From the IMG/VR virus record IMGVR_UViG_3300032246_001270: a stretch of DNA of 64,000 nt. One strand, 5' to 3'. The notes under the pieces were generated by a model, which was given only the letters and a program-made list of their open reading frames with translations, was not told where the DNA came from and made no database searches. The DNA is from a virus. Shown here one piece after another: positions 1 through 64,000 of this stretch. A program made the translations under genes and the position numbers. Positions within the stretch are counted from its first letter, which is position 1. Each line of letters starts with the position of its first letter.

Positions 1-3000
1 TCCATATCCACCATAAGGAGTATAATGGAACATTTGCATTGTTTGATAGTGAGATGTATCACCTGGTGATTGTCCAATAGAACCCCAGCTTTCACCAAAT
101 CCAGAACCCCAAGCCATTTGGTCATTAAATGAAGTTGTACCCCATCCTCTTAATCCTGTCCAGTGGTTACTATCTCCAGTATAATCACTTCTTCTATAAT
201 TCTCTTTTGCTGATAAACCAATTCTATTTTTACCATATGTTGTTAAACCCTGCCAGTTAGAATCTGATGTTGGGTCCATATAGTATCCTGTGTTATCAGA
301 ATCGTAGAAGACGTTTGCGTATAAACTTCCACCAGCATTATATCCTAACATTGGAACTCTATATCCATTTAGATACATTTCATATACGTTGAAGTAGAAA
401 TTACTTCTATCAGTATAAATGTGTGCGTGTCCAGAGTTAGCCGGTCCAAATTGAATCCAACCATATGGAGTGTTATGACGGTAACCCCAATCACCACCTG
501 CTAAGTAGTAACTACCATTACCATAATCCATTGATGATAAACGAGAACGTCCATTAGGGTCTACAAAATATCCTGTATTTTCTGAGTCATACATCAAAAT
601 TGCTTGGAAATATTGAGCCCATGCAGTAGCTCCAGCATCCCATCTCAAGTTCCAACCTACAAACGATGCAGTTCCACCATATCCCAATCTCCAGTCATTA
701 CTTCCCTGATTCATCATTAATCCCCAATATGTATTAGGGTTGTTCATTGCATATCCACCATTATTATTATATGCATTTGCTTGATGAGAATATCCATTTG
801 CTGTGATAAAGTTTCCTCTTACATTACTTACACCATTTGGATTTACATAATAACCCGTATCATCAGAATCATAGAATATTGGTGCTCTCATATCACCATA
901 TGCCTGTACAACACCATTAGTTGCATTGACATCAAGTGCTAAATAGTTACCACCACTACTATTACTTCTTTGTGTATTTGTTTCACCATAAAAACGGAAA
1001 TGTCCATGTGCTTGGTTAGTTCCAAATGCAATACCATCATAATACCAAATTTTATGGTAGTTATCACCACTTGCACGTACTAATATAGAACCATCATTTA
1101 ATATCAAACCAATACCACCACTTCTACTATTAGATTGTCCAGACCAAATCTCACCAGCTACTCTTACAGATGCTCCTGTTGTATTAGGGTCAATATAATA
1201 TGTAGTATCATTTGAATCATAGAATATTGGTGCTCTTTTATCACCATCTGAATATGATGTACCTGATGTATGTAATCCATACTGAGGATTTGTAATATTG
1301 TTTATACCAATGTATCCGTTTTCACGCATTAATAAACCAGACCTACCAACTTGTCTAGCATGCAAGTTTATAAATGCCCAACCATAAAAGGTTTCACCAT
1401 CAGATGAACCATTGTAAGTTTGTAATTGGTTTCCAATTGCGTGGTTGTAATCCGCATCACCAGCTAAGAATATTGTATTTCTATTTGTGATGAAACGGCT
1501 GTTCATACTAATTCCGTATAAATTAGATACGGCGTTAGGGTCTAAATAATATGCGGTAGTATCTAAATCATAGAAAATAGGTGCTCTTGCTGAACCAACC
1601 ATTTCCGTATAGTTGTTGATAACTCTCATTACATCACCATACACATTATTCCATAGGTACATATTTGCACCACTAGCGTACCATAAATGATATCTAGTAT
1701 CGTTACGGAATCCTACTGCTGGATTTGCTGAATGATATATTGATACTCCTCTAGTACCACTCATATATCCAGTGGTATCAGTCATACCAACTGCCATATA
1801 TCCATCAGTAGTTAGAGTTGTCAAACGAGATGTACCACCACCATCTATTCTAAATGCTGTATTATCATTATCATACCAAATTGGTGAATACATTGCGTTT
1901 TGGCTTTGTATCCAACCATCTACTCTTAAGTTTAAATCACCACTATCAGAACTCATACGGAATTCTCCAGCAGCACCATACATACCAATTCCAAAATAAC
2001 CCCAATCGTTATATCCAAATCTTAACTTACCACCATATGAACTACCATTATAATAAGGTATTATTATTTGTTGTTGAAGGTCCTGATAAGATGCTTCTCT
2101 TACTGCGGGTAGATAAAAATATGTTTTACTTCCAGCTACACTACCATAACAAGTACCAAATCTTAAATAAACTCTTCTTGTGTTTGAGTGCATTACACCA
2201 TCCGCATTTGAGTTAGTAATATCAATAAGTGTAGAAGATGTTGATGCATATCTATCAGTACCAGCTGAGTTTGCTGCTCCAGATGGGGTTCTCCAACTCT
2301 TTAATTTATATGTAAGTTTAATCCAAGTTCCTCCTGTATTTATTGGGGATGTATGGAAATAAGGATTTGATGTTAAAGTAGTTCCATTTACATCTTGCTC
2401 ATACCAACCAACATATAAGTTATCATTACCTGTACTTCTTACCCAAACACTAAATTCGTAATCCTTTTCAGGATTTACATCAATTAATTCAGTATTATAC
2501 CAGTTATAACATCCAGCAGGGTTACCAGTACCAGTTGATGCATGAGATTGTACTATTGTATTATCTATAAATGCTATTGCTTCTAATGTAGCGTTCACAC
2601 CAACATCAGTACTTACAATATTAAGAGTTGCACCACCTAAGTTTCTAGCTTGAAGTGAATTTACTCTAGAAAAACTATTTGGGTCTAAATAAAAATTCGT
2701 ATCATCAGTATCATAAAATATTGGTGCTCTAAAATCAGATGTTGCTCTAGCAGTACCACTTATATCTAAAGAATATGCCGGGTCGTTTCTATTAATACCA
2801 ACATAACCATTTGTTAATGCGTAAAATGCTGGTGTTGAGTTTCCTCTAGCATAAATCCCAACAGGATATGCTACACCTTGTGAACCTAAAGAATATATAC
2901 CACTACTAAATCCTAATCCCCAATTACCATTCCATCTAATTGCTGCGTTAGTAACCATATTAATGTCACCAGCTAAAGTTAATGCGTTAATATTAGATGT

Positions 3001-6000
3001 TGATGCTGGATTTAAATAATATCCGGTATTATCACTATCATAGTAAATTGGTGCGTAAACATTTTGTGAATATGTATATCCGTTAAAATCTACATAAAAT
3101 AATTTAGATGAATCTTTTGTTGCGGATACTACAATTGCACCATAAGTACCAGTACCATTAATTTGTAAACCATAATCAAATCCAGTCTTATCGATTACCA
3201 ATCCCCAATCTGCTCCACTTCTATCAGAAATAGTAACAACAGCATCAGTATTACCAATTGTATATGGATTTGATGAACGATAGAAAATTACTGCTCCATT
3301 ATTTACACCTCCAGCTACCAAAGCATTTAAGTTAGATGTACCACTACTAATATAGTAAGAAGTTCCACCTACATAAATTGTACCATCCGCTCTAAAGTTG
3401 TATGGAGTATAAGTACCACTACTGAATTGGTTAGCTTGATTTAATCTTAAATAAGAATCCGTTACATCAAATACTTGCTTACTATTACCATACAAATAAT
3501 TAGTAAAATATAGTGAACTATTAAATGTACCCTGATTGAATGTTACGTTATCAGTTGTTCTAACATTTTGATTCATTAAATAAACCTCAGTTGCACCTAT
3601 ACCAGTATCTATTGTACCAGTTATTACGATATTACCACTACCACCAATATTACCAGCTACATAAGTATCTGAATCAGCGTACCATCTCAATCCACTTTCA
3701 TTCCAATAGAATTGTTTTGTAGCTTGAGTTCCTCTCTTAACTTCTATACCAGCATTTTCAGTTGGTGTAGTTCCTGCAGTTATATCAGCATTTAATGTGA
3801 TGATATTATCACCTATGTTAAGAGTTGTTGTATTAATATATGTTGTTGTACCACTTACAGTAAGGTCACCACTAATTGTAGCATTACCAGTTACTGCTAA
3901 AGTTGTACCATCAAAAGTTAAGTTTGCATTTACATTTGCATTTGGTGCTCCACTTGCTGCTAATGTAATTACACCATTTGTAGTTGTACCTGTTAATGAT
4001 AATAATCCAGAAGTTCCTGATGTACCACGTGTACCCGATGTGCCACTCGTTCCACTACTTCCTGATGTGCCACTTGTACCGCTTGTGCCACTACTTCCTG
4101 ATGTGCCACTTGTACCACTACTTCCCGATGTGCCACTTGTACCGCTTGTGCCCGATGTACCACTACTACCAGCAGAGCCACTTACTCCAGAAGTTCCTGA
4201 TGTGCCGCTTGTTCCACTACTTCCCGATGTGCCGCTTGTTCCACTGCTTCCTGATGTGCCACTACTTCCGCTTGTGCCAGAAGTTCCCGATGTACCAGAT
4301 GAGCCTGCCGAACCACTAACTCCTGATGAGCCAGAGGTTCCTGAGGTGCCACTTGTTCCCGATGAACCTGATGTGCCAGATGAACCTGATGTGCCACTTG
4401 TACCGCTACTACCAGCAGAACCACTAACCCCTGATGAACCAGAAGTTCCTGATGTGCCAGAAGTTCCTGATGTGCCAGAAGTTCCTGATGAGCCTGATGA
4501 ACCTTGTGCTCCACTTATTCCTGATGTGCCAGAAGTTCCTGATGTGCCACTCGTTCCACTACTTCCTGATGTACCACTACTTCCTGATGTGCCGCTTGTG
4601 CCAGCAGAACCAGATGAACCTTGCGCTCCGCTTGTTCCAGAAGAACCTGATGTGCCACTACTTCCTGATGTACCGCTTGTGCCGCTTGTGCCAGAAGTTC
4701 CCGATGAGCCACTTGTACCAGCTGAACCGGATGTTCCTGTTACACCCTTAACGCCTGCAATAGATATTGTCCAAGAAGATGCTAATGTTGTTCCTACGTT
4801 ATAATCTGCAGCAATTGCAAATGTTGTACCACCTGTAATAGTTACAGTTCCTTCAAAATAGTTTGAAACATTATTTACTGCTCTTACTCTATCTCCAGTT
4901 ATAAATGCTCCTTGCTGATTTGTTATTAATGTTATTGTACCAGTTGATGCTGGAGTTGCTGATGTTGTTGATGTTACGCTACCATATCCTGCTCCAGCAG
5001 TACCGCTTGTACCCGATGTACCGCTTGTGCCACTTGTGCCAGAAGTTCCTGATGAACCAGAAGTTCCTGATGAGCCAGCTGCACCACTTATTCCTGATGT
5101 ACCGCTTGTGCCAGATGTGCCGCTTGTACCTGAACTTCCATCTTTTCCTGATGTACCACTCGTGCCGCTTGTTCCTGATGTGCCAGAAGTTCCCGATGAA
5201 CCTGCTGTACCACCACTACCTGCAGATGCTGATGTGCCGCTTGTACCAGAAGTTCCCGATGTGCCGCTTGTTCCCGATGAGCCAGTAGTTCCTGAAGTAC
5301 CACTACCACCACCAGCTCCAGTTAAACCAGACGTACCTCCACTTCCAGAAGTTCCTGATGTGCCAGAAGTTCCTGATGAACCACTAACTCCACTAGAACC
5401 CGTTGACCCAGAAGTTCCCGATGAACCACTTATTCCTGATGTGCCGCTTGTTCCACTACTTCCCGATGTGCCAGATGTTCCTGATGAACCACTAACTCCC
5501 GAAGTTCCTGATGTGCCGCTTGTTCCACTGCTTCCCGATGTACCACTACTTCCTGATGAACCGCTTACTCCTGATGTGCCAGAAGTTCCCGATGAACCAT
5601 CCTTTCCGCTTGTTCCTGATGTGCCGCTTGTGCCACTGCTACCACTAGCTCCTGAAGTTCCTGATGTACCGCTTGTGCCAGAACTTCCTGATGAACCGCT
5701 TATTCCTGATGTACCGCTTGTTCCACTACTTCCTGATGAACCTGTACTTCCACTTGTGCCACTACTTCCTGATGTGCCTCTAGTTCCCGATGTTCCGGAT
5801 GTGCCCGATGTGCCACTACTTCCTGATGTGCCCGATGAACCACTTGTGCCACTACTTCCAGAAGTTCCTGATGTGCCACTTGTACCGCTACTACCGCTTG
5901 TACCAGATGACCCAGATGTTCCGCTACTTCCCGAAGTACCACTACTTCCTGATGTGCCACTCGTACCACTACTTCCAGAAGTTCCTGATGAGCCAGATGT

Positions 6001-6684
6001 GCCAGAAGTTCCTGAGGTGCCACTCGTACCAGATGTACCAGATGATGCTGCTGAAGTTTTAATACCTACCTTTCCAGTTATTGTATTATAAACTAAAACT
6101 TCTTGAGTTGTTATATCTTGCTGTAACGAACCAGTTCCAAATGTTAATGAACCTGTTATACCTACACTACCAGTAAATTCTTGCTTATCATTTTGTGCAT
6201 CACCAAATTTTGATGAACCACTTGCGTATATTATTGATGTTGAAATATATGTTGTGAAAAATTCAGTTGTTTCAATTCTGCCCTGAACAACTAAATTACC
6301 ACTTATATTTGTATTAACATTTACTGCTAATCCATTATTAGGTGAAATTTGTGCAATTGCTGAGCCTGATTTTATTCTGTATATATCACCAATAGATGCT
6401 GCATTAATATTTGTTAAACCACTACCATCACCTATAAATAAAGATGCTGAAATTGATGAAGATACATTTAATGAGCCTGTTATTTGCTCATTACCTTTTA
6501 TTTGTAATGGAGAAACACCACTTACTCCTATCACATTTGTTTGAATCGCTGAAGCAGTAAAATTTCCTACAACATTTACAGATTCAGATGAAGCATTTAA
6601 AATAGGAGAACCACTTACAAAAAGCGAAACACTATTAATGCTTGTTTGATTTATACCATTAGGAACTTTACCTTCAAACTTCAT
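1..6684 (-). CDS. Giant tail/neck fibre protein, 3'-partial (>=2228 aa, runs off left edge); not in ORF track
   Basis: ATG at 6684-6682 (MKFEGKVPNGINQTS...). The same frame reads sense at base 1 (...DTSHYQTMQMFHYTPYGGYG) and in all segments I translated. Contains the SIIYASGSSKFGD..QEFTGS motif shared with other fibres here, two Gly-Thr/Ser-Ser tracts (~5000-6045, ~4007-4755), ~8 RAPIFYDxDxTxYYxDP repeats (~280-3060) and a jelly-roll/CBM-like insert (~2095-2560). Confidence 0.85.
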   Translation of the reverse strand, partial: MKFEGKVPNGINQTSINSVSLFVSGSPILNASSESVNVVGNFTASAIQTNVIGVSGVSPLQIKGNEQITGSLNVSSSISASLFIGDGSGLTNINAASIGDIYRIKSGSAIAQISPNNGLAVNVNTNISGNLVVQGRIETTEFFTTYISTSIIYASGSSKFGDAQNDKQEFTGSVGITGSLTFGTGSLQQDITTQEVLVYNTITGKVGIKTSAASSGTSGTSGTSGTSGTSGSSGTSGSSGTSGTSGSSGTSGSSGTSGSSGTSGSSGTSGTSGTSGSSGTSGSSGTSGSSGTSGTSGTSGTRGTSGSSGTSGSTGSSGSSGTSGTSGISGSSGSSGTSGTSGTSGASGSSGTSGTSGTSGKDGSSGTSGTSGVSGSSGSSGTSGSSGTSGTSGTSGVSGSSGTSGTSGSSGTSGTSGISGSSGTSGSTGSSGVSGSSGTSGTSGTSGSGGTSGLTGAGGGSGTSGTTGSSGTSGTSGTSGTSGTSASAGSGGTAGSSGTSGTSGTSGTSGTSGKDGSSGTSGTSGTSGTSGISGAAGSSGTSGSSGTSGTSGTSGTSGTSGTAGAGYGSVTSTTSATPASTGTITLITNQQGAFITGDRVRAVNNVSNYFEGTVTITGGTTFAIAADYNVGTTLASSWTISIAGVKGVTGTSGSAGTSGSSGTSGTSGTSGTSGSSGTSGSSGTSGAQGSSGSAGTSGTSGSSGTSGSSGTSGTSGTSGTSGISGAQGSSGSSGTSGTSGTSGTSGTSGSSGVSGSAGSSGTSGTSGSSGTSGSSGTSGTSGTSGSSGVSGSAGSSGTSGTSGTSGSSGTSGSSGTSGTSGSSGTSGTSGTSGVSGSAGSSGTSGTSGTSGTSGSSGTSGTSGSSGTSGTSGTSGSSGTSGTSGTRGTSGTSGLLSLTGTTTNGVITLAASGAPNANVNANLTFDGTTLAVTGNATISGDLTVSGTTTYINTTTLNIGDNIITLNADITAGTTPTENAGIEVKRGTQATKQFYWNESGLRWYADSDTYVAGNIGGSGNIVITGTIDTGIGATEVYLMNQNVRTTDNVTFNQGTFNSSLYFTNYLYGNSKQVFDVTDSYLRLNQANQFSSGTYTPYNFRADGTIYVGGTSYYISSGTSNLNALVAGGVNNGAVIFYRSSNPYTIGNTDAVVTISDRSGADWGLVIDKTGFDYGLQINGTGTYGAIVVSATKDSSKLFYVDFNGYTYSQNVYAPIYYDSDNTGYYLNPASTSNINALTLAGDINMVTNAAIRWNGNWGLGFSSGIYSLGSQGVAYPVGIYARGNSTPAFYALTNGYVGINRNDPAYSLDISGTARATSDFRAPIFYDTDDTNFYLDPNSFSRVNSLQARNLGGATLNIVSTDVGVNATLEAIAFIDNTIVQSHASTGTGNPAGCYNWYNTELIDVNPEKDYEFSVWVRSTGNDNLYVGWYEQDVNGTTLTSNPYFHTSPINTGGTWIKLTYKLKSWRTPSGAANSAGTDRYASTSSTLIDITNSNADGVMHSNTRRVYLRFGTCYGSVAGSKTYFYLPAVREASYQDLQQQIIIPYYNGSSYGGKLRFGYNDWGYFGIGMYGAAGEFRMSSDSGDLNLRVDGWIQSQNAMYSPIWYDNDNTAFRIDGGGTSRLTTLTTDGYMAVGMTDTTGYMSGTRGVSIYHSANPAVGFRNDTRYHLWYASGANMYLWNNVYGDVMRVINNYTEMVGSARAPIFYDLDTTAYYLDPNAVSNLYGISMNSRFITNRNTIFLAGDADYNHAIGNQLQTYNGSSDGETFYGWAFINLHARQVGRSGLLMRENGYIGINNITNPQYGLHTSGTSYSDGDKRAPIFYDSNDTTYYIDPNTTGASVRVAGEIWSGQSNSRSGGIGLILNDGSILVRASGDNYHKIWYYDGIAFGTNQAHGHFRFYGETNTQRSNSSGGNYLALDVNATNGVVQAYGDMRAPIFYDSDDTGYYVNPNGVSNVRGNFITANGYSHQANAYNNNGGYAMNNPNTYWGLMMNQGSNDWRLGYGGTASFVGWNLRWDAGATAWAQYFQAILMYDSENTGYFVDPNGRSRLSSMDYGNGSYYLAGGDWGYRHNTPYGWIQFGPANSGHAHIYTDRSNFYFNVYEMYLNGYRVPMLGYNAGGSLYANVFYDSDNTGYYMDPTSDSNWQGLTTYGKNRIGLSAKENYRRSDYTGDSNHWTGLRGWGTTSFNDQMAWGSGFGESWGSIGQSPGDTSHYQTMQMFHYTPYGGYG
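4007..6045 (-). repeat. Two (Gly-Thr/Ser-Ser)n coding tracts separated by an ~80-aa globular spacer
   Basis: Degenerate 9-bp periodic sequence; the minus frame reads GTSGTSGSSG... Confidence 0.9.
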
Positions 6685-6695
6685 TATTATTTATT

Positions 6696-7028
6696 TTATG
6701 TCAATTCTAATACAGAAACAATTACATCCGCTGAGTTTGCTAAAGAAGATGTTACTGAAAGAAAATCTCCAGACTTTAACACCAATTTTTGCTCACCTCC
6801 AAATAGTACTGTTGTACTTCCTGCTACAACGATTGCATCTTTTACTAAATATGCTGTTTTATTTCCAATACTATCTCTTACCATAGTACTAACAGAAATA
6901 TTATTTGATGCTGCATTTGCAATATTCAATCCTATCACAGTTGTTGTAGTTGCTGCAGGTGCTTGATAAACAATTACCCCAGAAGTACCAATTGAACCAG
7001 TTACACTATTTTTAAATACGTTTGCCAT
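6696..7028 (-). CDS. Small beta-sandwich virion/fibre connector protein
   Basis: MANVFKN..VYQAP..TTVIGLNIAN..YLVKDA..KLVLKSGD..VIVSVLE pattern, common beside phage fibre genes; paralogous to the two ends of 20733..21656. Confidence 0.7.
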   Translation of the reverse strand: MANVFKNSVTGSIGTSGVIVYQAPAATTTTVIGLNIANAASNNISVSTMVRDSIGNKTAYLVKDAIVVAGSTTVLFGGEQKLVLKSGDFLSVTSSLANSADVIVSVLELT

Positions 7029-7040
7029 TTGTTTTTATTT

Positions 7041-7349
7041 TTATCCTAATGCTATTGAATACGCTAATGCCGTATCCAATACATTTACATTATCTACATA
7101 TACATTTCCAGAAGAAACATAAACAGAACCACTTACATTTAATGAACCTGTTATGGTTTCATAACTAGATGAATCATGTCCAACTCTTAATCTGCTCGTT
7201 ACAGTCAAATCATCAAAAGATGCTTGAGATACATCAATAGTACCTTTAAACGAACCTGTAAATGAGCCTGTAAAAGACCCACTTAAGTTTGCGTAAGCAG
7301 ATAAAGCTTGTGAAATTGAACCTGAAAATATCGGACTATTTATTACCAT
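7041..7349 (-). CDS. Short fibre-like structural protein ending in ALAYSIALG
   Basis: SGSFTGSFTGSF and ITGSLNVSGSV motifs shared with the giant fibres; preceded by the ATATTTATA motif. Confidence 0.7.
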   Translation of the reverse strand: MVINSPIFSGSISQALSAYANLSGSFTGSFTGSFKGTIDVSQASFDDLTVTSRLRVGHDSSSYETITGSLNVSGSVYVSSGNVYVDNVNVLDTALAYSIALG

Positions 7350-7375
7350 TTATCTATACTAGCTTTTGTTATAGG

Positions 7376-7384
7376 TATAAATAT
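7376..7384 (-). promoter_or_regulatory. ATATTTATA upstream motif (putative late promoter)
   Basis: 27 nt upstream of the start at 7349; recurs before many genes. Confidence 0.55.
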
Positions 7385-7398
7385 AAAATAATTTCCTT

Positions 7399-7842
7399 TT
7401 AAGGTTTCACCGGCCAATTTATATTAAATGGATTGTTTTGCGATGTAATATCTCTTAAAGATTGTCTATATACTGCCCAAGCTGTTTTTGTTTCATTAGA
7501 AATATCTGATAATTGTGTCCAATCACATTCAGTTAGTAATTGATTTCTTTGTATTCTAATTTCTTCCCATTGGTTTTCAATTCTATATAATATTTCAGTT
7601 TCAGTAGCATCAACTTGAATCCAATTTTGATAATATACTCCATCAATTAAATTAGGAGTACCTTCGGTAATATTTTTTGTATAATTGTATGGTTTTATAA
7701 TTGTAGATACCTCATACATTTCCCATTCTAATAAAACTTCATTAGTTAAATTTTCAGGAAAACTTATGTTTGGATACGATTCTCTTAATGTATTAATATC
7801 GTATGGATAGTGTATTGTATCATCTATAATTCTTAAGTACAT
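7399..7842 (-). CDS. Tail fibre assembly chaperone (Phage_tail_APC-like C-terminus)
   Basis: C-terminal WEEIRIQRNQLLTECDWTQLSD..W..YRQSLRDIT..WPVKP signature. Confidence 0.8.
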   Translation of the reverse strand: MYLRIIDDTIHYPYDINTLRESYPNISFPENLTNEVLLEWEMYEVSTIIKPYNYTKNITEGTPNLIDGVYYQNWIQVDATETEILYRIENQWEEIRIQRNQLLTECDWTQLSDISNETKTAWAVYRQSLRDITSQNNPFNINWPVKP

Positions 7843-7843
7843 A

Positions 7844-8749
7844 TTATTTGAAATTTGAAGGTATTGATGCGTAATTTGTTAATCCAGTACAATTACGAAA
7901 TGCAGCTGTTCCAGATGGTGTTGGACTTCTTAACCATATTTCAGGAGCTGTGCCTGTTAATGCGTTTGATGTTGTACTCATATAATAAACGTTATTAAAA
8001 ATTGTAACGTTTGTATTATATGTAAATTGTAATACATTAGTTAATGCTCTACAATTATAAAATGTACCAGAAAAGTTTACTGTATTTGTATTTTGGTCAA
8101 ATAAAGTTGATGGTACTGATGTTAATGATGTACAACTAAAAAAACAAGATGCAAATGATGTTGCTAATGGAACTAAATCAAATAATCCTGTTGGTACAGA
8201 AGTTATTGATGTATTTGATGAAAATGTGTTTGAAAATGTTGTTGCTTTTGGAGAATATGCAAATAAATCAGATGGTATTGATGCTATTCTAGTTGCTTGA
8301 AATAAAGATGTAAAATTTATTACTTCATTTAATCCGGTATAACCACCAACTGAACTTAATGTAGAGCTTGTAGGTATTGATGTTAAATTAATACATCCAT
8401 AAAAATCTATTGTTCTTAATCCAACAGTTCCCCATTGTACTAATTCAGTAATTAAATTTCTTATAGAAGCATTATTATTAACTTTAAAACCTGGCATAAA
8501 TCCACTAATAGTTATTGTATAAGTTCCCGCCGATACAAATGTGTGAATTCTATTTGCTGATGATGATGTAGTTATTAATCCAGATGAACTACCATCACCC
8601 CAATTAATATATAAAGCTGGTGTTAATCCACCATAATCAACTAAAGGAGTAGTAAATACTGTATTAGCTGATGTTGTTACTATTTTAAAAACAAACGGAT
8701 ATGCTTGTGATGCTGCATCCGATGGTATTAATTTTCTTGCTATACTCAT
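7844..8749 (-). CDS. Putative receptor-binding adhesin: PKD domain plus BspA-like leucine-rich repeats
   Basis: INWGDG..HTFVSAGTYTITISG (PKD); repeats of the type IPSDLF..ATTFSNTF and VPTGLF..SFASCFFSCTSLT; lies between a fibre gene and a chaperone gene. Confidence 0.75.
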   Translation of the reverse strand: MSIARKLIPSDAASQAYPFVFKIVTTSANTVFTTPLVDYGGLTPALYINWGDGSSSGLITTSSSANRIHTFVSAGTYTITISGFMPGFKVNNNASIRNLITELVQWGTVGLRTIDFYGCINLTSIPTSSTLSSVGGYTGLNEVINFTSLFQATRIASIPSDLFAYSPKATTFSNTFSSNTSITSVPTGLFDLVPLATSFASCFFSCTSLTSVPSTLFDQNTNTVNFSGTFYNCRALTNVLQFTYNTNVTIFNNVYYMSTTSNALTGTAPEIWLRSPTPSGTAAFRNCTGLTNYASIPSNFK

Positions 8750-8760
8750 AACTTTAATTA

Positions 8761-11700
8761 TTAACTAAGATTTTTTCCAACTACAAATCCATAATATAAT
8801 GTACCGCCTGTAAATGTAAAAAATGTCAATACATCAGTGCCAGATGATGTTAATATTGGTGCAGTTCCACCTGCCCACTTAACACTAACAGGCCATGTCA
8901 ATGTATATGCCCCAGCATTTACAACAGTAAATGTAAATCCAAATGCATTTGATGCTGGTGGATTACTAAATGAAATAGATGCCGTACCAGTAAATACTCT
9001 TTTAAAATTATTTCCTGTTGTTAAATCTAATGTTACAGAACCTCCAGAACCTAAATCCGAATAAGTTTCTCTAAATATAGTTGATGTTGTTGCTCCACTT
9101 ATAGTAACATTTCCAGTTGTTGTTAGAGTACTACCATCAAAGGTCATATTAGTATTTACTCTACCACTAGCAGTTGAATTAACATAAGTTATTACACCAT
9201 TATCAGTTGTACCTGCTAATATCAAAGAACCAGATGTTCCCGATGTTCCAGATACGCCAGAAGTTCCCGATGTGCCTGCTCCACTTGTACCAGAAGTGCC
9301 GTTTGTTCCTGAAGTTCCACTACTTCCAAATAATGTACCATCTTTACCTGAAGTTCCTGATGTGCCATTAGTTCCCGATGAACCACTACTACCAGCTCCA
9401 GACGTTCCTGATGTGCCAGAAGTTCCCGATGAACCAAATAATGTACCATCAATTCCCGATGTACCGCTTGTACCACTACTACCTAATCCAGACGTTCCTG
9501 ATGTGCCACTCGTGCCGCTTGTACCAGAAGTTCCCGATGAACCAAATAATGTACCATCTTTTCCAGATGTTCCACTACTTCCTGATGTGCCAGAAGTTCC
9601 CGATGAGCCACCACTTCCTGATGAGCCACCACTTCCGCTTGTACCACTTGTACCGCTTGTTCCTGATGAACCAAATAATGTACCATCCAATCCAGAAGTT
9701 CCCGAAGTTCCTGATGACCCAGATGAGCCACCACTTCCCGATGAACCAGTTGACCCAGCCGAACCAGTTGAACCAGATGTGCCAGAAGTTCCTGATGAAC
9801 CAAATAATGTACCATCCAATCCAGAAGTTCCCGAAGTGCCGCTTGTTCCACTACTTCCACCACTGCCACTAGTACCATTAGAACCCGTAGTACCGGATGA
9901 ACCAGTTGAGCCACTAGTACCACTTACTCCAGAAGTTCCTGATGAACCAAAATATGTACCGTCTACTCCAGCAGAACCAGATGAGCCTGAGCTACCATCT
10001 TTTCCTGATGTACCACTTGTGCCAGAAGTTCCCGAAGTGCCACTATCTCCTGATGTACCACTACTTCCAAATAATGTACCATCTTTACCTGATGTCCCGC
10101 TTGAACCGGATGAGCCGGATGACCCAGATGTACCACTTGTACCATCAATTCCGCTTGTGCCACTTGTACCATCAATTCCGCTTGTGCCACTCGTACCATT
10201 AGTTCCACTTACTCCTGATGTGCCAGACGTACCATCGGTTCCTGTGCTACCACTACTTCCCGATGAACCAGATGACCCAGATGTACCACTACTACCAAAA
10301 TATGTACCATCCAATCCACTACTTCCGCTTGTGCCACTCGTACCAGATGAACCATCTAAACCAGAAGTTCCTGACGTGCCGCTTGTTCCACTACTTCCAA
10401 ATAATGTACCATCCAATCCAGAAGTTCCTGACGTGCCGCTTGTTCCACTCGTTCCACTACTACCAGAAGTTCCTGATGACCCAGATGTACCGCTTGTGCC
10501 ATCAATTCCCGATGTACCGCTTGTGCCACTTGTGCCAGACGTACCATACGTTCCTGTACTTCCCGATGAGCCGCTTGTTCCGTTACTTCCTGATGTACCA
10601 CTTGTACCATTAATTCCAGAAGTTCCTGATGTGCCAGACGAACCTGTGCTTCCCGATGTACCACTACTACCCGCTGAGCCGCTTGAACCTGCTGAACCGT
10701 TTGTTCCATCACTTCCAGATGTGCCGCTTGTTCCATCACTTCCAGAAGTTCCTGATGTACCACTACTTCCCGATGTGCCGCTTGTGCCAGATGAACCTGA
10801 TGTACCGCTTGTGCCATCAGAACCACTTGTACCGCTTGTGCCAGACGTTCCTGATGTGCCATCAGTACCACTTACTCCTGATGTACCGCTTGTGCCAGAT
10901 GTACCATCATATCCACTAGTACCGCTTGAGCCGGATGAACCACTACTTCCTGATGTGCCGCTACTTCCGGATGTGCCGCTTGTGCCGCTTGAGCCACTAC
11001 TTCCGCTACTTCCGGATGTTCCGCTTGTGCCACTACTACCAGATGTACCGGATGTGCCGCTTGTACCGCTTGAACCACTACTGCCACTTGAACCACTACT
11101 TCCTGATGTGCCGCTTGTTCCACTACTTCCAGAAGAACCACTACTACCACTACTTCCTGATGTGCCACTTGTGCCAGAAGTTCCTGATGTGCCGCTTGAA
11201 CCACTACTACCAGATGAACCTGCGCTTCCTGATGTACCGCTTGTGCCAGAGGTGCCGCTACTTCCACTACTTCCTGATGAACCACTAGTGCCAGAGGTGC
11301 CGCTTGTGCCACTACTACCTGCTGACCCAGATGTACCAGAACTTCCTGATGACCCAGAACTTCCTGATGACCCAGAACTTCCTGATGTGCCAGAAGTTCC
11401 TGATGACCCAGATGTTCCATTACTTCCCGATGTACCACTACTTCCGCTTGTGCCACTACTTCCTGATGAGCCCGATGTACCGCTTGTGCCACTTGTGCCA
11501 CTTGTGCCACTCGTACCACTTGTTCCACTCAAACCAGCTGAGCCTGAGGTTCCTGATGTGCCTCTAGTTCCCGATGTGCCACTCGTACCGCTTGTGCCGC
11601 TTGTACCAGAAGTTCCTGAGAATCCAGCAGAGCCTGATGTTCCTGATGTGCCACTCGTACCGCTTGTGCCAGATGAACCTGATGTGCCGCTTGTGCCAGA

Positions 11701-14700
11701 TGAACCCGATGTGCCCCCACTACCGGATGTACCACCACTTCCTGATGAGCCACTTGTACCGCTTGTGCCAGAAGTTCCCGATGTGGCGCTAGTACCAGAA
11801 GTTCCCGATGAACCACCACTTCCTGATGAGCCACTTGTTCCACTACTACCAGCAGAACCAGTTGAACCCGATGTGCCAGAAGTTCCTGATGTGCCAGAAG
11901 TTCCCGATGAGCCTGATGAACCACTACTTCCCGATGTGCCAGATGAACCACCACTTCCTGATGAACCTGAAGTTCCTGAAGTACCACTTGTGCCACTTGT
12001 GCCACTTGTGCCACTTGTGCCACTACTTCCACTACTTCCGGATGTTCCCGATGACCCGCTACTTCCTGATGAACCAGACGTTCCCGATGTGCCGCTTGTG
12101 CCAGAAGTTCCTGATGAACCAGATGACCCAGATGACCCAGATGAACCTGATGTACCATGTGAACCAGTTGTTCCCGATGTGCCACTACTTCCCGATGAAC
12201 CACTACTACCACTACTACCGCTTGTGCCAGACGTTCCTGATGTACCGCTTGTGCCAGAAGTTCCTGATGTACCACTTGAGCCACTACTTCCAGAAGACCC
12301 ACTACTACCACTACTTCCAGAAGACCCAGATGAACCAGCAGTTCCCGATGAACCAGTTGAACCACTACTTCCAGCAGTTCCTGATGACCCAGATGTACCA
12401 CTACTTCCAGAAGACCCAGATGAACCAGCAGTTCCCGATGAACCACTACTTCCACTACTTCCAGAAGTTCCTGATGAACCAGCTGAACCATCTTTACCAG
12501 AAGTTCCTGATGAACCCTGTGCAGCTGCTATATTTCTTCTTTCTAATTTTTTAGTTATACTATTCCAAACTACAACATCCTCAGATGAACCAGATGCTAA
12601 TGAATTTAAATACAACGAACTATTTGCAATTATACTACCACTAACACCTAAGCTACCACTAACAGTTAAATTAGCGTTAATACTACTATCTTTATTTACT
12701 TGTAAGAATGATGCCGTATTTACTCCTTCAGCGTTTAGAGCGTACAATGCGTATGATGCGGTATATGCTAAAGAAGCCGTACCAACAAACATTGATGCAG
12801 TTTGAGAATTTAAAACAAAATTTGCAGTGTCTACATTTGATGCATTTTGTGCAAATAATGCGTAAGATGCGGTTTGTGCAAATGATGATGATAATACTGT
12901 CATCGATGATGTTGCACTATTTCTAACGTAATCAGTTAAATCTAATCCATTTAAATTTGCAATATAAGATGCTGTTAGTGCATAAGATGATGAAACTGCT
13001 CTACCAACACTCATTGATGCGGTTTGGTCACTTCTAATATAAGCTGATGCATTTGATAATGATGCAGATAATGAAGAAAGTGATGCTGAATCAAATCCAG
13101 TTACTGCATCCGCAAATCCTGCTTTTCTAGCATATGATGAAGAAAGAACTTCACCAAATACTCTATTACCATCAATTGTACCTTTAATCAAAGAACCTCC
13201 ACTACCAATCACAGCGTGTCCAGAAGTTAATCCAGCAAATTTAATATTAATAGTATTTGAATCTATTGATTTAATTGAGCTTGGTAATATTTGGTCTTCA
13301 GAACCAGTTGCGTATATTTGAACCATTGGATACAAAATATCCAAATTATGTACAATCGTCAAATCACTAACACCATTAAATGCTACAGTTTCACTTAATG
13401 AATATTCAGGCTGCGGAACAAAATATCCTTGAGTTGGATTATATCTTAAAATATCATATTGAGCAGATGCAGTAGGTCCTACTCCTTGGAAATTATATGT
13501 ACCTAAGAATGAACCTGTGAATAATTGTGCTTTAACAATACCACTTGAAGTTACATCACTCAATCTTGCTCTTTGTGATACATAAAGTTCACCCCAAACA
13601 AATGAAGATGTATTAATTACAAATCCTTTATCAGGAGAAATTGATGCGGTTACAGAACCACTCTTAATTACATATGTTTCAAATGCTAAGTTAGCAATAT
13701 TAATATTATATAATCCACTACCATCACCATAGAATGCTGAGCCACTACCTATCAATCTAATATCACTTCCAGTTACTATAATACCACCACTTACAATTAA
13801 TGACCCAGATTGTATTGATACAGAACCAGATGTTACTGTTGTTTGTTTGTTTATTACTAATCCTAAGTTTGGTGAAATTTGAGCTTGTGCTGAACCAGAT
13901 ATAATTCTATCTAATTTCAAATCTTGCAATGCGTTAGCAGGAATGTTGAATAATCCACCACCATCACCAATATAAAGTGCCGCTGTTACAGGTACATTTA
14001 TTTTTAATTTATCTGGGTCTATAATTGCTGCTGCCGAACCAGATTGAATTCTATCTACTTTCAAATCCTTAAGTGCTGATGCTGGGATATTAAATAATCC
14101 ACCACCATCTCCTTCAAATAAAGATGAAGATATAGAACCACTCACACTTACAGAACCAGTAAATTCAGAACCATAGTATCCACCAGATACAGCGTTTGTA
14201 ATTACTTGGAATACTCTACCACTTGCCACCGAACCAGTTGCTGAACCACTTGCGATTAATGGAGCTGCTGCCGCTTGTACATTAGTAATAAATCTACCAT
14301 CACCATATAAAAATGTACTTGCTCTAATAGAACCACTTACTTCTATTGAACCAGTAAACTGCGAACCAATAGCTGAACCAGTTTCGTTTGTTGTTACTAT
14401 GAATTTTTTACCACTTGCTACCGAACCAGTTGCCGAACCGCTTGATATTAATGGAGATGCTGCCGCTTGTACATTTGTAATCTGAGAACCATCCCCTATT
14501 AAATAAAATGCCTTTAAACTTCCACTTATTTCAACACTTCCAGTAAATTCAGAACCAATTTGAGAACCAGTTGCTCCAGTTGTTACTATGAATGTATTAC
14601 CACTAGCTACCGAAGCCGTTGCCGAACCACTTGCGATTAACGGAGCTGCTGCAGCTTGTACATTTGTGATATATCTACCATCACCAAATATAAAATCATT

Positions 14701-17700
14701 TACAATTATAGAACCACTAATAGCAACACTACCAGTAAATCTAGAGCCAATTTCAGAACCAGTCTTAGAAGTTATTACTTTAAACCCTTCATCAGGATTT
14801 ACTGATGCGGTTACTGAACCTGATGTTATTTTATAAGGTGAGAATGATAATGCCGATTCAGGTATATTAAATAATCCTTCACCACTACCACTAAAATAAC
14901 CAGACCCAGAAGGTATAGTTACACTACCAGTTATTAAAATAGAACCAGTAAATACAGAACCACTATCTGCTGATAAAACTCTAAATCCATAATCAGGAGA
15001 TACAGATGCCGTTACTGAACCTGATTTAATTTCGGTTGATACTAATGCATCTTCAGTTAATGCTGAACGAGGTATTCTTCTTAAGTACGTTCCCTCAGCG
15101 TAAATAAATGATGATGAATCAATTTGAACACTACCACTAAATGCAGAACCACTCTCAAATGCTAATACTCTAAATCCATAATCAGGTGCTACAGATGCTG
15201 TAACACTACCACTAGCAATTAATGTTGCGGTTAAAGCAGGTATGTTTATTAATTTAGAACCATCGCCTATAAAGAATGATGCTGATATACTACCACTTAC
15301 AAAAATACTACCTGTAAATTGTGAGCCACTATCTGCTGATTGTACTCTAAATCCATAATCAGGTGTTACAGATGCGGTTACACTACCACTAGCTACTCTA
15401 AATACTTCTGATGATAAAGCTGAACGAGGTATATTAAATAATCCCTCACCACTACCAGTAAATGCTGAAGCCGATACAGTTGTATTTACTACAAATCCTT
15501 TATCAGGTGAAATTGATGCCGTTGCTGACCCACTAAATATTTTTGTTGAATCTATTGAAAGATTTGCTAAAGTTATATTTCTTAATTGAGAACCATCACC
15601 TACAAAATAAGAACCTGTTTCAGCGTAAACACTACCACTAACTCTTACACTACCACTTAAAGTTGAAAATGTATTTACTACAAATCCATAATCAGGTGTA
15701 ATTGATGCGGTAACTGAACCACTAGCAATTCTATTAATTTTAAATGATAATGCAGATTCAGGAATATCAGATAAACCGGCACCACTACCACTAAAATAAG
15801 AACCAGTAGCTACTCTAATATATCCACCTGTCACAAATAATGAACCTGTGAATTGCGAACCACTTACTACTGATATTACTTTAAATCCATAAGTAGGTGA
15901 TACTGATGCGGTAACTGAACCGGATAATATTTCAGTTGATGTAAGTGCATCCTGATTTAAAGCTGAACGAGGTATATCAGATAATCCTGCACCACTACCA
16001 CTAAAATATGAACCGCTTGCTACTCTAACATATCCACCAGTTACAAAAAGAGAACCAGTAAATTGAGAACCACTTGCTGCAGATTCTACTTTGAATCCAT
16101 AAGTAGGCGCTACCGATGCAGTTACAGAACCGGATGTTATTTTTGCGCTTTCAGCTGCTGGTACATTTGTTAATCTACTACCATCACCTACAAATCCATC
16201 AGCAATAACCGAACCCGTAACTTTTATTGAACCAGTAAATTGAGAACCACTAATAACTGATGTTACAACAAATCCATTAGTAGGACTAACTGATGCAGTT
16301 ACACTACCACTAGCTATTAATGTTGCCGTTAAAGCGGGAATATTAAATAATTTACTACCATCTCCTATAAAGAAAGATGCTGATACACTACCACTTACTT
16401 TTAAACTTCCAGTAAATTGTGAACCACTTAAACCAGATTCTACTTTAAATCCATAAACAGGACTAACAGATGCAGTTACACTACCACTTGCTATAAATGT
16501 AGATAATAATGCTTCATCATTTAAAGCTGAACGAGGTATATTTCTTAAATAAGTACCTTCACCATAATAAGCAGAAGATGATTCTAATACTAATGCTCCA
16601 CTTATTGCAGATACAGTTAAACTTCCAGATATTTTTACACTACCAGTTAATTCAGAACCACTAGTAGCGGATAAAACTTTAAATCCATAAACAGGACTAA
16701 CAGATGCAGTTACACTACCACTAGCTATTGCATATGTTATTTGAGGAGGTACGTTTAAATTTGTTAATCTACTACCATCACCTTGAAACGAACCACTAAA
16801 TGAACCACTAGCTTCTTTCAATAATACAGAGCCAGATAATACAGTTAAAGAACCACTAATACTAACACTACCACTAAATTGAGAACCACTTCCTAATGAT
16901 TCTACTTTAAATCCAAATTGTGGAGTTACAGATGCAGTTATACTTCCAGTTACTAATCTATATACTTCAGATGATAGTGCTGATTGTGGAATATCAAATA
17001 ATCCTCTACCAGAACCAGAATACATAGATGCCGTTACATTTCCAATTACAGAAGTTTCTCCTATAAGTTTAATTTGTGCCGGTTTATATAATGTAGTAAC
17101 TACATTAATTGTTCCAGCCATTGTGGAATGAAACTGACAATTATAATAAAGAACATCGGGTGCACTTTGAGGTACAGTAAATGTAATTACACCACTATCA
17201 ATACCATTATTAGTAATACCAGTACCATATGCATTTGAAGTACCAGTTGAACTTGAAGTTTTTATCCAAAATGGATGTCCTGTTGCATTTACATTAAATG
17301 TATATGTTAATCCTCTTACTAAAGTTAAATTTGCATTTGATTCATTATTAATAAGATAATATTGCGTAGCTATATTGCCTACATTGAATACCGTATTTAT
17401 TGAAGCTGTTGGTATTTCTATATTAGAAGAAGATACTATTAAACTACCACTTAAAGTTGAAAATGTATTTACTACAAATCCATTATCAGGCGCAATTGAT
17501 GCCGTTGCTGACCCACTAGCAATTCTATTAATTTTAAATGCCAAAGCAGATTCAGGAATATTAATCAATCCCTCACCACTACCACTAAAGAAAGATGCTC
17601 CAGATACTGCATTTATTACACCATAAAAATATGAACCGCTTTTTGATGTTACTACAAATCCATTATCAGGACTTACAGAAGCAGTTACACTACCACTAAA

Positions 17701-20664
17701 TATTTTTGTTGCATCTATTGCTAAATTTGCTAAAGTTATATTACTCAAATATCTACCATCACCAACAAAGAAAGAACCACTATCAACTTTAACGCTTCCA
17801 CTAACACCAACACTACCACTTATTATTACACTTCCACTAAATTGAGAACCAAATTGAGAAGATTCAACTTTAAATCCATAATCAGGTGATACAGATGCGG
17901 TTACAGAACCACTAGATATTTTGTATGGAGAAAATGCTAATGCTGATTCAGGTATATCGTATAATAATTTACCACTACCACTAAATGAGCCGGATACTAA
18001 ATAAACACCTGCTCCACTTATAAATAAAGAACCAGTGAATTGAGAACCGCTATATAAAGATTCAACTTTAAATCCACTATTAGGAGATACAGATGCCGTT
18101 ACACTACCACTAGAAATTCTAGTTGCTTGAACTAATTGTTCTGCTAATGCTGATAATGGAATATTAAATAATCCTTCACCACTACCACTAAAATATCCAG
18201 ACCCAGAAGGAATTGTTATATTTCCACTAACTAATAAACTACCGCTAAATGTTGAACCAAAATCTAATGATTCTACTTTAAATCCATAATCAGGACTAAC
18301 AGATGCCGTTACACTTCCACTTACAATTTGTGTTGATACTAACGCATCAGGAGTTAATGCTGAACGAGGTATATTTCTTAAATAAGTACCTTCTCCATAG
18401 TATGCTGATGATGATTCTAATATTAATGCTCCGCTTGTTGCAGTTACAGTTAAACTTCCAGTAATATTTACACTACCTGTAAATTGAGAACCACTATCAA
18501 TAGATTCAATTTTAAACCCATAAACAGGACTAACCGATGCAGTTACACTACCACTTGCTAATTTTTTTGCTTGAGGTAAATCAGTTAAACCAGCACCACT
18601 ACCACTAAATATGGATGCAGAAATACCATTTTGGAATACAGAAGTTCCGTAAACATATAAGCTTGAACTTAATGTAACTAAAGAGCCACTTAATTTTAAA
18701 CTTCCACTAATTTGTGAACCACTATCCGGTGATATTACTCTAAATCCATAATCAGGACTAACAGATGCCGTTACACTTCCGGTTGCTATTTGAGGAGATA
18801 CTACTGATGGTACATTTGTTAATCTACTACCATCACCAATAAAAGCAAATGCGTTTACACTTCCACTTACATCAACACTACCTGTAAATTGTGAACCATA
18901 TTGAGAACCTGTTCTATCAGTTATTACTTTAAATCCATAAGAAGGGTCAACCGATGCAGTTATACTACCACTTTGTATTAAAGTTGAAATAAGTGCATCA
19001 GGAGTTAATGCTGATTTTGGAATATTTCTTAAATAAGTACCTTCTCCATAATATACTGATGATGATTCTAATATTAATGAACCACTTGTAGTATCTATTC
19101 TTAAACTACCGCTAATACTAACGCTTCCAGTAAATTGAGAACCACTATTTAAAGATTCAACTCTAAATCCAAAATCAGGACTTGTAGATGCGGTTACACT
19201 ACCACTTGCTATTCTATAAGCATCTCCAGAAAATGCTGAACGAGGAATATTAAATAATCCATAACCATCACCCTGATATGAACCAGAAAAAGATGCTGTT
19301 ATTTCTAAAGCGTTTATTGCTCCAGAAACTATTAATGAACCGGTTACATTTACACTACCTGTAAATTGAGAACCACTTGCTATTGATTCAACTTTAAATC
19401 CAAAATCAGGAGTTGTTGAAGCCGTTACACTACCACTAGCTATTCTATAAGCATCACCACTAAATGCTGAACGAGGAATATTAAATAATCCACCACCATC
19501 TCCAGTAAATGAACCTGATATAGAACCTGTAACTTGTTCTACTTTTAATGAACCAGTTATTATTACAGACCCAGTTACAAACAATGAACTTGTAACTTCA
19601 ACACTTCCACTTATAAATTGAGAACCACTAAAAAAGTTTGAACCAGTTGTTGCAAATGTTGATGATTCTCTACCATCAAATAAATTTGTATTTTCTGCTT
19701 GAGATGCAGAACCATAAAAATTAAACGCAGTTATACTACCAGTAACTTCAACTGAACCGGTAATAAAAATACTACCAGTAAATGTAGAACCACTATCAGG
19801 AGAAAATACAACTAATCCAAAATTAGGAGATATGGATGCCGTTACACTACCACTAGCAATTCTAGGTGCTACTGTTGATGGTACGTTTCTTAATTGAGAA
19901 CCATCCCCAATAAAAAATCCATCATCAGATAATCTTATACTACCACTTACATTAATACTTCCTGTAAATTGAGAACCACTATCTAAGGATTGTACTTTAA
20001 ATCCATAATCAGGAGATACAGATGCTGTTACACTACCTGTTGCTAATTTTGTTGCTACTGGTAAATTAAACAAGTCTCTACCATCTCCAAAAAATGAACC
20101 AGTAAATGAACCTGTAAAAGATGAACCCGTTACATTGTTTCCAATAAATTCACTTTGTATTCTTACAGAACCTGTAAATTGCTGTATATCTTCATTTTGA
20201 TGTCCAAATATATTTGAACCAGAAGAATAAATTATAGACGATGAAACTATATTAACAATAAGTTGGTCAGCTACAATTGATTTAGAAACATATAAATTTC
20301 CAGCAATTGTTGTATCAACATTTATTTGTAATCCTTTATTTGGAGAAATTGATGCAGTTGCACTACCACTTGCTATTTGAGGAGTTACATCAGCTTTTAC
20401 ACCTGTTATTCTACTACCATCTCCCTGAAATGAGCCTGAAAAAGACCCACTAAACTCTTCTAAAAATAATTTTTTTGCAAATCCTCTATTTCCCTGGTCA
20501 TCAGAAACTACTATGGCTGGATTTGTTAATAGGGAGGCTGAAAAGTTGGGAACACCTAAATTTGGTTCGGCTTGAGATAAATCAAGGAACTCATACCTGT
20601 CAGATGTTACATTTTTCGGGCTTACAACCCTTACCCTTCCTGTTAATAGATTACTTATTGCCAT
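8761..20664 (-). CDS. Giant fibre protein (3967 aa): ~31 beta-rich repeats, cupredoxin-like insert, ~1100-aa Gly-X-Y tract, C-terminal adhesin-adaptor domain
   Basis: Single open frame. Repeat consensus IASGSVTASVSPxYGFxV..SGSQFTGS..F.GDG.GLxNIP. N-terminus LTGRV..DRYEFLDLSQAEPNLG resembles T4-like cyanophage structural proteins. C-terminus TLDLTTGNNF..LTWPVSVKWAGGTAP is typical of fibre tips. Confidence 0.85.
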   Translation of the reverse strand: MAISNLLTGRVRVVSPKNVTSDRYEFLDLSQAEPNLGVPNFSASLLTNPAIVVSDDQGNRGFAKKLFLEEFSGSFSGSFQGDGSRITGVKADVTPQIASGSATASISPNKGLQINVDTTIAGNLYVSKSIVADQLIVNIVSSSIIYSSGSNIFGHQNEDIQQFTGSVRIQSEFIGNNVTGSSFTGSFTGSFFGDGRDLFNLPVATKLATGSVTASVSPDYGFKVQSLDSGSQFTGSINVSGSIRLSDDGFFIGDGSQLRNVPSTVAPRIASGSVTASISPNFGLVVFSPDSGSTFTGSIFITGSVEVTGSITAFNFYGSASQAENTNLFDGRESSTFATTGSNFFSGSQFISGSVEVTSSLFVTGSVIITGSLKVEQVTGSISGSFTGDGGGLFNIPRSAFSGDAYRIASGSVTASTTPDFGFKVESIASGSQFTGSVNVTGSLIVSGAINALEITASFSGSYQGDGYGLFNIPRSAFSGDAYRIASGSVTASTSPDFGFRVESLNSGSQFTGSVSISGSLRIDTTSGSLILESSSVYYGEGTYLRNIPKSALTPDALISTLIQSGSITASVDPSYGFKVITDRTGSQYGSQFTGSVDVSGSVNAFAFIGDGSRLTNVPSVVSPQIATGSVTASVSPDYGFRVISPDSGSQISGSLKLSGSLVTLSSSLYVYGTSVFQNGISASIFSGSGAGLTDLPQAKKLASGSVTASVSPVYGFKIESIDSGSQFTGSVNITGSLTVTATSGALILESSSAYYGEGTYLRNIPRSALTPDALVSTQIVSGSVTASVSPDYGFKVESLDFGSTFSGSLLVSGNITIPSGSGYFSGSGEGLFNIPLSALAEQLVQATRISSGSVTASVSPNSGFKVESLYSGSQFTGSLFISGAGVYLVSGSFSGSGKLLYDIPESALAFSPYKISSGSVTASVSPDYGFKVESSQFGSQFSGSVIISGSVGVSGSVKVDSGSFFVGDGRYLSNITLANLAIDATKIFSGSVTASVSPDNGFVVTSKSGSYFYGVINAVSGASFFSGSGEGLINIPESALAFKINRIASGSATASIAPDNGFVVNTFSTLSGSLIVSSSNIEIPTASINTVFNVGNIATQYYLINNESNANLTLVRGLTYTFNVNATGHPFWIKTSSSTGTSNAYGTGITNNGIDSGVITFTVPQSAPDVLYYNCQFHSTMAGTINVVTTLYKPAQIKLIGETSVIGNVTASMYSGSGRGLFDIPQSALSSEVYRLVTGSITASVTPQFGFKVESLGSGSQFSGSVSISGSLTVLSGSVLLKEASGSFSGSFQGDGSRLTNLNVPPQITYAIASGSVTASVSPVYGFKVLSATSGSELTGSVKISGSLTVSAISGALVLESSSAYYGEGTYLRNIPRSALNDEALLSTFIASGSVTASVSPVYGFKVESGLSGSQFTGSLKVSGSVSASFFIGDGSKLFNIPALTATLIASGSVTASVSPTNGFVVTSVISGSQFTGSIKVTGSVIADGFVGDGSRLTNVPAAESAKITSGSVTASVAPTYGFKVESAASGSQFTGSLFVTGGYVRVASGSYFSGSGAGLSDIPRSALNQDALTSTEILSGSVTASVSPTYGFKVISVVSGSQFTGSLFVTGGYIRVATGSYFSGSGAGLSDIPESALSFKINRIASGSVTASITPDYGFVVNTFSTLSGSVRVSGSVYAETGSYFVGDGSQLRNITLANLSIDSTKIFSGSATASISPDKGFVVNTTVSASAFTGSGEGLFNIPRSALSSEVFRVASGSVTASVTPDYGFRVQSADSGSQFTGSIFVSGSISASFFIGDGSKLINIPALTATLIASGSVTASVAPDYGFRVLAFESGSAFSGSVQIDSSSFIYAEGTYLRRIPRSALTEDALVSTEIKSGSVTASVSPDYGFRVLSADSGSVFTGSILITGSVTIPSGSGYFSGSGEGLFNIPESALSFSPYKITSGSVTASVNPDEGFKVITSKTGSEIGSRFTGSVAISGSIIVNDFIFGDGRYITNVQAAAAPLIASGSATASVASGNTFIVTTGATGSQIGSEFTGSVEISGSLKAFYLIGDGSQITNVQAAASPLISSGSATGSVASGKKFIVTTNETGSAIGSQFTGSIEVSGSIRASTFLYGDGRFITNVQAAAAPLIASGSATGSVASGRVFQVITNAVSGGYYGSEFTGSVSVSGSISSSLFEGDGGGLFNIPASALKDLKVDRIQSGSAAAIIDPDKLKINVPVTAALYIGDGGGLFNIPANALQDLKLDRIISGSAQAQISPNLGLVINKQTTVTSGSVSIQSGSLIVSGGIIVTGSDIRLIGSGSAFYGDGSGLYNINIANLAFETYVIKSGSVTASISPDKGFVINTSSFVWGELYVSQRARLSDVTSSGIVKAQLFTGSFLGTYNFQGVGPTASAQYDILRYNPTQGYFVPQPEYSLSETVAFNGVSDLTIVHNLDILYPMVQIYATGSEDQILPSSIKSIDSNTINIKFAGLTSGHAVIGSGGSLIKGTIDGNRVFGEVLSSSYARKAGFADAVTGFDSASLSSLSASLSNASAYIRSDQTASMSVGRAVSSSYALTASYIANLNGLDLTDYVRNSATSSMTVLSSSFAQTASYALFAQNASNVDTANFVLNSQTASMFVGTASLAYTASYALYALNAEGVNTASFLQVNKDSSINANLTVSGSLGVSGSIIANSSLYLNSLASGSSEDVVVWNSITKKLERRNIAAAQGSSGTSGKDGSAGSSGTSGSSGSSGSSGTAGSSGSSGSSGTSGSSGTAGSSGSTGSSGTAGSSGSSGSSGSSGSSGSSGSSGTSGTSGTSGTSGTSGTSGSSGSSGSSGSSGTSGTTGSHGTSGSSGSSGSSGSSGTSGTSGTSGTSGSSGSSGSSGTSGSSGSSGTSGTSGTSGTSGTSGTSGSSGSGGSSGTSGSSGSSGSSGTSGTSGTSGTSGSTGSAGSSGTSGSSGSGGSSGTSGTSATSGTSGTSGTSGSSGSGGTSGSGGTSGSSGTSGTSGSSGTSGTSGTSGTSGSAGFSGTSGTSGTSGTSGTSGTRGTSGTSGSAGLSGTSGTSGTSGTSGTSGTSGSSGSSGTSGSSGTSGSNGTSGSSGTSGTSGSSGSSGSSGSSGSSGTSGSAGSSGTSGTSGTSGSSGSSGSSGTSGTSGTSGSAGSSGSSGSSGTSGTSGTSGTSGSSGSSGSSGSSGTSGTSGSSGSSGSSGSSGTSGTSGTSGSSGTSGTSGSSGSSGSSGTSGTSGSSGTSGSSGSSGSSGTSGYDGTSGTSGTSGVSGTDGTSGTSGTSGTSGSDGTSGTSGSSGTSGTSGSSGTSGTSGSDGTSGTSGSDGTNGSAGSSGSAGSSGTSGSTGSSGTSGTSGINGTSGTSGSNGTSGSSGSTGTYGTSGTSGTSGTSGIDGTSGTSGSSGTSGSSGTSGTSGTSGTSGLDGTLFGSSGTSGTSGTSGLDGSSGTSGTSGSSGLDGTYFGSSGTSGSSGSSGSSGSTGTDGTSGTSGVSGTNGTSGTSGIDGTSGTSGIDGTSGTSGSSGSSGSSGTSGKDGTLFGSSGTSGDSGTSGTSGTSGTSGKDGSSGSSGSAGVDGTYFGSSGTSGVSGTSGSTGSSGTTGSNGTSGSGGSSGTSGTSGTSGLDGTLFGSSGTSGTSGSTGSAGSTGSSGSGGSSGSSGTSGTSGLDGTLFGSSGTSGTSGTSGSGGSSGSGGSSGTSGTSGSSGTSGKDGTLFGSSGTSGTSGTSGTSGTSGLGSSGTSGTSGIDGTLFGSSGTSGTSGTSGAGSSGSSGTNGTSGTSGKDGTLFGSSGTSGTNGTSGTSGAGTSGTSGVSGTSGTSGSLILAGTTDNGVITYVNSTASGRVNTNMTFDGSTLTTTGNVTISGATTSTIFRETYSDLGSGGSVTLDLTTGNNFKRVFTGTASISFSNPPASNAFGFTFTVVNAGAYTLTWPVSVKWAGGTAPILTSSGTDVLTFFTFTGGTLYYGFVVGKNLS
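9229..12516 (-). repeat. (Gly-Thr/Ser-Ser)n coding tract of ~1095 aa with nine DGT(L/Y)FG interruptions
   Basis: Read directly from the translation of 8761..20664. Confidence 0.95.
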
Positions 20665-20685
20665 GCGTTACTTTCCCAGCTTTGT

Positions 20686-20714
20686 TATAAATATAGAGAA
20701 TCCCTTATAAATAT
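20686..20714 (-). promoter_or_regulatory. Two tandem ATATTTATA motifs
   Basis: At 20686-20694 and 20706-20714, upstream of the 3967-aa gene. Confidence 0.55.
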
Positions 20715-20732
20715 CAATCGATGATATTATTC

Positions 20733-21656
20733 TTATTCATTTGCACTTTCTAACAAAGAAAGATTCACAGTTAAGTCAGTTGAGCCAGATACTATAAAAC
20801 CATATGTTTGTTCTAATACTAATTTACCAGCAACAACAGGAGATAATGAATCTGCAGGTGGTATGGTTGCGTTAGTTACCAATGCTATTGCATCTTGTGC
20901 AACAAGAATTGGAGATTCAATTGTAGCTTTAATAGTATCTATTAAAGAATTCACCACATATATAGAAGCTGAAATTCCAGCATTTGTTCCAGCATTAAAC
21001 CCTGTTAATACAGATTGAGTAACTCCACTTTGAAATAATATCGGAGAGTTGGCTGAACCTGTTGTTGATTGATTTTTTATAATTTGATTGGATAATGTTT
21101 TTAAATAATTTAGGGAAAATATAGATGCAGAATATTCCGCCGAATATGGTGTAAGTACGGATACACCATTTTTAGTAAAATATGCTTTTGCTGCTTTATT
21201 TGTTCTAATTGTTTTATTATTAGTAATATCATATTTTATTGCATCTACATTATTTAGTGTAGTAGTTTCAAAATATGATGATACAAAATCATATGGAGTT
21301 TCTGATAAACTATTTTGATATTGTGTGTAAGCTGCTATTTCTTTTCTTAAAAATTGTCTATTTGCATTAAGTAATAACGATGCACTAGCAAAACTACCAC
21401 TAAAATTTAATAAAGATACAGAAGAACTAATAAAAGAACTACCGCTATATATTGTACCAAATTGAGGTACAGGTATTTCTTTATTTGATGTTACTAAAAT
21501 TGTTACAGGTAAAGTTACTAAACTATTATTTGTAATTTGACAAGCCAATACAATTGAAGATACACCATTTGGTGTTGTATATATTTGGTCTTGCTCTCCA
21601 GTCAATCCAGTTATTACTGATTGAAATCGATTTAAAGGTACGAATACTTGTGCCAT
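20733..21656 (-). CDS. Beta-sandwich connector protein with one inserted helical domain
   Basis: N-terminus (IYTTP..SIVLACQITN) and C-terminus (LVTNATIP..GKLVLE..VNLSLLE) match 6696..7028; the middle resembles one repeat unit of the 4021-aa protein. Confidence 0.75.
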   Translation of the reverse strand: MAQVFVPLNRFQSVITGLTGEQDQIYTTPNGVSSIVLACQITNNSLVTLPVTILVTSNKEIPVPQFGTIYSGSSFISSSVSLLNFSGSFASASLLLNANRQFLRKEIAAYTQYQNSLSETPYDFVSSYFETTTLNNVDAIKYDITNNKTIRTNKAAKAYFTKNGVSVLTPYSAEYSASIFSLNYLKTLSNQIIKNQSTTGSANSPILFQSGVTQSVLTGFNAGTNAGISASIYVVNSLIDTIKATIESPILVAQDAIALVTNATIPPADSLSPVVAGKLVLEQTYGFIVSGSTDLTVNLSLLESANE

Positions 21657-21675
21657 TTTTTTATTTTTTCTTTTT

Positions 21676-24600
21676 TTATATTTGTAGTGCTAATGAGAAT
21701 GGAGTTACTAATGAGAATAGAGATTTACTAAATGTTCTACCTACAAGAGTACCAGTTGCTTGATTAATACTCAAACCAGTACCAATTCTAAAGTCACCAT
21801 CCTGATTACCTGATGTAAAGTATATTCTACCTCCTGCTAATTGAGTAATTTCGTATATTGGATTTGCAACACCACTACCACCCTGATTTGGAGGAAGTGC
21901 TTTGAACGTTACCCCACTACCATTATACGAATAGTCAATACCTGTTGCTACAATTAGAGAACCAAATGATACCAATGGTGCGCCAGCTGCTATAAATTCT
22001 GCTTTAGTTCTTAGATAACGATTTGTTTCCAAAGTTTCTAATTTTTGAGAAGAAATTACTGCTTGTGCACTTCCGTATTGTCCATCATAATATGAAGATG
22101 CTGCTGCAATACCTCTTTCATTTCCACCATATAATAAATCAGTAACACACGCATCTACAATAAATCCAGTATCACGTGAACAACTTGCTTCATTATATAC
22201 TAAATATGGAAATGCTCCATTTGTATATCCAATTGCTCTTTGTTTTAATTCATCTTTACTACCTTTTAATCTTTCAGCTGCTTGTCTTCTCTTAGTAGCC
22301 GGTGCTAAATAAGTTAATACAGTATTTGCTACTATTTTTTCAGATATTCCTCTTGCAAAGTTAATACCATCTAAAGTTTGCTTTTTCTGTCCATTATTAT
22401 CGCCATAACTATCCAAAATTGCTACTGATGGGAATTTGTAATAATAAGAACCTGCTTCAATACTTCTTTCATTACCACCATAAACTAAGTCGGTTCTAAT
22501 TGCATCTATAATAAATCCTAAATCTCTACTACAACTTACTTCATTATATTTTAAATTACTCCAAGAAGAACTTAAGAATGTTATTGTTTCTTTTTGTATT
22601 AGTTGTTTGTTATCTGTCAATAATTTTGCCGTTGTTAATAGAGATGCAGATGGTACTAAATAAATTGGGTTATTTATTATTTTTTTAGATAATTTTCCAG
22701 CATATCTAATACCAGTAAGAGTTGGGTCTAATTGATTTTGTGTTGATGGTACACCTTTATTAATTGCATTAGAAGGATATAAGTAATAATACTGTCCTGC
22801 TATCACAGTTCTTTCTTGTCCGCCATATAGTACATCTGTTGCTGCTGCATCTATCAAGTATCCAACATCTCTTTTACAAGTTGTTTGATTATAATATACA
22901 CCACTCCAAGAAGAAGATACATATGCAATAGTTTCTTCTGCTACAAATGCTTTATTTTTTCTTAATAAATCAAATGATGCCGATGCCTCTAATGATGCTG
23001 TTACAAATATAGTACCTCCTACAATTTTTTGTGCTATTCTACTTGCGTAGTTTATACCATCAATTGTTTGTCCTAATTGTCCAACACCATCACCATCTCC
23101 TAATAAGATTGCTTTAGATGGGTATTTGTAATAGAAGTCACCAGCTATTACACTTCTTTCATTTCCTCCGTATAATAAATCAGTAGTTGCTGCATCCAAT
23201 ATGTATCCTAAATCTCTAGCGCATTTTACTTTATTATATTCAAAATTACTCCAACTTGCAGTTAGGTAAGCCATACTTTCACTTACAATAAATGTTCTAT
23301 TATTTCTTAATAATGCTACGGATGATGAAACATCCAATGAAGCAGTATTGAATGAAAGATTTTGAACTAATTTAGTTGCTAAACCTTTTGCGTAATCAAT
23401 TGCTGTTATAGTTGGGTCTAATTGAGAACCAGTAACTTTTGATGGAACTTCCCAATATGAAATTCCAGCTAAAGAACTACTATGATTTCCACCATAAAGT
23501 ATATCACCAGCAACTGCTTCAACAATGTATCTAATATCTCTAGAACATACTGAGCTATCATATTCAAATCCACTCCAAGATGATGATAAGAATGCTATAC
23601 TCTCACTTTGAATAAATCCTATGTTTTTAGTTAATAAATCGTATGCAGCAATCTTTGATAAATTGTTTGATGGAGTTAAACCACTCGATTGAGATACAGG
23701 TGTAGGTATTAACCAATTGTTTATAGAAGCAGATACTAATCTACCTGCGTATTTAATTCCATCTATTGTTTCCGTTAATTGAATACCAGTAGCCTCCGAT
23801 GGATATAAGTAATAAAACTCTCCAGCTTTAGAACTTCTTTCATTTCCACCATATAGTAAATCAGTTGATACCGCATCTAAGATATATCCAACATCTCTCT
23901 TACAAGTTTCTTCATTGTAGTAGAAATCAGGGTATTTAGCGTTTATATAAGCAACACTCTCACTTTGGATAAACTTCTTATTATTTCTAATTGAATTATA
24001 AGAATTTATAGTAGAAGATGAAGTTACATAGAATTGTGCATTTTTAATTACATTTAATGCCAATCCTTTTGCGTATCTAACACCAGTTAAAGTTGGTTCT
24101 AATTGAGAATCGGTAGCTTGTGATGGATAATCATAATAATATCTACCAGCTACTACACTTCTTTCATTTCCACCATACAATAAATCCGTTCTTACTGCAT
24201 CTATAATGTATCCAATATCTCTAGCACATTTAATTTCATTATATCCAAACTCACTCCAAGAAGAACTTACATAAGCTATACTTTCACTTTGAATAAATGC
24301 CTTATTTTTAGTAAGTGCTTCAAACGATGCTGATATAGTAGCTGATGAAGATATATGGGTTAATAGGATGTTTTGTACAACATTTTCAGCCACACCACTT
24401 GCGTATTTTAATGCAGTTATAGTTTGGTCTAATTGTGAACCAGTAGCTTGAGATGGGAAATCAAAGTAGAACTTGCCATTAAACAAAGATGCTGAATTAC
24501 CGCCATATAAAAGGTCAAACGCAGAACCACTAAGAATTCCTACCAAATCTCTTTCACATTTACTTTGTGTATAATCAAATCCACTCCAAGAAGAACTCAT

Positions 24601-27600
24601 ATAAGCAATAGTTTCATCAACTATAAATTTAGAGTTGCTTACCAATAAATTATATGCCGAATTTATCTTTGCATTTGTATTTGCTATTGGATATGTTGAT
24701 GGTTTAAATGTAATAGAGCTTGTACCATTATTTAACAATACATCAATTACTAAAGATAAAGATGATGATATTAATTTACCCTGCAATCTTCCTCCTGCAC
24801 TTCCACTTATTAATTGTGATGTATTAGTTACTTTAATAGATGATGATACATTTGGTATAATTGTAGAAATCATACTAACCCCGTTTTCTACAATATCCAA
24901 AATAGTTCCAAAACCAGATGATACTTTATTTATTTCGAATTCTTCAGCAGTTTGTGTATTTACAATTGGTAATAATCCCGTCTTTGTAATTGAACCACTA
25001 GCATTTGTTACTAATTCAGGAATTGAACCAGTACCATTTGCAATTATATTAACTAAAGTTTCAAATGAAGAACTTGCAACATTTGTTTCAATTGGATAAG
25101 TCCCAGCTCCAATTGTTTGAGAATCAGAACTAATATTCCATAAGTTTGGATTATTTAAATTAAATCCATATAAAGATGAAAAATTAGAAACTAATGAATC
25201 AGGTAAAGATGAAGAATCATTTTTAATTATATCAGTAATTAAATTAAATGAAGAAGTAATTAAACCAATTTCAATTGTACTTGCCGCACTTGCTGATGTG
25301 ATTGGAGAAATATTATTTATTTTTATTCTACTTTCAACATTTGATATGATTGTTGGTTCTACACTAACTCCACCTTTAATAATTTTAGTCACAGTACTAA
25401 ATGATGAAGAAACATTTGTTATTTCGTTAGAACTTCCACTATTAGCAGATATAAATTGAGTTACATTAGATACTTTTATATTTCCATCAGTATTTGTAGT
25501 TAGTATTGGAGAATTTAATTTAATATTTTGAGCTATTGCTTTAGATAATGCTTTTGCATAATCAACACCAGCAACAGTTTCTCTAACTTGAGTACTCTTT
25601 GTTGCTAATGATGGATATAAATAATAGTATTGTCCAGCTATAATACTTCTTTGATTTCCACCATATAAAGTATCAGTTATAACTGCATCTAAGATATATC
25701 CAACATCACGTCTACATTTTTCTCTTAAGTAAACTAAGTTAGGGAAAAAGGCATCTATATATTGTACAGTTTCATTTTGTATAAACTTCTTATTCTGTCT
25801 TAATAAACTAACTGATGATGTTACAAATCCAGTTGGAGATATTAATACTTTATTTGCTACCACATTTTGTGCAGTACCAGCTACATAATTTATTCCATCA
25901 AGTGTAGGGCCTTTTTGTGTTGCTGCTGTTGGTGAAATAGAACCAGTCAAAATTGCTGCTGATGGGTATAGGTAATAGTATTCGCCTGCTTTAGAACTCC
26001 TCTCATTACCACCGTACAATAAATCCGTTCTTACTGCATCTATAATATATCCAATATCTCTCTTACAAGTTGTTTCATTATAATAAAATCCATCATCACC
26101 ACTCCAAGAAGAAGATAGATAAGCAATTGATTCACTTTGTATAAATTTCTTATTATCAATTAATAAATTAAATCCAGTTAATTCAGATGTTGTTGGTGAT
26201 TGTAATAATAAATTTTCTACAATTTTTTCAGTAATTCCTTTAGCGTATTTTATACCATCTAAAGTTTGATTTAATTGTCCACCAGTATCACCATCATTAC
26301 CTTCTGTTGCTAATGAAGGATATAAGTAATAATACTCCCCAGCTTTAGCTACTCTTTCGTTACCACCATAAAGAATATCAGTTGCTACTGCATCTAATAT
26401 ATAACCAATATCTCTTTTACAAGTAGTTTGGTTATATGGGAATGAACTCCAAGAAGAAGATAGATATGCAATAGTTTCATTTTGTATAAATCCTTTATTA
26501 TTGAATATTAATTCGTATGCAGTAACATTAGAATTTGATGCTGATACAAATATTAAATTCTTTAACACACTATCAGTTAAATCTTTTGCGTATTTAATTC
26601 CACTTAATGTAGGTCCCAATTGAGATGTTGTAGCTTGTGATGGATATTGATAGTAGAACTTTCCAGCATTTATACTTCTTTCATTACCACCATAAACTAT
26701 ATCAGTTGTTACTGCATCTAAGATATATCCAACATCTCTTTTACAAGTTGTTTGATTGTAAGATGCCGTACTCCAACTTGCCGAAATGTAACTTATAACT
26801 TCGTTTTGTATAAATTCTCTATTGTTATAAATTAATTCTTTTGCTTGTAATTTATTTTGCGATACTTTTGTAAATGTATTTCCTTTAAGAATTTTAAATG
26901 CAACATCTCTAGCATATTGGATACCAGTAACAGTCTCCTGTATTTGTGACCCCGTTGCTTCAGATGGATATAAATAATAGAATACTCCAGCATTTACACT
27001 TCTTTCGTTTCCACCATATAATAAATCGGTAGAAACTGCATCTATGATATGCCCAATATCTCTTTTACAAGTTGATTCAATATATTGGTGTGTACTCCAA
27101 GATGAACTTATATATGGTATTACTTCATTCTTAATAAACTCTTTGTTATTAACCAAAAGAGTATATGCATTTTTAATTTGTGCCGATTGCGTTACAAATT
27201 GAGTGTTTAATACTAATTTTTGTGCTAAACGTGATGCGTATTTAATACCATCTAATGTTTGGTTTAATTGTGCCCCTTGTGCTTGAGATGGAAATTCATA
27301 ATAAAATTTACCATTAAATACAGATGCTGAATTTGCATTAAATATTAAATCTTCTGCAGAACCACTAAGTATAAATTTCAAATCACGCTTACACTTATTT
27401 TCATCATAAGATGCTGTTGACCAAGACGAACTCAAATATGCAATACTTTCCGATACTATGAAATCTAAGTTATTTTTTAAAATAGTATAAGCTGCTATTA
27501 TATTTGAAGATGATATTGATGATGTATATAAAGTTACAATTGGTAAAGAATCAATACCATTTGCTATTATATTTGTTACAATAGAAATAGATGCTGATAT

Positions 27601-30600
27601 TGCGTTAGCTTCGGTTTGTGTTGCTGGCGTTCCTCCTAAATATTGAGTAGCATTAGTTACTTTAATATTATTTACATTTGAAGTAATAGTAGGTAATGAA
27701 CCAGTACCATTTTCTAATATGTTTATAATTTTATCAAAACTTCCAGATATATTTCTTGCTAATGAAGATGATATAATTACCGAAGATGTAAATTGATTTG
27801 TATTTGTTATCTTTACTAATGAATTGGTATTTTTTACTAATGTAGGCAAAGAACCAGTACCATTTTCAACAATATCCAAAACAATATCAAAACTATTATT
27901 TGAAGCTGTCAGATATGTTAATGCTATTGATGCAGTTGTTAAATATCTATTTGTTGCAGTTCTTCTAATTAAAGAATTTACATTTGTTACAATAGTTGGT
28001 AATGAACCTGTACCATTTGCTACAATATCAATTACCGTATTAAATCCAGTACTTACTTTTATTATTTCGGAAATAGTAGGAGTTATTGATGATGTTATTT
28101 GTTCACCACCTAAAACATTTACACCTTTATTTGTATTCTTAACAATATTTGTTGGTATTGAACCAGTTCCATTTGATAAGATATTAAGTATGTTACCAAA
28201 TGAAGATGATACAATATATTTATCATTTGTTTCTACATATATAGATGATGTAATTTGCTGAGCCGTAGTTACTTTAATTCCTGCTTCAGTATTTAATACT
28301 ACATTAGGTGCTGAATTACTTCCACTTTCAATTACTTTGGATACAATATTAAAACCATCTTCTATTGATTTTCCACCAATTGCTACCAATTTTGCTAAAC
28401 CTTTTGTAAAGTTTAGTGAATCAATTGTTTCTTTGGATTGAACTCCAGTAGCTTGAGATGGGTATAAATAATAGAATCTTCCAGCAGTTATACTTCTTTC
28501 ATTTCCACCATAAACCAAATCTGTAATTATAGCATCTACAATAAATCCAGTATCTCTATAACACTTACTTTGGATATATTGTAAATTAGGATATGTTTCA
28601 TTTGCATAATCAAGAGTATTTTGTTGTAAGAATACTCTATTAGTTTTTAATAAACTTGCAACGTTTAATACTTCAGTAGATGGTGCAGATAATACAATAT
28701 TTTTAATTATATTTTGTACTACTTGATTTGCGTAATTTACTCCAGTTATAGTTGGGTCTAATTGTTGTGTTACGGAAGGTACTCCACCTACAATTGCTGC
28801 CGATGGGTATCTATAATAATATTCTCCAGCAAATCTAGTTCTTTCGTTACCACCATAAACCAAGTCAGTTCTAACCGCATCTAATATATATTTTGTATCT
28901 CTTAAACACTTAGCCTGATTGTATTCTGCTTCACTCCAAGAAGAACTTACATAAGCTACAACTTCATTTGCAATTAGGTTTTTGTTTCTTAATATTAAAT
29001 TACTTGCATTTACTTTATTTCCATCAGCTGAAACGAATACTGAACCAGTAACAATCTTTTGTATCATTCTACTTGCGTAGTTGATACCATCTAAAGTTGG
29101 AAGTAATTGTGAACCAGTTGCTTGAGATGGATATAGATAATAAAATATACCAGCGTTTCTACTTCTTTCATTTCCACCATAAACTAAGTCAGTTCTAATT
29201 GCATCTATAATATACCCAACATCTCTTTTACAAGTTGATTCAATATATGCCTGCTCACTCCAAGAAGAACTTAAATAAGCGATTGTTTCATCCTGTATGA
29301 ATACTTTGTTGTTTATTAATAAAGATGCCGCATTTAGGATATTAACCGATGCTGTGTTGAATTGTACATTTTGAATTACCTTTTGTGCTAAACGTGATGC
29401 GTAGTTGATACCATCTAATGTTTGTTGAAGTTGAGCTCCTTGCGCTTGTGATGGAAATTCCCAATAGAATAAACCATTAAATACAGATGCGGAATTTGCG
29501 TTCCATATTAAGTCTTCCGCAGAACCACTCAATATAAATCCTAAATCACGTCTACATTTAGTTTCATCGTAAATAAATCCAGCCCAAGAAGAACTTAGAT
29601 ATGCAATAGTTTCATTTTGAATAAATGGAATATTGTTTTTGAGAATTTCGTAAGCTGCTACACTATTAGATGATGTTACTCTATTTGTATATGTTTGGAA
29701 AGCAGGTGCTGAAAACTCACCACCTTCAATTATGTTTGTTACTATTGATATTGATGATGATATAAAGTTTACATTATTTGCACTTGCCGAATAAGATGAA
29801 GAAATATATTGTGATGTATTTGTTACTTTAATACTTGCACTTACGTTTGATGTAAGAGTAGGTACAAAAGATAACCCACCTTCTAATATATCGGTGATTA
29901 CTTTTATTGAAGAACTTAATTGTGTACTTTGAGTATTTGTTCCATAATAACTAGAACCAGTTATGTATTGTGGTGTGTTAGTTACTTTTACATTTGAGTT
30001 TAGATTTGATACCAATGTACCCAATGAACCAGTACCATTTGTTATTATAGTTGCTACATATGCAATTGATGCTGATATCAAATTATCAACTGAACCACTA
30101 ACTGCTAATGAAGCTGTTATTTGTGGTGTTCCAGTTACAGCTATTGCATTTGCTTGAGATGCGGTAAATAAAGGTTCTGCTACTACACCACCACCAATAA
30201 TAGTATTTACAATATCAAAATTTCTACCAATTGTATTTACTTCATTTGATGTTGTATTGGATGAAGTTATTTGAGAATCATTAGTTACACTTAATGCATT
30301 ATATTTGTTCCAATTTAATCCAGTATTTTTAGCTAATAAATATTTAATTGAACTCAATCCTTTTGCTACAATTCCTTCTATAATTGAGAATGAATTGCCA
30401 ATAGAAGTTTGTTGAGTTATTGAACCACTAAATGAAGATGTTATATTTGATAAAGATGATGCTCTAAAATTTCTCTCATCATTATAAACAATACGTGGTG
30501 TATCTAATATTTGATTTTGAACAATAGTATCTCCAATAATTTTTGCATATTTAACACCAGCAATAGTTGATGTTCTTTGAGTTGTAGTTGCTAAAGATGG

Positions 30601-33600
30601 AAAATCATAATAGTATCTACCAGCGGTTACACCTCTTTCAATTCCACCATATAATAAATCCGTTGCTACATTATCAACAATATATCCAACATCTCTTTTA
30701 CAAGTTGCTTGATTATATTTTAAATTTGGAAATGCAACATTAATAAATTGAATTGTTTCGTTTTGAATTAATTCTTTATTTTTTATTAAATTATTATATG
30801 CTGATAATGTTGATACATCAGGGGTTGTAAATGTTTTTTGTTTTAATAAATTATCAACTAACCCACTAGCATATCTAATACCGTCTGTTGTTTGTCCTAA
30901 TTGCCCAACACCATCACCATCTCCTCTTACAATTGCTAAAGATGGGTATTGATAATAATATTGACCGGCAGTTATACTTCTTTCATTTCCACCATATTTT
31001 GTATCAGTTGCTACTGCATCTAATATATATCCGGTATCACGTCTACACTTTGCTTCATTATAATAAAAATTAGACCAAGATGATGATAAATAAGTTATTA
31101 CCTCATTTTGTATAAATGTTTTATTATCTCTAATAGTAGTCCAAACATCATATACTTCAGTTGTTGGTTCTACATAAATGTTACCTCTAATTAAATTTAA
31201 TGAAACTCCAGCTGCATGTTTCATAGCAGTTAATGTTGGTCCTAATTGTGTTGTAGTTGCCTGAGATGGGTATTGATAATAAAATAAACCATTTCTAATA
31301 CTTTCCTCATTTCCACCATACAACAAATCTTTTGCTACACCATCTATAATATAGCCAACATCTCTTTTACAAGTTTCTTCTGGATATGAAAACCCACTCC
31401 AAGATGATGATACAAATTGTATTACTTCATCTTTAATAAATTCTTTATTATTTACTAATATTTCGTATGCTGTTACAATATCAATATTTGTTTTAGCAAC
31501 CGAACCACTTTGTATTATAGCTGGGTATGTTAATGTATTTTTAATTAAATCAAATGGAGTTGTAGATGAATTTACTATTTCAATCTTACCACCCATTGAG
31601 CTTTTGTTTTGAGATACATAATATAATTTGTTTGGTGCATTATATGGTACAGTAAAAGTTATTGTTCCTCTACTATCTCCATTATTTACAACACCAATAT
31701 TATAATCATATGTATCAGTAATACCTTCTAATTGTTGAGTTCTTATCCAAAATGGATATTCAATTCCACCGGATTTTTCTACGGCACTTACGTTAAATTT
31801 GTAAGTCTGTCCTCTAAATAAAGTTAATGTAGGATTACTACCAATTCCATCAAAATCAAATGAAGAACTATTGTTATTTGTTATTACAAAAGATTTTTGA
31901 TGATTAACAGGTATTGGTAAAATATTACTTCCAGTACCATTTGCTAAAATATTATAAACAATACTAAAACTTGCACTTATTGAATTTATTGTTTCTAAAG
32001 ATGATGTTACACCTAACATTATTTGTTCAGTATTTCCTGCTTTAATACTAGCGCTTGTATTTGCTATATAAGTTGGTTTAATAGAAATACCTTTTGAGAT
32101 AATATTAATTATTGTACCAAACGATGAACTGACTGATGCAGTGTAGTTTGTTGCAATATTTGCTATTGGTTCAATTACATCATTACCAATTTGTTTACTA
32201 GCACTTGTATTAGATTTAAAATTAAATGAACCAGTACCATTTCCTAATATACTTAAAATAGCTGCATAAGATGAACTAATAGTATTTAAATCATATTGAG
32301 TAGCTGATATAGATGATGTTATTTGTTCTGCTCCTAAAATATTATATGGAGAATCAAATCCATATCCTTTTATCGAACTTTTTGCTAATAGGGTTGGAAA
32401 ATTAGTTACACCCTTATCAACAATTTCACTTATTAATCTATAATCAGCTGATATTTCATCTGCTGCAGTTGTTGATAATTCTGTACCAGCTGATACTATA
32501 CTTTGTGTATATAATGCAGGTGATGATAATCGAATACCTTCTGCTGTATTTAATTTTGTTATTGTTGGTAATCCTTTTTCTAATCCTTTATTTAATACAT
32601 CAACAACACAACCCCAAGTTGCTCTTACCGAATCTCTTGCAGCTATATTACCACCACTACCAGAAATAAAACGAGAACCAGACGCATACATACCATACAA
32701 ACCAAACGAAATATTTGAGTTGTTTAGCGTAGCGTGTCCACCATTATTTACTCTAATTGCATAATATGAGAAGTTATTAAAAAAAGATACCAGCTGAATG
32801 AATCCTCTACCATTAACTAAACATCCCACACCATTTGGAGAAATTTGCGTATAAGCATCCAATACCATTGAAGCCAATGGAGAATCTGGGTCTATCACAT
32901 CACCATTAACATAAAGACCACCACCACCTGGCGGAATTTCTTCATAAAGTTCCGTAAATGAATTCTCTTGATTGGAAATCTGCGAGCAGTTCTGAACGTA
33001 TGGAGATGTTGTAATAAATGCACCAGGTTGGAAGGCCACAGCAAAACCTCTTTCAGGATTTACTTGGTCTGGATATAATCTCAAGCCCCCCATTGTCACT
33101 TCCGCAATATAACATCCAGAGTTTACTAAAAATAAATCATATGTAGGGTTTTTAGCGTTAATTTTGGTAATACGCAAACCAGCACCCCAAATGGTTGTAT
33201 TCTTAGGAAGTATCACAGGATTATCTTCTAAATAGGTTCCCGCTTGAACTTTAATTACATATCCATTGTATATTGAACCGGTATCAAAACCATATCTACC
33301 ATCATAGCCAGGTGTTGATAATGCAGCTGCTCTTTTAATTGTACGAAGCGGATACTGAATACTTCTACCATCGTTATTATCATTACCATCAGTAGAAGAT
33401 ACATAAAGTGTTGGTAAATTAGCACCAAAGTCTTTTGCAAGAATATCAGCATATCTTTGTGTATTTACTGCATTTAATGTATTTGAAGATGTTACAGAAA
33501 GAATTGTATTTGGTGCTGCAGTTTTTAATATACCATCAATGGTCAAAGAACCCGTAAGAAATATTGAGCCGGTTATTTCGTTAAAAGAGCCCGTATTAGT

Positions 33601-33741
33601 TCCTAAGAAAAAACTCTTAGATACAAAAAGAGAACCACTAATAATGGCATCATTACCTATAATAACATTTTGTCCAATAGTAAGTGAACCAGTTATATTT
33701 TGTTGTTCTTCAATTTGTTTACGAGGTATTAATCTTGCCAT
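21676..33741 (-). CDS. Giant virion structural protein (4021 aa): pectate-lyase-like beta-helix N-part, 21 CxRD helical repeats, 21 single-helix repeats, conserved C-terminal part
   Basis: LYVSSTDGNDNNDG..PLRTIKRA, SPYVQNCS, SMVLDAYTQ and C-terminal GGRIYFTSGNQDGDFRIG..INQATGT..GRTFSKSLF resemble large T4-like cyanophage structural proteins; repeats counted from the translation. Confidence 0.85.
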   Translation of the reverse strand: MARLIPRKQIEEQQNITGSLTIGQNVIIGNDAIISGSLFVSKSFFLGTNTGSFNEITGSIFLTGSLTIDGILKTAAPNTILSVTSSNTLNAVNTQRYADILAKDFGANLPTLYVSSTDGNDNNDGRSIQYPLRTIKRAAALSTPGYDGRYGFDTGSIYNGYVIKVQAGTYLEDNPVILPKNTTIWGAGLRITKINAKNPTYDLFLVNSGCYIAEVTMGGLRLYPDQVNPERGFAVAFQPGAFITTSPYVQNCSQISNQENSFTELYEEIPPGGGGLYVNGDVIDPDSPLASMVLDAYTQISPNGVGCLVNGRGFIQLVSFFNNFSYYAIRVNNGGHATLNNSNISFGLYGMYASGSRFISGSGGNIAARDSVRATWGCVVDVLNKGLEKGLPTITKLNTAEGIRLSSPALYTQSIVSAGTELSTTAADEISADYRLISEIVDKGVTNFPTLLAKSSIKGYGFDSPYNILGAEQITSSISATQYDLNTISSSYAAILSILGNGTGSFNFKSNTSASKQIGNDVIEPIANIATNYTASVSSSFGTIINIISKGISIKPTYIANTSASIKAGNTEQIMLGVTSSLETINSISASFSIVYNILANGTGSNILPIPVNHQKSFVITNNNSSSFDFDGIGSNPTLTLFRGQTYKFNVSAVEKSGGIEYPFWIRTQQLEGITDTYDYNIGVVNNGDSRGTITFTVPYNAPNKLYYVSQNKSSMGGKIEIVNSSTTPFDLIKNTLTYPAIIQSGSVAKTNIDIVTAYEILVNNKEFIKDEVIQFVSSSWSGFSYPEETCKRDVGYIIDGVAKDLLYGGNEESIRNGLFYYQYPSQATTTQLGPTLTAMKHAAGVSLNLIRGNIYVEPTTEVYDVWTTIRDNKTFIQNEVITYLSSSWSNFYYNEAKCRRDTGYILDAVATDTKYGGNERSITAGQYYYQYPSLAIVRGDGDGVGQLGQTTDGIRYASGLVDNLLKQKTFTTPDVSTLSAYNNLIKNKELIQNETIQFINVAFPNLKYNQATCKRDVGYIVDNVATDLLYGGIERGVTAGRYYYDFPSLATTTQRTSTIAGVKYAKIIGDTIVQNQILDTPRIVYNDERNFRASSLSNITSSFSGSITQQTSIGNSFSIIEGIVAKGLSSIKYLLAKNTGLNWNKYNALSVTNDSQITSSNTTSNEVNTIGRNFDIVNTIIGGGVVAEPLFTASQANAIAVTGTPQITASLAVSGSVDNLISASIAYVATIITNGTGSLGTLVSNLNSNVKVTNTPQYITGSSYYGTNTQSTQLSSSIKVITDILEGGLSFVPTLTSNVSASIKVTNTSQYISSSYSASANNVNFISSSISIVTNIIEGGEFSAPAFQTYTNRVTSSNSVAAYEILKNNIPFIQNETIAYLSSSWAGFIYDETKCRRDLGFILSGSAEDLIWNANSASVFNGLFYWEFPSQAQGAQLQQTLDGINYASRLAQKVIQNVQFNTASVNILNAASLLINNKVFIQDETIAYLSSSWSEQAYIESTCKRDVGYIIDAIRTDLVYGGNERSRNAGIFYYLYPSQATGSQLLPTLDGINYASRMIQKIVTGSVFVSADGNKVNASNLILRNKNLIANEVVAYVSSSWSEAEYNQAKCLRDTKYILDAVRTDLVYGGNERTRFAGEYYYRYPSAAIVGGVPSVTQQLDPTITGVNYANQVVQNIIKNIVLSAPSTEVLNVASLLKTNRVFLQQNTLDYANETYPNLQYIQSKCYRDTGFIVDAIITDLVYGGNERSITAGRFYYLYPSQATGVQSKETIDSLNFTKGLAKLVAIGGKSIEDGFNIVSKVIESGSNSAPNVVLNTEAGIKVTTAQQITSSIYVETNDKYIVSSSFGNILNILSNGTGSIPTNIVKNTNKGVNVLGGEQITSSITPTISEIIKVSTGFNTVIDIVANGTGSLPTIVTNVNSLIRRTATNRYLTTASIALTYLTASNNSFDIVLDIVENGTGSLPTLVKNTNSLVKITNTNQFTSSVIISSSLARNISGSFDKIINILENGTGSLPTITSNVNNIKVTNATQYLGGTPATQTEANAISASISIVTNIIANGIDSLPIVTLYTSSISSSNIIAAYTILKNNLDFIVSESIAYLSSSWSTASYDENKCKRDLKFILSGSAEDLIFNANSASVFNGKFYYEFPSQAQGAQLNQTLDGIKYASRLAQKLVLNTQFVTQSAQIKNAYTLLVNNKEFIKNEVIPYISSSWSTHQYIESTCKRDIGHIIDAVSTDLLYGGNERSVNAGVFYYLYPSEATGSQIQETVTGIQYARDVAFKILKGNTFTKVSQNKLQAKELIYNNREFIQNEVISYISASWSTASYNQTTCKRDVGYILDAVTTDIVYGGNERSINAGKFYYQYPSQATTSQLGPTLSGIKYAKDLTDSVLKNLIFVSASNSNVTAYELIFNNKGFIQNETIAYLSSSWSSFPYNQTTCKRDIGYILDAVATDILYGGNERVAKAGEYYYLYPSLATEGNDGDTGGQLNQTLDGIKYAKGITEKIVENLLLQSPTTSELTGFNLLIDNKKFIQSESIAYLSSSWSGDDGFYYNETTCKRDIGYIIDAVRTDLLYGGNERSSKAGEYYYLYPSAAILTGSISPTAATQKGPTLDGINYVAGTAQNVVANKVLISPTGFVTSSVSLLRQNKKFIQNETVQYIDAFFPNLVYLREKCRRDVGYILDAVITDTLYGGNQRSIIAGQYYYLYPSLATKSTQVRETVAGVDYAKALSKAIAQNIKLNSPILTTNTDGNIKVSNVTQFISANSGSSNEITNVSSSFSTVTKIIKGGVSVEPTIISNVESRIKINNISPITSASAASTIEIGLITSSFNLITDIIKNDSSSLPDSLVSNFSSLYGFNLNNPNLWNISSDSQTIGAGTYPIETNVASSSFETLVNIIANGTGSIPELVTNASGSITKTGLLPIVNTQTAEEFEINKVSSGFGTILDIVENGVSMISTIIPNVSSSIKVTNTSQLISGSAGGRLQGKLISSSLSLVIDVLLNNGTSSITFKPSTYPIANTNAKINSAYNLLVSNSKFIVDETIAYMSSSWSGFDYTQSKCERDLVGILSGSAFDLLYGGNSASLFNGKFYFDFPSQATGSQLDQTITALKYASGVAENVVQNILLTHISSSATISASFEALTKNKAFIQSESIAYVSSSWSEFGYNEIKCARDIGYIIDAVRTDLLYGGNERSVVAGRYYYDYPSQATDSQLEPTLTGVRYAKGLALNVIKNAQFYVTSSSTINSYNSIRNNKKFIQSESVAYINAKYPDFYYNEETCKRDVGYILDAVSTDLLYGGNERSSKAGEFYYLYPSEATGIQLTETIDGIKYAGRLVSASINNWLIPTPVSQSSGLTPSNNLSKIAAYDLLTKNIGFIQSESIAFLSSSWSGFEYDSSVCSRDIRYIVEAVAGDILYGGNHSSSLAGISYWEVPSKVTGSQLDPTITAIDYAKGLATKLVQNLSFNTASLDVSSSVALLRNNRTFIVSESMAYLTASWSNFEYNKVKCARDLGYILDAATTDLLYGGNERSVIAGDFYYKYPSKAILLGDGDGVGQLGQTIDGINYASRIAQKIVGGTIFVTASLEASASFDLLRKNKAFVAEETIAYVSSSWSGVYYNQTTCKRDVGYLIDAAATDVLYGGQERTVIAGQYYYLYPSNAINKGVPSTQNQLDPTLTGIRYAGKLSKKIINNPIYLVPSASLLTTAKLLTDNKQLIQKETITFLSSSWSNLKYNEVSCSRDLGFIIDAIRTDLVYGGNERSIEAGSYYYKFPSVAILDSYGDNNGQKKQTLDGINFARGISEKIVANTVLTYLAPATKRRQAAERLKGSKDELKQRAIGYTNGAFPYLVYNEASCSRDTGFIVDACVTDLLYGGNERGIAAASSYYDGQYGSAQAVISSQKLETLETNRYLRTKAEFIAAGAPLVSFGSLIVATGIDYSYNGSGVTFKALPPNQGGSGVANPIYEITQLAGGRIYFTSGNQDGDFRIGTGLSINQATGTLVGRTFSKSLFSLVTPFSLALQI

Positions 33742-33745
33742 TATT

Positions 33746-34132
33746 TTATACGATTTCTGCTATTTTTCCTTTTATTTCAAAATCCGTTGTTTTCACTTCA
33801 GCTGGTAATCTTGTTATACCTACTATAAATGTAACAAATATATTAGTATCATCCACTTCAACCGTATAACGGTCTTGCGGCTCCTTTACTCCAAATAAAT
33901 ATACATCAATATAATCTTTAACATTATCTACTGCTAAAATATCAAATATAAATTTTTTATTTACTAACGTTAATCTAATTAAACTTCTATCTTCATTTAA
34001 ATCAATATAATTTGGTATATATGAATAAATAAAAGTATCAGTATTAACTTTTAGAACAAACTTTTTAAAATCTGCTCTGTTTCTCAACTTTTGAGTTGTA
34101 TTAACATTTATATTTGGTAATCCTCTTGCCAT
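33746..34132 (-). CDS. Neck-region hypothetical protein with small beta domain
   Basis: IDVYLFGV..DRYTV..IFVTF..DFEIKGKI resembles the C-termini of the two upstream genes; tight gene packing. Confidence 0.65.
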   Translation of the reverse strand: MARGLPNINVNTTQKLRNRADFKKFVLKVNTDTFIYSYIPNYIDLNEDRSLIRLTLVNKKFIFDILAVDNVKDYIDVYLFGVKEPQDRYTVEVDDTNIFVTFIVGITRLPAEVKTTDFEIKGKIAEIV

Positions 34133-34133
34133 T

Positions 34134-34490
34134 TTATAAAAATTTTTCTATATCTCCATTTACTTTTACTTCATCACTATCATCAATCACATATGGATTG
34201 CCAAATCTATCAAATTCAGGAAAATTTGTTTTTATAAATTTTATATAAAAATTATTTCCTTTATTTTCAAAAATATAATCATTTTCAGATATAAGTAATC
34301 CATTTATGAAAACATCAAATCTTGCTGATGGCTTTCTTAAATCAACTAATTCATAAAATAATGTTTTTTCTCTAATACCATCACCTTTAAATATCCAATA
34401 ATAGGGGTGCACTAAATCATAAGAAAATAATTCAAATTCATTTGGTTCATTAACCTCTTTCATTATATTTTTAAGTTGTCTTATATTCAT
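34134..34490 (-). CDS. Neck-region hypothetical protein with small beta domain
   Basis: FDVFINGLLI..DYIF..FYIKF..DEVKVNGDI; tight gene packing. Confidence 0.65.
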   Translation of the reverse strand: MNIRQLKNIMKEVNEPNEFELFSYDLVHPYYWIFKGDGIREKTLFYELVDLRKPSARFDVFINGLLISENDYIFENKGNNFYIKFIKTNFPEFDRFGNPYVIDDSDEVKVNGDIEKFL

Positions 34491-34492
34491 TT

Positions 34493-35554
34493 TTATATTT
34501 CTTGAAATTTACCAGTTATTGCTATTTCATCTTGCGGTTCTATTATAAATGTTAAATCATGGAATACAAAAATTATTTCATTTGCAAATCCATCATAACT
34601 ATATGTGTAAAATGATGGTGATATAAAATCTCCATTTATATAAATTCTAAACCAGTTATCAGTATCAAATACACCTATCAACTCAGATGGTAGTATTGGT
34701 TTTTTAACATTAATTAATTTAACACTATTTGCATTTACAAATTCTGCCATTTGAGAACCTCTAACTGCTATAAAATCTATAACTTGTGCGTACTCATTAT
34801 ATAAAGATGGTTTTGTAAATATATTTCCTGTTAAATCCGTTTCAACGCCAAATACAATTCTTTTCTTTGTAAATTCTTTTCTTACAATTGGTTTTTCATT
34901 TTCAGTTTCAGGCAAAAGATAAGCATTTACATTCATAGTAAATGTTGTACGAATAATTCTTTCAGAGCCCTGTCCTACTTCTTGTGCAGTATCGAATGAA
35001 TCTATTCTTGTTCTAAAACGAAAACTATCTTCTCTACCCCAATATCTATCACTCTCATATTGAAATGCTTCAACAATCTTATTCATATGTTCTGTAAATG
35101 ATGTCCAAATCATTACTTCATATGCAACTGTTACATATGCAGGTACAGCTACACTATACATTTCCATCAGTGGTTGTACTCCACTTTCTAAACTAAATCT
35201 TTCATATCTATTTTTTGGTGAATACTTTTTAAAAGCGGGCATTCTAACTTGCTCTCTAAAGTGTTGAATACCATTATCTCTTTCTACTGAATTTCTTTTA
35301 AACATTACCAAAGGAATTTGTATTTTTCCTCTTTGGTCTCTTAGGTATCCATCTTTTCTAGCACCATTCCATCTTTCTGCATTTCCATATACTAATGGAA
35401 CTTTTACAACATTACCATGCTCCTCTAAATTTGGAATAATAGTATCTGCCATATATTGAGCAATAGTAGTATCAATATCAATAAGCTTTACACCTTTAAT
35501 ATATTGTTTATCTATTGATAATTGATTGGCCCTATTTGTATCCTTTCTTTCCAT
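34493..35554 (-). CDS. Tail terminator / sheath stabiliser, T4 gp15-like, with C-terminal extension
   Basis: VKVPLVYGNAERW, IQIPL, VPAYVTVAYEVMIW..HMNKIVE, RIIRTTFTMNVNAYL; follows the neck genes. Confidence 0.7.
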   Translation of the reverse strand: MERKDTNRANQLSIDKQYIKGVKLIDIDTTIAQYMADTIIPNLEEHGNVVKVPLVYGNAERWNGARKDGYLRDQRGKIQIPLVMFKRNSVERDNGIQHFREQVRMPAFKKYSPKNRYERFSLESGVQPLMEMYSVAVPAYVTVAYEVMIWTSFTEHMNKIVEAFQYESDRYWGREDSFRFRTRIDSFDTAQEVGQGSERIIRTTFTMNVNAYLLPETENEKPIVRKEFTKKRIVFGVETDLTGNIFTKPSLYNEYAQVIDFIAVRGSQMAEFVNANSVKLINVKKPILPSELIGVFDTDNWFRIYINGDFISPSFYTYSYDGFANEIIFVFHDLTFIIEPQDEIAITGKFQEI

Positions 35555-36015
35555 TATATTACTCTCATTTCAGTTTGTATTGTACTTCTTCTAGTCATAA
35601 ATGTAGAACATATAATTGAAAAGTGTTCTATATCACCAGTTCTACCACCAACTAATTGGTCTTCTTTTACATTATCAACTTCAAAATATGCATTATTATG
35701 AAAAATAATATCACCAATTTCAGGATATATATTTTTATCTTCTAGCGTAAATCTATTAAAACGAAATTCTGCAGTTTGACCTATATCAGAACCAAATCCC
35801 TCATAATTAGATTGAGTATCATCTCTCTGAATCATAGCATTACAATCAACTCCCTGATAATAGGTTTTGGAAAGCGATTCTCCATAGAGATTAGTCTTAC
35901 TATCTTCGACAATAAGTTTGTAAAGAATAACAGCTGTTGTTACAACTGCATCTACCAATTCTCTTGAGATTCCTTCAAAGAATCTTATATCTCTAGCTAA
36001 TGCAAATCTTGCCAT
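35554..36015 (-). CDS. Head closure / neck protein, T4 gp14-like
   Basis: NLYGES..K, YPEIGDIIF..YFEVDNV; lies between the gp13-like and gp15-like genes. Confidence 0.7.
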   Translation of the reverse strand: MARFALARDIRFFEGISRELVDAVVTTAVILYKLIVEDSKTNLYGESLSKTYYQGVDCNAMIQRDDTQSNYEGFGSDIGQTAEFRFNRFTLEDKNIYPEIGDIIFHNNAYFEVDNVKEDQLVGGRTGDIEHFSIICSTFMTRRSTIQTEMRVI

Positions 36016-36016
36016 A

Positions 36017-37180
36017 TTATCCTATATAAATTGCTAACGGAACTTTTCTTAACATTTCTTGATGTTGATTAGCTTCGTTATTACGGTTTTCAAATTGTAC
36101 TTTTCTACTAAGTTCTTCTAATGTTTCTCTCAATTGAGTCATTAGAGCTTCTTTTTCGGTTTGAGCTTCACTTCTTAATGCGGCTCCATCTAAACTAATT
36201 TCAGAACCCGGAATAGGAATTGTAGAATATTTTTCTCTAATAGCACCTAACATTTCTTTTACCAATGCTAATGTGTATTTTCTAATCCATTGCTTACCAA
36301 CATCATTAATACCACAATATTCAATAAAATCGTATCCTACATTTGAATAATCAGAAACTACATTTGGTGTTACACTTGTTGATTTTTCTATAAATTCTGT
36401 TCTAACAAAATAATCAAAAAATAATTTACCATATTGTCTTATTGTTGTTGAAGATGGTACTGGAAATACTCTAATTTTATTATCTACAATATTAAATGTA
36501 AATGCAGATTTTCTAAATTGGTCATTAAATTCAATTGCTTGTATTCTTAAAAGGTCTTCAAATACAGGCATTAATACAAATTGTGCTGCTGGAGAAAATG
36601 AACCAAAACCAAATTCATCAATTAAATTTAATGTACCCTGTCCACTTACTGAATAAGGGTCAAAAAATCTATTGATTGCCGGAACTGGTTCTTGGAATAC
36701 TTTTACAATATCTATTCTATTATTACTTTCAGATACATTTCCCCATAATTCCATTAAATCATATTCTTGTTTTCCTGCTACCAAATTAATATGTCCCTTT
36801 TTAATATCAGTATTACCACCAACTCCTGCTAAAGTCCCATATGCATCTGAAATTGCTATTAGTTGTGGTAAGTTTGTACCATTAACTAATTTTTGAGAAT
36901 AGTTTGTACCAGTCTTTTTACCCTTTAAAGAGTCTAAATTATTACGAATATTAAATTGATTGACTTGTGCACCATATTCAGATACGGATTCCTCAAAACA
37001 TGCATAGAAGTTTTCATCCTGCAATTCTACGTTTTGAATAGGGAAACCCAATCTTCTAGCACACCATAGTGCCATTTTAGGAGCATCTTCTTGGAAAGTG
37101 TAATCTTCATCGTATATTCCAAAAGGAGTTTGTCCCGGAAAGAATGATGATGAACCCGGATATATTAATTCTTGTGCCAT
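36017..37180 (-). CDS. Head completion / neck protein, T4 gp13-like
   Basis: RRLGFPIQNVEL, WIRKYTLALVKEMLG..R.KY..IPIPG..LDG..L..EA..E...L. Confidence 0.75.
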   Translation of the reverse strand: MAQELIYPGSSSFFPGQTPFGIYDEDYTFQEDAPKMALWCARRLGFPIQNVELQDENFYACFEESVSEYGAQVNQFNIRNNLDSLKGKKTGTNYSQKLVNGTNLPQLIAISDAYGTLAGVGGNTDIKKGHINLVAGKQEYDLMELWGNVSESNNRIDIVKVFQEPVPAINRFFDPYSVSGQGTLNLIDEFGFGSFSPAAQFVLMPVFEDLLRIQAIEFNDQFRKSAFTFNIVDNKIRVFPVPSSTTIRQYGKLFFDYFVRTEFIEKSTSVTPNVVSDYSNVGYDFIEYCGINDVGKQWIRKYTLALVKEMLGAIREKYSTIPIPGSEISLDGAALRSEAQTEKEALMTQLRETLEELSRKVQFENRNNEANQHQEMLRKVPLAIYIG

Positions 37181-37207
37181 TTATAAGTACTTATTTTAAT
37201 CGTTACC

Positions 37208-37216
37208 TATAAATAT
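37208..37216 (-). promoter_or_regulatory. ATATTTATA upstream motif
   Basis: 28 nt upstream of the neck gene start at 37180. Confidence 0.55.
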
Positions 37217-37247
37217 TAAGAATCAAAAGAATAGTGTTTAGAAAGAA

Positions 37248-38546
37248 TTATCGAACCCAATACCAAATAATGTTTGGATATCCCACACTAGCTGCTCCAA
37301 GCCAAGGTGCAACCGGGTCCCAATTACCAGTAACTAATGTTCCCCACCAATTACCATCAGCTCCATTTGTTGTTATGAATGCATTACCATCAGGTCCATA
37401 TGCACTTTCGTTAGTATAGAATGGCATACGGAATTCCACATTACTATCACCATACTCCCATGAACCCGTATCGGGTGCTTGTAATGTTCCACGATTGTAA
37501 TCAAATTTTTGTATTTGTGATATGTTTTTTCTCCACCCATTAGTGTTTTGGAATGGGTCTCCTCTATCAACATAAGGATTTGTACCTTGCGGTGTTTGTA
37601 TAAAACTATATGGAGATAATGCTGTATATGCACCTCCGTTATATCCTCTAAGATTTGCATCAAACATATAATCAAAATTAGATGCTGATTTCTTAATATA
37701 GTCCGCCCATCCAATGATACTATAATTTTGAGATATATTTGTTGGGTCAGTCGGAGGTGTTAAGGTATTTAGAGCTATTGCGTTTTCAAATGTCCAACCG
37801 GCAGAAGTACCATTGGCTAGGATTAATGTCCAACCACCACCCAATGTTGTCATATCTGCGTAAATTTGAAAAGCAGAACCACTATTGATATTAGGGTTTT
37901 GTATCCAATATAATCCATCTGCTGAAGCTGGGAAATCTGTTTTAATTTGATATGCTGATTCACCTGCTCTTAATTCAGTTGTACCATCGTTTGTTGGAGG
38001 TATTGGTGGATTTGCTGTAAATGTTATTTTAGTTTCTAATGGCGCTACAATATTTTTATACTTAAATGGTATATTAAATACTTCTCTATCATCCGTTGAT
38101 ATAAAATTGGTAACAGTATGTATCACATCCCAATCTTCTTCATTATTACTACCATACATTACCCAACTTTTAGGGTCTCTAGCAGGTTCATCATTTGCAG
38201 TCTTCCACTTATATCCAATAAATGCCGTAGGTTCATTAAAAGAAAAAAGAATTCTACTTCCACCAGATATAAAATTTAAATCTAAAAATTTATTTCCATT
38301 AGAAGTACTACCATTAACTAAATTGCCTACCACTTCATATGGAGGAGTTGCATGTCCATCTAATAATACAGGAGAAGTAACACCCATATTAGGTATAGTA
38401 TTATCCGCATTTATGAATTGAAATTGAGCTACCTGTACATATGGTACACCTCCTTTGTTATCAGTAATATGCCAAATATAATATTGGTATGGTACTAATA
38501 TATCCGAAACAGGTGCTTTTGATGTTAGTTGAAATGTAATTGGCAT
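37248..38546 (-). CDS. Lectin-like virion protein: discoidin (F5/8C)-like plus fibrinogen-C-like domain
   Basis: TANDEPARDPKSWVMYGSN..W (discoidin-like); SAYQIK..DGLYWI..QIYADMTTLGGGWTL (fibrinogen-C-like). Confidence 0.7.
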   Translation of the reverse strand: MPITFQLTSKAPVSDILVPYQYYIWHITDNKGGVPYVQVAQFQFINADNTIPNMGVTSPVLLDGHATPPYEVVGNLVNGSTSNGNKFLDLNFISGGSRILFSFNEPTAFIGYKWKTANDEPARDPKSWVMYGSNNEEDWDVIHTVTNFISTDDREVFNIPFKYKNIVAPLETKITFTANPPIPPTNDGTTELRAGESAYQIKTDFPASADGLYWIQNPNINSGSAFQIYADMTTLGGGWTLILANGTSAGWTFENAIALNTLTPPTDPTNISQNYSIIGWADYIKKSASNFDYMFDANLRGYNGGAYTALSPYSFIQTPQGTNPYVDRGDPFQNTNGWRKNISQIQKFDYNRGTLQAPDTGSWEYGDSNVEFRMPFYTNESAYGPDGNAFITTNGADGNWWGTLVTGNWDPVAPWLGAASVGYPNIIWYWVR

Positions 38547-38548
38547 AA

Positions 38549-40990
38549 TTAATCCAAATTATAGAATCCATTATCAATATTCCAAGCACCATCAACATAA
38601 ACTGCTGTTGCTAAAGAACGAGCCGAACCACCACTATCATCCCAAAATGGTGACCAACTGTAATTATATCTTGTTATACCAAGAGTACTTCTTAAACGAT
38701 TGAGCCAAATGTAAATACCATTAGGATTTGCAGTTCCATCCCCTTTAAGTGCAAATTTAACAACTTGTCCATCGTATAATCCATCAGGTAAAATCCAATG
38801 ATTATCGGTTTCTATTCCAGTTACATCCAATAAATGAATATCTTTTGTTATATCCAAAGTTGTTGCCCCACTATGACTACTACTAGCAAATGGTGCGTAA
38901 TTAACTTGCTGAATTAATGAACCGCTTATTATTTGATTTCCTATAAATGTATTAGAACCAGTTGTTGCTAAATTATATGCTCCAATAATATTACCAGGAA
39001 CAATCAATGAACCACTTGTATCAAATCTCCAATGATGTGTATCTAAATTAGTGCCTATAACAACATCACCAGCATTCTTTTCAATTTTAACATATTGGTC
39101 ATCATCACCTAAATATATATCAACAAGTGATGGGTCTCCAGATACTAAATGGATATGACTTTGTTCTGAACTACCACTACTACTTAATGAAATACTTTGT
39201 GATACGAAGAATACAAAATTATAAATTTCAAATGTGAATCCACTAATATCACTTAATGCTGGAATTGTCCAAGTTAATGTTTTAGTATATTCATCATTAT
39301 AGATAAGACTTCCACTTAATGATGTTCCCAATTGTTCTTGCGTACATCCCGTAAATATATAAGGAGCCGAACCACTTACTAAATAGTTGTTATTTGGAGA
39401 AAATGTTAGGGTTATTGTATCGCCTAAATAAAATCCTGATGGGTGGTCTGAATAAAGATTAGCTATACCAGTTTGCCTAACAACTAAACTTTGTCCAGCA
39501 GCTGCTCCAGCCGGTGTGATAATTATACTACTAGAATTTTCAGTAATACTACTACCACTTCCAAAATACATTGAACCACTAATAATTTGGTCACCTATAA
39601 ACACATTTGAACCAGTTGTTGCGTATGTTGTTGGAATAAATGCCGTTGTTTGTATTGATGAATCAGGAAATGTTAATTGTCCGCTACTTCCAAAAATCCA
39701 ACTGTTGCCGCCCACTTGTAGTGTGCTGGCATTTGATAAAGTGTTTGACAGCGTGTCTCCACTGAACACAAAATTGCCAAGACTAGCCCCACCACCTGCT
39801 CCAAATCCTAATGCGGTTATTTGATTTGAAGAAGATATAATACCATTTGTTGCTAATAAAGAACCAATAATAGTATTTGCTATAACCGAACCAGTTATAG
39901 TTTGGTCACCATAAAATATATTTGAACCAGTTGTTGCAAACTTACCTCTTTCAAATCCAAAATCAGTTTTTGTCCAAATATTAGTTGGTTCATAATCCAA
40001 CCAAGTTAGGGTCATTGTTTGAGTTCCACCAAGGTAATTACTATTCAAATTATCAATTTCACAATCCCAGTTATCTCCATCCGAATATACACCAGTCAAT
40101 ACATAAGTTGTGTTGCCAGAGGTTGTAATACTAAAACCATTACTATATAAATTTGGTACACCCGGTTGATTTTTTGGAATAGATACGTGGGTGGAATATG
40201 GTATGCTTTGATTTACAATTATCTGATATGTTTCGTAGATAAAACTACCAGAACAATAGTAAATTGAATTATTATCAATTTTTATAGTACCATTAATATC
40301 ACCCAAAGAACCAGTAAGATTTGTTGGTATATTACTACTACTTAAAATTAATGAGCCACTTAATATAATATCACCACCATCAATTATTAAATCTGAATTA
40401 AATGCATTTATATTTCCGTTATTAACTACCGTTGAAGATATGGTTAATGAACTACTAAGATTTAATGAACCACTTAAATTAATGTTACCAATAATGTTTT
40501 GATTTCCTCTAAAAATGTTTGAACCAGTTGTTGCAAATGAACCAGTATCAACTCCACTAAATGCAGATTTTGCCATTAAATTCCAATATCCAGTTTCAAC
40601 TGATGGTATTCTATTTAGGTTAGTTGCGGTACTTACACAAACATAAGATGAACCCTGATATTCTACGACCGTATTTAAATCACCATAAATAGCTTCCGAG
40701 TTCCAAGCACCTGCCCATGTAAACGATGAACCAACAGGTCCTTGAGAACCATTTGCACCGTTTACTCCAGAAGTTCCAGATGTACCATTTAGACCATTTG
40801 TGCCATTTAGACCATTTGTGCCATTTAGTCCATTTGTACCATTAACTCCGTTTACACCAGATGTTCCAGATGTACCAGCTACACCACTACCACCAATACC
40901 ATCAGGTAAATAAGATAATGGTACTTTACTACCACTATCTAATGGAGCATATCCACCGGCTCTACCTCTATTTATTTTACTTTCAAACAT
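38549..40990 (-). CDS. Modular fibre protein with short Gly-X-Y tract and CBM5/12-like module
   Basis: GGYAPLDSGSKVPLSYLP, GTNGLN repeats, WAGAWNSEAIY..VVEYQGSSYVC..YWNLM, four ATTGSNxFxGxQ motifs. Confidence 0.75.
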   Translation of the reverse strand: MFESKINRGRAGGYAPLDSGSKVPLSYLPDGIGGSGVAGTSGTSGVNGVNGTNGLNGTNGLNGTNGLNGTSGTSGVNGANGSQGPVGSSFTWAGAWNSEAIYGDLNTVVEYQGSSYVCVSTATNLNRIPSVETGYWNLMAKSAFSGVDTGSFATTGSNIFRGNQNIIGNINLSGSLNLSSSLTISSTVVNNGNINAFNSDLIIDGGDIILSGSLILSSSNIPTNLTGSLGDINGTIKIDNNSIYYCSGSFIYETYQIIVNQSIPYSTHVSIPKNQPGVPNLYSNGFSITTSGNTTYVLTGVYSDGDNWDCEIDNLNSNYLGGTQTMTLTWLDYEPTNIWTKTDFGFERGKFATTGSNIFYGDQTITGSVIANTIIGSLLATNGIISSSNQITALGFGAGGGASLGNFVFSGDTLSNTLSNASTLQVGGNSWIFGSSGQLTFPDSSIQTTAFIPTTYATTGSNVFIGDQIISGSMYFGSGSSITENSSSIIITPAGAAAGQSLVVRQTGIANLYSDHPSGFYLGDTITLTFSPNNNYLVSGSAPYIFTGCTQEQLGTSLSGSLIYNDEYTKTLTWTIPALSDISGFTFEIYNFVFFVSQSISLSSSGSSEQSHIHLVSGDPSLVDIYLGDDDQYVKIEKNAGDVVIGTNLDTHHWRFDTSGSLIVPGNIIGAYNLATTGSNTFIGNQIISGSLIQQVNYAPFASSSHSGATTLDITKDIHLLDVTGIETDNHWILPDGLYDGQVVKFALKGDGTANPNGIYIWLNRLRSTLGITRYNYSWSPFWDDSGGSARSLATAVYVDGAWNIDNGFYNLD

Positions 40991-41003
40991 TCTTTAGTTT
41001 GTT

Positions 41004-41300
41004 TTATGCACCAGCGTATCCTGCTTCTGCCATTTGTTTAAGTCTTGCTACTGCTTGTGCAGTTGTCCAATCACCAATTGCATCGTATGTATCACCTTTC
41101 CATAATTCATACAATTTGTTATCATCAGTCATTACTGCTACAATCTTTCTAGCAGGATTATCCATAAATTTCTTAATAGTGATAACACCTCTTTTGATTT
41201 CTTGTCCATCAAATTGACGAGTTACAATTGGGTTTTCAAGTTGTACTTCAATTCCACCTTCAGGTTTTTTAGGGTCTGGGTTTGTTGTGTATTTTGCCAT
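41004..41300 (-). CDS. Small hypothetical protein, possible fibre chaperone
   Basis: Compact ORF between fibre genes; LWKGDTYDAIGDWT motif. Confidence 0.55.
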   Translation of the reverse strand: MAKYTTNPDPKKPEGGIEVQLENPIVTRQFDGQEIKRGVITIKKFMDNPARKIVAVMTDDNKLYELWKGDTYDAIGDWTTAQAVARLKQMAEAGYAGA

Positions 41301-41331
41301 CTTATTGTTATTTTATTTTTTTGTTTGTTTA

Positions 41332-43893
41332 TTAATCGTTAAATGCTTCTGCATCAGTTACCCATACTCCACCTGTCCAAATTACTTTGGTTGCGTTTTT
41401 CCAATTCCAATTAGTTCCATCGTATTTTGCAAATGGTCGTATTCCATAATAACTTCCACTATGGTTTTCTAATCCCCAATCAAGACCACTAACAACTAAT
41501 TTATTTGTCCATATATTAATATCGTAAGGAAATATTGAATGAGAGCCATCTGATTTTGCTACAAATGTAAGTTCTTGTCCTTCATAATCCCCATCAGGTA
41601 AATCGTAACTATAAGGAGTAGTTGCTCCAGTTATATCAATAGTTATAATATTTCTATTATAAAAATTAATAAGTGGACTACCATTACCACCAACACTAGC
41701 ATCCAAACTTTGAGTTGCCGTATTCATCAAATTGCTAAATCCTCTTTCAATTGTTATATTGGATAATGATGAACTGAATACCATTTCACCAAATCCATAA
41801 TCCTGCCCAATCTTAAATAATGTCAAATCAACTGATTCCGATAGAATTAAAAGTCCAAGTCCTCCTTCATTTGCTACTTCAAAATTATTCAATGATGTAT
41901 TACTACCCATCCAAATACTACTTATGTTGGAATTTATACCAATATTAGTATTTTGGAAGTAAGAACTAGTACTAGGAATTGTATAACTTGCAGTAGTATC
42001 AGCAAGAAATGTTTCTTCTTGGGATATATTATATATACTTGAACCTACTCCAGTATTAATATTTTCAAAGTAAGAATAAGAACCTAAATCAATATTATAT
42101 ATATCAGAATCTATTCCAGTATTAATATATTCAAAATATGAATTACCAGCACTTTGGTCTATTGAATAAATTTTAGAATGAATTCCTAAATTAACATATC
42201 GGAAGAATGAATTATTACCAATTAGATTACAAAAAATTGAAGATTCATCACCCATCTCAACATGTTTGAAATATCCGTTTACACCAATACCAATATAATT
42301 AATATAAGAATCAATACCCAATTTAACTCTCTTAAAACAAGCACTAACATCTGCATTTATATATTCTATGTAACTACTATTACCCAATTCAACTTGTCTA
42401 AAATCTGCATAATCATTTAACGCAATTGAAGCGATATAAGAATTAATTCCTAATTTTGAATCTTCTATATGAGACTCTTTGTATAAATTAATATCAGTAA
42501 TATTAGCATTATCTTCTAATATTAACCTCTTCATATAAGAACCATTATACATATAGATATTATTCTCATAATCATCAATGGATGTACCAGTACTTAATGT
42601 AATCTTATATAATGCAGTGTACCCTCCATTCTCATTATCATATGTGTAAATATCCGATATCCTTGCGTTTTTACCTAATGTGATTTTATTAATTATTGTA
42701 TGGTATCCTAAATTCAAACTAACCATATGTCCAGCAAAGTCGGAAGATATATTGTATATTTCAGTTTCCCTTCCCCAATAATGTGCGTTAAATCCACCAT
42801 AATCTGCAAACTTAATTTCAGAAGCATATGCATCATGTGGATAGTTTACAAATGCATCTAAATATGAATTACTAATACTAATATTTTGAGTTCCATAATG
42901 TCCCCAAGGAAAATACTTCATTGTGTTATATCCCCAATAATCTAACATTAATTTTGCATCACATCTTACCTCTACATTATTTGCTCCTTTTCTATAAGAG
43001 ATGTTATCCCATTCAAATTCGTATTCAATTATATCAGCAACTATTGTGTAGCTAATTTCATTGAAAGGAACTTTTGTCCAATCGTCATTGTTTAATGTTA
43101 GTTGTTCAAATGGCCATCCGCCTGTTGTGTATCCCAAACTACCACTTCTATTTTGCCAAACTCTACCACCCCAAATTACACAATCACCTACATTATAAGA
43201 TGCTACTTCATATGGTCCACTAATACCAGCCCAAGCATCCGTATTATCACCAACAATACTCATTGGATAGTTAGCGGGGTTTGTAAAGAAATCAGGAGAA
43301 GGAACTTCTTCATTACCTGGAGCTTCTAAGGTAATACTATTATTACCAATATTAGCTCTTAAATTAGAATATGAAGATGAACCATTTGCATATAAATTAA
43401 CATATTCTTCGTGGTCAAATACTCCAAAAGATGAACTAAACTCAAGACGAGATGTACTATCCCAAACTAAATAATTGGTATCAGGAGGTGCAGTTGGTAC
43501 ATTTGGATTTTCGTAATTAGGAACATAGAATAAACCAATACCTTTTTTAGATAGGGTCTTATCAGTTGCGGCTTGTAAGATAATAGTTGTACCACCATCT
43601 TGAATTTCATTACCATATCCAGTGTAACTAATTGAATTAGCTTCGTAGAATGATGCTGATGCTACTCCAGTTATTTTGTAGAATGTACCTGGCGTTAAAG
43701 ATGAGGATAGAACTAATTGTCCTACTTCTCCTCTTGTTACTTCTATTAGTGATAATCCGCCACCAGTTAAGTTACCTTCAAAATCTTTTGCTTTGATGGA
43801 GTTATCTGATGTATCTATAAACAAATTGAACCCACCTTCTATTGGTAAGTCTAATTCCGCGGCTACTTGCCCTTGTAATTGAATGTATTGCAT
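41332..43893 (-). CDS. Beta-solenoid fibre/spike protein
   Basis: Long run of ~11/22-aa repeats (SYFEYINTGIDSDIYNIDLGSY); C-terminal LPDGDYEGQ domain paralogous to that of 38549..40990. Confidence 0.7.
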   Translation of the reverse strand: MQYIQLQGQVAAELDLPIEGGFNLFIDTSDNSIKAKDFEGNLTGGGLSLIEVTRGEVGQLVLSSSLTPGTFYKITGVASASFYEANSISYTGYGNEIQDGGTTIILQAATDKTLSKKGIGLFYVPNYENPNVPTAPPDTNYLVWDSTSRLEFSSSFGVFDHEEYVNLYANGSSSYSNLRANIGNNSITLEAPGNEEVPSPDFFTNPANYPMSIVGDNTDAWAGISGPYEVASYNVGDCVIWGGRVWQNRSGSLGYTTGGWPFEQLTLNNDDWTKVPFNEISYTIVADIIEYEFEWDNISYRKGANNVEVRCDAKLMLDYWGYNTMKYFPWGHYGTQNISISNSYLDAFVNYPHDAYASEIKFADYGGFNAHYWGRETEIYNISSDFAGHMVSLNLGYHTIINKITLGKNARISDIYTYDNENGGYTALYKITLSTGTSIDDYENNIYMYNGSYMKRLILEDNANITDINLYKESHIEDSKLGINSYIASIALNDYADFRQVELGNSSYIEYINADVSACFKRVKLGIDSYINYIGIGVNGYFKHVEMGDESSIFCNLIGNNSFFRYVNLGIHSKIYSIDQSAGNSYFEYINTGIDSDIYNIDLGSYSYFENINTGVGSSIYNISQEETFLADTTASYTIPSTSSYFQNTNIGINSNISSIWMGSNTSLNNFEVANEGGLGLLILSESVDLTLFKIGQDYGFGEMVFSSSLSNITIERGFSNLMNTATQSLDASVGGNGSPLINFYNRNIITIDITGATTPYSYDLPDGDYEGQELTFVAKSDGSHSIFPYDINIWTNKLVVSGLDWGLENHSGSYYGIRPFAKYDGTNWNWKNATKVIWTGGVWVTDAEAFND

Positions 43894-43897
43894 ATTT

Positions 43898-46800
43898 TTA
43901 TATTATTGTTCCTGTTCCTTCTATTGATGAATTACCTATTAATATAACTTCTCCACCCACACTTATCTTACCATTGTTTTCAATAACACTATCTTTAAGT
44001 AATAGATTTCCACCTATAAATATTGAACCTTCTTTTTTGAAGTATTTGTTTGGTGCGTATTGAACATCTTCGTTAAGTATGTATGGAAGTGTAAGATGTA
44101 AACTACCACTACCACAACAACTATCATTACTATAAATTCCGATTGCTAACCAGTTATTTGCAGGTACATTGATTTGCCAAGTTCCATTTTCATATGCAGG
44201 CCCACCTAAATCATTAAGTCTATTTGCATTACTTATTTCACCAGTTGGGTCTTCCGAAACTACATCATACATTGGCCAATCATTATCTCCATCATCACTA
44301 AACCATTCGTATCCAATTGACATTGTAGTTGAAGTATCAAAGTATCTCTTTATGAAAAGCCATCCATCACCTTGATTATCGTTTGGACCATCAATTCTAT
44401 ATGTATTGTTTCCAGTTCTAGTCATAGTACCATTACCATTTACATTTACATTTGTCCAATCACCAATACTATTAGGTTCACCACCTTCAATTAGTAAAAA
44501 TCCGTTTTCTAAAATATAATCTCCTGAAAAAGTTAATTGTTCGGTTTTTCGTATTGTATAAGAATCTCTTGTGTTATTCCAATTTGTATTTGCAGGTAAA
44601 TTAAATAATCCACCACCATCTCCTAAATAAGCCGATGCTGTTATTGCTGCCGTATATTTTACAGTGTTTTGTCCACCAGCATTATTCTCAATTGAAAATG
44701 ATGAAGTTTCTTGCGTTTGAGCATCTACGAAAATAATTGAACCATGCGATATGTAAATGTCTTTCCAAGCATTTGTTGCCGAACCTAAACTGAATGATGA
44801 TGTGTAAGTTCCATCTGCGGTAGCCGGTATGATTGAACCACTAACCATCATATTAGCGTAAACATCCAATGAACCACTACGAGTTAAACTAACTAAAGCA
44901 ACATCATTAATATTTTGTGAACTGGAGGGGATTGCATTATTTAAAAGTGTAAAAAATGTAATATCAGATGTTGGGGATGCTACAATAAAATCTCCACTTA
45001 AATCATTATATAAAGATGAATTACTTCCAGATATTATAGGAAGTAATGCGATAACACCTAAATTAGTTCCATCATTAAAAGTGATTGAACCACTTAATAC
45101 TTGGTCACCATAAAAATAGTTTGAACCAGTTGTTGCTAAGTTATTTGCTCCTATTATATTATTAGAAACAATTAAATCTCCATATAAAGAATTTAATGTA
45201 ATATTTTGGGCAGTTAATGTATAAGGTGCATATCCATCCTCAGCTGCATTTAATACATCGTTTGCTATACCAAATGTAGGGTTATGACTTACTCCTATCC
45301 CAAATTTAGCTCCACTTCCACTTCCCACAAATCTAGTAATATATTCAGCCGTAGATGGGTTTGTTCCTTGTATAATTTGTGAACCTATAAAAGTATTTGA
45401 ACCAGTTGTTGCATATGTTGTTGGGACAAATGCCGTTGTTTGTATTGATGAATCTGAGAATGTTAAATTACCATTTAATATTAATGAACCAGTGACATTT
45501 AATGAACCACTTAAATTTGCATTACCATCTACGTTTAATCCAGTGTTTGGTATAGAAAAAGCCCTAATAGCACGAACATAGGTTACAAAAGATTTACTAT
45601 AAAAACTGGATTGTACTCCATTAGTGAACCATTGTACCGTTGCAAATCCTACTTCAAATGGGTACTCCGTAGAACTCCAATAGTAATCATTTGTAAAACC
45701 GCCAATTGCAACTCTATTTAGATATAATTTATTTAATTCAGTATCCGATGGTAGATACCAGTCAAAATATCCACTTGTAGTTTTATTGTTAGTTATGTTT
45801 ACTGCATTGTTCCAATTTAGAGTTGTTGCTTCATCAGCTTCTGCTGCTATTATACCTTTAATTAAAGTTGGGTTATATCCTACATCACCACTTTGTAGAA
45901 TGTATGCTACCTTACCACCTCCAAAAATATCTCCTATTGATAAGGTTGATGGTGCTGATTTAATAGTTACTGAACCACTTAATACTTGGTCACCATAAAA
46001 ATAGTTTGAACCGGTTGTTGCTAAATAAGAAAGGTCTTGCTCATTTGTTGCTTGCGAAATTCTTAAATCAAAAGATGCAGAATCCGTATAATAAGATGAT
46101 GTAAAATTAGTAAATGAACCAGTTGTTACAAAAGAACCACTATCTATTGAAAATCCAGAAGAACCTGATGTACCTGATGAACCGTCACTTCCTGATGAAC
46201 CTGAAGCTCCTGATGTTCCCGCTAAAGCCATTGGACTCCATCTTGAAGGTGTACTACTTGGAATATGATTGTCATGTCCGTTATAAATTGAGATATAAGA
46301 ACTTCCATTATAATAAACAACATCATTTAAATTGTATGATGTACCACTATTATAATCTGCTTGCCAATAGAATGAAGTTCCTGAAGAACCGCTTTCACCT
46401 GATGTTCCAGAACTTCCTGATTCTCCACTTGTTCCATTTGTTCCAGAAGTTCCTGATGTTGCACTTGTGCCAGACGTTCCCGAGGTGCCGCTTGTACCGC
46501 TTGTGCCAGATGACCCACTACTACCAGAAGCACCTCTACCTCCACTACTTCCACTACTTCCCGATGTACCACTACTACCGCTTGTGCCAGAAGTTCCTGA
46601 AGTTGCTGATGTACCACTTGTACCACTACTACCGCTTGTGCTACTGCTTCCAGAAGTTCCCGATGTACCACTACTGCCATCGGAGCCGCTTGTGCCACTA
46701 CTTCCAGAAGTTCCTGATGTACCGCTTGTGCCACGTGTACCACTACTTCCGGAAGGGCCTCTTGCTCCACTTGTACCGCTACTTCCCGAGGTACCGCTTG

Positions 46801-47044
46801 TGCCGCTTGTACCACTTGAGCCGCTTGTACCGCTTGTGCCAGATGTACCTGCCGTTCCAGATGAACCACTTGGGTCACCTCTTTCACCTTTTGGACCTTG
46901 CGGACCTGAAGAAGATATTGTGACAAACGTTTTATCCGTTTCTACTATTACAGTATCCGGCTTTGGTACATTAACTAATACGACTTCTTTACTTGTGTTA
47001 TCAGTTATTGTAATGTGATGATTGCTATCTTGATTACAACTCAT
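43898..47044 (-). CDS. Modular fibre protein: Gly-X-Y tract, CBM5/12-like module, internal DUF1566 (C-type-lectin-fold) domain
   Basis: GPQGPKGERG then ~55 GTS-type triplets; YNSGTSYNLNDVVYYNGSSY; DWYLPSDTELNKLY..YYWSSTE..VRAIRAF. Confidence 0.8.
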   Translation of the reverse strand: MSCNQDSNHHITITDNTSKEVVLVNVPKPDTVIVETDKTFVTISSSGPQGPKGERGDPSGSSGTAGTSGTSGTSGSSGTSGTSGTSGSSGTSGARGPSGSSGTRGTSGTSGTSGSSGTSGSDGSSGTSGTSGSSSTSGSSGTSGTSATSGTSGTSGSSGTSGSSGSSGGRGASGSSGSSGTSGTSGTSGTSGTSATSGTSGTNGTSGESGSSGTSGESGSSGTSFYWQADYNSGTSYNLNDVVYYNGSSYISIYNGHDNHIPSSTPSRWSPMALAGTSGASGSSGSDGSSGTSGSSGFSIDSGSFVTTGSFTNFTSSYYTDSASFDLRISQATNEQDLSYLATTGSNYFYGDQVLSGSVTIKSAPSTLSIGDIFGGGKVAYILQSGDVGYNPTLIKGIIAAEADEATTLNWNNAVNITNNKTTSGYFDWYLPSDTELNKLYLNRVAIGGFTNDYYWSSTEYPFEVGFATVQWFTNGVQSSFYSKSFVTYVRAIRAFSIPNTGLNVDGNANLSGSLNVTGSLILNGNLTFSDSSIQTTAFVPTTYATTGSNTFIGSQIIQGTNPSTAEYITRFVGSGSGAKFGIGVSHNPTFGIANDVLNAAEDGYAPYTLTAQNITLNSLYGDLIVSNNIIGANNLATTGSNYFYGDQVLSGSITFNDGTNLGVIALLPIISGSNSSLYNDLSGDFIVASPTSDITFFTLLNNAIPSSSQNINDVALVSLTRSGSLDVYANMMVSGSIIPATADGTYTSSFSLGSATNAWKDIYISHGSIIFVDAQTQETSSFSIENNAGGQNTVKYTAAITASAYLGDGGGLFNLPANTNWNNTRDSYTIRKTEQLTFSGDYILENGFLLIEGGEPNSIGDWTNVNVNGNGTMTRTGNNTYRIDGPNDNQGDGWLFIKRYFDTSTTMSIGYEWFSDDGDNDWPMYDVVSEDPTGEISNANRLNDLGGPAYENGTWQINVPANNWLAIGIYSNDSCCGSGSLHLTLPYILNEDVQYAPNKYFKKEGSIFIGGNLLLKDSVIENNGKISVGGEVILIGNSSIEGTGTII

Positions 47045-47424
47045 TATCTAGTCACATTTTTTGATAATCTTACTTTACCTTCTAATAATCGTGTAACTTC
47101 TCTACCATTTACCATTTCTAAATCATAATATGCTTCGGTAAAATTTAGTAAAGATGATGAGTATGCTGAGATGTATATTCCGACTGAGCCGCTTGAAAGA
47201 GGAGTTTCACCATTACTACCACTTAGATTTAATCCAGTACCATCCGGTTGTAATGAAGATGAAAGTGAAATATAAACATCACTTGCTTCAATGCCTGGTC
47301 TGATTTGCATTCTAGCCTGATAACCTGTTAAATCAACTGCTGAACCACTATTGTTAGTCCATTGTACATTTAAGTTTGTTGTTGCTCCTTGCTCTATTAT
47401 AAAAGAGTATTTTCCTGCTGCCAT
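47044..47424 (-). CDS. Fibre anchor/adaptor beta-sandwich protein
   Basis: IEQGAT..VDLTGYQARMQIR..YYDLEM..VTRLLEGKV pattern; stop overlaps the start of the next fibre gene (TAATG). Confidence 0.65.
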   Translation of the reverse strand: MAAGKYSFIIEQGATTNLNVQWTNNSGSAVDLTGYQARMQIRPGIEASDVYISLSSSLQPDGTGLNLSGSNGETPLSSGSVGIYISAYSSSLLNFTEAYYDLEMVNGREVTRLLEGKVRLSKNVTR

Positions 47425-47447
47425 AAGTAATTCGGTTTAATACTCTT

Positions 47448-47514
47448 ATAAATATTAAAATGTTGGAAAGGGGTAAAATAAAAAAAGGAGATAGTATTAG
47501 TATCTCCTTTTAGT
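47448..47514. repeat. Direct repeat copy A (67 bp): terminator plus promoter-like motif
   Basis: Matches 48831..48896 with 2 substitutions and 1 indel. Confidence 0.95.
47480..47511 (-). terminator. Intrinsic terminator after AlkB-like gene
   Basis: Minus-strand RNA AAAAGGAGAUA-CUAAUAC-UAUCUCC-UUUUUUU. Confidence 0.8.
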
Positions 47515-47521
47515 TTTATTT

Positions 47522-47992
47522 TTATCTAAATACCACAGATATTCTTCTATCAGTAACACGCTCTATTGAATGTTCCCAATCCGTTCTATACTCTCCAGTT
47601 AATAAAAGTGCTGACCTTTGTGGAAATTCAAAGGATATTTTCTCATCTCCTTTTCTTAAATTAAAATTGATTGGCGTTAGGATGCTAAGTATTAATGTAT
47701 CATCATCACCCAAATCAATATGGTAATCTATAAAATCGTTTGGTTTGTAAATGTTAATTGTATAATCTTTGGGTACAAATTTAAGTATGCCTAATTCAGT
47801 AAGTTTATCTGATAAATCTAAAAGATATTGCGGTACTTCTAAAGATATTAAATTATTATCATATTTTGAAATACCATAACGTAATATCTTCCTACTATAT
47901 TTTCTAGTAAGATTTGGTATATTTTGATTTAATTCAATTTCTTCTTCTACCGATATTACATCTCTATATAAGTAATCATCTAAATTAAACAT
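47522..47992 (-). CDS. AlkB-family 2-oxoglutarate/Fe(II) dioxygenase
   Basis: TINIY..IDYHID (HxD), LLTGEYRTDWEHSI (second His), RRISVVFR (2OG-binding arginines). Confidence 0.8.
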   Translation of the reverse strand: MFNLDDYLYRDVISVEEEIELNQNIPNLTRKYSRKILRYGISKYDNNLISLEVPQYLLDLSDKLTELGILKFVPKDYTINIYKPNDFIDYHIDLGDDDTLILSILTPINFNLRKGDEKISFEFPQRSALLLTGEYRTDWEHSIERVTDRRISVVFR

Positions 47993-48812
47993 AATTTATT
48001 ACTGCTCCATCACTATATGCGGTTAATTGTACTATCTCATCATTAACACCCCCACCACCACCATTAGTTTGCATTACAATAGGGAATGTTGCTATCAATC
48101 CGTTTGGTGTATCAATATTAATTGGTCCACTAAGTGCGGCTACTCCTAACAAAGTACAAAGAGGTAAGTATAATGTTATAGGTAAAGTTGCTGCATTAAA
48201 AGCAGAATAAAATGCACTAGCCCCAACCGATGTTACATTTGGTAAATACACATATTGTAATTTAGAATCAGCTGAGAATGCATTATCCGCAATTGTTGTT
48301 GCTCCCAATAATTCAACGATAGTAAGATTATCACAACCTTGGAATGCACCATATCCAACTTCTATAATTGTTCCATTATCTTGAATTTGTAAAAGGTCAT
48401 GTCCAAGTCCATTAGGAGCTTCAATATAACCAATAAATGCATAATTTTTTAATACTATATTAGAACCACCACTTAAATATATTGTATAATTTGCCTCATC
48501 TACACTAATTGATGTATAAGGATTACCGGTTTGTATTAATTTAGTATTCCAATCACTAAGACTATTATAACCATTTGTTAAAAGTAAATCAACCGTTGAA
48601 AACGTTGAAAAAACCAGTGTAAGGTCACCACTTTTTGCAGGTATAGATGTATTACCACCACCACCTATTTGATTTTGTGAATATATTAATCTGTTTTGCA
48701 ATACTTCGTTTATATACATATTATACTGACGAATTTGTTCATTAAGAGAAAGATTTCGTATTACTGGCAATGTTGTATATTCTTGCCAACTTAATTCATT
48801 TACTATAAGCAT
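47985..48812 (-). CDS. BspA-type leucine-rich-repeat protein
   Basis: VGYGAFQGCDNLTIVELL, IADNAFSADSKLQYVYLPNVTSVGASAF repeats; overlaps the AlkB-like start by 8 bp. Confidence 0.7.
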   Translation of the reverse strand: MLIVNELSWQEYTTLPVIRNLSLNEQIRQYNMYINEVLQNRLIYSQNQIGGGGNTSIPAKSGDLTLVFSTFSTVDLLLTNGYNSLSDWNTKLIQTGNPYTSISVDEANYTIYLSGGSNIVLKNYAFIGYIEAPNGLGHDLLQIQDNGTIIEVGYGAFQGCDNLTIVELLGATTIADNAFSADSKLQYVYLPNVTSVGASAFYSAFNAATLPITLYLPLCTLLGVAALSGPINIDTPNGLIATFPIVMQTNGGGGGVNDEIVQLTAYSDGAVINYV

Positions 48813-48830
48813 ACAATTATTTGTTTGATA

Positions 48831-48896
48831 ATAAATATTAAAATGTTGGAAAGGAGTAAAATAAAAAAGGAAATAGTATTAGTATCTCCTTTTAGT
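48831..48896. repeat. Direct repeat copy B (66 bp): terminator plus promoter-like motif
   Basis: Matches 47448..47514; the stem substitution gives a G-U pair in the minus-strand RNA. Confidence 0.95.
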
Positions 48897-48912
48897 GTAT
48901 TATTTAATTTAA

Positions 48913-50004
48913 TTATACAAATGGTGTCTCTGCATCCCAAACAGAACCATTATTAACTAAATGATTAAGTTTAGCTGCATCATACACAGGGTTACTAACT
49001 CCACCGCCCAACATTAATAATTTAGTTGTTGCTGTTGCTGTTAATGGTGCAGTTGGTACTACTAATGAAGAACTTGTGTAGATTGCCGAATTATCCCAAC
49101 GGAAATTTGTTAATTTACCAGCCCACCAGTTTGGAGACATTGCTAGCGGATTATCAACACCAACATTTAAGTCATAGCCAGGGTTGATTGAGTCATTAAT
49201 ATTTCTAGTATCACCAGTCTTAGTAGCTTTCAATGTTCCGTTCATATATAGTTTAGTAGTTGTACCACTTCTACATATTGCAACGTGCATCCAAGCAGTT
49301 CCATTATTATAAGATGCTGGTAATGAACCTCTTAAAGATGAACCATATGGCCATACATAAACGTATCCACCTTCAATTGAAATACCAATTGTTGCACCCG
49401 TATCAAATCCTAATGAGAATACTCTAGGTGCTCCAACTGTTTGTGTGCCATTTTTAATAAAGAATTCAATAGTGAAATCACCAGTACCTGGTAACCAACT
49501 AACTACTTCCGAATTTAATGCTGTGAAGTATTGAGATACCCCATCAAATGTTACTGCTCCAGTACCACCACCAGGAAACTCATCAACAGGCTCACCGGAT
49601 TTAGTAACAAACCCTCTTAAATAATCAATATCCCAAATATTTGTTGTTACAGCTGCTGCTGTATTCAACATATTATTGTGATTAAAATTTGAATTGAACC
49701 AAGCCGTTGTTGCTTGATAAGTAGGAGTTGTTAAATTATATGCAAAATTAGCTTGAGTTTTAGAAGGGTATTTAGCCATACTAGCCGAATTTGCAGATAC
49801 GGCTCCAAATGCTGCTGGGGTTGGCGTTACACTACTTAAAGTAGTTGTTGTTTGATAAGTAAAATTAGATGAACTTATAGGTCCAGTTGCTGCTGAATTA
49901 ACTACAGTTGGTGCAGTTGCTATTGATGATGTCACTTTACCATCCATAATAGCATTAATAGTTACCTCAGATACAGTACCATTATTGTTATAATATAAAG
50001 CCAT
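48913..50004 (-). CDS. Virion protein with C-terminal LamG/concanavalin-A-like domain
   Basis: GTGDFTIEFF..WMHVAICRSGTTTKLYMNG..GKLTNFR..PTAPLT..TKLL. Confidence 0.75.
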   Translation of the reverse strand: MALYYNNNGTVSEVTINAIMDGKVTSSIATAPTVVNSAATGPISSSNFTYQTTTTLSSVTPTPAAFGAVSANSASMAKYPSKTQANFAYNLTTPTYQATTAWFNSNFNHNNMLNTAAAVTTNIWDIDYLRGFVTKSGEPVDEFPGGGTGAVTFDGVSQYFTALNSEVVSWLPGTGDFTIEFFIKNGTQTVGAPRVFSLGFDTGATIGISIEGGYVYVWPYGSSLRGSLPASYNNGTAWMHVAICRSGTTTKLYMNGTLKATKTGDTRNINDSINPGYDLNVGVDNPLAMSPNWWAGKLTNFRWDNSAIYTSSSLVVPTAPLTATATTKLLMLGGGVSNPVYDAAKLNHLVNNGSVWDAETPFV

Positions 50005-50013
50005 TTTATATTT

Positions 50014-50283
50014 TTATTTAAAATTATTTTTATTAGTTGCTGGATACTTTGCTTCAAATGCTGCATTTGCTGAAATAGCGTTTGAAGATTTTGGATTTTT
50101 CGTTACCGCTGGTTTATAAGTTTGATTACTATATGCAAAATTTGCAGTTACAGTTGGTAAAGGAGCAACATATGTAGTTACACTTTTATTTTTTGTATTA
50201 ATATCAATTGATACTGCTGGAGTTGTTGTTAATCCTTTTGTATCACCCGTATTATTTCGTATATCAGTTAATTTTTTTGCCAT
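50014..50283 (-). CDS. Small hypothetical structural protein
   Basis: Shares RNNTGDT..ID(V/I)N(S/T)K with 50346..51239, and ANFAY and SAN..AKYP with 48913..50004. Confidence 0.65.
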   Translation of the reverse strand: MAKKLTDIRNNTGDTKGLTTTPAVSIDINTKNKSVTTYVAPLPTVTANFAYSNQTYKPAVTKNPKSSNAISANAAFEAKYPATNKNNFK

Positions 50284-50345
50284 TGTATTTAAAATTAATT
50301 ATTTTTATTATATTGTCCGTTTTAATATATATTTTGTGAAAGTTA

Positions 50346-51239
50346 TTATGTTAATCTAACCTTAACTGTACCCGATGTATGATACAATCCACCAATAGGT
50401 ACACCACCAGATGCAGCTGCTCCATCATTTGCGTAATTTGATAAAGTAAGTCCTATTTGAATTGAACCAGAAAATATTGATGCTGCTTTCATTGATGCAG
50501 TAACTGCCATCAATCCGTTTATTTCGGATTGTATTGAACCAGTACTATTATATAAGTTAGAGTTTAATGCGAATAAATTATAGTTTTGAATTTGTGTAGA
50601 AGAAGATACTATTGTACTATTCTTCATTGAAGCAGTTAGAGCCATCAATCCGTTTGTAATACCAATTAATGAACCAGTTACAGTTGAAAGTGTTAAATTT
50701 CTACTATCTTGAGATGCGGTAAATGTATTTAATGATGCGGTAGCTTGATATACTCTAGCCAATTGTGCATCAACAGAAGCTGAATTAAATTGTAATGATG
50801 CGGTAGCTTGATTTAATCTAGCATTACCTAATACATCACCACCTATTAATATAGAACCAGTAAATTCATGTCTGTCATCAACACTATCACCAAATTTATT
50901 ACTTCCATTTGCGTACATAACCGATGAAGATAATATTGTTATATGATATTCATTTGCGGTAAGAGTATCAAATTTTGCATTAATTGTACCATCTATTAAA
51001 TCAGTATCTTTTGCATATCCACTTGTTTTTCCAATTGAACCTGAATTAATTGCTTCATCTAATGTTATATTCTTGTCTAATAATACAGGAGTAACTCCTG
51101 CAAAGTTTTCTGGATGTAATGTTGGATACACAATTGGTGTTGCTTGTTTAGAATTTACATCTATTGTATTTCCACTTTTATATGTTGTATCACCAGTATT
51201 ATTTCTAAAATTTGAATTGGCTGGATTTTTATAAGACAT
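50346..51239 (-). CDS. Putative head fibre / decoration protein
   Basis: First gene after the MCP; SSSVMYANGSNKFGD..HEFTGS fibre motif, coiled-coil-like middle, C-terminal YANDGAAASGGVPIGGLY module. Confidence 0.6.
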   Translation of the reverse strand: MSYKNPANSNFRNNTGDTTYKSGNTIDVNSKQATPIVYPTLHPENFAGVTPVLLDKNITLDEAINSGSIGKTSGYAKDTDLIDGTINAKFDTLTANEYHITILSSSVMYANGSNKFGDSVDDRHEFTGSILIGGDVLGNARLNQATASLQFNSASVDAQLARVYQATASLNTFTASQDSRNLTLSTVTGSLIGITNGLMALTASMKNSTIVSSSTQIQNYNLFALNSNLYNSTGSIQSEINGLMAVTASMKAASIFSGSIQIGLTLSNYANDGAAASGGVPIGGLYHTSGTVKVRLT

Positions 51240-51280
51240 GCTTACTTTATTTATATTGTTGTAAAATGTAACTTAACATC

Positions 51281-51289
51281 TATAAATAT
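51281..51289 (-). promoter_or_regulatory. ATATTTATA upstream motif
   Basis: Between the MCP terminator and the start at 51239. Confidence 0.55.
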
Positions 51290-51329
51290 AAGGAAGTATG
51301 GAAAACCCTATTTAGATGATTTTAAGCAC

Positions 51330-51353
51330 AAAAAAGGGGAAATTTCTTTCCCC
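51330..51353 (-). terminator. Intrinsic terminator after major capsid gene
   Basis: Minus-strand RNA GGGGAAA-GAAA-UUUCCCC-UUUUUU. Confidence 0.85.
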
Positions 51354-51399
51354 AATTTTGCTATGTATTGTTACACAGTTAAATTTTCATCAATTAAGA

Positions 51400-53076
51400 T
51401 TAGATATTAGCTAAATCTTTGATGTAAATCTTACCGTAGTATTCCGGACGGACCATCTTCTTAGCGTAACGAGTCATCACACCTCTACGTGGAGTAAAGT
51501 TTTGTGGGTCGTACACTAATGGAGTCATAATCAATGGTACATATGGAGCGTAAACAGCACCTGTCTCTAAGAAGTTGTTACCTCTATAACCCATTAAGAT
51601 TTCGTTAGAAGTCATATAAGGGTTTTTGTAAACAGTGTATCTGTTACTCATAGAACCTACTGCAGTTACACCAGCAGCAAATTGCATTGCATCTTTCTCT
51701 GCGTTTACAGTAAAACCAGGGATTGATTCAAGAATTGTACATACATCAGGAGAAGCAACAACGAAGTTAGCTCCACCTCTTAATGTCAATTGGTGAATTT
51801 TGTTAGATACTTTGTTCAATTTGATACCTAATGTTTGATACCAAGTATTCTTAGTATAGAAACTATTTGCACCAGAAGGTACTGAAGAACCCCAAGCCTT
51901 TTGGTTAGTTTGACCATTGTTTAAATACTCTTCGCCGATTGTTGCTGACCAGTAATCAGTTGTTAAAGCGTTTGATTTTAACATATCTAAGATTTCTAAA
52001 TCAATCTCTAAAGAGATATAATCAGATAACATAGAAGTTAATTCAGCTTCAGCATCGATTGAGTGATAAGCGTTCAAATCTTGCGCTAATTCAGGAGTCC
52101 ATACAGCTTTCAACTTACGAGTCTTAGCTACGATAGCCTCTGATTTTAATTCTAAGTCAATTTCAGGAATATCCAATGCAGTAGTTGTGTTACCAGCGCT
52201 ATTTGCAGTTTGGTCTTCGAAATCACCTCTATTGTAAGCTACAGGGATTACTGAGTAATCAATTGTAGTTGCAGGTTGTCCAGCAGCTGCTAAACCAGAT
52301 GCAGATACATACAAGTAAACCATTGTGTTAGTTGAATTGTAGTAGTTGAATTGGTTTAAGTTAGCGAATGTACCAGCATTAACTACTTGGAAAGCTCTTA
52401 CAGCATCAGTATCAGCTGTTGCATCAATTGCAGATTTAGAAACTGCGAATTTGAAGATTTGTCCAGCAGAAACAGAAGCAGATAAAGCTGCATCAAATCC
52501 AACCTCAGCCCATGAAGTAACTGAAGAAGATACAACGTTTGCACCAGCTGCAGCGTTACCAGTAGCAGTTACAGTTGCATGACCATCGTTGATTGAATAA
52601 CCATAACGACTTTCACCGTAAAGACCATTTACAGCTGCGTTAGTTCTACCAAAGTTAGTTGCTGAACCAGTTATGTTAGTACCACCAAAAAGTGATTTAC
52701 CACCATACTGTCCTTCGTTACCTTGTGCTGAACCATATTTAAAGTCTAAGAAGAATACAAGACCTGAAGGTAAGTTCATTGGTTGTACGCTTACAAATTC
52801 TTTAGCTGCGATTTCACCGAAGATTCTTCTTACTAACGGTAAAGCCACACCAGACCACTCTTCTGAACCAGAAGAAGTACCTGTTTGAGTTGCCTCATCA
52901 AGCAATTGCTTTGCTTGGTTTTCTAACAATACAGCCATGCTGTGTTGTTCTCTTTCTTTTAAACCTTCTAAAAGACCAGTTTTTTCCCATTTGCTTTTTA
53001 ACTGACGAGTTTCAGCTAACATTACTGCTTGTGGGTTCTTGCCTTCCATAAGTTTACTTAAATCAAAATTTGCCAT
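51400..53076 (-). CDS. Major capsid protein, T4 gp23-like
   Basis: VSVQPMNLPSGLVF, AKTRKLKAVWTPELAQDLNAYH..DAEAEL, YAPYVPL, FTPRRGVMTRY. Confidence 0.95.
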   Translation of the reverse strand: MANFDLSKLMEGKNPQAVMLAETRQLKSKWEKTGLLEGLKEREQHSMAVLLENQAKQLLDEATQTGTSSGSEEWSGVALPLVRRIFGEIAAKEFVSVQPMNLPSGLVFFLDFKYGSAQGNEGQYGGKSLFGGTNITGSATNFGRTNAAVNGLYGESRYGYSINDGHATVTATGNAAAGANVVSSSVTSWAEVGFDAALSASVSAGQIFKFAVSKSAIDATADTDAVRAFQVVNAGTFANLNQFNYYNSTNTMVYLYVSASGLAAAGQPATTIDYSVIPVAYNRGDFEDQTANSAGNTTTALDIPEIDLELKSEAIVAKTRKLKAVWTPELAQDLNAYHSIDAEAELTSMLSDYISLEIDLEILDMLKSNALTTDYWSATIGEEYLNNGQTNQKAWGSSVPSGANSFYTKNTWYQTLGIKLNKVSNKIHQLTLRGGANFVVASPDVCTILESIPGFTVNAEKDAMQFAAGVTAVGSMSNRYTVYKNPYMTSNEILMGYRGNNFLETGAVYAPYVPLIMTPLVYDPQNFTPRRGVMTRYAKKMVRPEYYGKIYIKDLANI

Positions 53077-53102
53077 TTTTATTTATTTTTTTATGGTTGT
53101 TA

Positions 53103-54245
53103 TTATTTTCTATTGATACCAGCTAATTGCTTAAAGCGATTTGCTAATTCGTTAGTATTTTCTGAAATGATTTCTTTTGTAGGAGCAGTAGATGCTTGAG
53201 CTTTAGAAGCAATACCTTCAGTAATGTTCTTTTTAACTTGAGCAACTTTTCTTTCAGTTCCTGTAAATTTCATTGATTCAGAAAGTGTAGCGTAAACTAA
53301 TTTAACTTCTCTTACGTTAGAAGTTCTATCTAAATTTTCTACAACTTTAACTTTTTGTTCGTTAGTTAAGTTATAACCTCTAAACAATTTGTTTGTGTAA
53401 AGTAATTTAGCGTTTAAAAGGTTTACTTCGTTGATTGTACCTCTTAAAGATTTAATCACTGCCATTGCTTCTGCTAATTCAGTTTCAAGTTTTGCAACTT
53501 CCGCTTTCATTTCAGCTGCATCTTCAGCTTTGTCTTCTTCAGAGTTCTCATCTTCTCCGTATCCCATTTCTCTTAGAATTTCGTCTAAGTCGATTTCATC
53601 ATCAGCCATAGCTGGGTCTTCACCCTCTACTGCTGGTGCTTCAGTTGGTTCAGCTGCTACTGGTTCTTCAACCGGTGCTTCTTCACCTTCCATAGCTGGT
53701 GCTTCAGCAGGAATTTCTTCCTCACTTTCTTCACCTGCAATTTGTGCTTCTAACTCACGGATGATAGATTCTAAATCTAATTCATCTTCGTCAGCTGCCA
53801 TTTCATCTTCACCTTCGAATGCTTGTCTATCGCCACGCTCTTCGTCTGCGATTTCAGAATCATCAGCTACACCATTTTGGTTTGCATCTTCTTCATCTTC
53901 ACCTTCGGTTAGGTCTTTAACTTTGTCGTAGTCTTCTACTTCTGAACCTGGCTCACCAGATTGTTTAGAAATACCACTTAGGTCAGTTTGTGCTGAGTAA
54001 GCTTTATCTGCAGGCATTTTGTTATCACCTTTACCAATCTCAGTTGAAGTATCATTATCTTCATTTACTGCATCTTCTTCTTTCTCGTCATCACCTTCCA
54101 TTTCGGCTTGTAATTTTTGAGATAAAATAGATTGTAAACGAGGAGTAAATGCTTCTTCTAATGCGATTTTAGCGTTAGCGATAGCAGTTTCACGTACAGC
54201 TTTAGCATCAGCAATTGCTTCTTTCAACAATTTTGAACTTGCCAT
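53103..54245 (-). CDS. Prohead core scaffold protein
   Basis: Very acidic, coiled-coil ends, immediately upstream of the MCP, ends RFKQLAGI. Confidence 0.8.
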   Translation of the reverse strand: MASSKLLKEAIADAKAVRETAIANAKIALEEAFTPRLQSILSQKLQAEMEGDDEKEEDAVNEDNDTSTEIGKGDNKMPADKAYSAQTDLSGISKQSGEPGSEVEDYDKVKDLTEGEDEEDANQNGVADDSEIADEERGDRQAFEGEDEMAADEDELDLESIIRELEAQIAGEESEEEIPAEAPAMEGEEAPVEEPVAAEPTEAPAVEGEDPAMADDEIDLDEILREMGYGEDENSEEDKAEDAAEMKAEVAKLETELAEAMAVIKSLRGTINEVNLLNAKLLYTNKLFRGYNLTNEQKVKVVENLDRTSNVREVKLVYATLSESMKFTGTERKVAQVKKNITEGIASKAQASTAPTKEIISENTNELANRFKQLAGINRK

Positions 54246-54390
54246 TTGTTTTCCTTATTTATCGGATTTCTTAAGCTATTGTATTGTGAGCTTAAATAGA
54301 ATTTGTTTGATTGGCGTTTTGGTCACTGCTCATATATGAGAGTATTCATTTACCAATAGAAAAACCTATAATAATAGGTTATTGTTAAGA

Positions 54391-54398
54391 ATAAATAT
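54391..54398 (-). promoter_or_regulatory. ATATTTAT motif ahead of scaffold-MCP leader
   Basis: ~146 nt upstream of the scaffold start, followed by several hairpins. Confidence 0.5.
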
Positions 54399-54443
54399 AT
54401 AAAAGTTTACAAAAACGTAAAAATCTATAATTTTCTTTAGAAT

Positions 54444-54872
54444 TTATTTTGTTGGAACACAATTAGGTACTTGCTTACCACCTTTATTTTTCATACCAAC
54501 TTGTTTATATCCTTTCCAACAAGGTGATGCTTCATTAACACTTTCACCTTTATATTCATAATATCCAGATGAAGCTTGTGTAATATAGTTTTCAGCATTT
54601 GAAATATGGTCTTGAATCCAAGCTGGAATATCTTTTTCGCTATCTCCTAACTTTTTTCTTAATTCAACTGCTGCTCTAATAATAGTATCTAATTGATTGT
54701 GAGCCATATGAACTTCGTGGTCACCACCATCTTTTTGATGTTTTTGAGCACCGCTATCTTCACCTTCTTTTACAAATGCTCTAGCGTATGGATTAGAAAC
54801 TACTTGTCCTAATTTAACATCCATTTTTCCCAACTTAATGGAATCTTTCATTAAATGCCCTAAACTAATCAT
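54444..54872 (-). CDS. Probable internal head protein
   Basis: DHEVHMA..IPAWIQ and VNE-ASPCWKGYKQVGMK..VPNCVP modules; located in the head cluster. Confidence 0.6.
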   Translation of the reverse strand: MISLGHLMKDSIKLGKMDVKLGQVVSNPYARAFVKEGEDSGAQKHQKDGGDHEVHMAHNQLDTIIRAAVELRKKLGDSEKDIPAWIQDHISNAENYITQASSGYYEYKGESVNEASPCWKGYKQVGMKNKGGKQVPNCVPTK

Positions 54873-54877
54873 ATGAA

Positions 54878-55423
54878 TTATTTTTTACCTAATCTTTCTC
54901 TCATTGTTTTTGGAGAGATATCAGCGATTTCATAATAACGATTTAGTATGTGACCCATATCTTCATATAAAGAATGTAATCTTTCATCCATTGATTTTGC
55001 TTCCACAGCGAACTTTTGGAAGTTTTTATCTAACTTGTCCAATTCAGTCATATTTCTTTTAACTGTTACTGCATCGAACCAATCTCCACTTTCTCTCAAT
55101 GTCATTTCTTTTGCAGCCTCAACAATTGCACCTAATGTGTTTGCAACTTCAGTCATATCAGAAGCTCTTTTCATTTGGTCTTGGAAAGTATTATATGTAG
55201 AGATAATCTCTAAGAAATGTTTTTTAACTTCTGGAGATAATTTTCTATCTCCTTCTAAGTTTTCAGCTATACTGAATTTACCATTAACTATCTTTACTTC
55301 TTTTAAATTAGTTTTACGGATATCATTGTATGCTTTAGCTACAGTAGTTCCTTTCTTACCATCAACTTTTAAAGTTATCTTATTGTTGTGTACGAAATCG
55401 TATATATCAAAATTCTTTGCCAT
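54878..55423 (-). CDS. Conserved hypothetical head-cluster protein
   Basis: Helical ORF directly after the protease; LYEDMGHILNRYYEI. Confidence 0.6.
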   Translation of the reverse strand: MAKNFDIYDFVHNNKITLKVDGKKGTTVAKAYNDIRKTNLKEVKIVNGKFSIAENLEGDRKLSPEVKKHFLEIISTYNTFQDQMKRASDMTEVANTLGAIVEAAKEMTLRESGDWFDAVTVKRNMTELDKLDKNFQKFAVEAKSMDERLHSLYEDMGHILNRYYEIADISPKTMRERLGKK

Positions 55424-55425
55424 TA

Positions 55426-56022
55426 TTATGCTATTTCAGTTATTATTTCTCTCATTAAGTCTTGTGCTTTACAGAAGTCTCCGCAAACATCAGTTCCAAT
55501 TTGTTGTAAACCTCTATTAACCGATTCGTTTACAGGCACCATAAATGCACCATGTGTAGATGGGTTAGATACAAAATCCCAACCAATCAATTCAAAATCT
55601 TCTTGCACCTCTACTTTATTACCACTAAGATTACGAGTAGAACCCATACCTCTTGATGAAATACCCAATAGGATACCTGCTTTTAATAATTCTTTTAAGA
55701 TGTTGCCAGATGGGGTAGATAGAACTTCAACAGTCCCACATAAATCATCACCATCCCAATGAATCTCTCTAATATTGTGAGAAACATTCTTTAAGTTGAT
55801 TACAGTTGAATCCGGATGGTCCAATTCACCCAATGCTCTACGCTCTTTGATGAATTGCTCATACTTCTTAGCTTCTCTCATTAGGATTTCCTTTGGATAA
55901 ATTCTTCCGTTTTGATTTTCAGCACCAGCTCTTTGTAAAATACCTTTAACAATGGTTCTTCCACCTTCATCTTCTTGTACTTTACCTTCAAATAATTTTG
56001 TTTCTATTAAAAGATTCTTCAT
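55426..56022 (-). CDS. Prohead maturation protease, T4 gp21-like
   Basis: NQNGRIYP, ALGELDHP, VSH, GISSRGMGS, DFVSNPS. Confidence 0.95.
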   Translation of the reverse strand: MKNLLIETKLFEGKVQEDEGGRTIVKGILQRAGAENQNGRIYPKEILMREAKKYEQFIKERRALGELDHPDSTVINLKNVSHNIREIHWDGDDLCGTVEVLSTPSGNILKELLKAGILLGISSRGMGSTRNLSGNKVEVQEDFELIGWDFVSNPSTHGAFMVPVNESVNRGLQQIGTDVCGDFCKAQDLMREIITEIA

Positions 56023-56028
56023 GCTATA

Positions 56029-56946
56029 TTACCATTTTTTCTTTTTAGCTTCATTAGCTTTTTTACCAGCTCTTAAATCTGCTAAATCATCAGCTTCAAT
56101 ATCACCATCACCATCAACATCTAATTTTTTTTGTCCACCTTTTAAATCTTCAGTCTTAGGAGCTACTTGCTCCATTTTACTTCTTAATCTAGCATCAATT
56201 TTACTTAACTGAGCTCTATCAATACCCAAACTATCAACTACCTGCGCAATTAATTGAATTTGTTGATTGAAGTTTAATTTTGCATCTTTAATTTTATCAA
56301 TAGCTTGTGCTAATTTTATTTTAACTGCTGAAGGGATTGTTGCTGATGGTAATTCACTAGCAACATCTTCACTTGCCATACCATATCCACATTCACACAT
56401 TTCTATAGTCAAACCACAATGAGGACAGGTTTTTTGTTCTGCTTCATCAACTACATCATAACCAGTAGTTGCTGCTAATCTTTTTGCAGTTTTCTTAGCT
56501 TGATTTGCATCTTTACTAAATGCTGCTGGAGTATTATATCCTGCCACCCCACCAGTACCACTCATTTCATCAACTTTCTTTTCTCCTTTACCATTCCATG
56601 CTGAATCAATTTTATTGAAAAAGCTTTTCTTTTCATCATCTGACATATCAGTAATACCTTTTCCAGCTTTAGCTAATGCTTTAGCAAAAAATGCTTGATA
56701 TTCACTTTCTTCAGTCATTACTTCTTTTACAATTTCTTTCAATCTATTTTTACTAATAGTTGTGTTCATATTTTCTTTTTTATTTGGTAAACCTTTATGT
56801 GAAGTTGATGCAAAATCTTTTGCATCTTTATCACTCATAGAATCTGCAGCTTTTTCAACTTCTTTAGAAGGGGCTTTCATGTCTCCCTTTTGTACAGCAT
56901 GAACCATACCCATAAATCTTTGTTGTGCTTTAGATACTGCTGGCAT
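56029..56946 (-). CDS. Probable internal head protein: DUF3008-like N-terminus, Cys cluster, DxDxDG motif
   Basis: MPAVSKAQQRFMGMV..DFAST.HKGLP; CPHC..CEC; LDVDGDGDIEADD. Confidence 0.65.
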   Translation of the reverse strand: MPAVSKAQQRFMGMVHAVQKGDMKAPSKEVEKAADSMSDKDAKDFASTSHKGLPNKKENMNTTISKNRLKEIVKEVMTEESEYQAFFAKALAKAGKGITDMSDDEKKSFFNKIDSAWNGKGEKKVDEMSGTGGVAGYNTPAAFSKDANQAKKTAKRLAATTGYDVVDEAEQKTCPHCGLTIEMCECGYGMASEDVASELPSATIPSAVKIKLAQAIDKIKDAKLNFNQQIQLIAQVVDSLGIDRAQLSKIDARLRSKMEQVAPKTEDLKGGQKKLDVDGDGDIEADDLADLRAGKKANEAKKKKW

Positions 56947-56947
56947 T

Positions 56948-57397
56948 TTACAATCCTCTTATTTTTTCCGAAAGGTTCATTAATCTTTCTTTTATTTTAT
57001 ATAAACTTTTGTTAGTTCTTTTATAGTAATCTTCTTTCTTAAGTCCGTTTTCAGTCTTTAATTTAGAATACCAATTAACAAATTTTTCAACTTCGGTTAA
57101 TTGATTATGAATACTTGTAATACCTCTACTTATTTTAGCTTTTGGAGAACCATCTTCTTTTTTAAGTGCTAACCAACGATTTTCTTTTAAAGTCTTTTCT
57201 TCATCATCTTTAGCTAATACCATACCACTAACATCAGCTAATGCACCATCATCTTTTGTATCAGCTGCAGTTGGTTTCATTTCTAAAGGTTTTTTAGAAT
57301 TTGCAGGAACATCGTTTTTTAACCAATCTTTTGCTTCTTCTAATTGAATTTCTTTAATTATTTCTCTAATAGTATTTTTCAACTTAATATTATCCAT
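56948..57397 (-). CDS. Hypothetical head-cluster protein
   Basis: Tightly packed ORF overlapping the upstream gene; IREIIKE and LKE motifs. Confidence 0.6.
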   Translation of the reverse strand: MDNIKLKNTIREIIKEIQLEEAKDWLKNDVPANSKKPLEMKPTAADTKDDGALADVSGMVLAKDDEEKTLKENRWLALKKEDGSPKAKISRGITSIHNQLTEVEKFVNWYSKLKTENGLKKEDYYKRTNKSLYKIKERLMNLSEKIRGL

Positions 57398-58265
57398 TTA
57401 CCTTTGATTTTAATTCTTTGATTAGTTCATAAGAAAGCATTATAGATGAAACTTGATTATCAGTTACAGTTTTGCCAAATTTCATTTTATCTAAAATAGA
57501 AATAGTTTCAGATAATTTTATTGTAGTAACTTTATCTTTAATTTTTAATTTTATTTCTTTTAAATTACTAATAATTTTAGGTAATTCAATTGAAACATAT
57601 TCTTTAAATTTAGTTGTATTTGACATATTGTTAATATATTCTTTTAACAATCCTTTTTGGTTGTCATCTAAATTTGTATATTTTTTATTGAAAGTTTCAA
57701 CAAGAATCTTATAGGTTAATAATCTTAGGTCTTTATCTTGCTGTTTGTATGATTCTATTAATTTAGAATCTTCTGAGTTGTTAGTTTTTGCTAAAGTAGG
57801 TCTTGATATAATGTTTTCAATTAGGGTTATTTTAGAATTAAATACATCCTTAATATCATAGTTTTCAGATTTTTTAGATTCAAATACTTTATATATTGAT
57901 GCTAATACCTTATAGTTAGTTATTGGAGAAGAAAGAAAATTTTCTAAATCAAATTTAGAATTTATCTCTTTAATAAGATTATATTTTTCTTTTGTTAATT
58001 TAGTTTCATTTAACTTTGTATGAGCTTGAGATACAGTATCTACAAACATTTCGGCTTTTGATTCCGAATTGTATTTCTCTTTTAATAGTAAATCATAAAG
58101 ACGTAATTCTTTATTTAATTCAGTACCTGCAGCAAAGAACTCTTTTACTATATGTTTTGCATTTTCAGTCTTATCTCCATTAAGTACCTCTAATGTTATT
58201 TGTCTTACTAAAAGCTCAAATAACACTCCAGTATTCTTAACTTTGGAATGTTTTATTTTTTTCAT
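57390..58265 (-). CDS. Conserved hypothetical protein downstream of portal
   Basis: 291-aa helical ORF (KHSKVKNTGVLFELLVRQIT) with the upstream ATATTTATA motif. Confidence 0.7.
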   Translation of the reverse strand: MKKIKHSKVKNTGVLFELLVRQITLEVLNGDKTENAKHIVKEFFAAGTELNKELRLYDLLLKEKYNSESKAEMFVDTVSQAHTKLNETKLTKEKYNLIKEINSKFDLENFLSSPITNYKVLASIYKVFESKKSENYDIKDVFNSKITLIENIISRPTLAKTNNSEDSKLIESYKQQDKDLRLLTYKILVETFNKKYTNLDDNQKGLLKEYINNMSNTTKFKEYVSIELPKIISNLKEIKLKIKDKVTTIKLSETISILDKMKFGKTVTDNQVSSIMLSYELIKELKSKVNG

Positions 58266-58306
58266 TTATTTACCCTATATTTAACCTACATCTATAAACT
58301 AACACA

Positions 58307-58315
58307 TATAAATAT
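58307..58315 (-). promoter_or_regulatory. ATATTTATA upstream motif
   Basis: 42 nt upstream of the start at 58265. Confidence 0.55.
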
Positions 58316-58332
58316 AAACTTTTTAATGTTTA

Positions 58333-60114
58333 TTAAAATTTGGTGTCATCTAACAGGTTATTTTCATCTAAAAGGTCAGTTTTTTTTGTTTTTTCACTTA
58401 AAATCTTCTTTTTTGATGAAATCCCATTAATATATTCTTGTGCTAATTTTCTTTTTGATTCGTTTGTACGAGTTTCCCTTTTCCTCTCACCTTCATTTTC
58501 TTTATTCCCCAATGGGTCTCTACCTAACGGATGTTTATCTTTTCCGTATGTGTTTCCTTCTCTTGGTCTACCACCTTTATCATTATCATTTATCTCCTGC
58601 TTCATTTTTTCAATCTCCTCCTCAACATTAGTTTGTTGTGGTGGATTTGCCGGGTCTTGTCCTTGCTGTTCTATTGAGTTATAACGGAATCTATCTTTAA
58701 GGTCTAATACCATCTTAGCTCTTTCAGTATCCATTTCCTCCTCACTCATACCAAACACATTATGAAATACCCAATCACTAGATAACATATTTAATTGTTT
58801 TAAATCGCCGGCCAATCTTGTCTTTTCACTCCATAGATTTACTTTCTCTTGCTCATATATTGTAGAAGCGTTAGTTAAAGTAAGTTGAAAATTTGTCATT
58901 TCAGAATCATCTATTCCATGAGCTGCCAAATGAACAATAGCTATTTTATATAATTCACTAACAACTGTTCTTTGAATTCTTTCAATAGTTCTAGCAAAAC
59001 GAACATCCTGTGCTGCAAGTGTTGCTTTACCACTTACATCTTCTTCATATCCTAAAAACGCTTTTGGAATTTTTAAAGCTGCAAATAATTTAGCTTTTAA
59101 ATAATCAATATCTTCTATTGCTGCATATTCCAATCCTGCTAAATTTTCAATTGATGTACCACTATCTCCACCTCTAACAGGTAAAAAGAAATCTTCAGTA
59201 AGGTTTTGAATATTATATTTTAAATTATAATCTCCAGTATCTTTATTAACAAATGGAGTTTTTTTCATTTTGTTAATAATTTTTTGCATATAGTTATCAA
59301 CTTCTTGAGGGTTGATATTACCAATATCTATTTTGAATACTCTTTTTTCAGGTGCTCTCATAATACGATGAATTAACATCGCATCTTCCATCAATTGTAA
59401 TTGTTTCCAAACTCTACGCCCACCTTCAATCATTGCTTTACCATACGGAAGGAAGTTAGTATCTGATAATAAACGGAAGTGAGCCATTTCATAGTTCTCA
59501 TATTCTTTTTTACCAAATCTATCTAATTCAACTTTAAACTTAACATAATTTTGATTATTAGGGTCAGTACCTTCTAACCTTTCTGTGTTATATACAGAAT
59601 ATGGTATTACATTTATAATACCTTTGCCCTCTGCTATTTCTAATGCTAAAAAGAAATCTCCATATTTAACTAAATTTCTAACCCAAGGCCATAAATTAAA
59701 TTCTACATTTATTATATCGTAAAAAAGATTATGAAGTAATGAACTTACATTTTCATTTGTTGATTTAATTGTAAGAATATCACCATATTCATTTTTAGTT
59801 GTAGATTCATCCGAATATATATCTAATGCAGATGCTATAATTGGGTCATTATCCATAGCATCGTAATCTCTAAATAACTCTCTACGAACCTGATGGTATG
59901 CCATAGATTGTGCACCCTGATTGGTTTCGTAATAAGACCTTTGTAACTTTGTATATCTATCTCTTAGATTTACAAAATTTGTATTCATTTGTCTATCATC
60001 TGTATCTACAACCTTACGCTTACCATCTTTATCAACGGTTACGATTGCGCTGGTTGAGAACAATTTCTTTAATCTACCAAAAAAACTTCTACCTTCCATT
60101 TCTTGCTCTGCCAT
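58333..60114 (-). CDS. Portal protein, T4 gp20-like
   Basis: QLMEDAMLIHRIMRAPEKRVFKIDIGN, EDFFLPVRGG, IEDIDYL..KLFAALKIP. Confidence 0.95.
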   Translation of the reverse strand: MAEQEMEGRSFFGRLKKLFSTSAIVTVDKDGKRKVVDTDDRQMNTNFVNLRDRYTKLQRSYYETNQGAQSMAYHQVRRELFRDYDAMDNDPIIASALDIYSDESTTKNEYGDILTIKSTNENVSSLLHNLFYDIINVEFNLWPWVRNLVKYGDFFLALEIAEGKGIINVIPYSVYNTERLEGTDPNNQNYVKFKVELDRFGKKEYENYEMAHFRLLSDTNFLPYGKAMIEGGRRVWKQLQLMEDAMLIHRIMRAPEKRVFKIDIGNINPQEVDNYMQKIINKMKKTPFVNKDTGDYNLKYNIQNLTEDFFLPVRGGDSGTSIENLAGLEYAAIEDIDYLKAKLFAALKIPKAFLGYEEDVSGKATLAAQDVRFARTIERIQRTVVSELYKIAIVHLAAHGIDDSEMTNFQLTLTNASTIYEQEKVNLWSEKTRLAGDLKQLNMLSSDWVFHNVFGMSEEEMDTERAKMVLDLKDRFRYNSIEQQGQDPANPPQQTNVEEEIEKMKQEINDNDKGGRPREGNTYGKDKHPLGRDPLGNKENEGERKRETRTNESKRKLAQEYINGISSKKKILSEKTKKTDLLDENNLLDDTKF

Positions 60115-60160
60115 AATTTATTATTAATTTCTAAAAAATTCTATTTTGACATTATATAAC

Positions 60161-60168
60161 ATAAATAT
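60161..60168 (-). promoter_or_regulatory. ATATTTAT upstream motif
   Basis: 47 nt upstream of the portal start. Confidence 0.5.
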
Positions 60169-60185
60169 CGTAAAATATCAAAACC

Positions 60186-61781
60186 CTATAACCATTGAGA
60201 TAAATCTTCAAATCCATCACCAACTCTCATTTTCCAAGGATTATCATCCATTGAATTATTACCTCCATAAATTCCCTGATTTGCATTTGATGATATACCA
60301 CTAACAGCTTGCTTTGTTAAATCAATACCCTGCTGTCTTAAACGAAGTGCAGTATCTCTAACCCATAATCCAATTGAAAATGCCATTACCAAGTCATCAT
60401 TATAACCTTTCATAGCTTCAGCTCTACCATTCATATAAATAAATGTAAATAGCTCATCTATTAAACGTGATGACCTAACTATAATTCCTTTTTCTCTAAA
60501 GTAATCAGTTAATTTAGATATAATTAAAGGTCTAGTTTTAGAAGTAGTTGAGAAACCAGCTACTAATCCCTTTTCTTCTGCTCTATATCTATTTGTCATT
60601 TGATGCTCAATATCAATATATTTTAAATCCTTACTCATATAAAATAAGTTTTTATATCCTCTATCAATTACTTGCTGAATTGTAGCCCAACCAATGTTTG
60701 CGTTCTCTATGACAAGTAAAGCATCATTATATTCAGTTGAAAGTGATACTAAGAAGTTTCCAAAATCTTTTGTATCTACTTTACCTTTATATTCTGCTAC
60801 TTGAACCGAATTAACTATATCAATTACATGACATGTGGAATAATCGGCTCCATCACCTCTAGCCACATCGGCTACTACCATATAAGATTTTGAATAATCA
60901 GGATATTCCCATTTCCAAAGATTTCCATCAAATCCACCTTTTTCAATTGGGTCTTGTATATAGGTTTCTTTATAGAACATTAGGGTTTCGGGTTCAATTA
61001 CTGTTTCACCAGAAGATACAAAGTCACAATCACACTCCTGTGCTGCTTTCTTAGGTCCTAATAATTTCTCTTGTTCATCTCTCCATTTTTGGTCTCTTTC
61101 AGGGTGTACAGTCCAATGTAATCTGATTGTATTGAATGGATTTCTACTTTCTTCTGCTCCTAACCAAGTTTGATGAAACCAATTACCAACACCATTAGGA
61201 GTAGAAAGGGCAATACAACTACCACCCGTTGAAAGGGTAGACTGAGCTGATACCCAAATCTCATCAATATCATCAATAAAAGCAGCCTCATCAAATATTA
61301 GAAGTGATAAGGCTTCCGAACGTCCTGCATCAGGAGAACTAGCAATAGCCTTAATTTGAGAACCATTTTGTAAACGAAGGGAAAGCTTGTTATCTTCCAT
61401 TGAACCTCCCTTAAGCCATGTTGGAAGCAAATCATGCATTACTCTAACTTTTGTTACTAAGTTCTTTGCAACCTCTTGCTTTGTTGCAATTACTAACACA
61501 TTAAAATCAGAATTAAATATCATTTTCCAAAGTGAGAATCCAGCACAAAGTGTTGAAATGCCAGTTTGACGTGATTTTAAAACTACATTAAATCTATTAT
61601 CTTTAAATTGTGTTAAGGTCTTTTCTTGAAATGGAAATAGTTGAAAAGGTATCTTACCTCTAACAGGGTGTTGAATCATACAATATTTCTTCATAAAATG
61701 TATCGGGTCTACCGCACATTTTTTGTATTCTTCTGCAATTATTTCTTTTAAAGATTTTTTTTGTATTATACCTGTACTCAT
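60186..61781 (-). CDS. Terminase large subunit, T4 gp17-like
   Basis: LFPFQ, Walker A KSRQTGIS, Walker B LLIFDEAAF, STPNG, nuclease ADVARG and DDLVMA. Confidence 0.95.
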   Translation of the reverse strand: MSTGIIQKKSLKEIIAEEYKKCAVDPIHFMKKYCMIQHPVRGKIPFQLFPFQEKTLTQFKDNRFNVVLKSRQTGISTLCAGFSLWKMIFNSDFNVLVIATKQEVAKNLVTKVRVMHDLLPTWLKGGSMEDNKLSLRLQNGSQIKAIASSPDAGRSEALSLLIFDEAAFIDDIDEIWVSAQSTLSTGGSCIALSTPNGVGNWFHQTWLGAEESRNPFNTIRLHWTVHPERDQKWRDEQEKLLGPKKAAQECDCDFVSSGETVIEPETLMFYKETYIQDPIEKGGFDGNLWKWEYPDYSKSYMVVADVARGDGADYSTCHVIDIVNSVQVAEYKGKVDTKDFGNFLVSLSTEYNDALLVIENANIGWATIQQVIDRGYKNLFYMSKDLKYIDIEHQMTNRYRAEEKGLVAGFSTTSKTRPLIISKLTDYFREKGIIVRSSRLIDELFTFIYMNGRAEAMKGYNDDLVMAFSIGLWVRDTALRLRQQGIDLTKQAVSGISSNANQGIYGGNNSMDDNPWKMRVGDGFEDLSQWL

Positions 61782-61782
61782 A

Positions 61783-62466
61783 TTACCCTTTAAGTTCTCT
61801 TACTAAATCGTAATTTTTATATTTTAATTTTTCGTAAGCTTCATCTCTTAATTTTGTAACTTCTTCAATTTCTTTTTCAAAATTAATAATATTAGACATT
61901 ATTTCTGCTTTTAATTCATTAACATCTCTTTCCATAGCCCACTTTTCAATCTTACCATCTTCACCTACAACTTCATAATCTTGTCTAGCATCATTATATG
62001 CTTGTTGAAATTGAGCTATTACATCTTTACCATGTGCAATCATATTAGAACATATTTTATAATCTTCATAGGCTTCCCATAAACCATCTTGTCTAATTTC
62101 AAATTCTTTTTTAGTAAGGCAATGTAAACAATATCCAGTTTTAGATATTACTTTTTTATCAATTCTATTAATTTTAATTGTTTGACAATTTTCAGATTTA
62201 CAAGTATTTAACTTATCTAAATAAGCCCTAACATCAGCCATTGTATCTGTTAATTCAGATGTTTGTATTTTTCCGGCTTCCATCTGCTCCCAATGTTTTC
62301 CATTAGAATCTATCCATTTTTCCCCAACGCTTCTTTTTATTATTTTTTTGTCAATACCAGAGAATGAAATTTGAGTTTCTTTTTGATATTCACCACCAGT
62401 TAAAACCATATCTACCAACTTTCTACGAGTTGGGTGCATAAACTTTTTATTGAATTCCTTTGCCAT
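61783..62466 (-). CDS. Hypothetical protein with four-Cys putative zinc site and coiled coil
   Basis: CKSENC..GYCLHC; abuts the terminase start. Confidence 0.65.
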   Translation of the reverse strand: MAKEFNKKFMHPTRRKLVDMVLTGGEYQKETQISFSGIDKKIIKRSVGEKWIDSNGKHWEQMEAGKIQTSELTDTMADVRAYLDKLNTCKSENCQTIKINRIDKKVISKTGYCLHCLTKKEFEIRQDGLWEAYEDYKICSNMIAHGKDVIAQFQQAYNDARQDYEVVGEDGKIEKWAMERDVNELKAEIMSNIINFEKEIEEVTKLRDEAYEKLKYKNYDLVRELKG

Positions 62467-62517
62467 ATTATATACGATATATTTGTATATATAAGTATAT
62501 CAAAATAAAGAAAACGA

Positions 62518-64000
62518 TTATTTATCGAAGAAAATTCCTAAAATTTGATTTAGGGGTGCGAATGCACCTGTTAATTTGTAAGTATTACCACTATATACAA
62601 ATACAATACCCTCATTTGGTACAATTTTATCAAACCCACCCAAAGCTTTAAGCCTCTCTAACTCTAATTTTAATTTTGCAATCTTCTTAGGGTCACCACT
62701 TGCTTTTACCTGTGATATTGTTGATTCCAAACGAGCTACCATTTGTTTTCTAGCAGAAGATGGATTTGCTGTAAGTACTGATTCGGTAAATGCTAATACA
62801 TCTGCACCAACTCCTAAAAATATCTCCTCAAATTTCATAAGATTATCTTTAGATATTTTTTGTTGGTCTTTTTTATCAGTTTGCTCAGCCCATCCTCTTA
62901 TTTTATCATCTTGTATTTCTGCTATACGGAAACTCTTGTCACCAAAAGCCCATCTTTTAATTAATCCTATTTTTTGTTGTGCATCTAATTTCTTTGCACC
63001 TTTATTTACAAAATTAGACCACCATGCTTGGTGATAATCAGCCACACCATCACTATCAGAAAGATTAAATTCTTTTTGAAGTTTATTAATCATTGAAATA
63101 TACTTTCCTTGCTTTTTAGAAAGGTCTTCTGATTTAGGAAGTGATTGCATTGGAGGTCCCTGAATTGTGTATTGGGATTGAACATGCTGATTTACTTGCT
63201 TAATCATTCCTGCTAATATTTTAGCTGCTTGTTGATTTTCTCCAACAATTGTACCATCAGTATCATATTCAAATGTACCATGAAATACCAATAGTGGTTG
63301 ATTATATGGAATTACATTTACCGATGTCGGATATATTACTTCTAAATTCATAAAGCAAGAACCATCTTTGAATATCTTTTTTCTTTGTTCTTCACTTAAT
63401 GCCGCAATAGCTGCTGAAAGGTCTTTCATTGCGTAGTTGTATGCATCTGTAAGTCCACCTCTACCAGCAAACTTATCCGCCACCTGTCCTATTGTCATAG
63501 CACCCTCACCTTTATTCTTTAAATGTGATTTGTTACGAGCTGCAACTAATCTACCATTTACCCAACTAACTGCTAATGCTTGACCATCAGTCTTCTCTCT
63601 TGCTAATTCTAAATCACCATTTAATGCTCTTACTACAATTTGTTTTAAATCACCAAAAGTAAGATTCATTTCAATATCAAATGGATGATTCATATGTCCA
63701 TACGCTCCACCTTCGTTAATATTTTCTTTTTGTAATTTTTGAATTTCTTTATTTAATTTATCAATTTCTGCTCTAACTTTCATTTGTGCCGGTGATTGTG
63801 GCATCATTTTTAAAGCTTTAATGAATAAAACCATTCTTTGCTTTTCCAAATCTTTTAAAGAACTTTCATTAACTGGATTTCTTAATTTTACACTTTTAGC
63901 AATATGTCTTTCCTCATCTTTAATAGTATCACCATCTATATCAATAGTTGGGTCCATATTAATTCTTTCATCTTTGCCAGGTTGATTATCATATTGATTA
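62518..64000 (-). CDS. Ligase-fold (KxDG nucleotidyltransferase-like) protein, 5'-partial
   Basis: EKTDG (motif I), FMNLEVI, LVFHG, EGIVF (motif IV), YKLTG (motif V). The frame stays open from 63957 to the window edge, so the true start probably lies outside. Confidence 0.65.
   Translation of the reverse strand, partial: NQYDNQPGKDERINMDPTIDIDGDTIKDEERHIAKSVKLRNPVNESSLKDLEKQRMVLFIKALKMMPQSPAQMKVRAEIDKLNKEIQKLQKENINEGGAYGHMNHPFDIEMNLTFGDLKQIVVRALNGDLELAREKTDGQALAVSWVNGRLVAARNKSHLKNKGEGAMTIGQVADKFAGRGGLTDAYNYAMKDLSAAIAALSEEQRKKIFKDGSCFMNLEVIYPTSVNVIPYNQPLLVFHGTFEYDTDGTIVGENQQAAKILAGMIKQVNQHVQSQYTIQGPPMQSLPKSEDLSKKQGKYISMINKLQKEFNLSDSDGVADYHQAWWSNFVNKGAKKLDAQQKIGLIKRWAFGDKSFRIAEIQDDKIRGWAEQTDKKDQQKISKDNLMKFEEIFLGVGADVLAFTESVLTANPSSARKQMVARLESTISQVKASGDPKKIAKLKLELERLKALGGFDKIVPNEGIVFVYSGNTYKLTGAFAPLNQILGIFFDK

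What the first reader, a model, noticed from the sequence alone, without database searches (positions are those of the whole stretch)
21985..32640. A protein written in balanced brackets: 21 single helices and 21 helical cores that nest into a branched tree
Seen: the repeat region has two repeat types. H is a ~45-50-aa unit with one amphipathic helix (ISSSFxxIxxIxxNG). C is a ~95-aa core (AYxLLxxNKxFIQxE..CxRD..YGGNERS..YYxYPS..TxxGIxYA). Their order is H5-C3-H5-C4-H6-C6-H5-C8, giving 21 H and 21 C. Scoring H as an opening and C as a closing bracket gives running totals 5,2,7,3,9,3,8,0: never negative, ending at zero. Subtypes fit this nesting. Cores with the (F/Y)PxL/F variant instead of SSSWS are C3, C7, C13, C16 and C21, and they would close H3, H7, H11, H19 and H1. 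H3, H7 and H19 are each preceded by an unusual aromatic linker (GYGFDSPYNI, GLNWNKYNAL, YGFNLNNPNLW), and H1 and H11 are both followed by LNTxxGI(K/R). The ILSGSAxDL core variant occurs only at turn-around points (C4, C8, C14). A cupredoxin-like domain sits at the first turn-around, between H5 and C1. The adjacent 307-aa gene has one core followed by one helix, consistent with 1:1 stoichiometry. Inference: each domain is one outgoing helix plus one returning core. The chain would then form a 5-domain trunk with arms of 3, 4, 6 and 3 domains, rooted where the N-terminal beta-helix and C-terminal part rejoin. I do not know of a description of this dendritic architecture, but cannot check the literature.
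Basis: partly seen in the sequence, partly recalled or inferred. Interest (0 to 1): 0.92.

Follow-up and report, generated by a model that had tools for sequence, protein, structure and literature searches.

The report
Branched phage protein of split domains
A 4,021-residue phage virion protein appears to fold back on itself repeatedly, so that each of its 21 phycobiliprotein-like domains is built from one helix laid down on the way out and one core on the way back, giving a branched tree; I found no description of such an architecture.

Summary
ORF 21676-33741 (minus strand) holds exactly 21 H units and 21 C cores in the order H5-C3-H5-C4-H6-C6-H5-C8, with the stated subtype pattern. The nested-pairing interpretation is largely supported by independent lines.

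1. Of 106 full-length homologues, 93 are exactly bracket-balanced, across 14 distinct architectures from 15/15 to 28/28. A 1,086-aa positional orthologue is 4/4.
2. Three non-contiguous copy-number changes hit mirror positions in the H run and the C run.
3. AlphaFold2 models of H17-H21+C14-C18 and of the 4/4 orthologue are confident over the repeats. Structural alignments to phycobiliproteins and globins span non-contiguous pieces in the predicted register (H17|C18, H20|C15, H19|C16; H2|C3, H1|C4).
4. Residue covariation is highest for the nested register and marks two antiparallel helix faces.

The module is globin/phycobiliprotein-like. The N-terminus is tailspike-like.

Not shown: direct contacts (no coordinates available), trunk closure in this protein itself, a cupredoxin fold for the tip domain, and function.

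Other first-stage readers noted this same stretch.

Likely role: a branched virion fibre that displays binding domains.

The parts
21676..33741 (-). Whole gene, 4021 aa (P0001): giant virion-type structural protein
   Evidence: ORF list and translation. PHROG hits phrog_4527 and phrog_5342, annotated tail fibre (E 1e-181 and 1e-166).
32668..33741 (-). N-terminal domain, aa 1-358: probable right-handed parallel beta-helix, tailspike-like; the root of the tree
   Evidence: In the orthologue model, residues 98-348 match the Pam1 tailspike (Z 8.8), CBA120 TSP3 (Z 8.6) and pectate lyases, but pLDDT is low there. Weak PF12708 match, E 0.012.
31873..32667 (-). H run 1: H1-H2 (trunk), aromatic linker, H3-H5 (outgoing strand of arm 1)
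31471..31872 (-). 134-aa non-repeat domain at the tip of arm 1 (between H5 and C1); fold not identified
   Evidence: Gap of 133-145 aa at this place in nearly all homologues. No significant Pfam or PDB match.
30490..31470 (-). C run 1: C1-C3, returning strand of arm 1; C3 is the F/Y-P base variant
29680..30444 (-). H run 2: H6 (trunk), aromatic linker, H7-H10 (arm 2 outgoing)
28369..29655 (-). C run 2: C4-C7 (arm 2 returning); C4 is the tip variant, C7 the base variant
27514..28383 (-). H run 3: H11-H16 (arm 3 outgoing)
   Evidence: This arm is lost, shortened, lengthened or sub-branched in homologues.
25507..27492 (-). C run 3: C8-C13 (arm 3 returning); C8 is the tip variant, C13 the base variant
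24661..25452 (-). H run 4: H17-H18 (trunk), aromatic linker, H19-H21 (arm 4 outgoing)
   Evidence: AF2 helices at model residues 12-35, 63-82, 124-143, 175-194 and 226-244; low pLDDT at 88-107.
23701..24657 (-). C14-C16 (arm 4 returning); C14 is the tip variant, C16 the base variant
21970..23646 (-). C17-C21: returning strand of the trunk, predicted partners of H18, H17, H6, H2 and H1
   Evidence: C17 and C18 pair with H18 and H17 in the model. C19-C21 pairing is inferred from bracket balance, the orthologue model and co-divergence.
21679..21969 (-). C-terminal 97-aa tail, highly conserved, fold unknown
   Evidence: A tail of 97-100 aa is present in essentially all homologues. Low pLDDT in the orthologue model.
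20733..21656 (-). Adjacent 307-aa gene (P0002) with one Cys-less C-core-like segment (about aa 95-200)
   Evidence: C-profile hit E 2.5e-5. A gene of 286-287 aa follows the orthologous genes in L039 and L045.

Best explanation
The protein is one polypeptide that folds as a set of antiparallel hairpin rods joined into a tree.

**Module.** On the way out, each module receives one H unit: a helix of about 20-24 residues, a short turn helix and a short beta-strand. On the way back it receives one C core: five helices and a short beta-strand. An H unit plus its bracket-matched C core form one globin/phycobiliprotein-like domain. The H helix packs antiparallel on the last helix of the core. The two short strands pair as a rung between successive modules.

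**Tree.** Bracket matching gives:
- trunk modules H1|C21 and H2|C20;
- arm 1 (three modules, with a 134-aa extra domain at its tip);
- trunk module H6|C19;
- arm 2 (four modules) and arm 3 (six modules);
- trunk modules H17|C18 and H18|C17;
- a flexible hinge, then arm 4 (three modules).

Both chain ends meet at the root: the N-terminal tailspike-like beta-helix and the conserved 97-aa C-terminal tail.

**Role (inferred).** The gene follows the gp13-like and gp15-like neck and tail-completion genes, and its relatives are annotated as tail fibre or virion structural proteins. I therefore infer a virion-attached branched fibre. Its arms serve as spacers and display extra binding domains at tips and branch points. 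Arm number and length evolve in whole H+C modules.

**Shown:** the unit counts, subtypes, co-variation of counts, mirrored indels, and covariation.
**Predicted:** the pairing register and the fold.
**Inferred:** virion location, adhesion role, and whole-tree geometry.
For: 1. **Counts and order**.

2. **Comparative balance.** With raw HMM calls, most homologues are balanced. The '+1' cases are 18-aa partial hits. The '-1' cases have a 46-65-aa unassigned gap where an H should be. After correcting for these, 93 of 106 full-length proteins are balanced and never negative, in 14 distinct architectures (15/15, 16/16, 17/17, 21/21 in two forms, 22/22, 23/23 in two forms, 24/24, 25/25, 26/26, 27/27, 28/28 in two forms). 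The positional orthologue P0215 has the same gene neighbourhood and is N-domain+4H+4C+tail, with a tip-type C1 and a base-type C4.

3. **Mirrored indels in arm 3**.
   - The 5/5 proteins lack a unit near the C-terminal end of the H run and near the N-terminal end of the C run (tip/tip).
   - P0090 (7/7) gains at tip/tip.
   - P0116 and P0118 gain at the N-terminal end of the H run and the C-terminal end of the C run (base/base).

4. **AF2 model of aa 2760-3585**: pLDDT 79.4, pTM 0.64.
   - Low confidence falls exactly at the aromatic linker after H18 and at the long C16/C17 linker.
   - Beta-bridges occur after H17, H19 and H20 and after C14, C15 and C17, and none at the H18/H19 or C16/C17 junctions.

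5. **VIA-align on that model**.
   - Phycoerythrin 5aqd_M: Z 9.9, 120 residues aligned over model 39..824 (H17 tail + C18).
   - 7eyd_19 and 1b8d_A: model 201/203..478 (H20 tail + C15).
   - Colicin A: model 98..583 (H19 + C16).

6. **AF2 of P0215**: the repeat region has pLDDT 80-92. VIA gives seven phycobiliprotein chains over 434-439..873-878 (H2 tail + C3), globin 4uiq_A over 382..991 and colicin N over 379..989 (H1 tail + C4), and 4zva over 537..651 (H4 tail + C1).

7. **Residue covariation (MI-APC)** on 1225 pairs. The top-20 sum is 2.55 for the nested register, 1.76 and 1.37 for a shift of +1 and -1, 1.18 and 1.08 for a shift of +2 and -2, and 0.93 for sequential pairing. The top couplings link H columns 12/15/16/20/23 to C columns 95/94/91/87/84/80.

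8. **Unit co-divergence**: mean residual r is 0.318 for nested pairs against -0.026 for all H-C pairs. None of 20000 permutations reached this. Trunk pairs rank 2, 1, 2, 3 and 2 of 22.

9. **Context**: gp15-like PF16724 and gp13-like genes upstream, a tail assembly chaperone downstream. An F5/8 type C domain sits at the branch after H18 in P0065 (E 4.8e-13).
Against: - No coordinates, contact map or PAE could be read. Pairings are deduced from the first and last aligned residues of structural alignments and from DSSP strings.
- VIA Z scores (about 10) are below the level (about 13) at which helical matches are safe on their own.
- Thirteen of 106 homologues remain off by 1-2 units after correction, and the correction rules were set after seeing the data.
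- Co-divergence of trunk units could also arise if arms are exchanged as cassettes by recombination.
- Strict leave-orthologue-out paralogue matching recovers partners only moderately: mean rank 6.8 against 11 expected, with 9 of 21 at rank 3 or better. It fails for H1, H2, H6 and H18.
- The per-unit conservation level shows no partner correlation among close homologues (r 0.14).
- The N-domain and the tail are low-confidence in the orthologue model, so root closure beyond H1|C4 is not shown.
- Virion location rests on annotation of relatives only.
Confidence: 0.78

Rival explanations
1. Beads on a string. The C cores are autonomous tandem globin-like domains and the H runs are separate fibrous or linker segments. 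Equal numbers arise because blocks are duplicated together. The first and last core variants are simply N- and C-caps of tandem arrays.
For: The core alone aligns with allophycocyanin over 110 residues without any H segment (8or7_A, model 255..367). Tip and base variants coincide with the first and last core of each run. Many copy-number changes are contiguous H_nC_n cassettes, which keep the balance automatically.
Against: The non-contiguous 5/5 and 7/7 changes at mirror positions need two coordinated events. The internal C16/C17 boundary is mirrored by the H18/H19 aromatic linker. Structural alignments join H tails to distant cores. Covariation depends on register. A pTM of 0.64 for 826 residues is not expected of independent beads.
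Confidence: 0.07
2. Same H:C pairing, but between chains. In an oligomeric fibre (for example a trimer, as for tailspikes), the H run of one subunit complements the C run of a neighbour (arm-level domain swapping). The rods would then be intermolecular and the tree would not be a single-chain fold.
For: The N-terminal domain resembles trimeric tailspike beta-helices. The N-domain and tail are poorly predicted as monomers. Count balance, mirrored indels and covariation are all equally satisfied by swapped pairing of the same arm.
Against: Short tip connections (H21 to C14, H10 to C4 and H16 to C8 are separated by only a few residues) favour closing the hairpin within a chain. The AF2 monomer closes them with high confidence. 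A global antiparallel dimer is impossible, because it would pair C with C in the reversed order.
Confidence: 0.12
3. The nested register is an artefact of prediction and counting. H units do bind cores, but in a shifted, parallel or variable register. AF2 merely packs amphipathic helices on the nearest groove.
For: No contact map could be inspected. The hairpin-centred paralogous rows were chosen by me. Strict paralogue matching is weak for several pairs.
Against: The covariation score falls monotonically with register shift and is lowest for sequential pairing. Mirrored indels contradict a parallel register. Two independent models, built from different proteins and MSAs, give the same register.
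Confidence: 0.03

Closest known systems
Phycobiliproteins and other bilin-binding globin-like domains (Pfam PF00502; allophycocyanin, phycoerythrin, ApcE bilin-binding domain, photocobilin)
   Same: These are the best structural matches of the module in two independent models (Z 9.4-10.1, 12-21% identity for the phycobiliproteins). Weak sequence matches centre on the chromophore cysteine: the core's C-x-R-D aligns with Cys84-Ala-Arg-Asp of R-phycocyanin alpha. PF00502 gives E 5.6e-4. Cys, Arg and Asp are invariant in all 21 cores.
   Different: The PF00502 score is below Pfam's cut-off (20.4 against 22.2 bits). The domains are fused in one 4,021-aa chain rather than forming alpha/beta ring assemblies. 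Part of the domain comes from a distant segment of the chain. The protein is encoded by a phage structural module. No evidence of a bound bilin.
Flagellin and hook-type nested hairpin domains (D0-D1-D2-D3); T4 sheath gp18 nested insertions; SMC/Rad50 and colicin Ia antiparallel coiled-coil arms (from my own knowledge, not tested here)
   Same: The chain runs outward and returns. Proximal domains or rods are built from N- and C-terminal segments that are far apart in sequence. Both ends lie at the root, and distal parts are the variable ones.
   Different: Those proteins have one hairpin with three or four unlike domains, or a plain coiled coil. Here there are 21-28 homologous modules, each split in the same way. 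Several hairpins branch from one another. Copy number evolves in matched H+C pairs. No sequence relationship was found.
Giant 'short tail fiber / tail protein / virion structural protein' genes of T4-like cyanophages (PHROGs 4527, 5342, 701, 18802; e.g. S-RSM4 SRSM4_214, S-PM2 GC:830 protein)
   Same: They share the C core and the general gene class. Cyanomyoviruses lack T4 gp10-12, gp34-37 and wac homologues. Unassigned virion proteins were proposed to replace them (PMC2984593).
   Different: In the distant ~1,640-2,000-aa metagenomic family that carries PF00502 and PF18454 hits, units alternate strictly as (C-H)n, 8/8 or 10/10. In the S-RSM4 giant, seven cores are spaced by about 65 aa, which is compatible with the same tandem order, although H was not detected. 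A tandem order gives a linear rod with contiguous modules. The window protein uses the same two pieces in nested order. No paper describing either arrangement was found.

Membership tests
Phycobiliprotein / phycobilisome protein family (PF00502) | Sequence match to the family profile at or above the curated threshold | tested here: not met
   P0001 scores 20.4 bits against a cut-off of 22.2, E 5.6e-4. Several homologues carry precomputed PF00502 hits. The C-core profile against PDB gives only E 0.46 to R-phycocyanin.
Phycobiliprotein / phycobilisome protein family (PF00502) | Globin-like helical fold superimposable on phycobiliproteins | tested here: met
   The top VIA-align hits in two models are phycobiliproteins and bilin-binding globins: Z 9.4-10.1, rmsd 2.2-3.1 A, 97-120 residues aligned. 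Caveat: Z below 13 is not decisive for helical domains, and these are predicted models.
Phycobiliprotein / phycobilisome protein family (PF00502) | Chromophore-attachment Cys with following Arg and Asp on the central helix (Cys84-x-Arg86-Asp87) | tested here: met
   C34, R36 and D37 are invariant in all 21 cores and align with KCARD of phycocyanin alpha residues 83-87.
Phycobiliprotein / phycobilisome protein family (PF00502) | Covalently bound bilin; assembly into alpha/beta monomers and rings | not testable with these tools
   Needs spectroscopy or a zinc blot of the virion or expressed protein. A ring assembly is implausible for a fused chain.
Nested-hairpin multidomain proteins of the flagellin type (topological class, not a sequence family) | Domains formed from N-side and C-side segments in nested order, with chain termini together | tested here: met
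   Bracket balance in 93 of 106 homologues, mirrored indels and model ranges. All of this is computational.
Nested-hairpin multidomain proteins of the flagellin type (topological class, not a sequence family) | Sequence homology to flagellin or hook proteins | tested here: not met
   No flagellin family among the Pfam hits.
Phage tail fibre / short tail fibre (as named in PHROGs and GenBank) | Membership of PHROG families annotated as tail fibre | tested here: met
   phrog_4527 E 3.7e-181 and phrog_5342 E 2.4e-166. These names are annotations, not tested functions.
Phage tail fibre / short tail fibre (as named in PHROGs and GenBank) | Presence in the virion at the baseplate or neck; receptor binding | not testable with these tools
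   Only the gene context is available: gp13-like and gp15-like genes upstream, a fibre chaperone downstream.
Tailspike-type parallel beta-helix (N-terminal domain) | Right-handed parallel beta-helix fold | tested here: inconclusive
   VIA Z 8.8 (Pam1 tailspike), Z 8.6 (CBA120 TSP3) and many pectate lyases, all on a low-pLDDT part of the orthologue model. PF12708 gives E 0.012, below the cut-off.

The most novel reading that the evidence does not exclude
The tree is not only a scaffold. Each of the 21 split phycobiliprotein-like modules would keep the Cys-x-Arg-Asp site because it carries a bilin. The virion appendage would then be a pigmented, light-absorbing or light-sensing dendritic array. 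This might connect with the bilin-synthesis and CpeT-like genes that cyanophages carry. In S-RSM4 a cpeT-like gene lies about 1 kb upstream of the giant homologue.
Probability: 0.1. Interest if true: 0.97.

Novelty: categorically new. Interest (0 to 1): 0.86.

Why it matters
Known repeat proteins stack contiguous units. Known nested-domain proteins have one hairpin with a few unlike domains.

Here, a single chain seems to use one split module recursively, like stems and multi-branch loops in RNA secondary structure. It builds rods and branches whose length and number evolve in matched pairs.

If confirmed, three things follow.
- It is a new design principle for long, rigid, branched proteins whose two termini sit together.
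- It gives a way to read three-dimensional shape from a bracket string in thousands of metagenomic phage genes.
- It gives an unexpected second life to the phycobiliprotein fold, on a virus particle.

It also gives a concrete structural hypothesis for the giant, uncharacterised 'tail fibre' genes of marine and freshwater T4-like phages. The 1,086-aa 4/4 orthologue is a tractable experimental entry point.

Tried and rejected
- **Foldseek against PDB** with the whole 826-residue model: no match at E <= 0.001, only all-helical noise.
- **ESM Atlas look-up**: no usable hit.
- **The genome search 'own'**: no genome is held for this window.
- **Unit-by-unit orthology mapping of H units** across divergent homologues was too noisy to place indels. 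It was replaced by run-level alignments.
- **Partner correlation of per-unit conservation** among ~90%-identical homologues: no signal (r 0.14, permutation p 0.42).
- **Paralogue matching.** A first version gave 10 of 21 partners at rank 1. I reject it as leaky, because orthologues of the test pair remained in training. The strict version is much weaker: 3 of 21 at rank 1, 9 of 21 at rank 3 or better, and the trunk base not recovered.
- **P0198 (six cores, no H)** looked like a counter-example. It is a C-terminal fragment after a frame break at a contig edge. The upstream frame carries cores, an H unit and a beta-repeat insertion.
- **Tip domain**: 'cupredoxin-like' could not be supported by Pfam or by PDB sequence search.
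- **Literature**: searches for this family, phycobiliprotein-like phage proteins or nested repeat architectures found nothing relevant.
- **Megablast of flanking DNA** against phage records: no match.

Full report
**1. What is there**

The finding lies inside one open reading frame, window 21676..33741 on the minus strand, encoding 4,021 residues. The window is a phage structural module:
- large terminase, portal and major head protein;
- a gp13-like neck protein and a gp15-like tail-sheath stabiliser just upstream of the gene;
- collagen-like fibre genes;
- a second giant gene (3,967 aa);
- a tail-fibre assembly chaperone downstream.

The protein matches PHROG families annotated as tail fibre or virion structural protein (phrog_4527 E 3.7e-181, phrog_5342 E 2.4e-166). 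Its relatives among cultured phages are giant proteins of T4-like cyanophages, all below 40% identity. No near-identical phage record exists.

**2.

The motif C-x-R-D occurs exactly 21 times, grouped 3|4|6|8. The 21 cores align over about 105 residues with invariant Tyr, Cys, Arg, Asp, Asp and Tyr positions.

Four intervening regions contain 5, 5, 6 and 5 copies of a ~50-residue unit with one amphipathic helix. Profile HMMs give H5-C3-H5-C4-H6-C6-H5-C8.

The subtype claims are correct.
- The F/Y-P variant is found in C3, C7, C13, C16 and C21.
- The ILSGSAxDL variant is found in C4, C8 and C14.
- Aromatic linkers follow H2, H6 and H18.
- LNTxxGI(R/K) follows H1 and H11.

These linkers cut the H runs into (2|3), (1|4), (6) and (2|3). 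The long linker after C16 cuts the last C run into 3+5. The pieces therefore match as 3-3, 4-4, 6-6, 3-3 and 5-5.

**3.

A database search returned 120 homologues of 3,065-5,154 residues.

With raw HMM calls most were already balanced.
- The '+1' cases proved to be 18-residue partial hits.
- The '-1' cases had an unassigned 46-65-residue gap where an H is expected.

I then applied two rules, which I set after seeing the data. With them, 93 of 106 full-length proteins are exactly balanced with a never-negative running total, in 14 different architectures from 15/15 to 28/28.

Changes seen among the homologues include:
- loss of arm 3 or arm 2 as a whole;
- arm 3 as 5/5 or 7/7;
- a four-module hairpin inserted into the returning strand of arm 3;
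- one to three extra modules at the hinge between C16 and C17.

The positional orthologue in a related phage has the same flanking genes. It has only 1,086 residues: N-domain, four H, four C, and the tail. Its first core is of the tip type and its last of the base type.

An apparent counter-example with six cores and no H is a gene fragment behind a frame break at a contig edge.

**4. Register**

Contiguous H_nC_n cassettes keep the balance trivially. The informative events are therefore the non-contiguous ones.

Run-level alignments of arm 3 show three of them.
- The 5/5 proteins lack a unit near the C-terminal end of the H run and near the N-terminal end of the C run.
- One 7/7 protein gains at those same ends.
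- Two others gain at the N-terminal end of the H run and the C-terminal end of the C run.

This mirror symmetry is what an antiparallel (nested) register predicts. It is the opposite of a parallel one.

**5. Structure prediction**

*First model.* AF2 on residues 2760-3585 (H17-H21 + C14-C18) used 34 orthologous segments and 13 hairpin-centred paralogous rows. It gave mean pLDDT 79.4 and pTM 0.64.

The only long low-confidence stretches are the aromatic linker after H18 and the C16/C17 linker. These are the predicted branch point.

DSSP beta-bridges occur after H17, H19 and H20 and after C14, C15 and C17. This is the pattern expected if short strands form rungs between successive modules of a ladder that is interrupted at the hinge.

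However, the VIA-align search reports the first and last aligned model residue.
- Phycoerythrin (Z 9.9, 120 residues aligned) spans model 39..824, which is the H17 tail plus C18.
- ApcE and phycoerythrin alpha span 201/203..478, which is the H20 tail plus C15.
- Colicin A spans 98..583, which is H19 plus C16.

A compact domain alignment with an rmsd of about 3 A can only span such ranges if the distant pieces sit together.

*Second model.* The whole 4/4 orthologue gave pLDDT 80-92 over the repeats but low confidence for the N-domain and tail. It shows the same pattern.
- Seven phycobiliprotein chains span 434-439..873-878 (H2 tail + C3).
- A globin and colicin N span about 380..990 (H1 tail + C4).
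- A sensor globin spans 537..651 (H4 tail + C1).

So the hairpin closes down to the first H and the last core.

**6. Covariation**

I used 1,225 bracket-matched H/C pairs from 57 balanced proteins and computed MI with APC correction. The inter-unit score is highest for the nested register (top-20 sum 2.55). It falls with register shift (1.76 and 1.37 for +1 and -1; 1.18 and 1.08 for +2 and -2) and is lowest for sequential pairing (0.93).

The top couplings connect H columns 12, 15, 16, 20 and 23 with core columns 95, 94, 91, 87, 84 and 80. These are one face of the H helix and one face of the last core helix, running antiparallel.

A unit-level co-divergence test was run on 22 proteins of identical architecture. 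It gives a mean residual correlation of 0.318 for nested pairs against -0.026 for all H-C pairs. None of 20,000 permutations reached this value. The long-range trunk pairs rank 1-3 of 22. Cassette recombination could contribute to this signal.

A paralogue-matching test looked spectacular at first but was leaky. With orthologues strictly removed it is only moderately better than chance, and it fails for the trunk base.

**7. What the module is**

Both models point to the phycobiliprotein/globin-like fold. This agrees with weak sequence matches centred on the chromophore cysteine and with precomputed PF00502 hits on homologues.

Membership of PF00502 is not established, because the score is below the cut-off. 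The resemblance is at fold-plus-motif level.

The same two pieces occur in other arrangements.
- A distant ~1,640-2,000-residue family alternates strictly (C-H)n, with 8/8 or 10/10.
- A ~1,070-1,320-residue family reads C-HHH-CC (3/3) or C-HHHH-CCC (4/4).

The 1:1 stoichiometry is therefore general, and nesting is one way of wiring it.

The S-RSM4 'short tail fiber' giant has seven cores spaced by about 65 residues.

**8. Function**

Function is inferred only. The evidence is:
- the gene's position after the neck and tail-completion genes;
- the tailspike-like N-terminal beta-helix (low confidence);
- the extreme conservation of H1-H2 and C20-C21 (88-93% identity even where the rest is ~60%);
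- extra domains at tips and branch points, namely the 134-residue domain at the tip of arm 1, an F5/8 type C domain after H18 in P0065, and ~430-residue beta-repeat insertions.

These fit a virion-anchored branched fibre whose conserved root attaches to the particle and whose variable arms present binding modules. Cyanomyoviruses lack T4 gp10-12, gp34-37 and wac homologues. Unassigned virion proteins were proposed as replacements (PMC2984593).

**9. Limits**

- All structural statements are predictions read indirectly.
- Oligomeric, arm-swapped pairing cannot be excluded.
- The trunk pairing H1/H2/H6 with C21/C20/C19 in this protein rests on balance, the orthologue model and co-divergence.
- The tip domain's 'cupredoxin' label and the helix in the 307-aa neighbour are unconfirmed.

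Other first-stage notes on this same stretch had flagged the phycobiliprotein-like C-x-R-D cores and the 3/4/6/8 block grammar. My tests agree with both.

**10. Verdict**

I found no description of such an architecture in the literature searched. The nearest analogues are flagellin-type nested hairpins and antiparallel coiled-coil arms, both named from my own knowledge. They share the out-and-back principle but not the recursive, branched use of one split module.

Noticed in passing
L043:1511-2035 (S-RSM4, NC_013085.1 176523-177047): In cyanophage S-RSM4 a CpeT-like (bilin-lyase family) gene lies about 1 kb upstream of the giant 'short tail fiber' gene that carries the same C-x-R-D cores. The two are separated only by tRNA genes and an HNH endonuclease.
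   Followed up: no
proteins P0208, P0229, P0233, P0256, P0266 (metagenomic, 1650-2000 aa): A distant family with PF18454 (Mtd_N) and PF00502 hits uses the same core and helix in strictly alternating C-H order, 8/8 or 10/10. This implies a linear rod with the termini at opposite ends. A further family reads C-HHH-CC or C-HHHH-CCC.
   Followed up: partly
homologues P0010, P0012, P0019, P0024, P0026, P0080; L045:3-4245: Beta-rich repeat insertions of about 408-433 aa (motif SFxFTC...SYPR) sit inside H runs or between a single H and its core. In L045 the gene is interrupted by a frame break inside this insertion, at a contig edge.
   Followed up: partly
window 4001-6000 and 10001-12000: Two islands of about 50% G+C in an otherwise ~30% G+C window lie inside the other giant ORFs (1..6684 and 8761..20664, minus strand).
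   Followed up: no
window 7399-7842 (-): A 147-aa protein with a phage tail assembly chaperone domain (PF16778, E 6e-17) lies downstream of the 3,967-aa and 301-aa genes, as expected for a fibre plus chaperone pair.
   Followed up: no
loci L004-L038 (IMG/VR contigs): A large share of contigs carrying this gene begin or end inside it. The internal repeats therefore seem to break assemblies, and many database 'proteins' of this family are fragments.
   Followed up: partly
window 21952-22638 and 32332-32679 (-): The root parts (H1-H2 and C20-C21) are 88-93% identical in homologues whose arms are only ~55-60% identical. Conservation is therefore concentrated at the two chain ends.
   Followed up: partly
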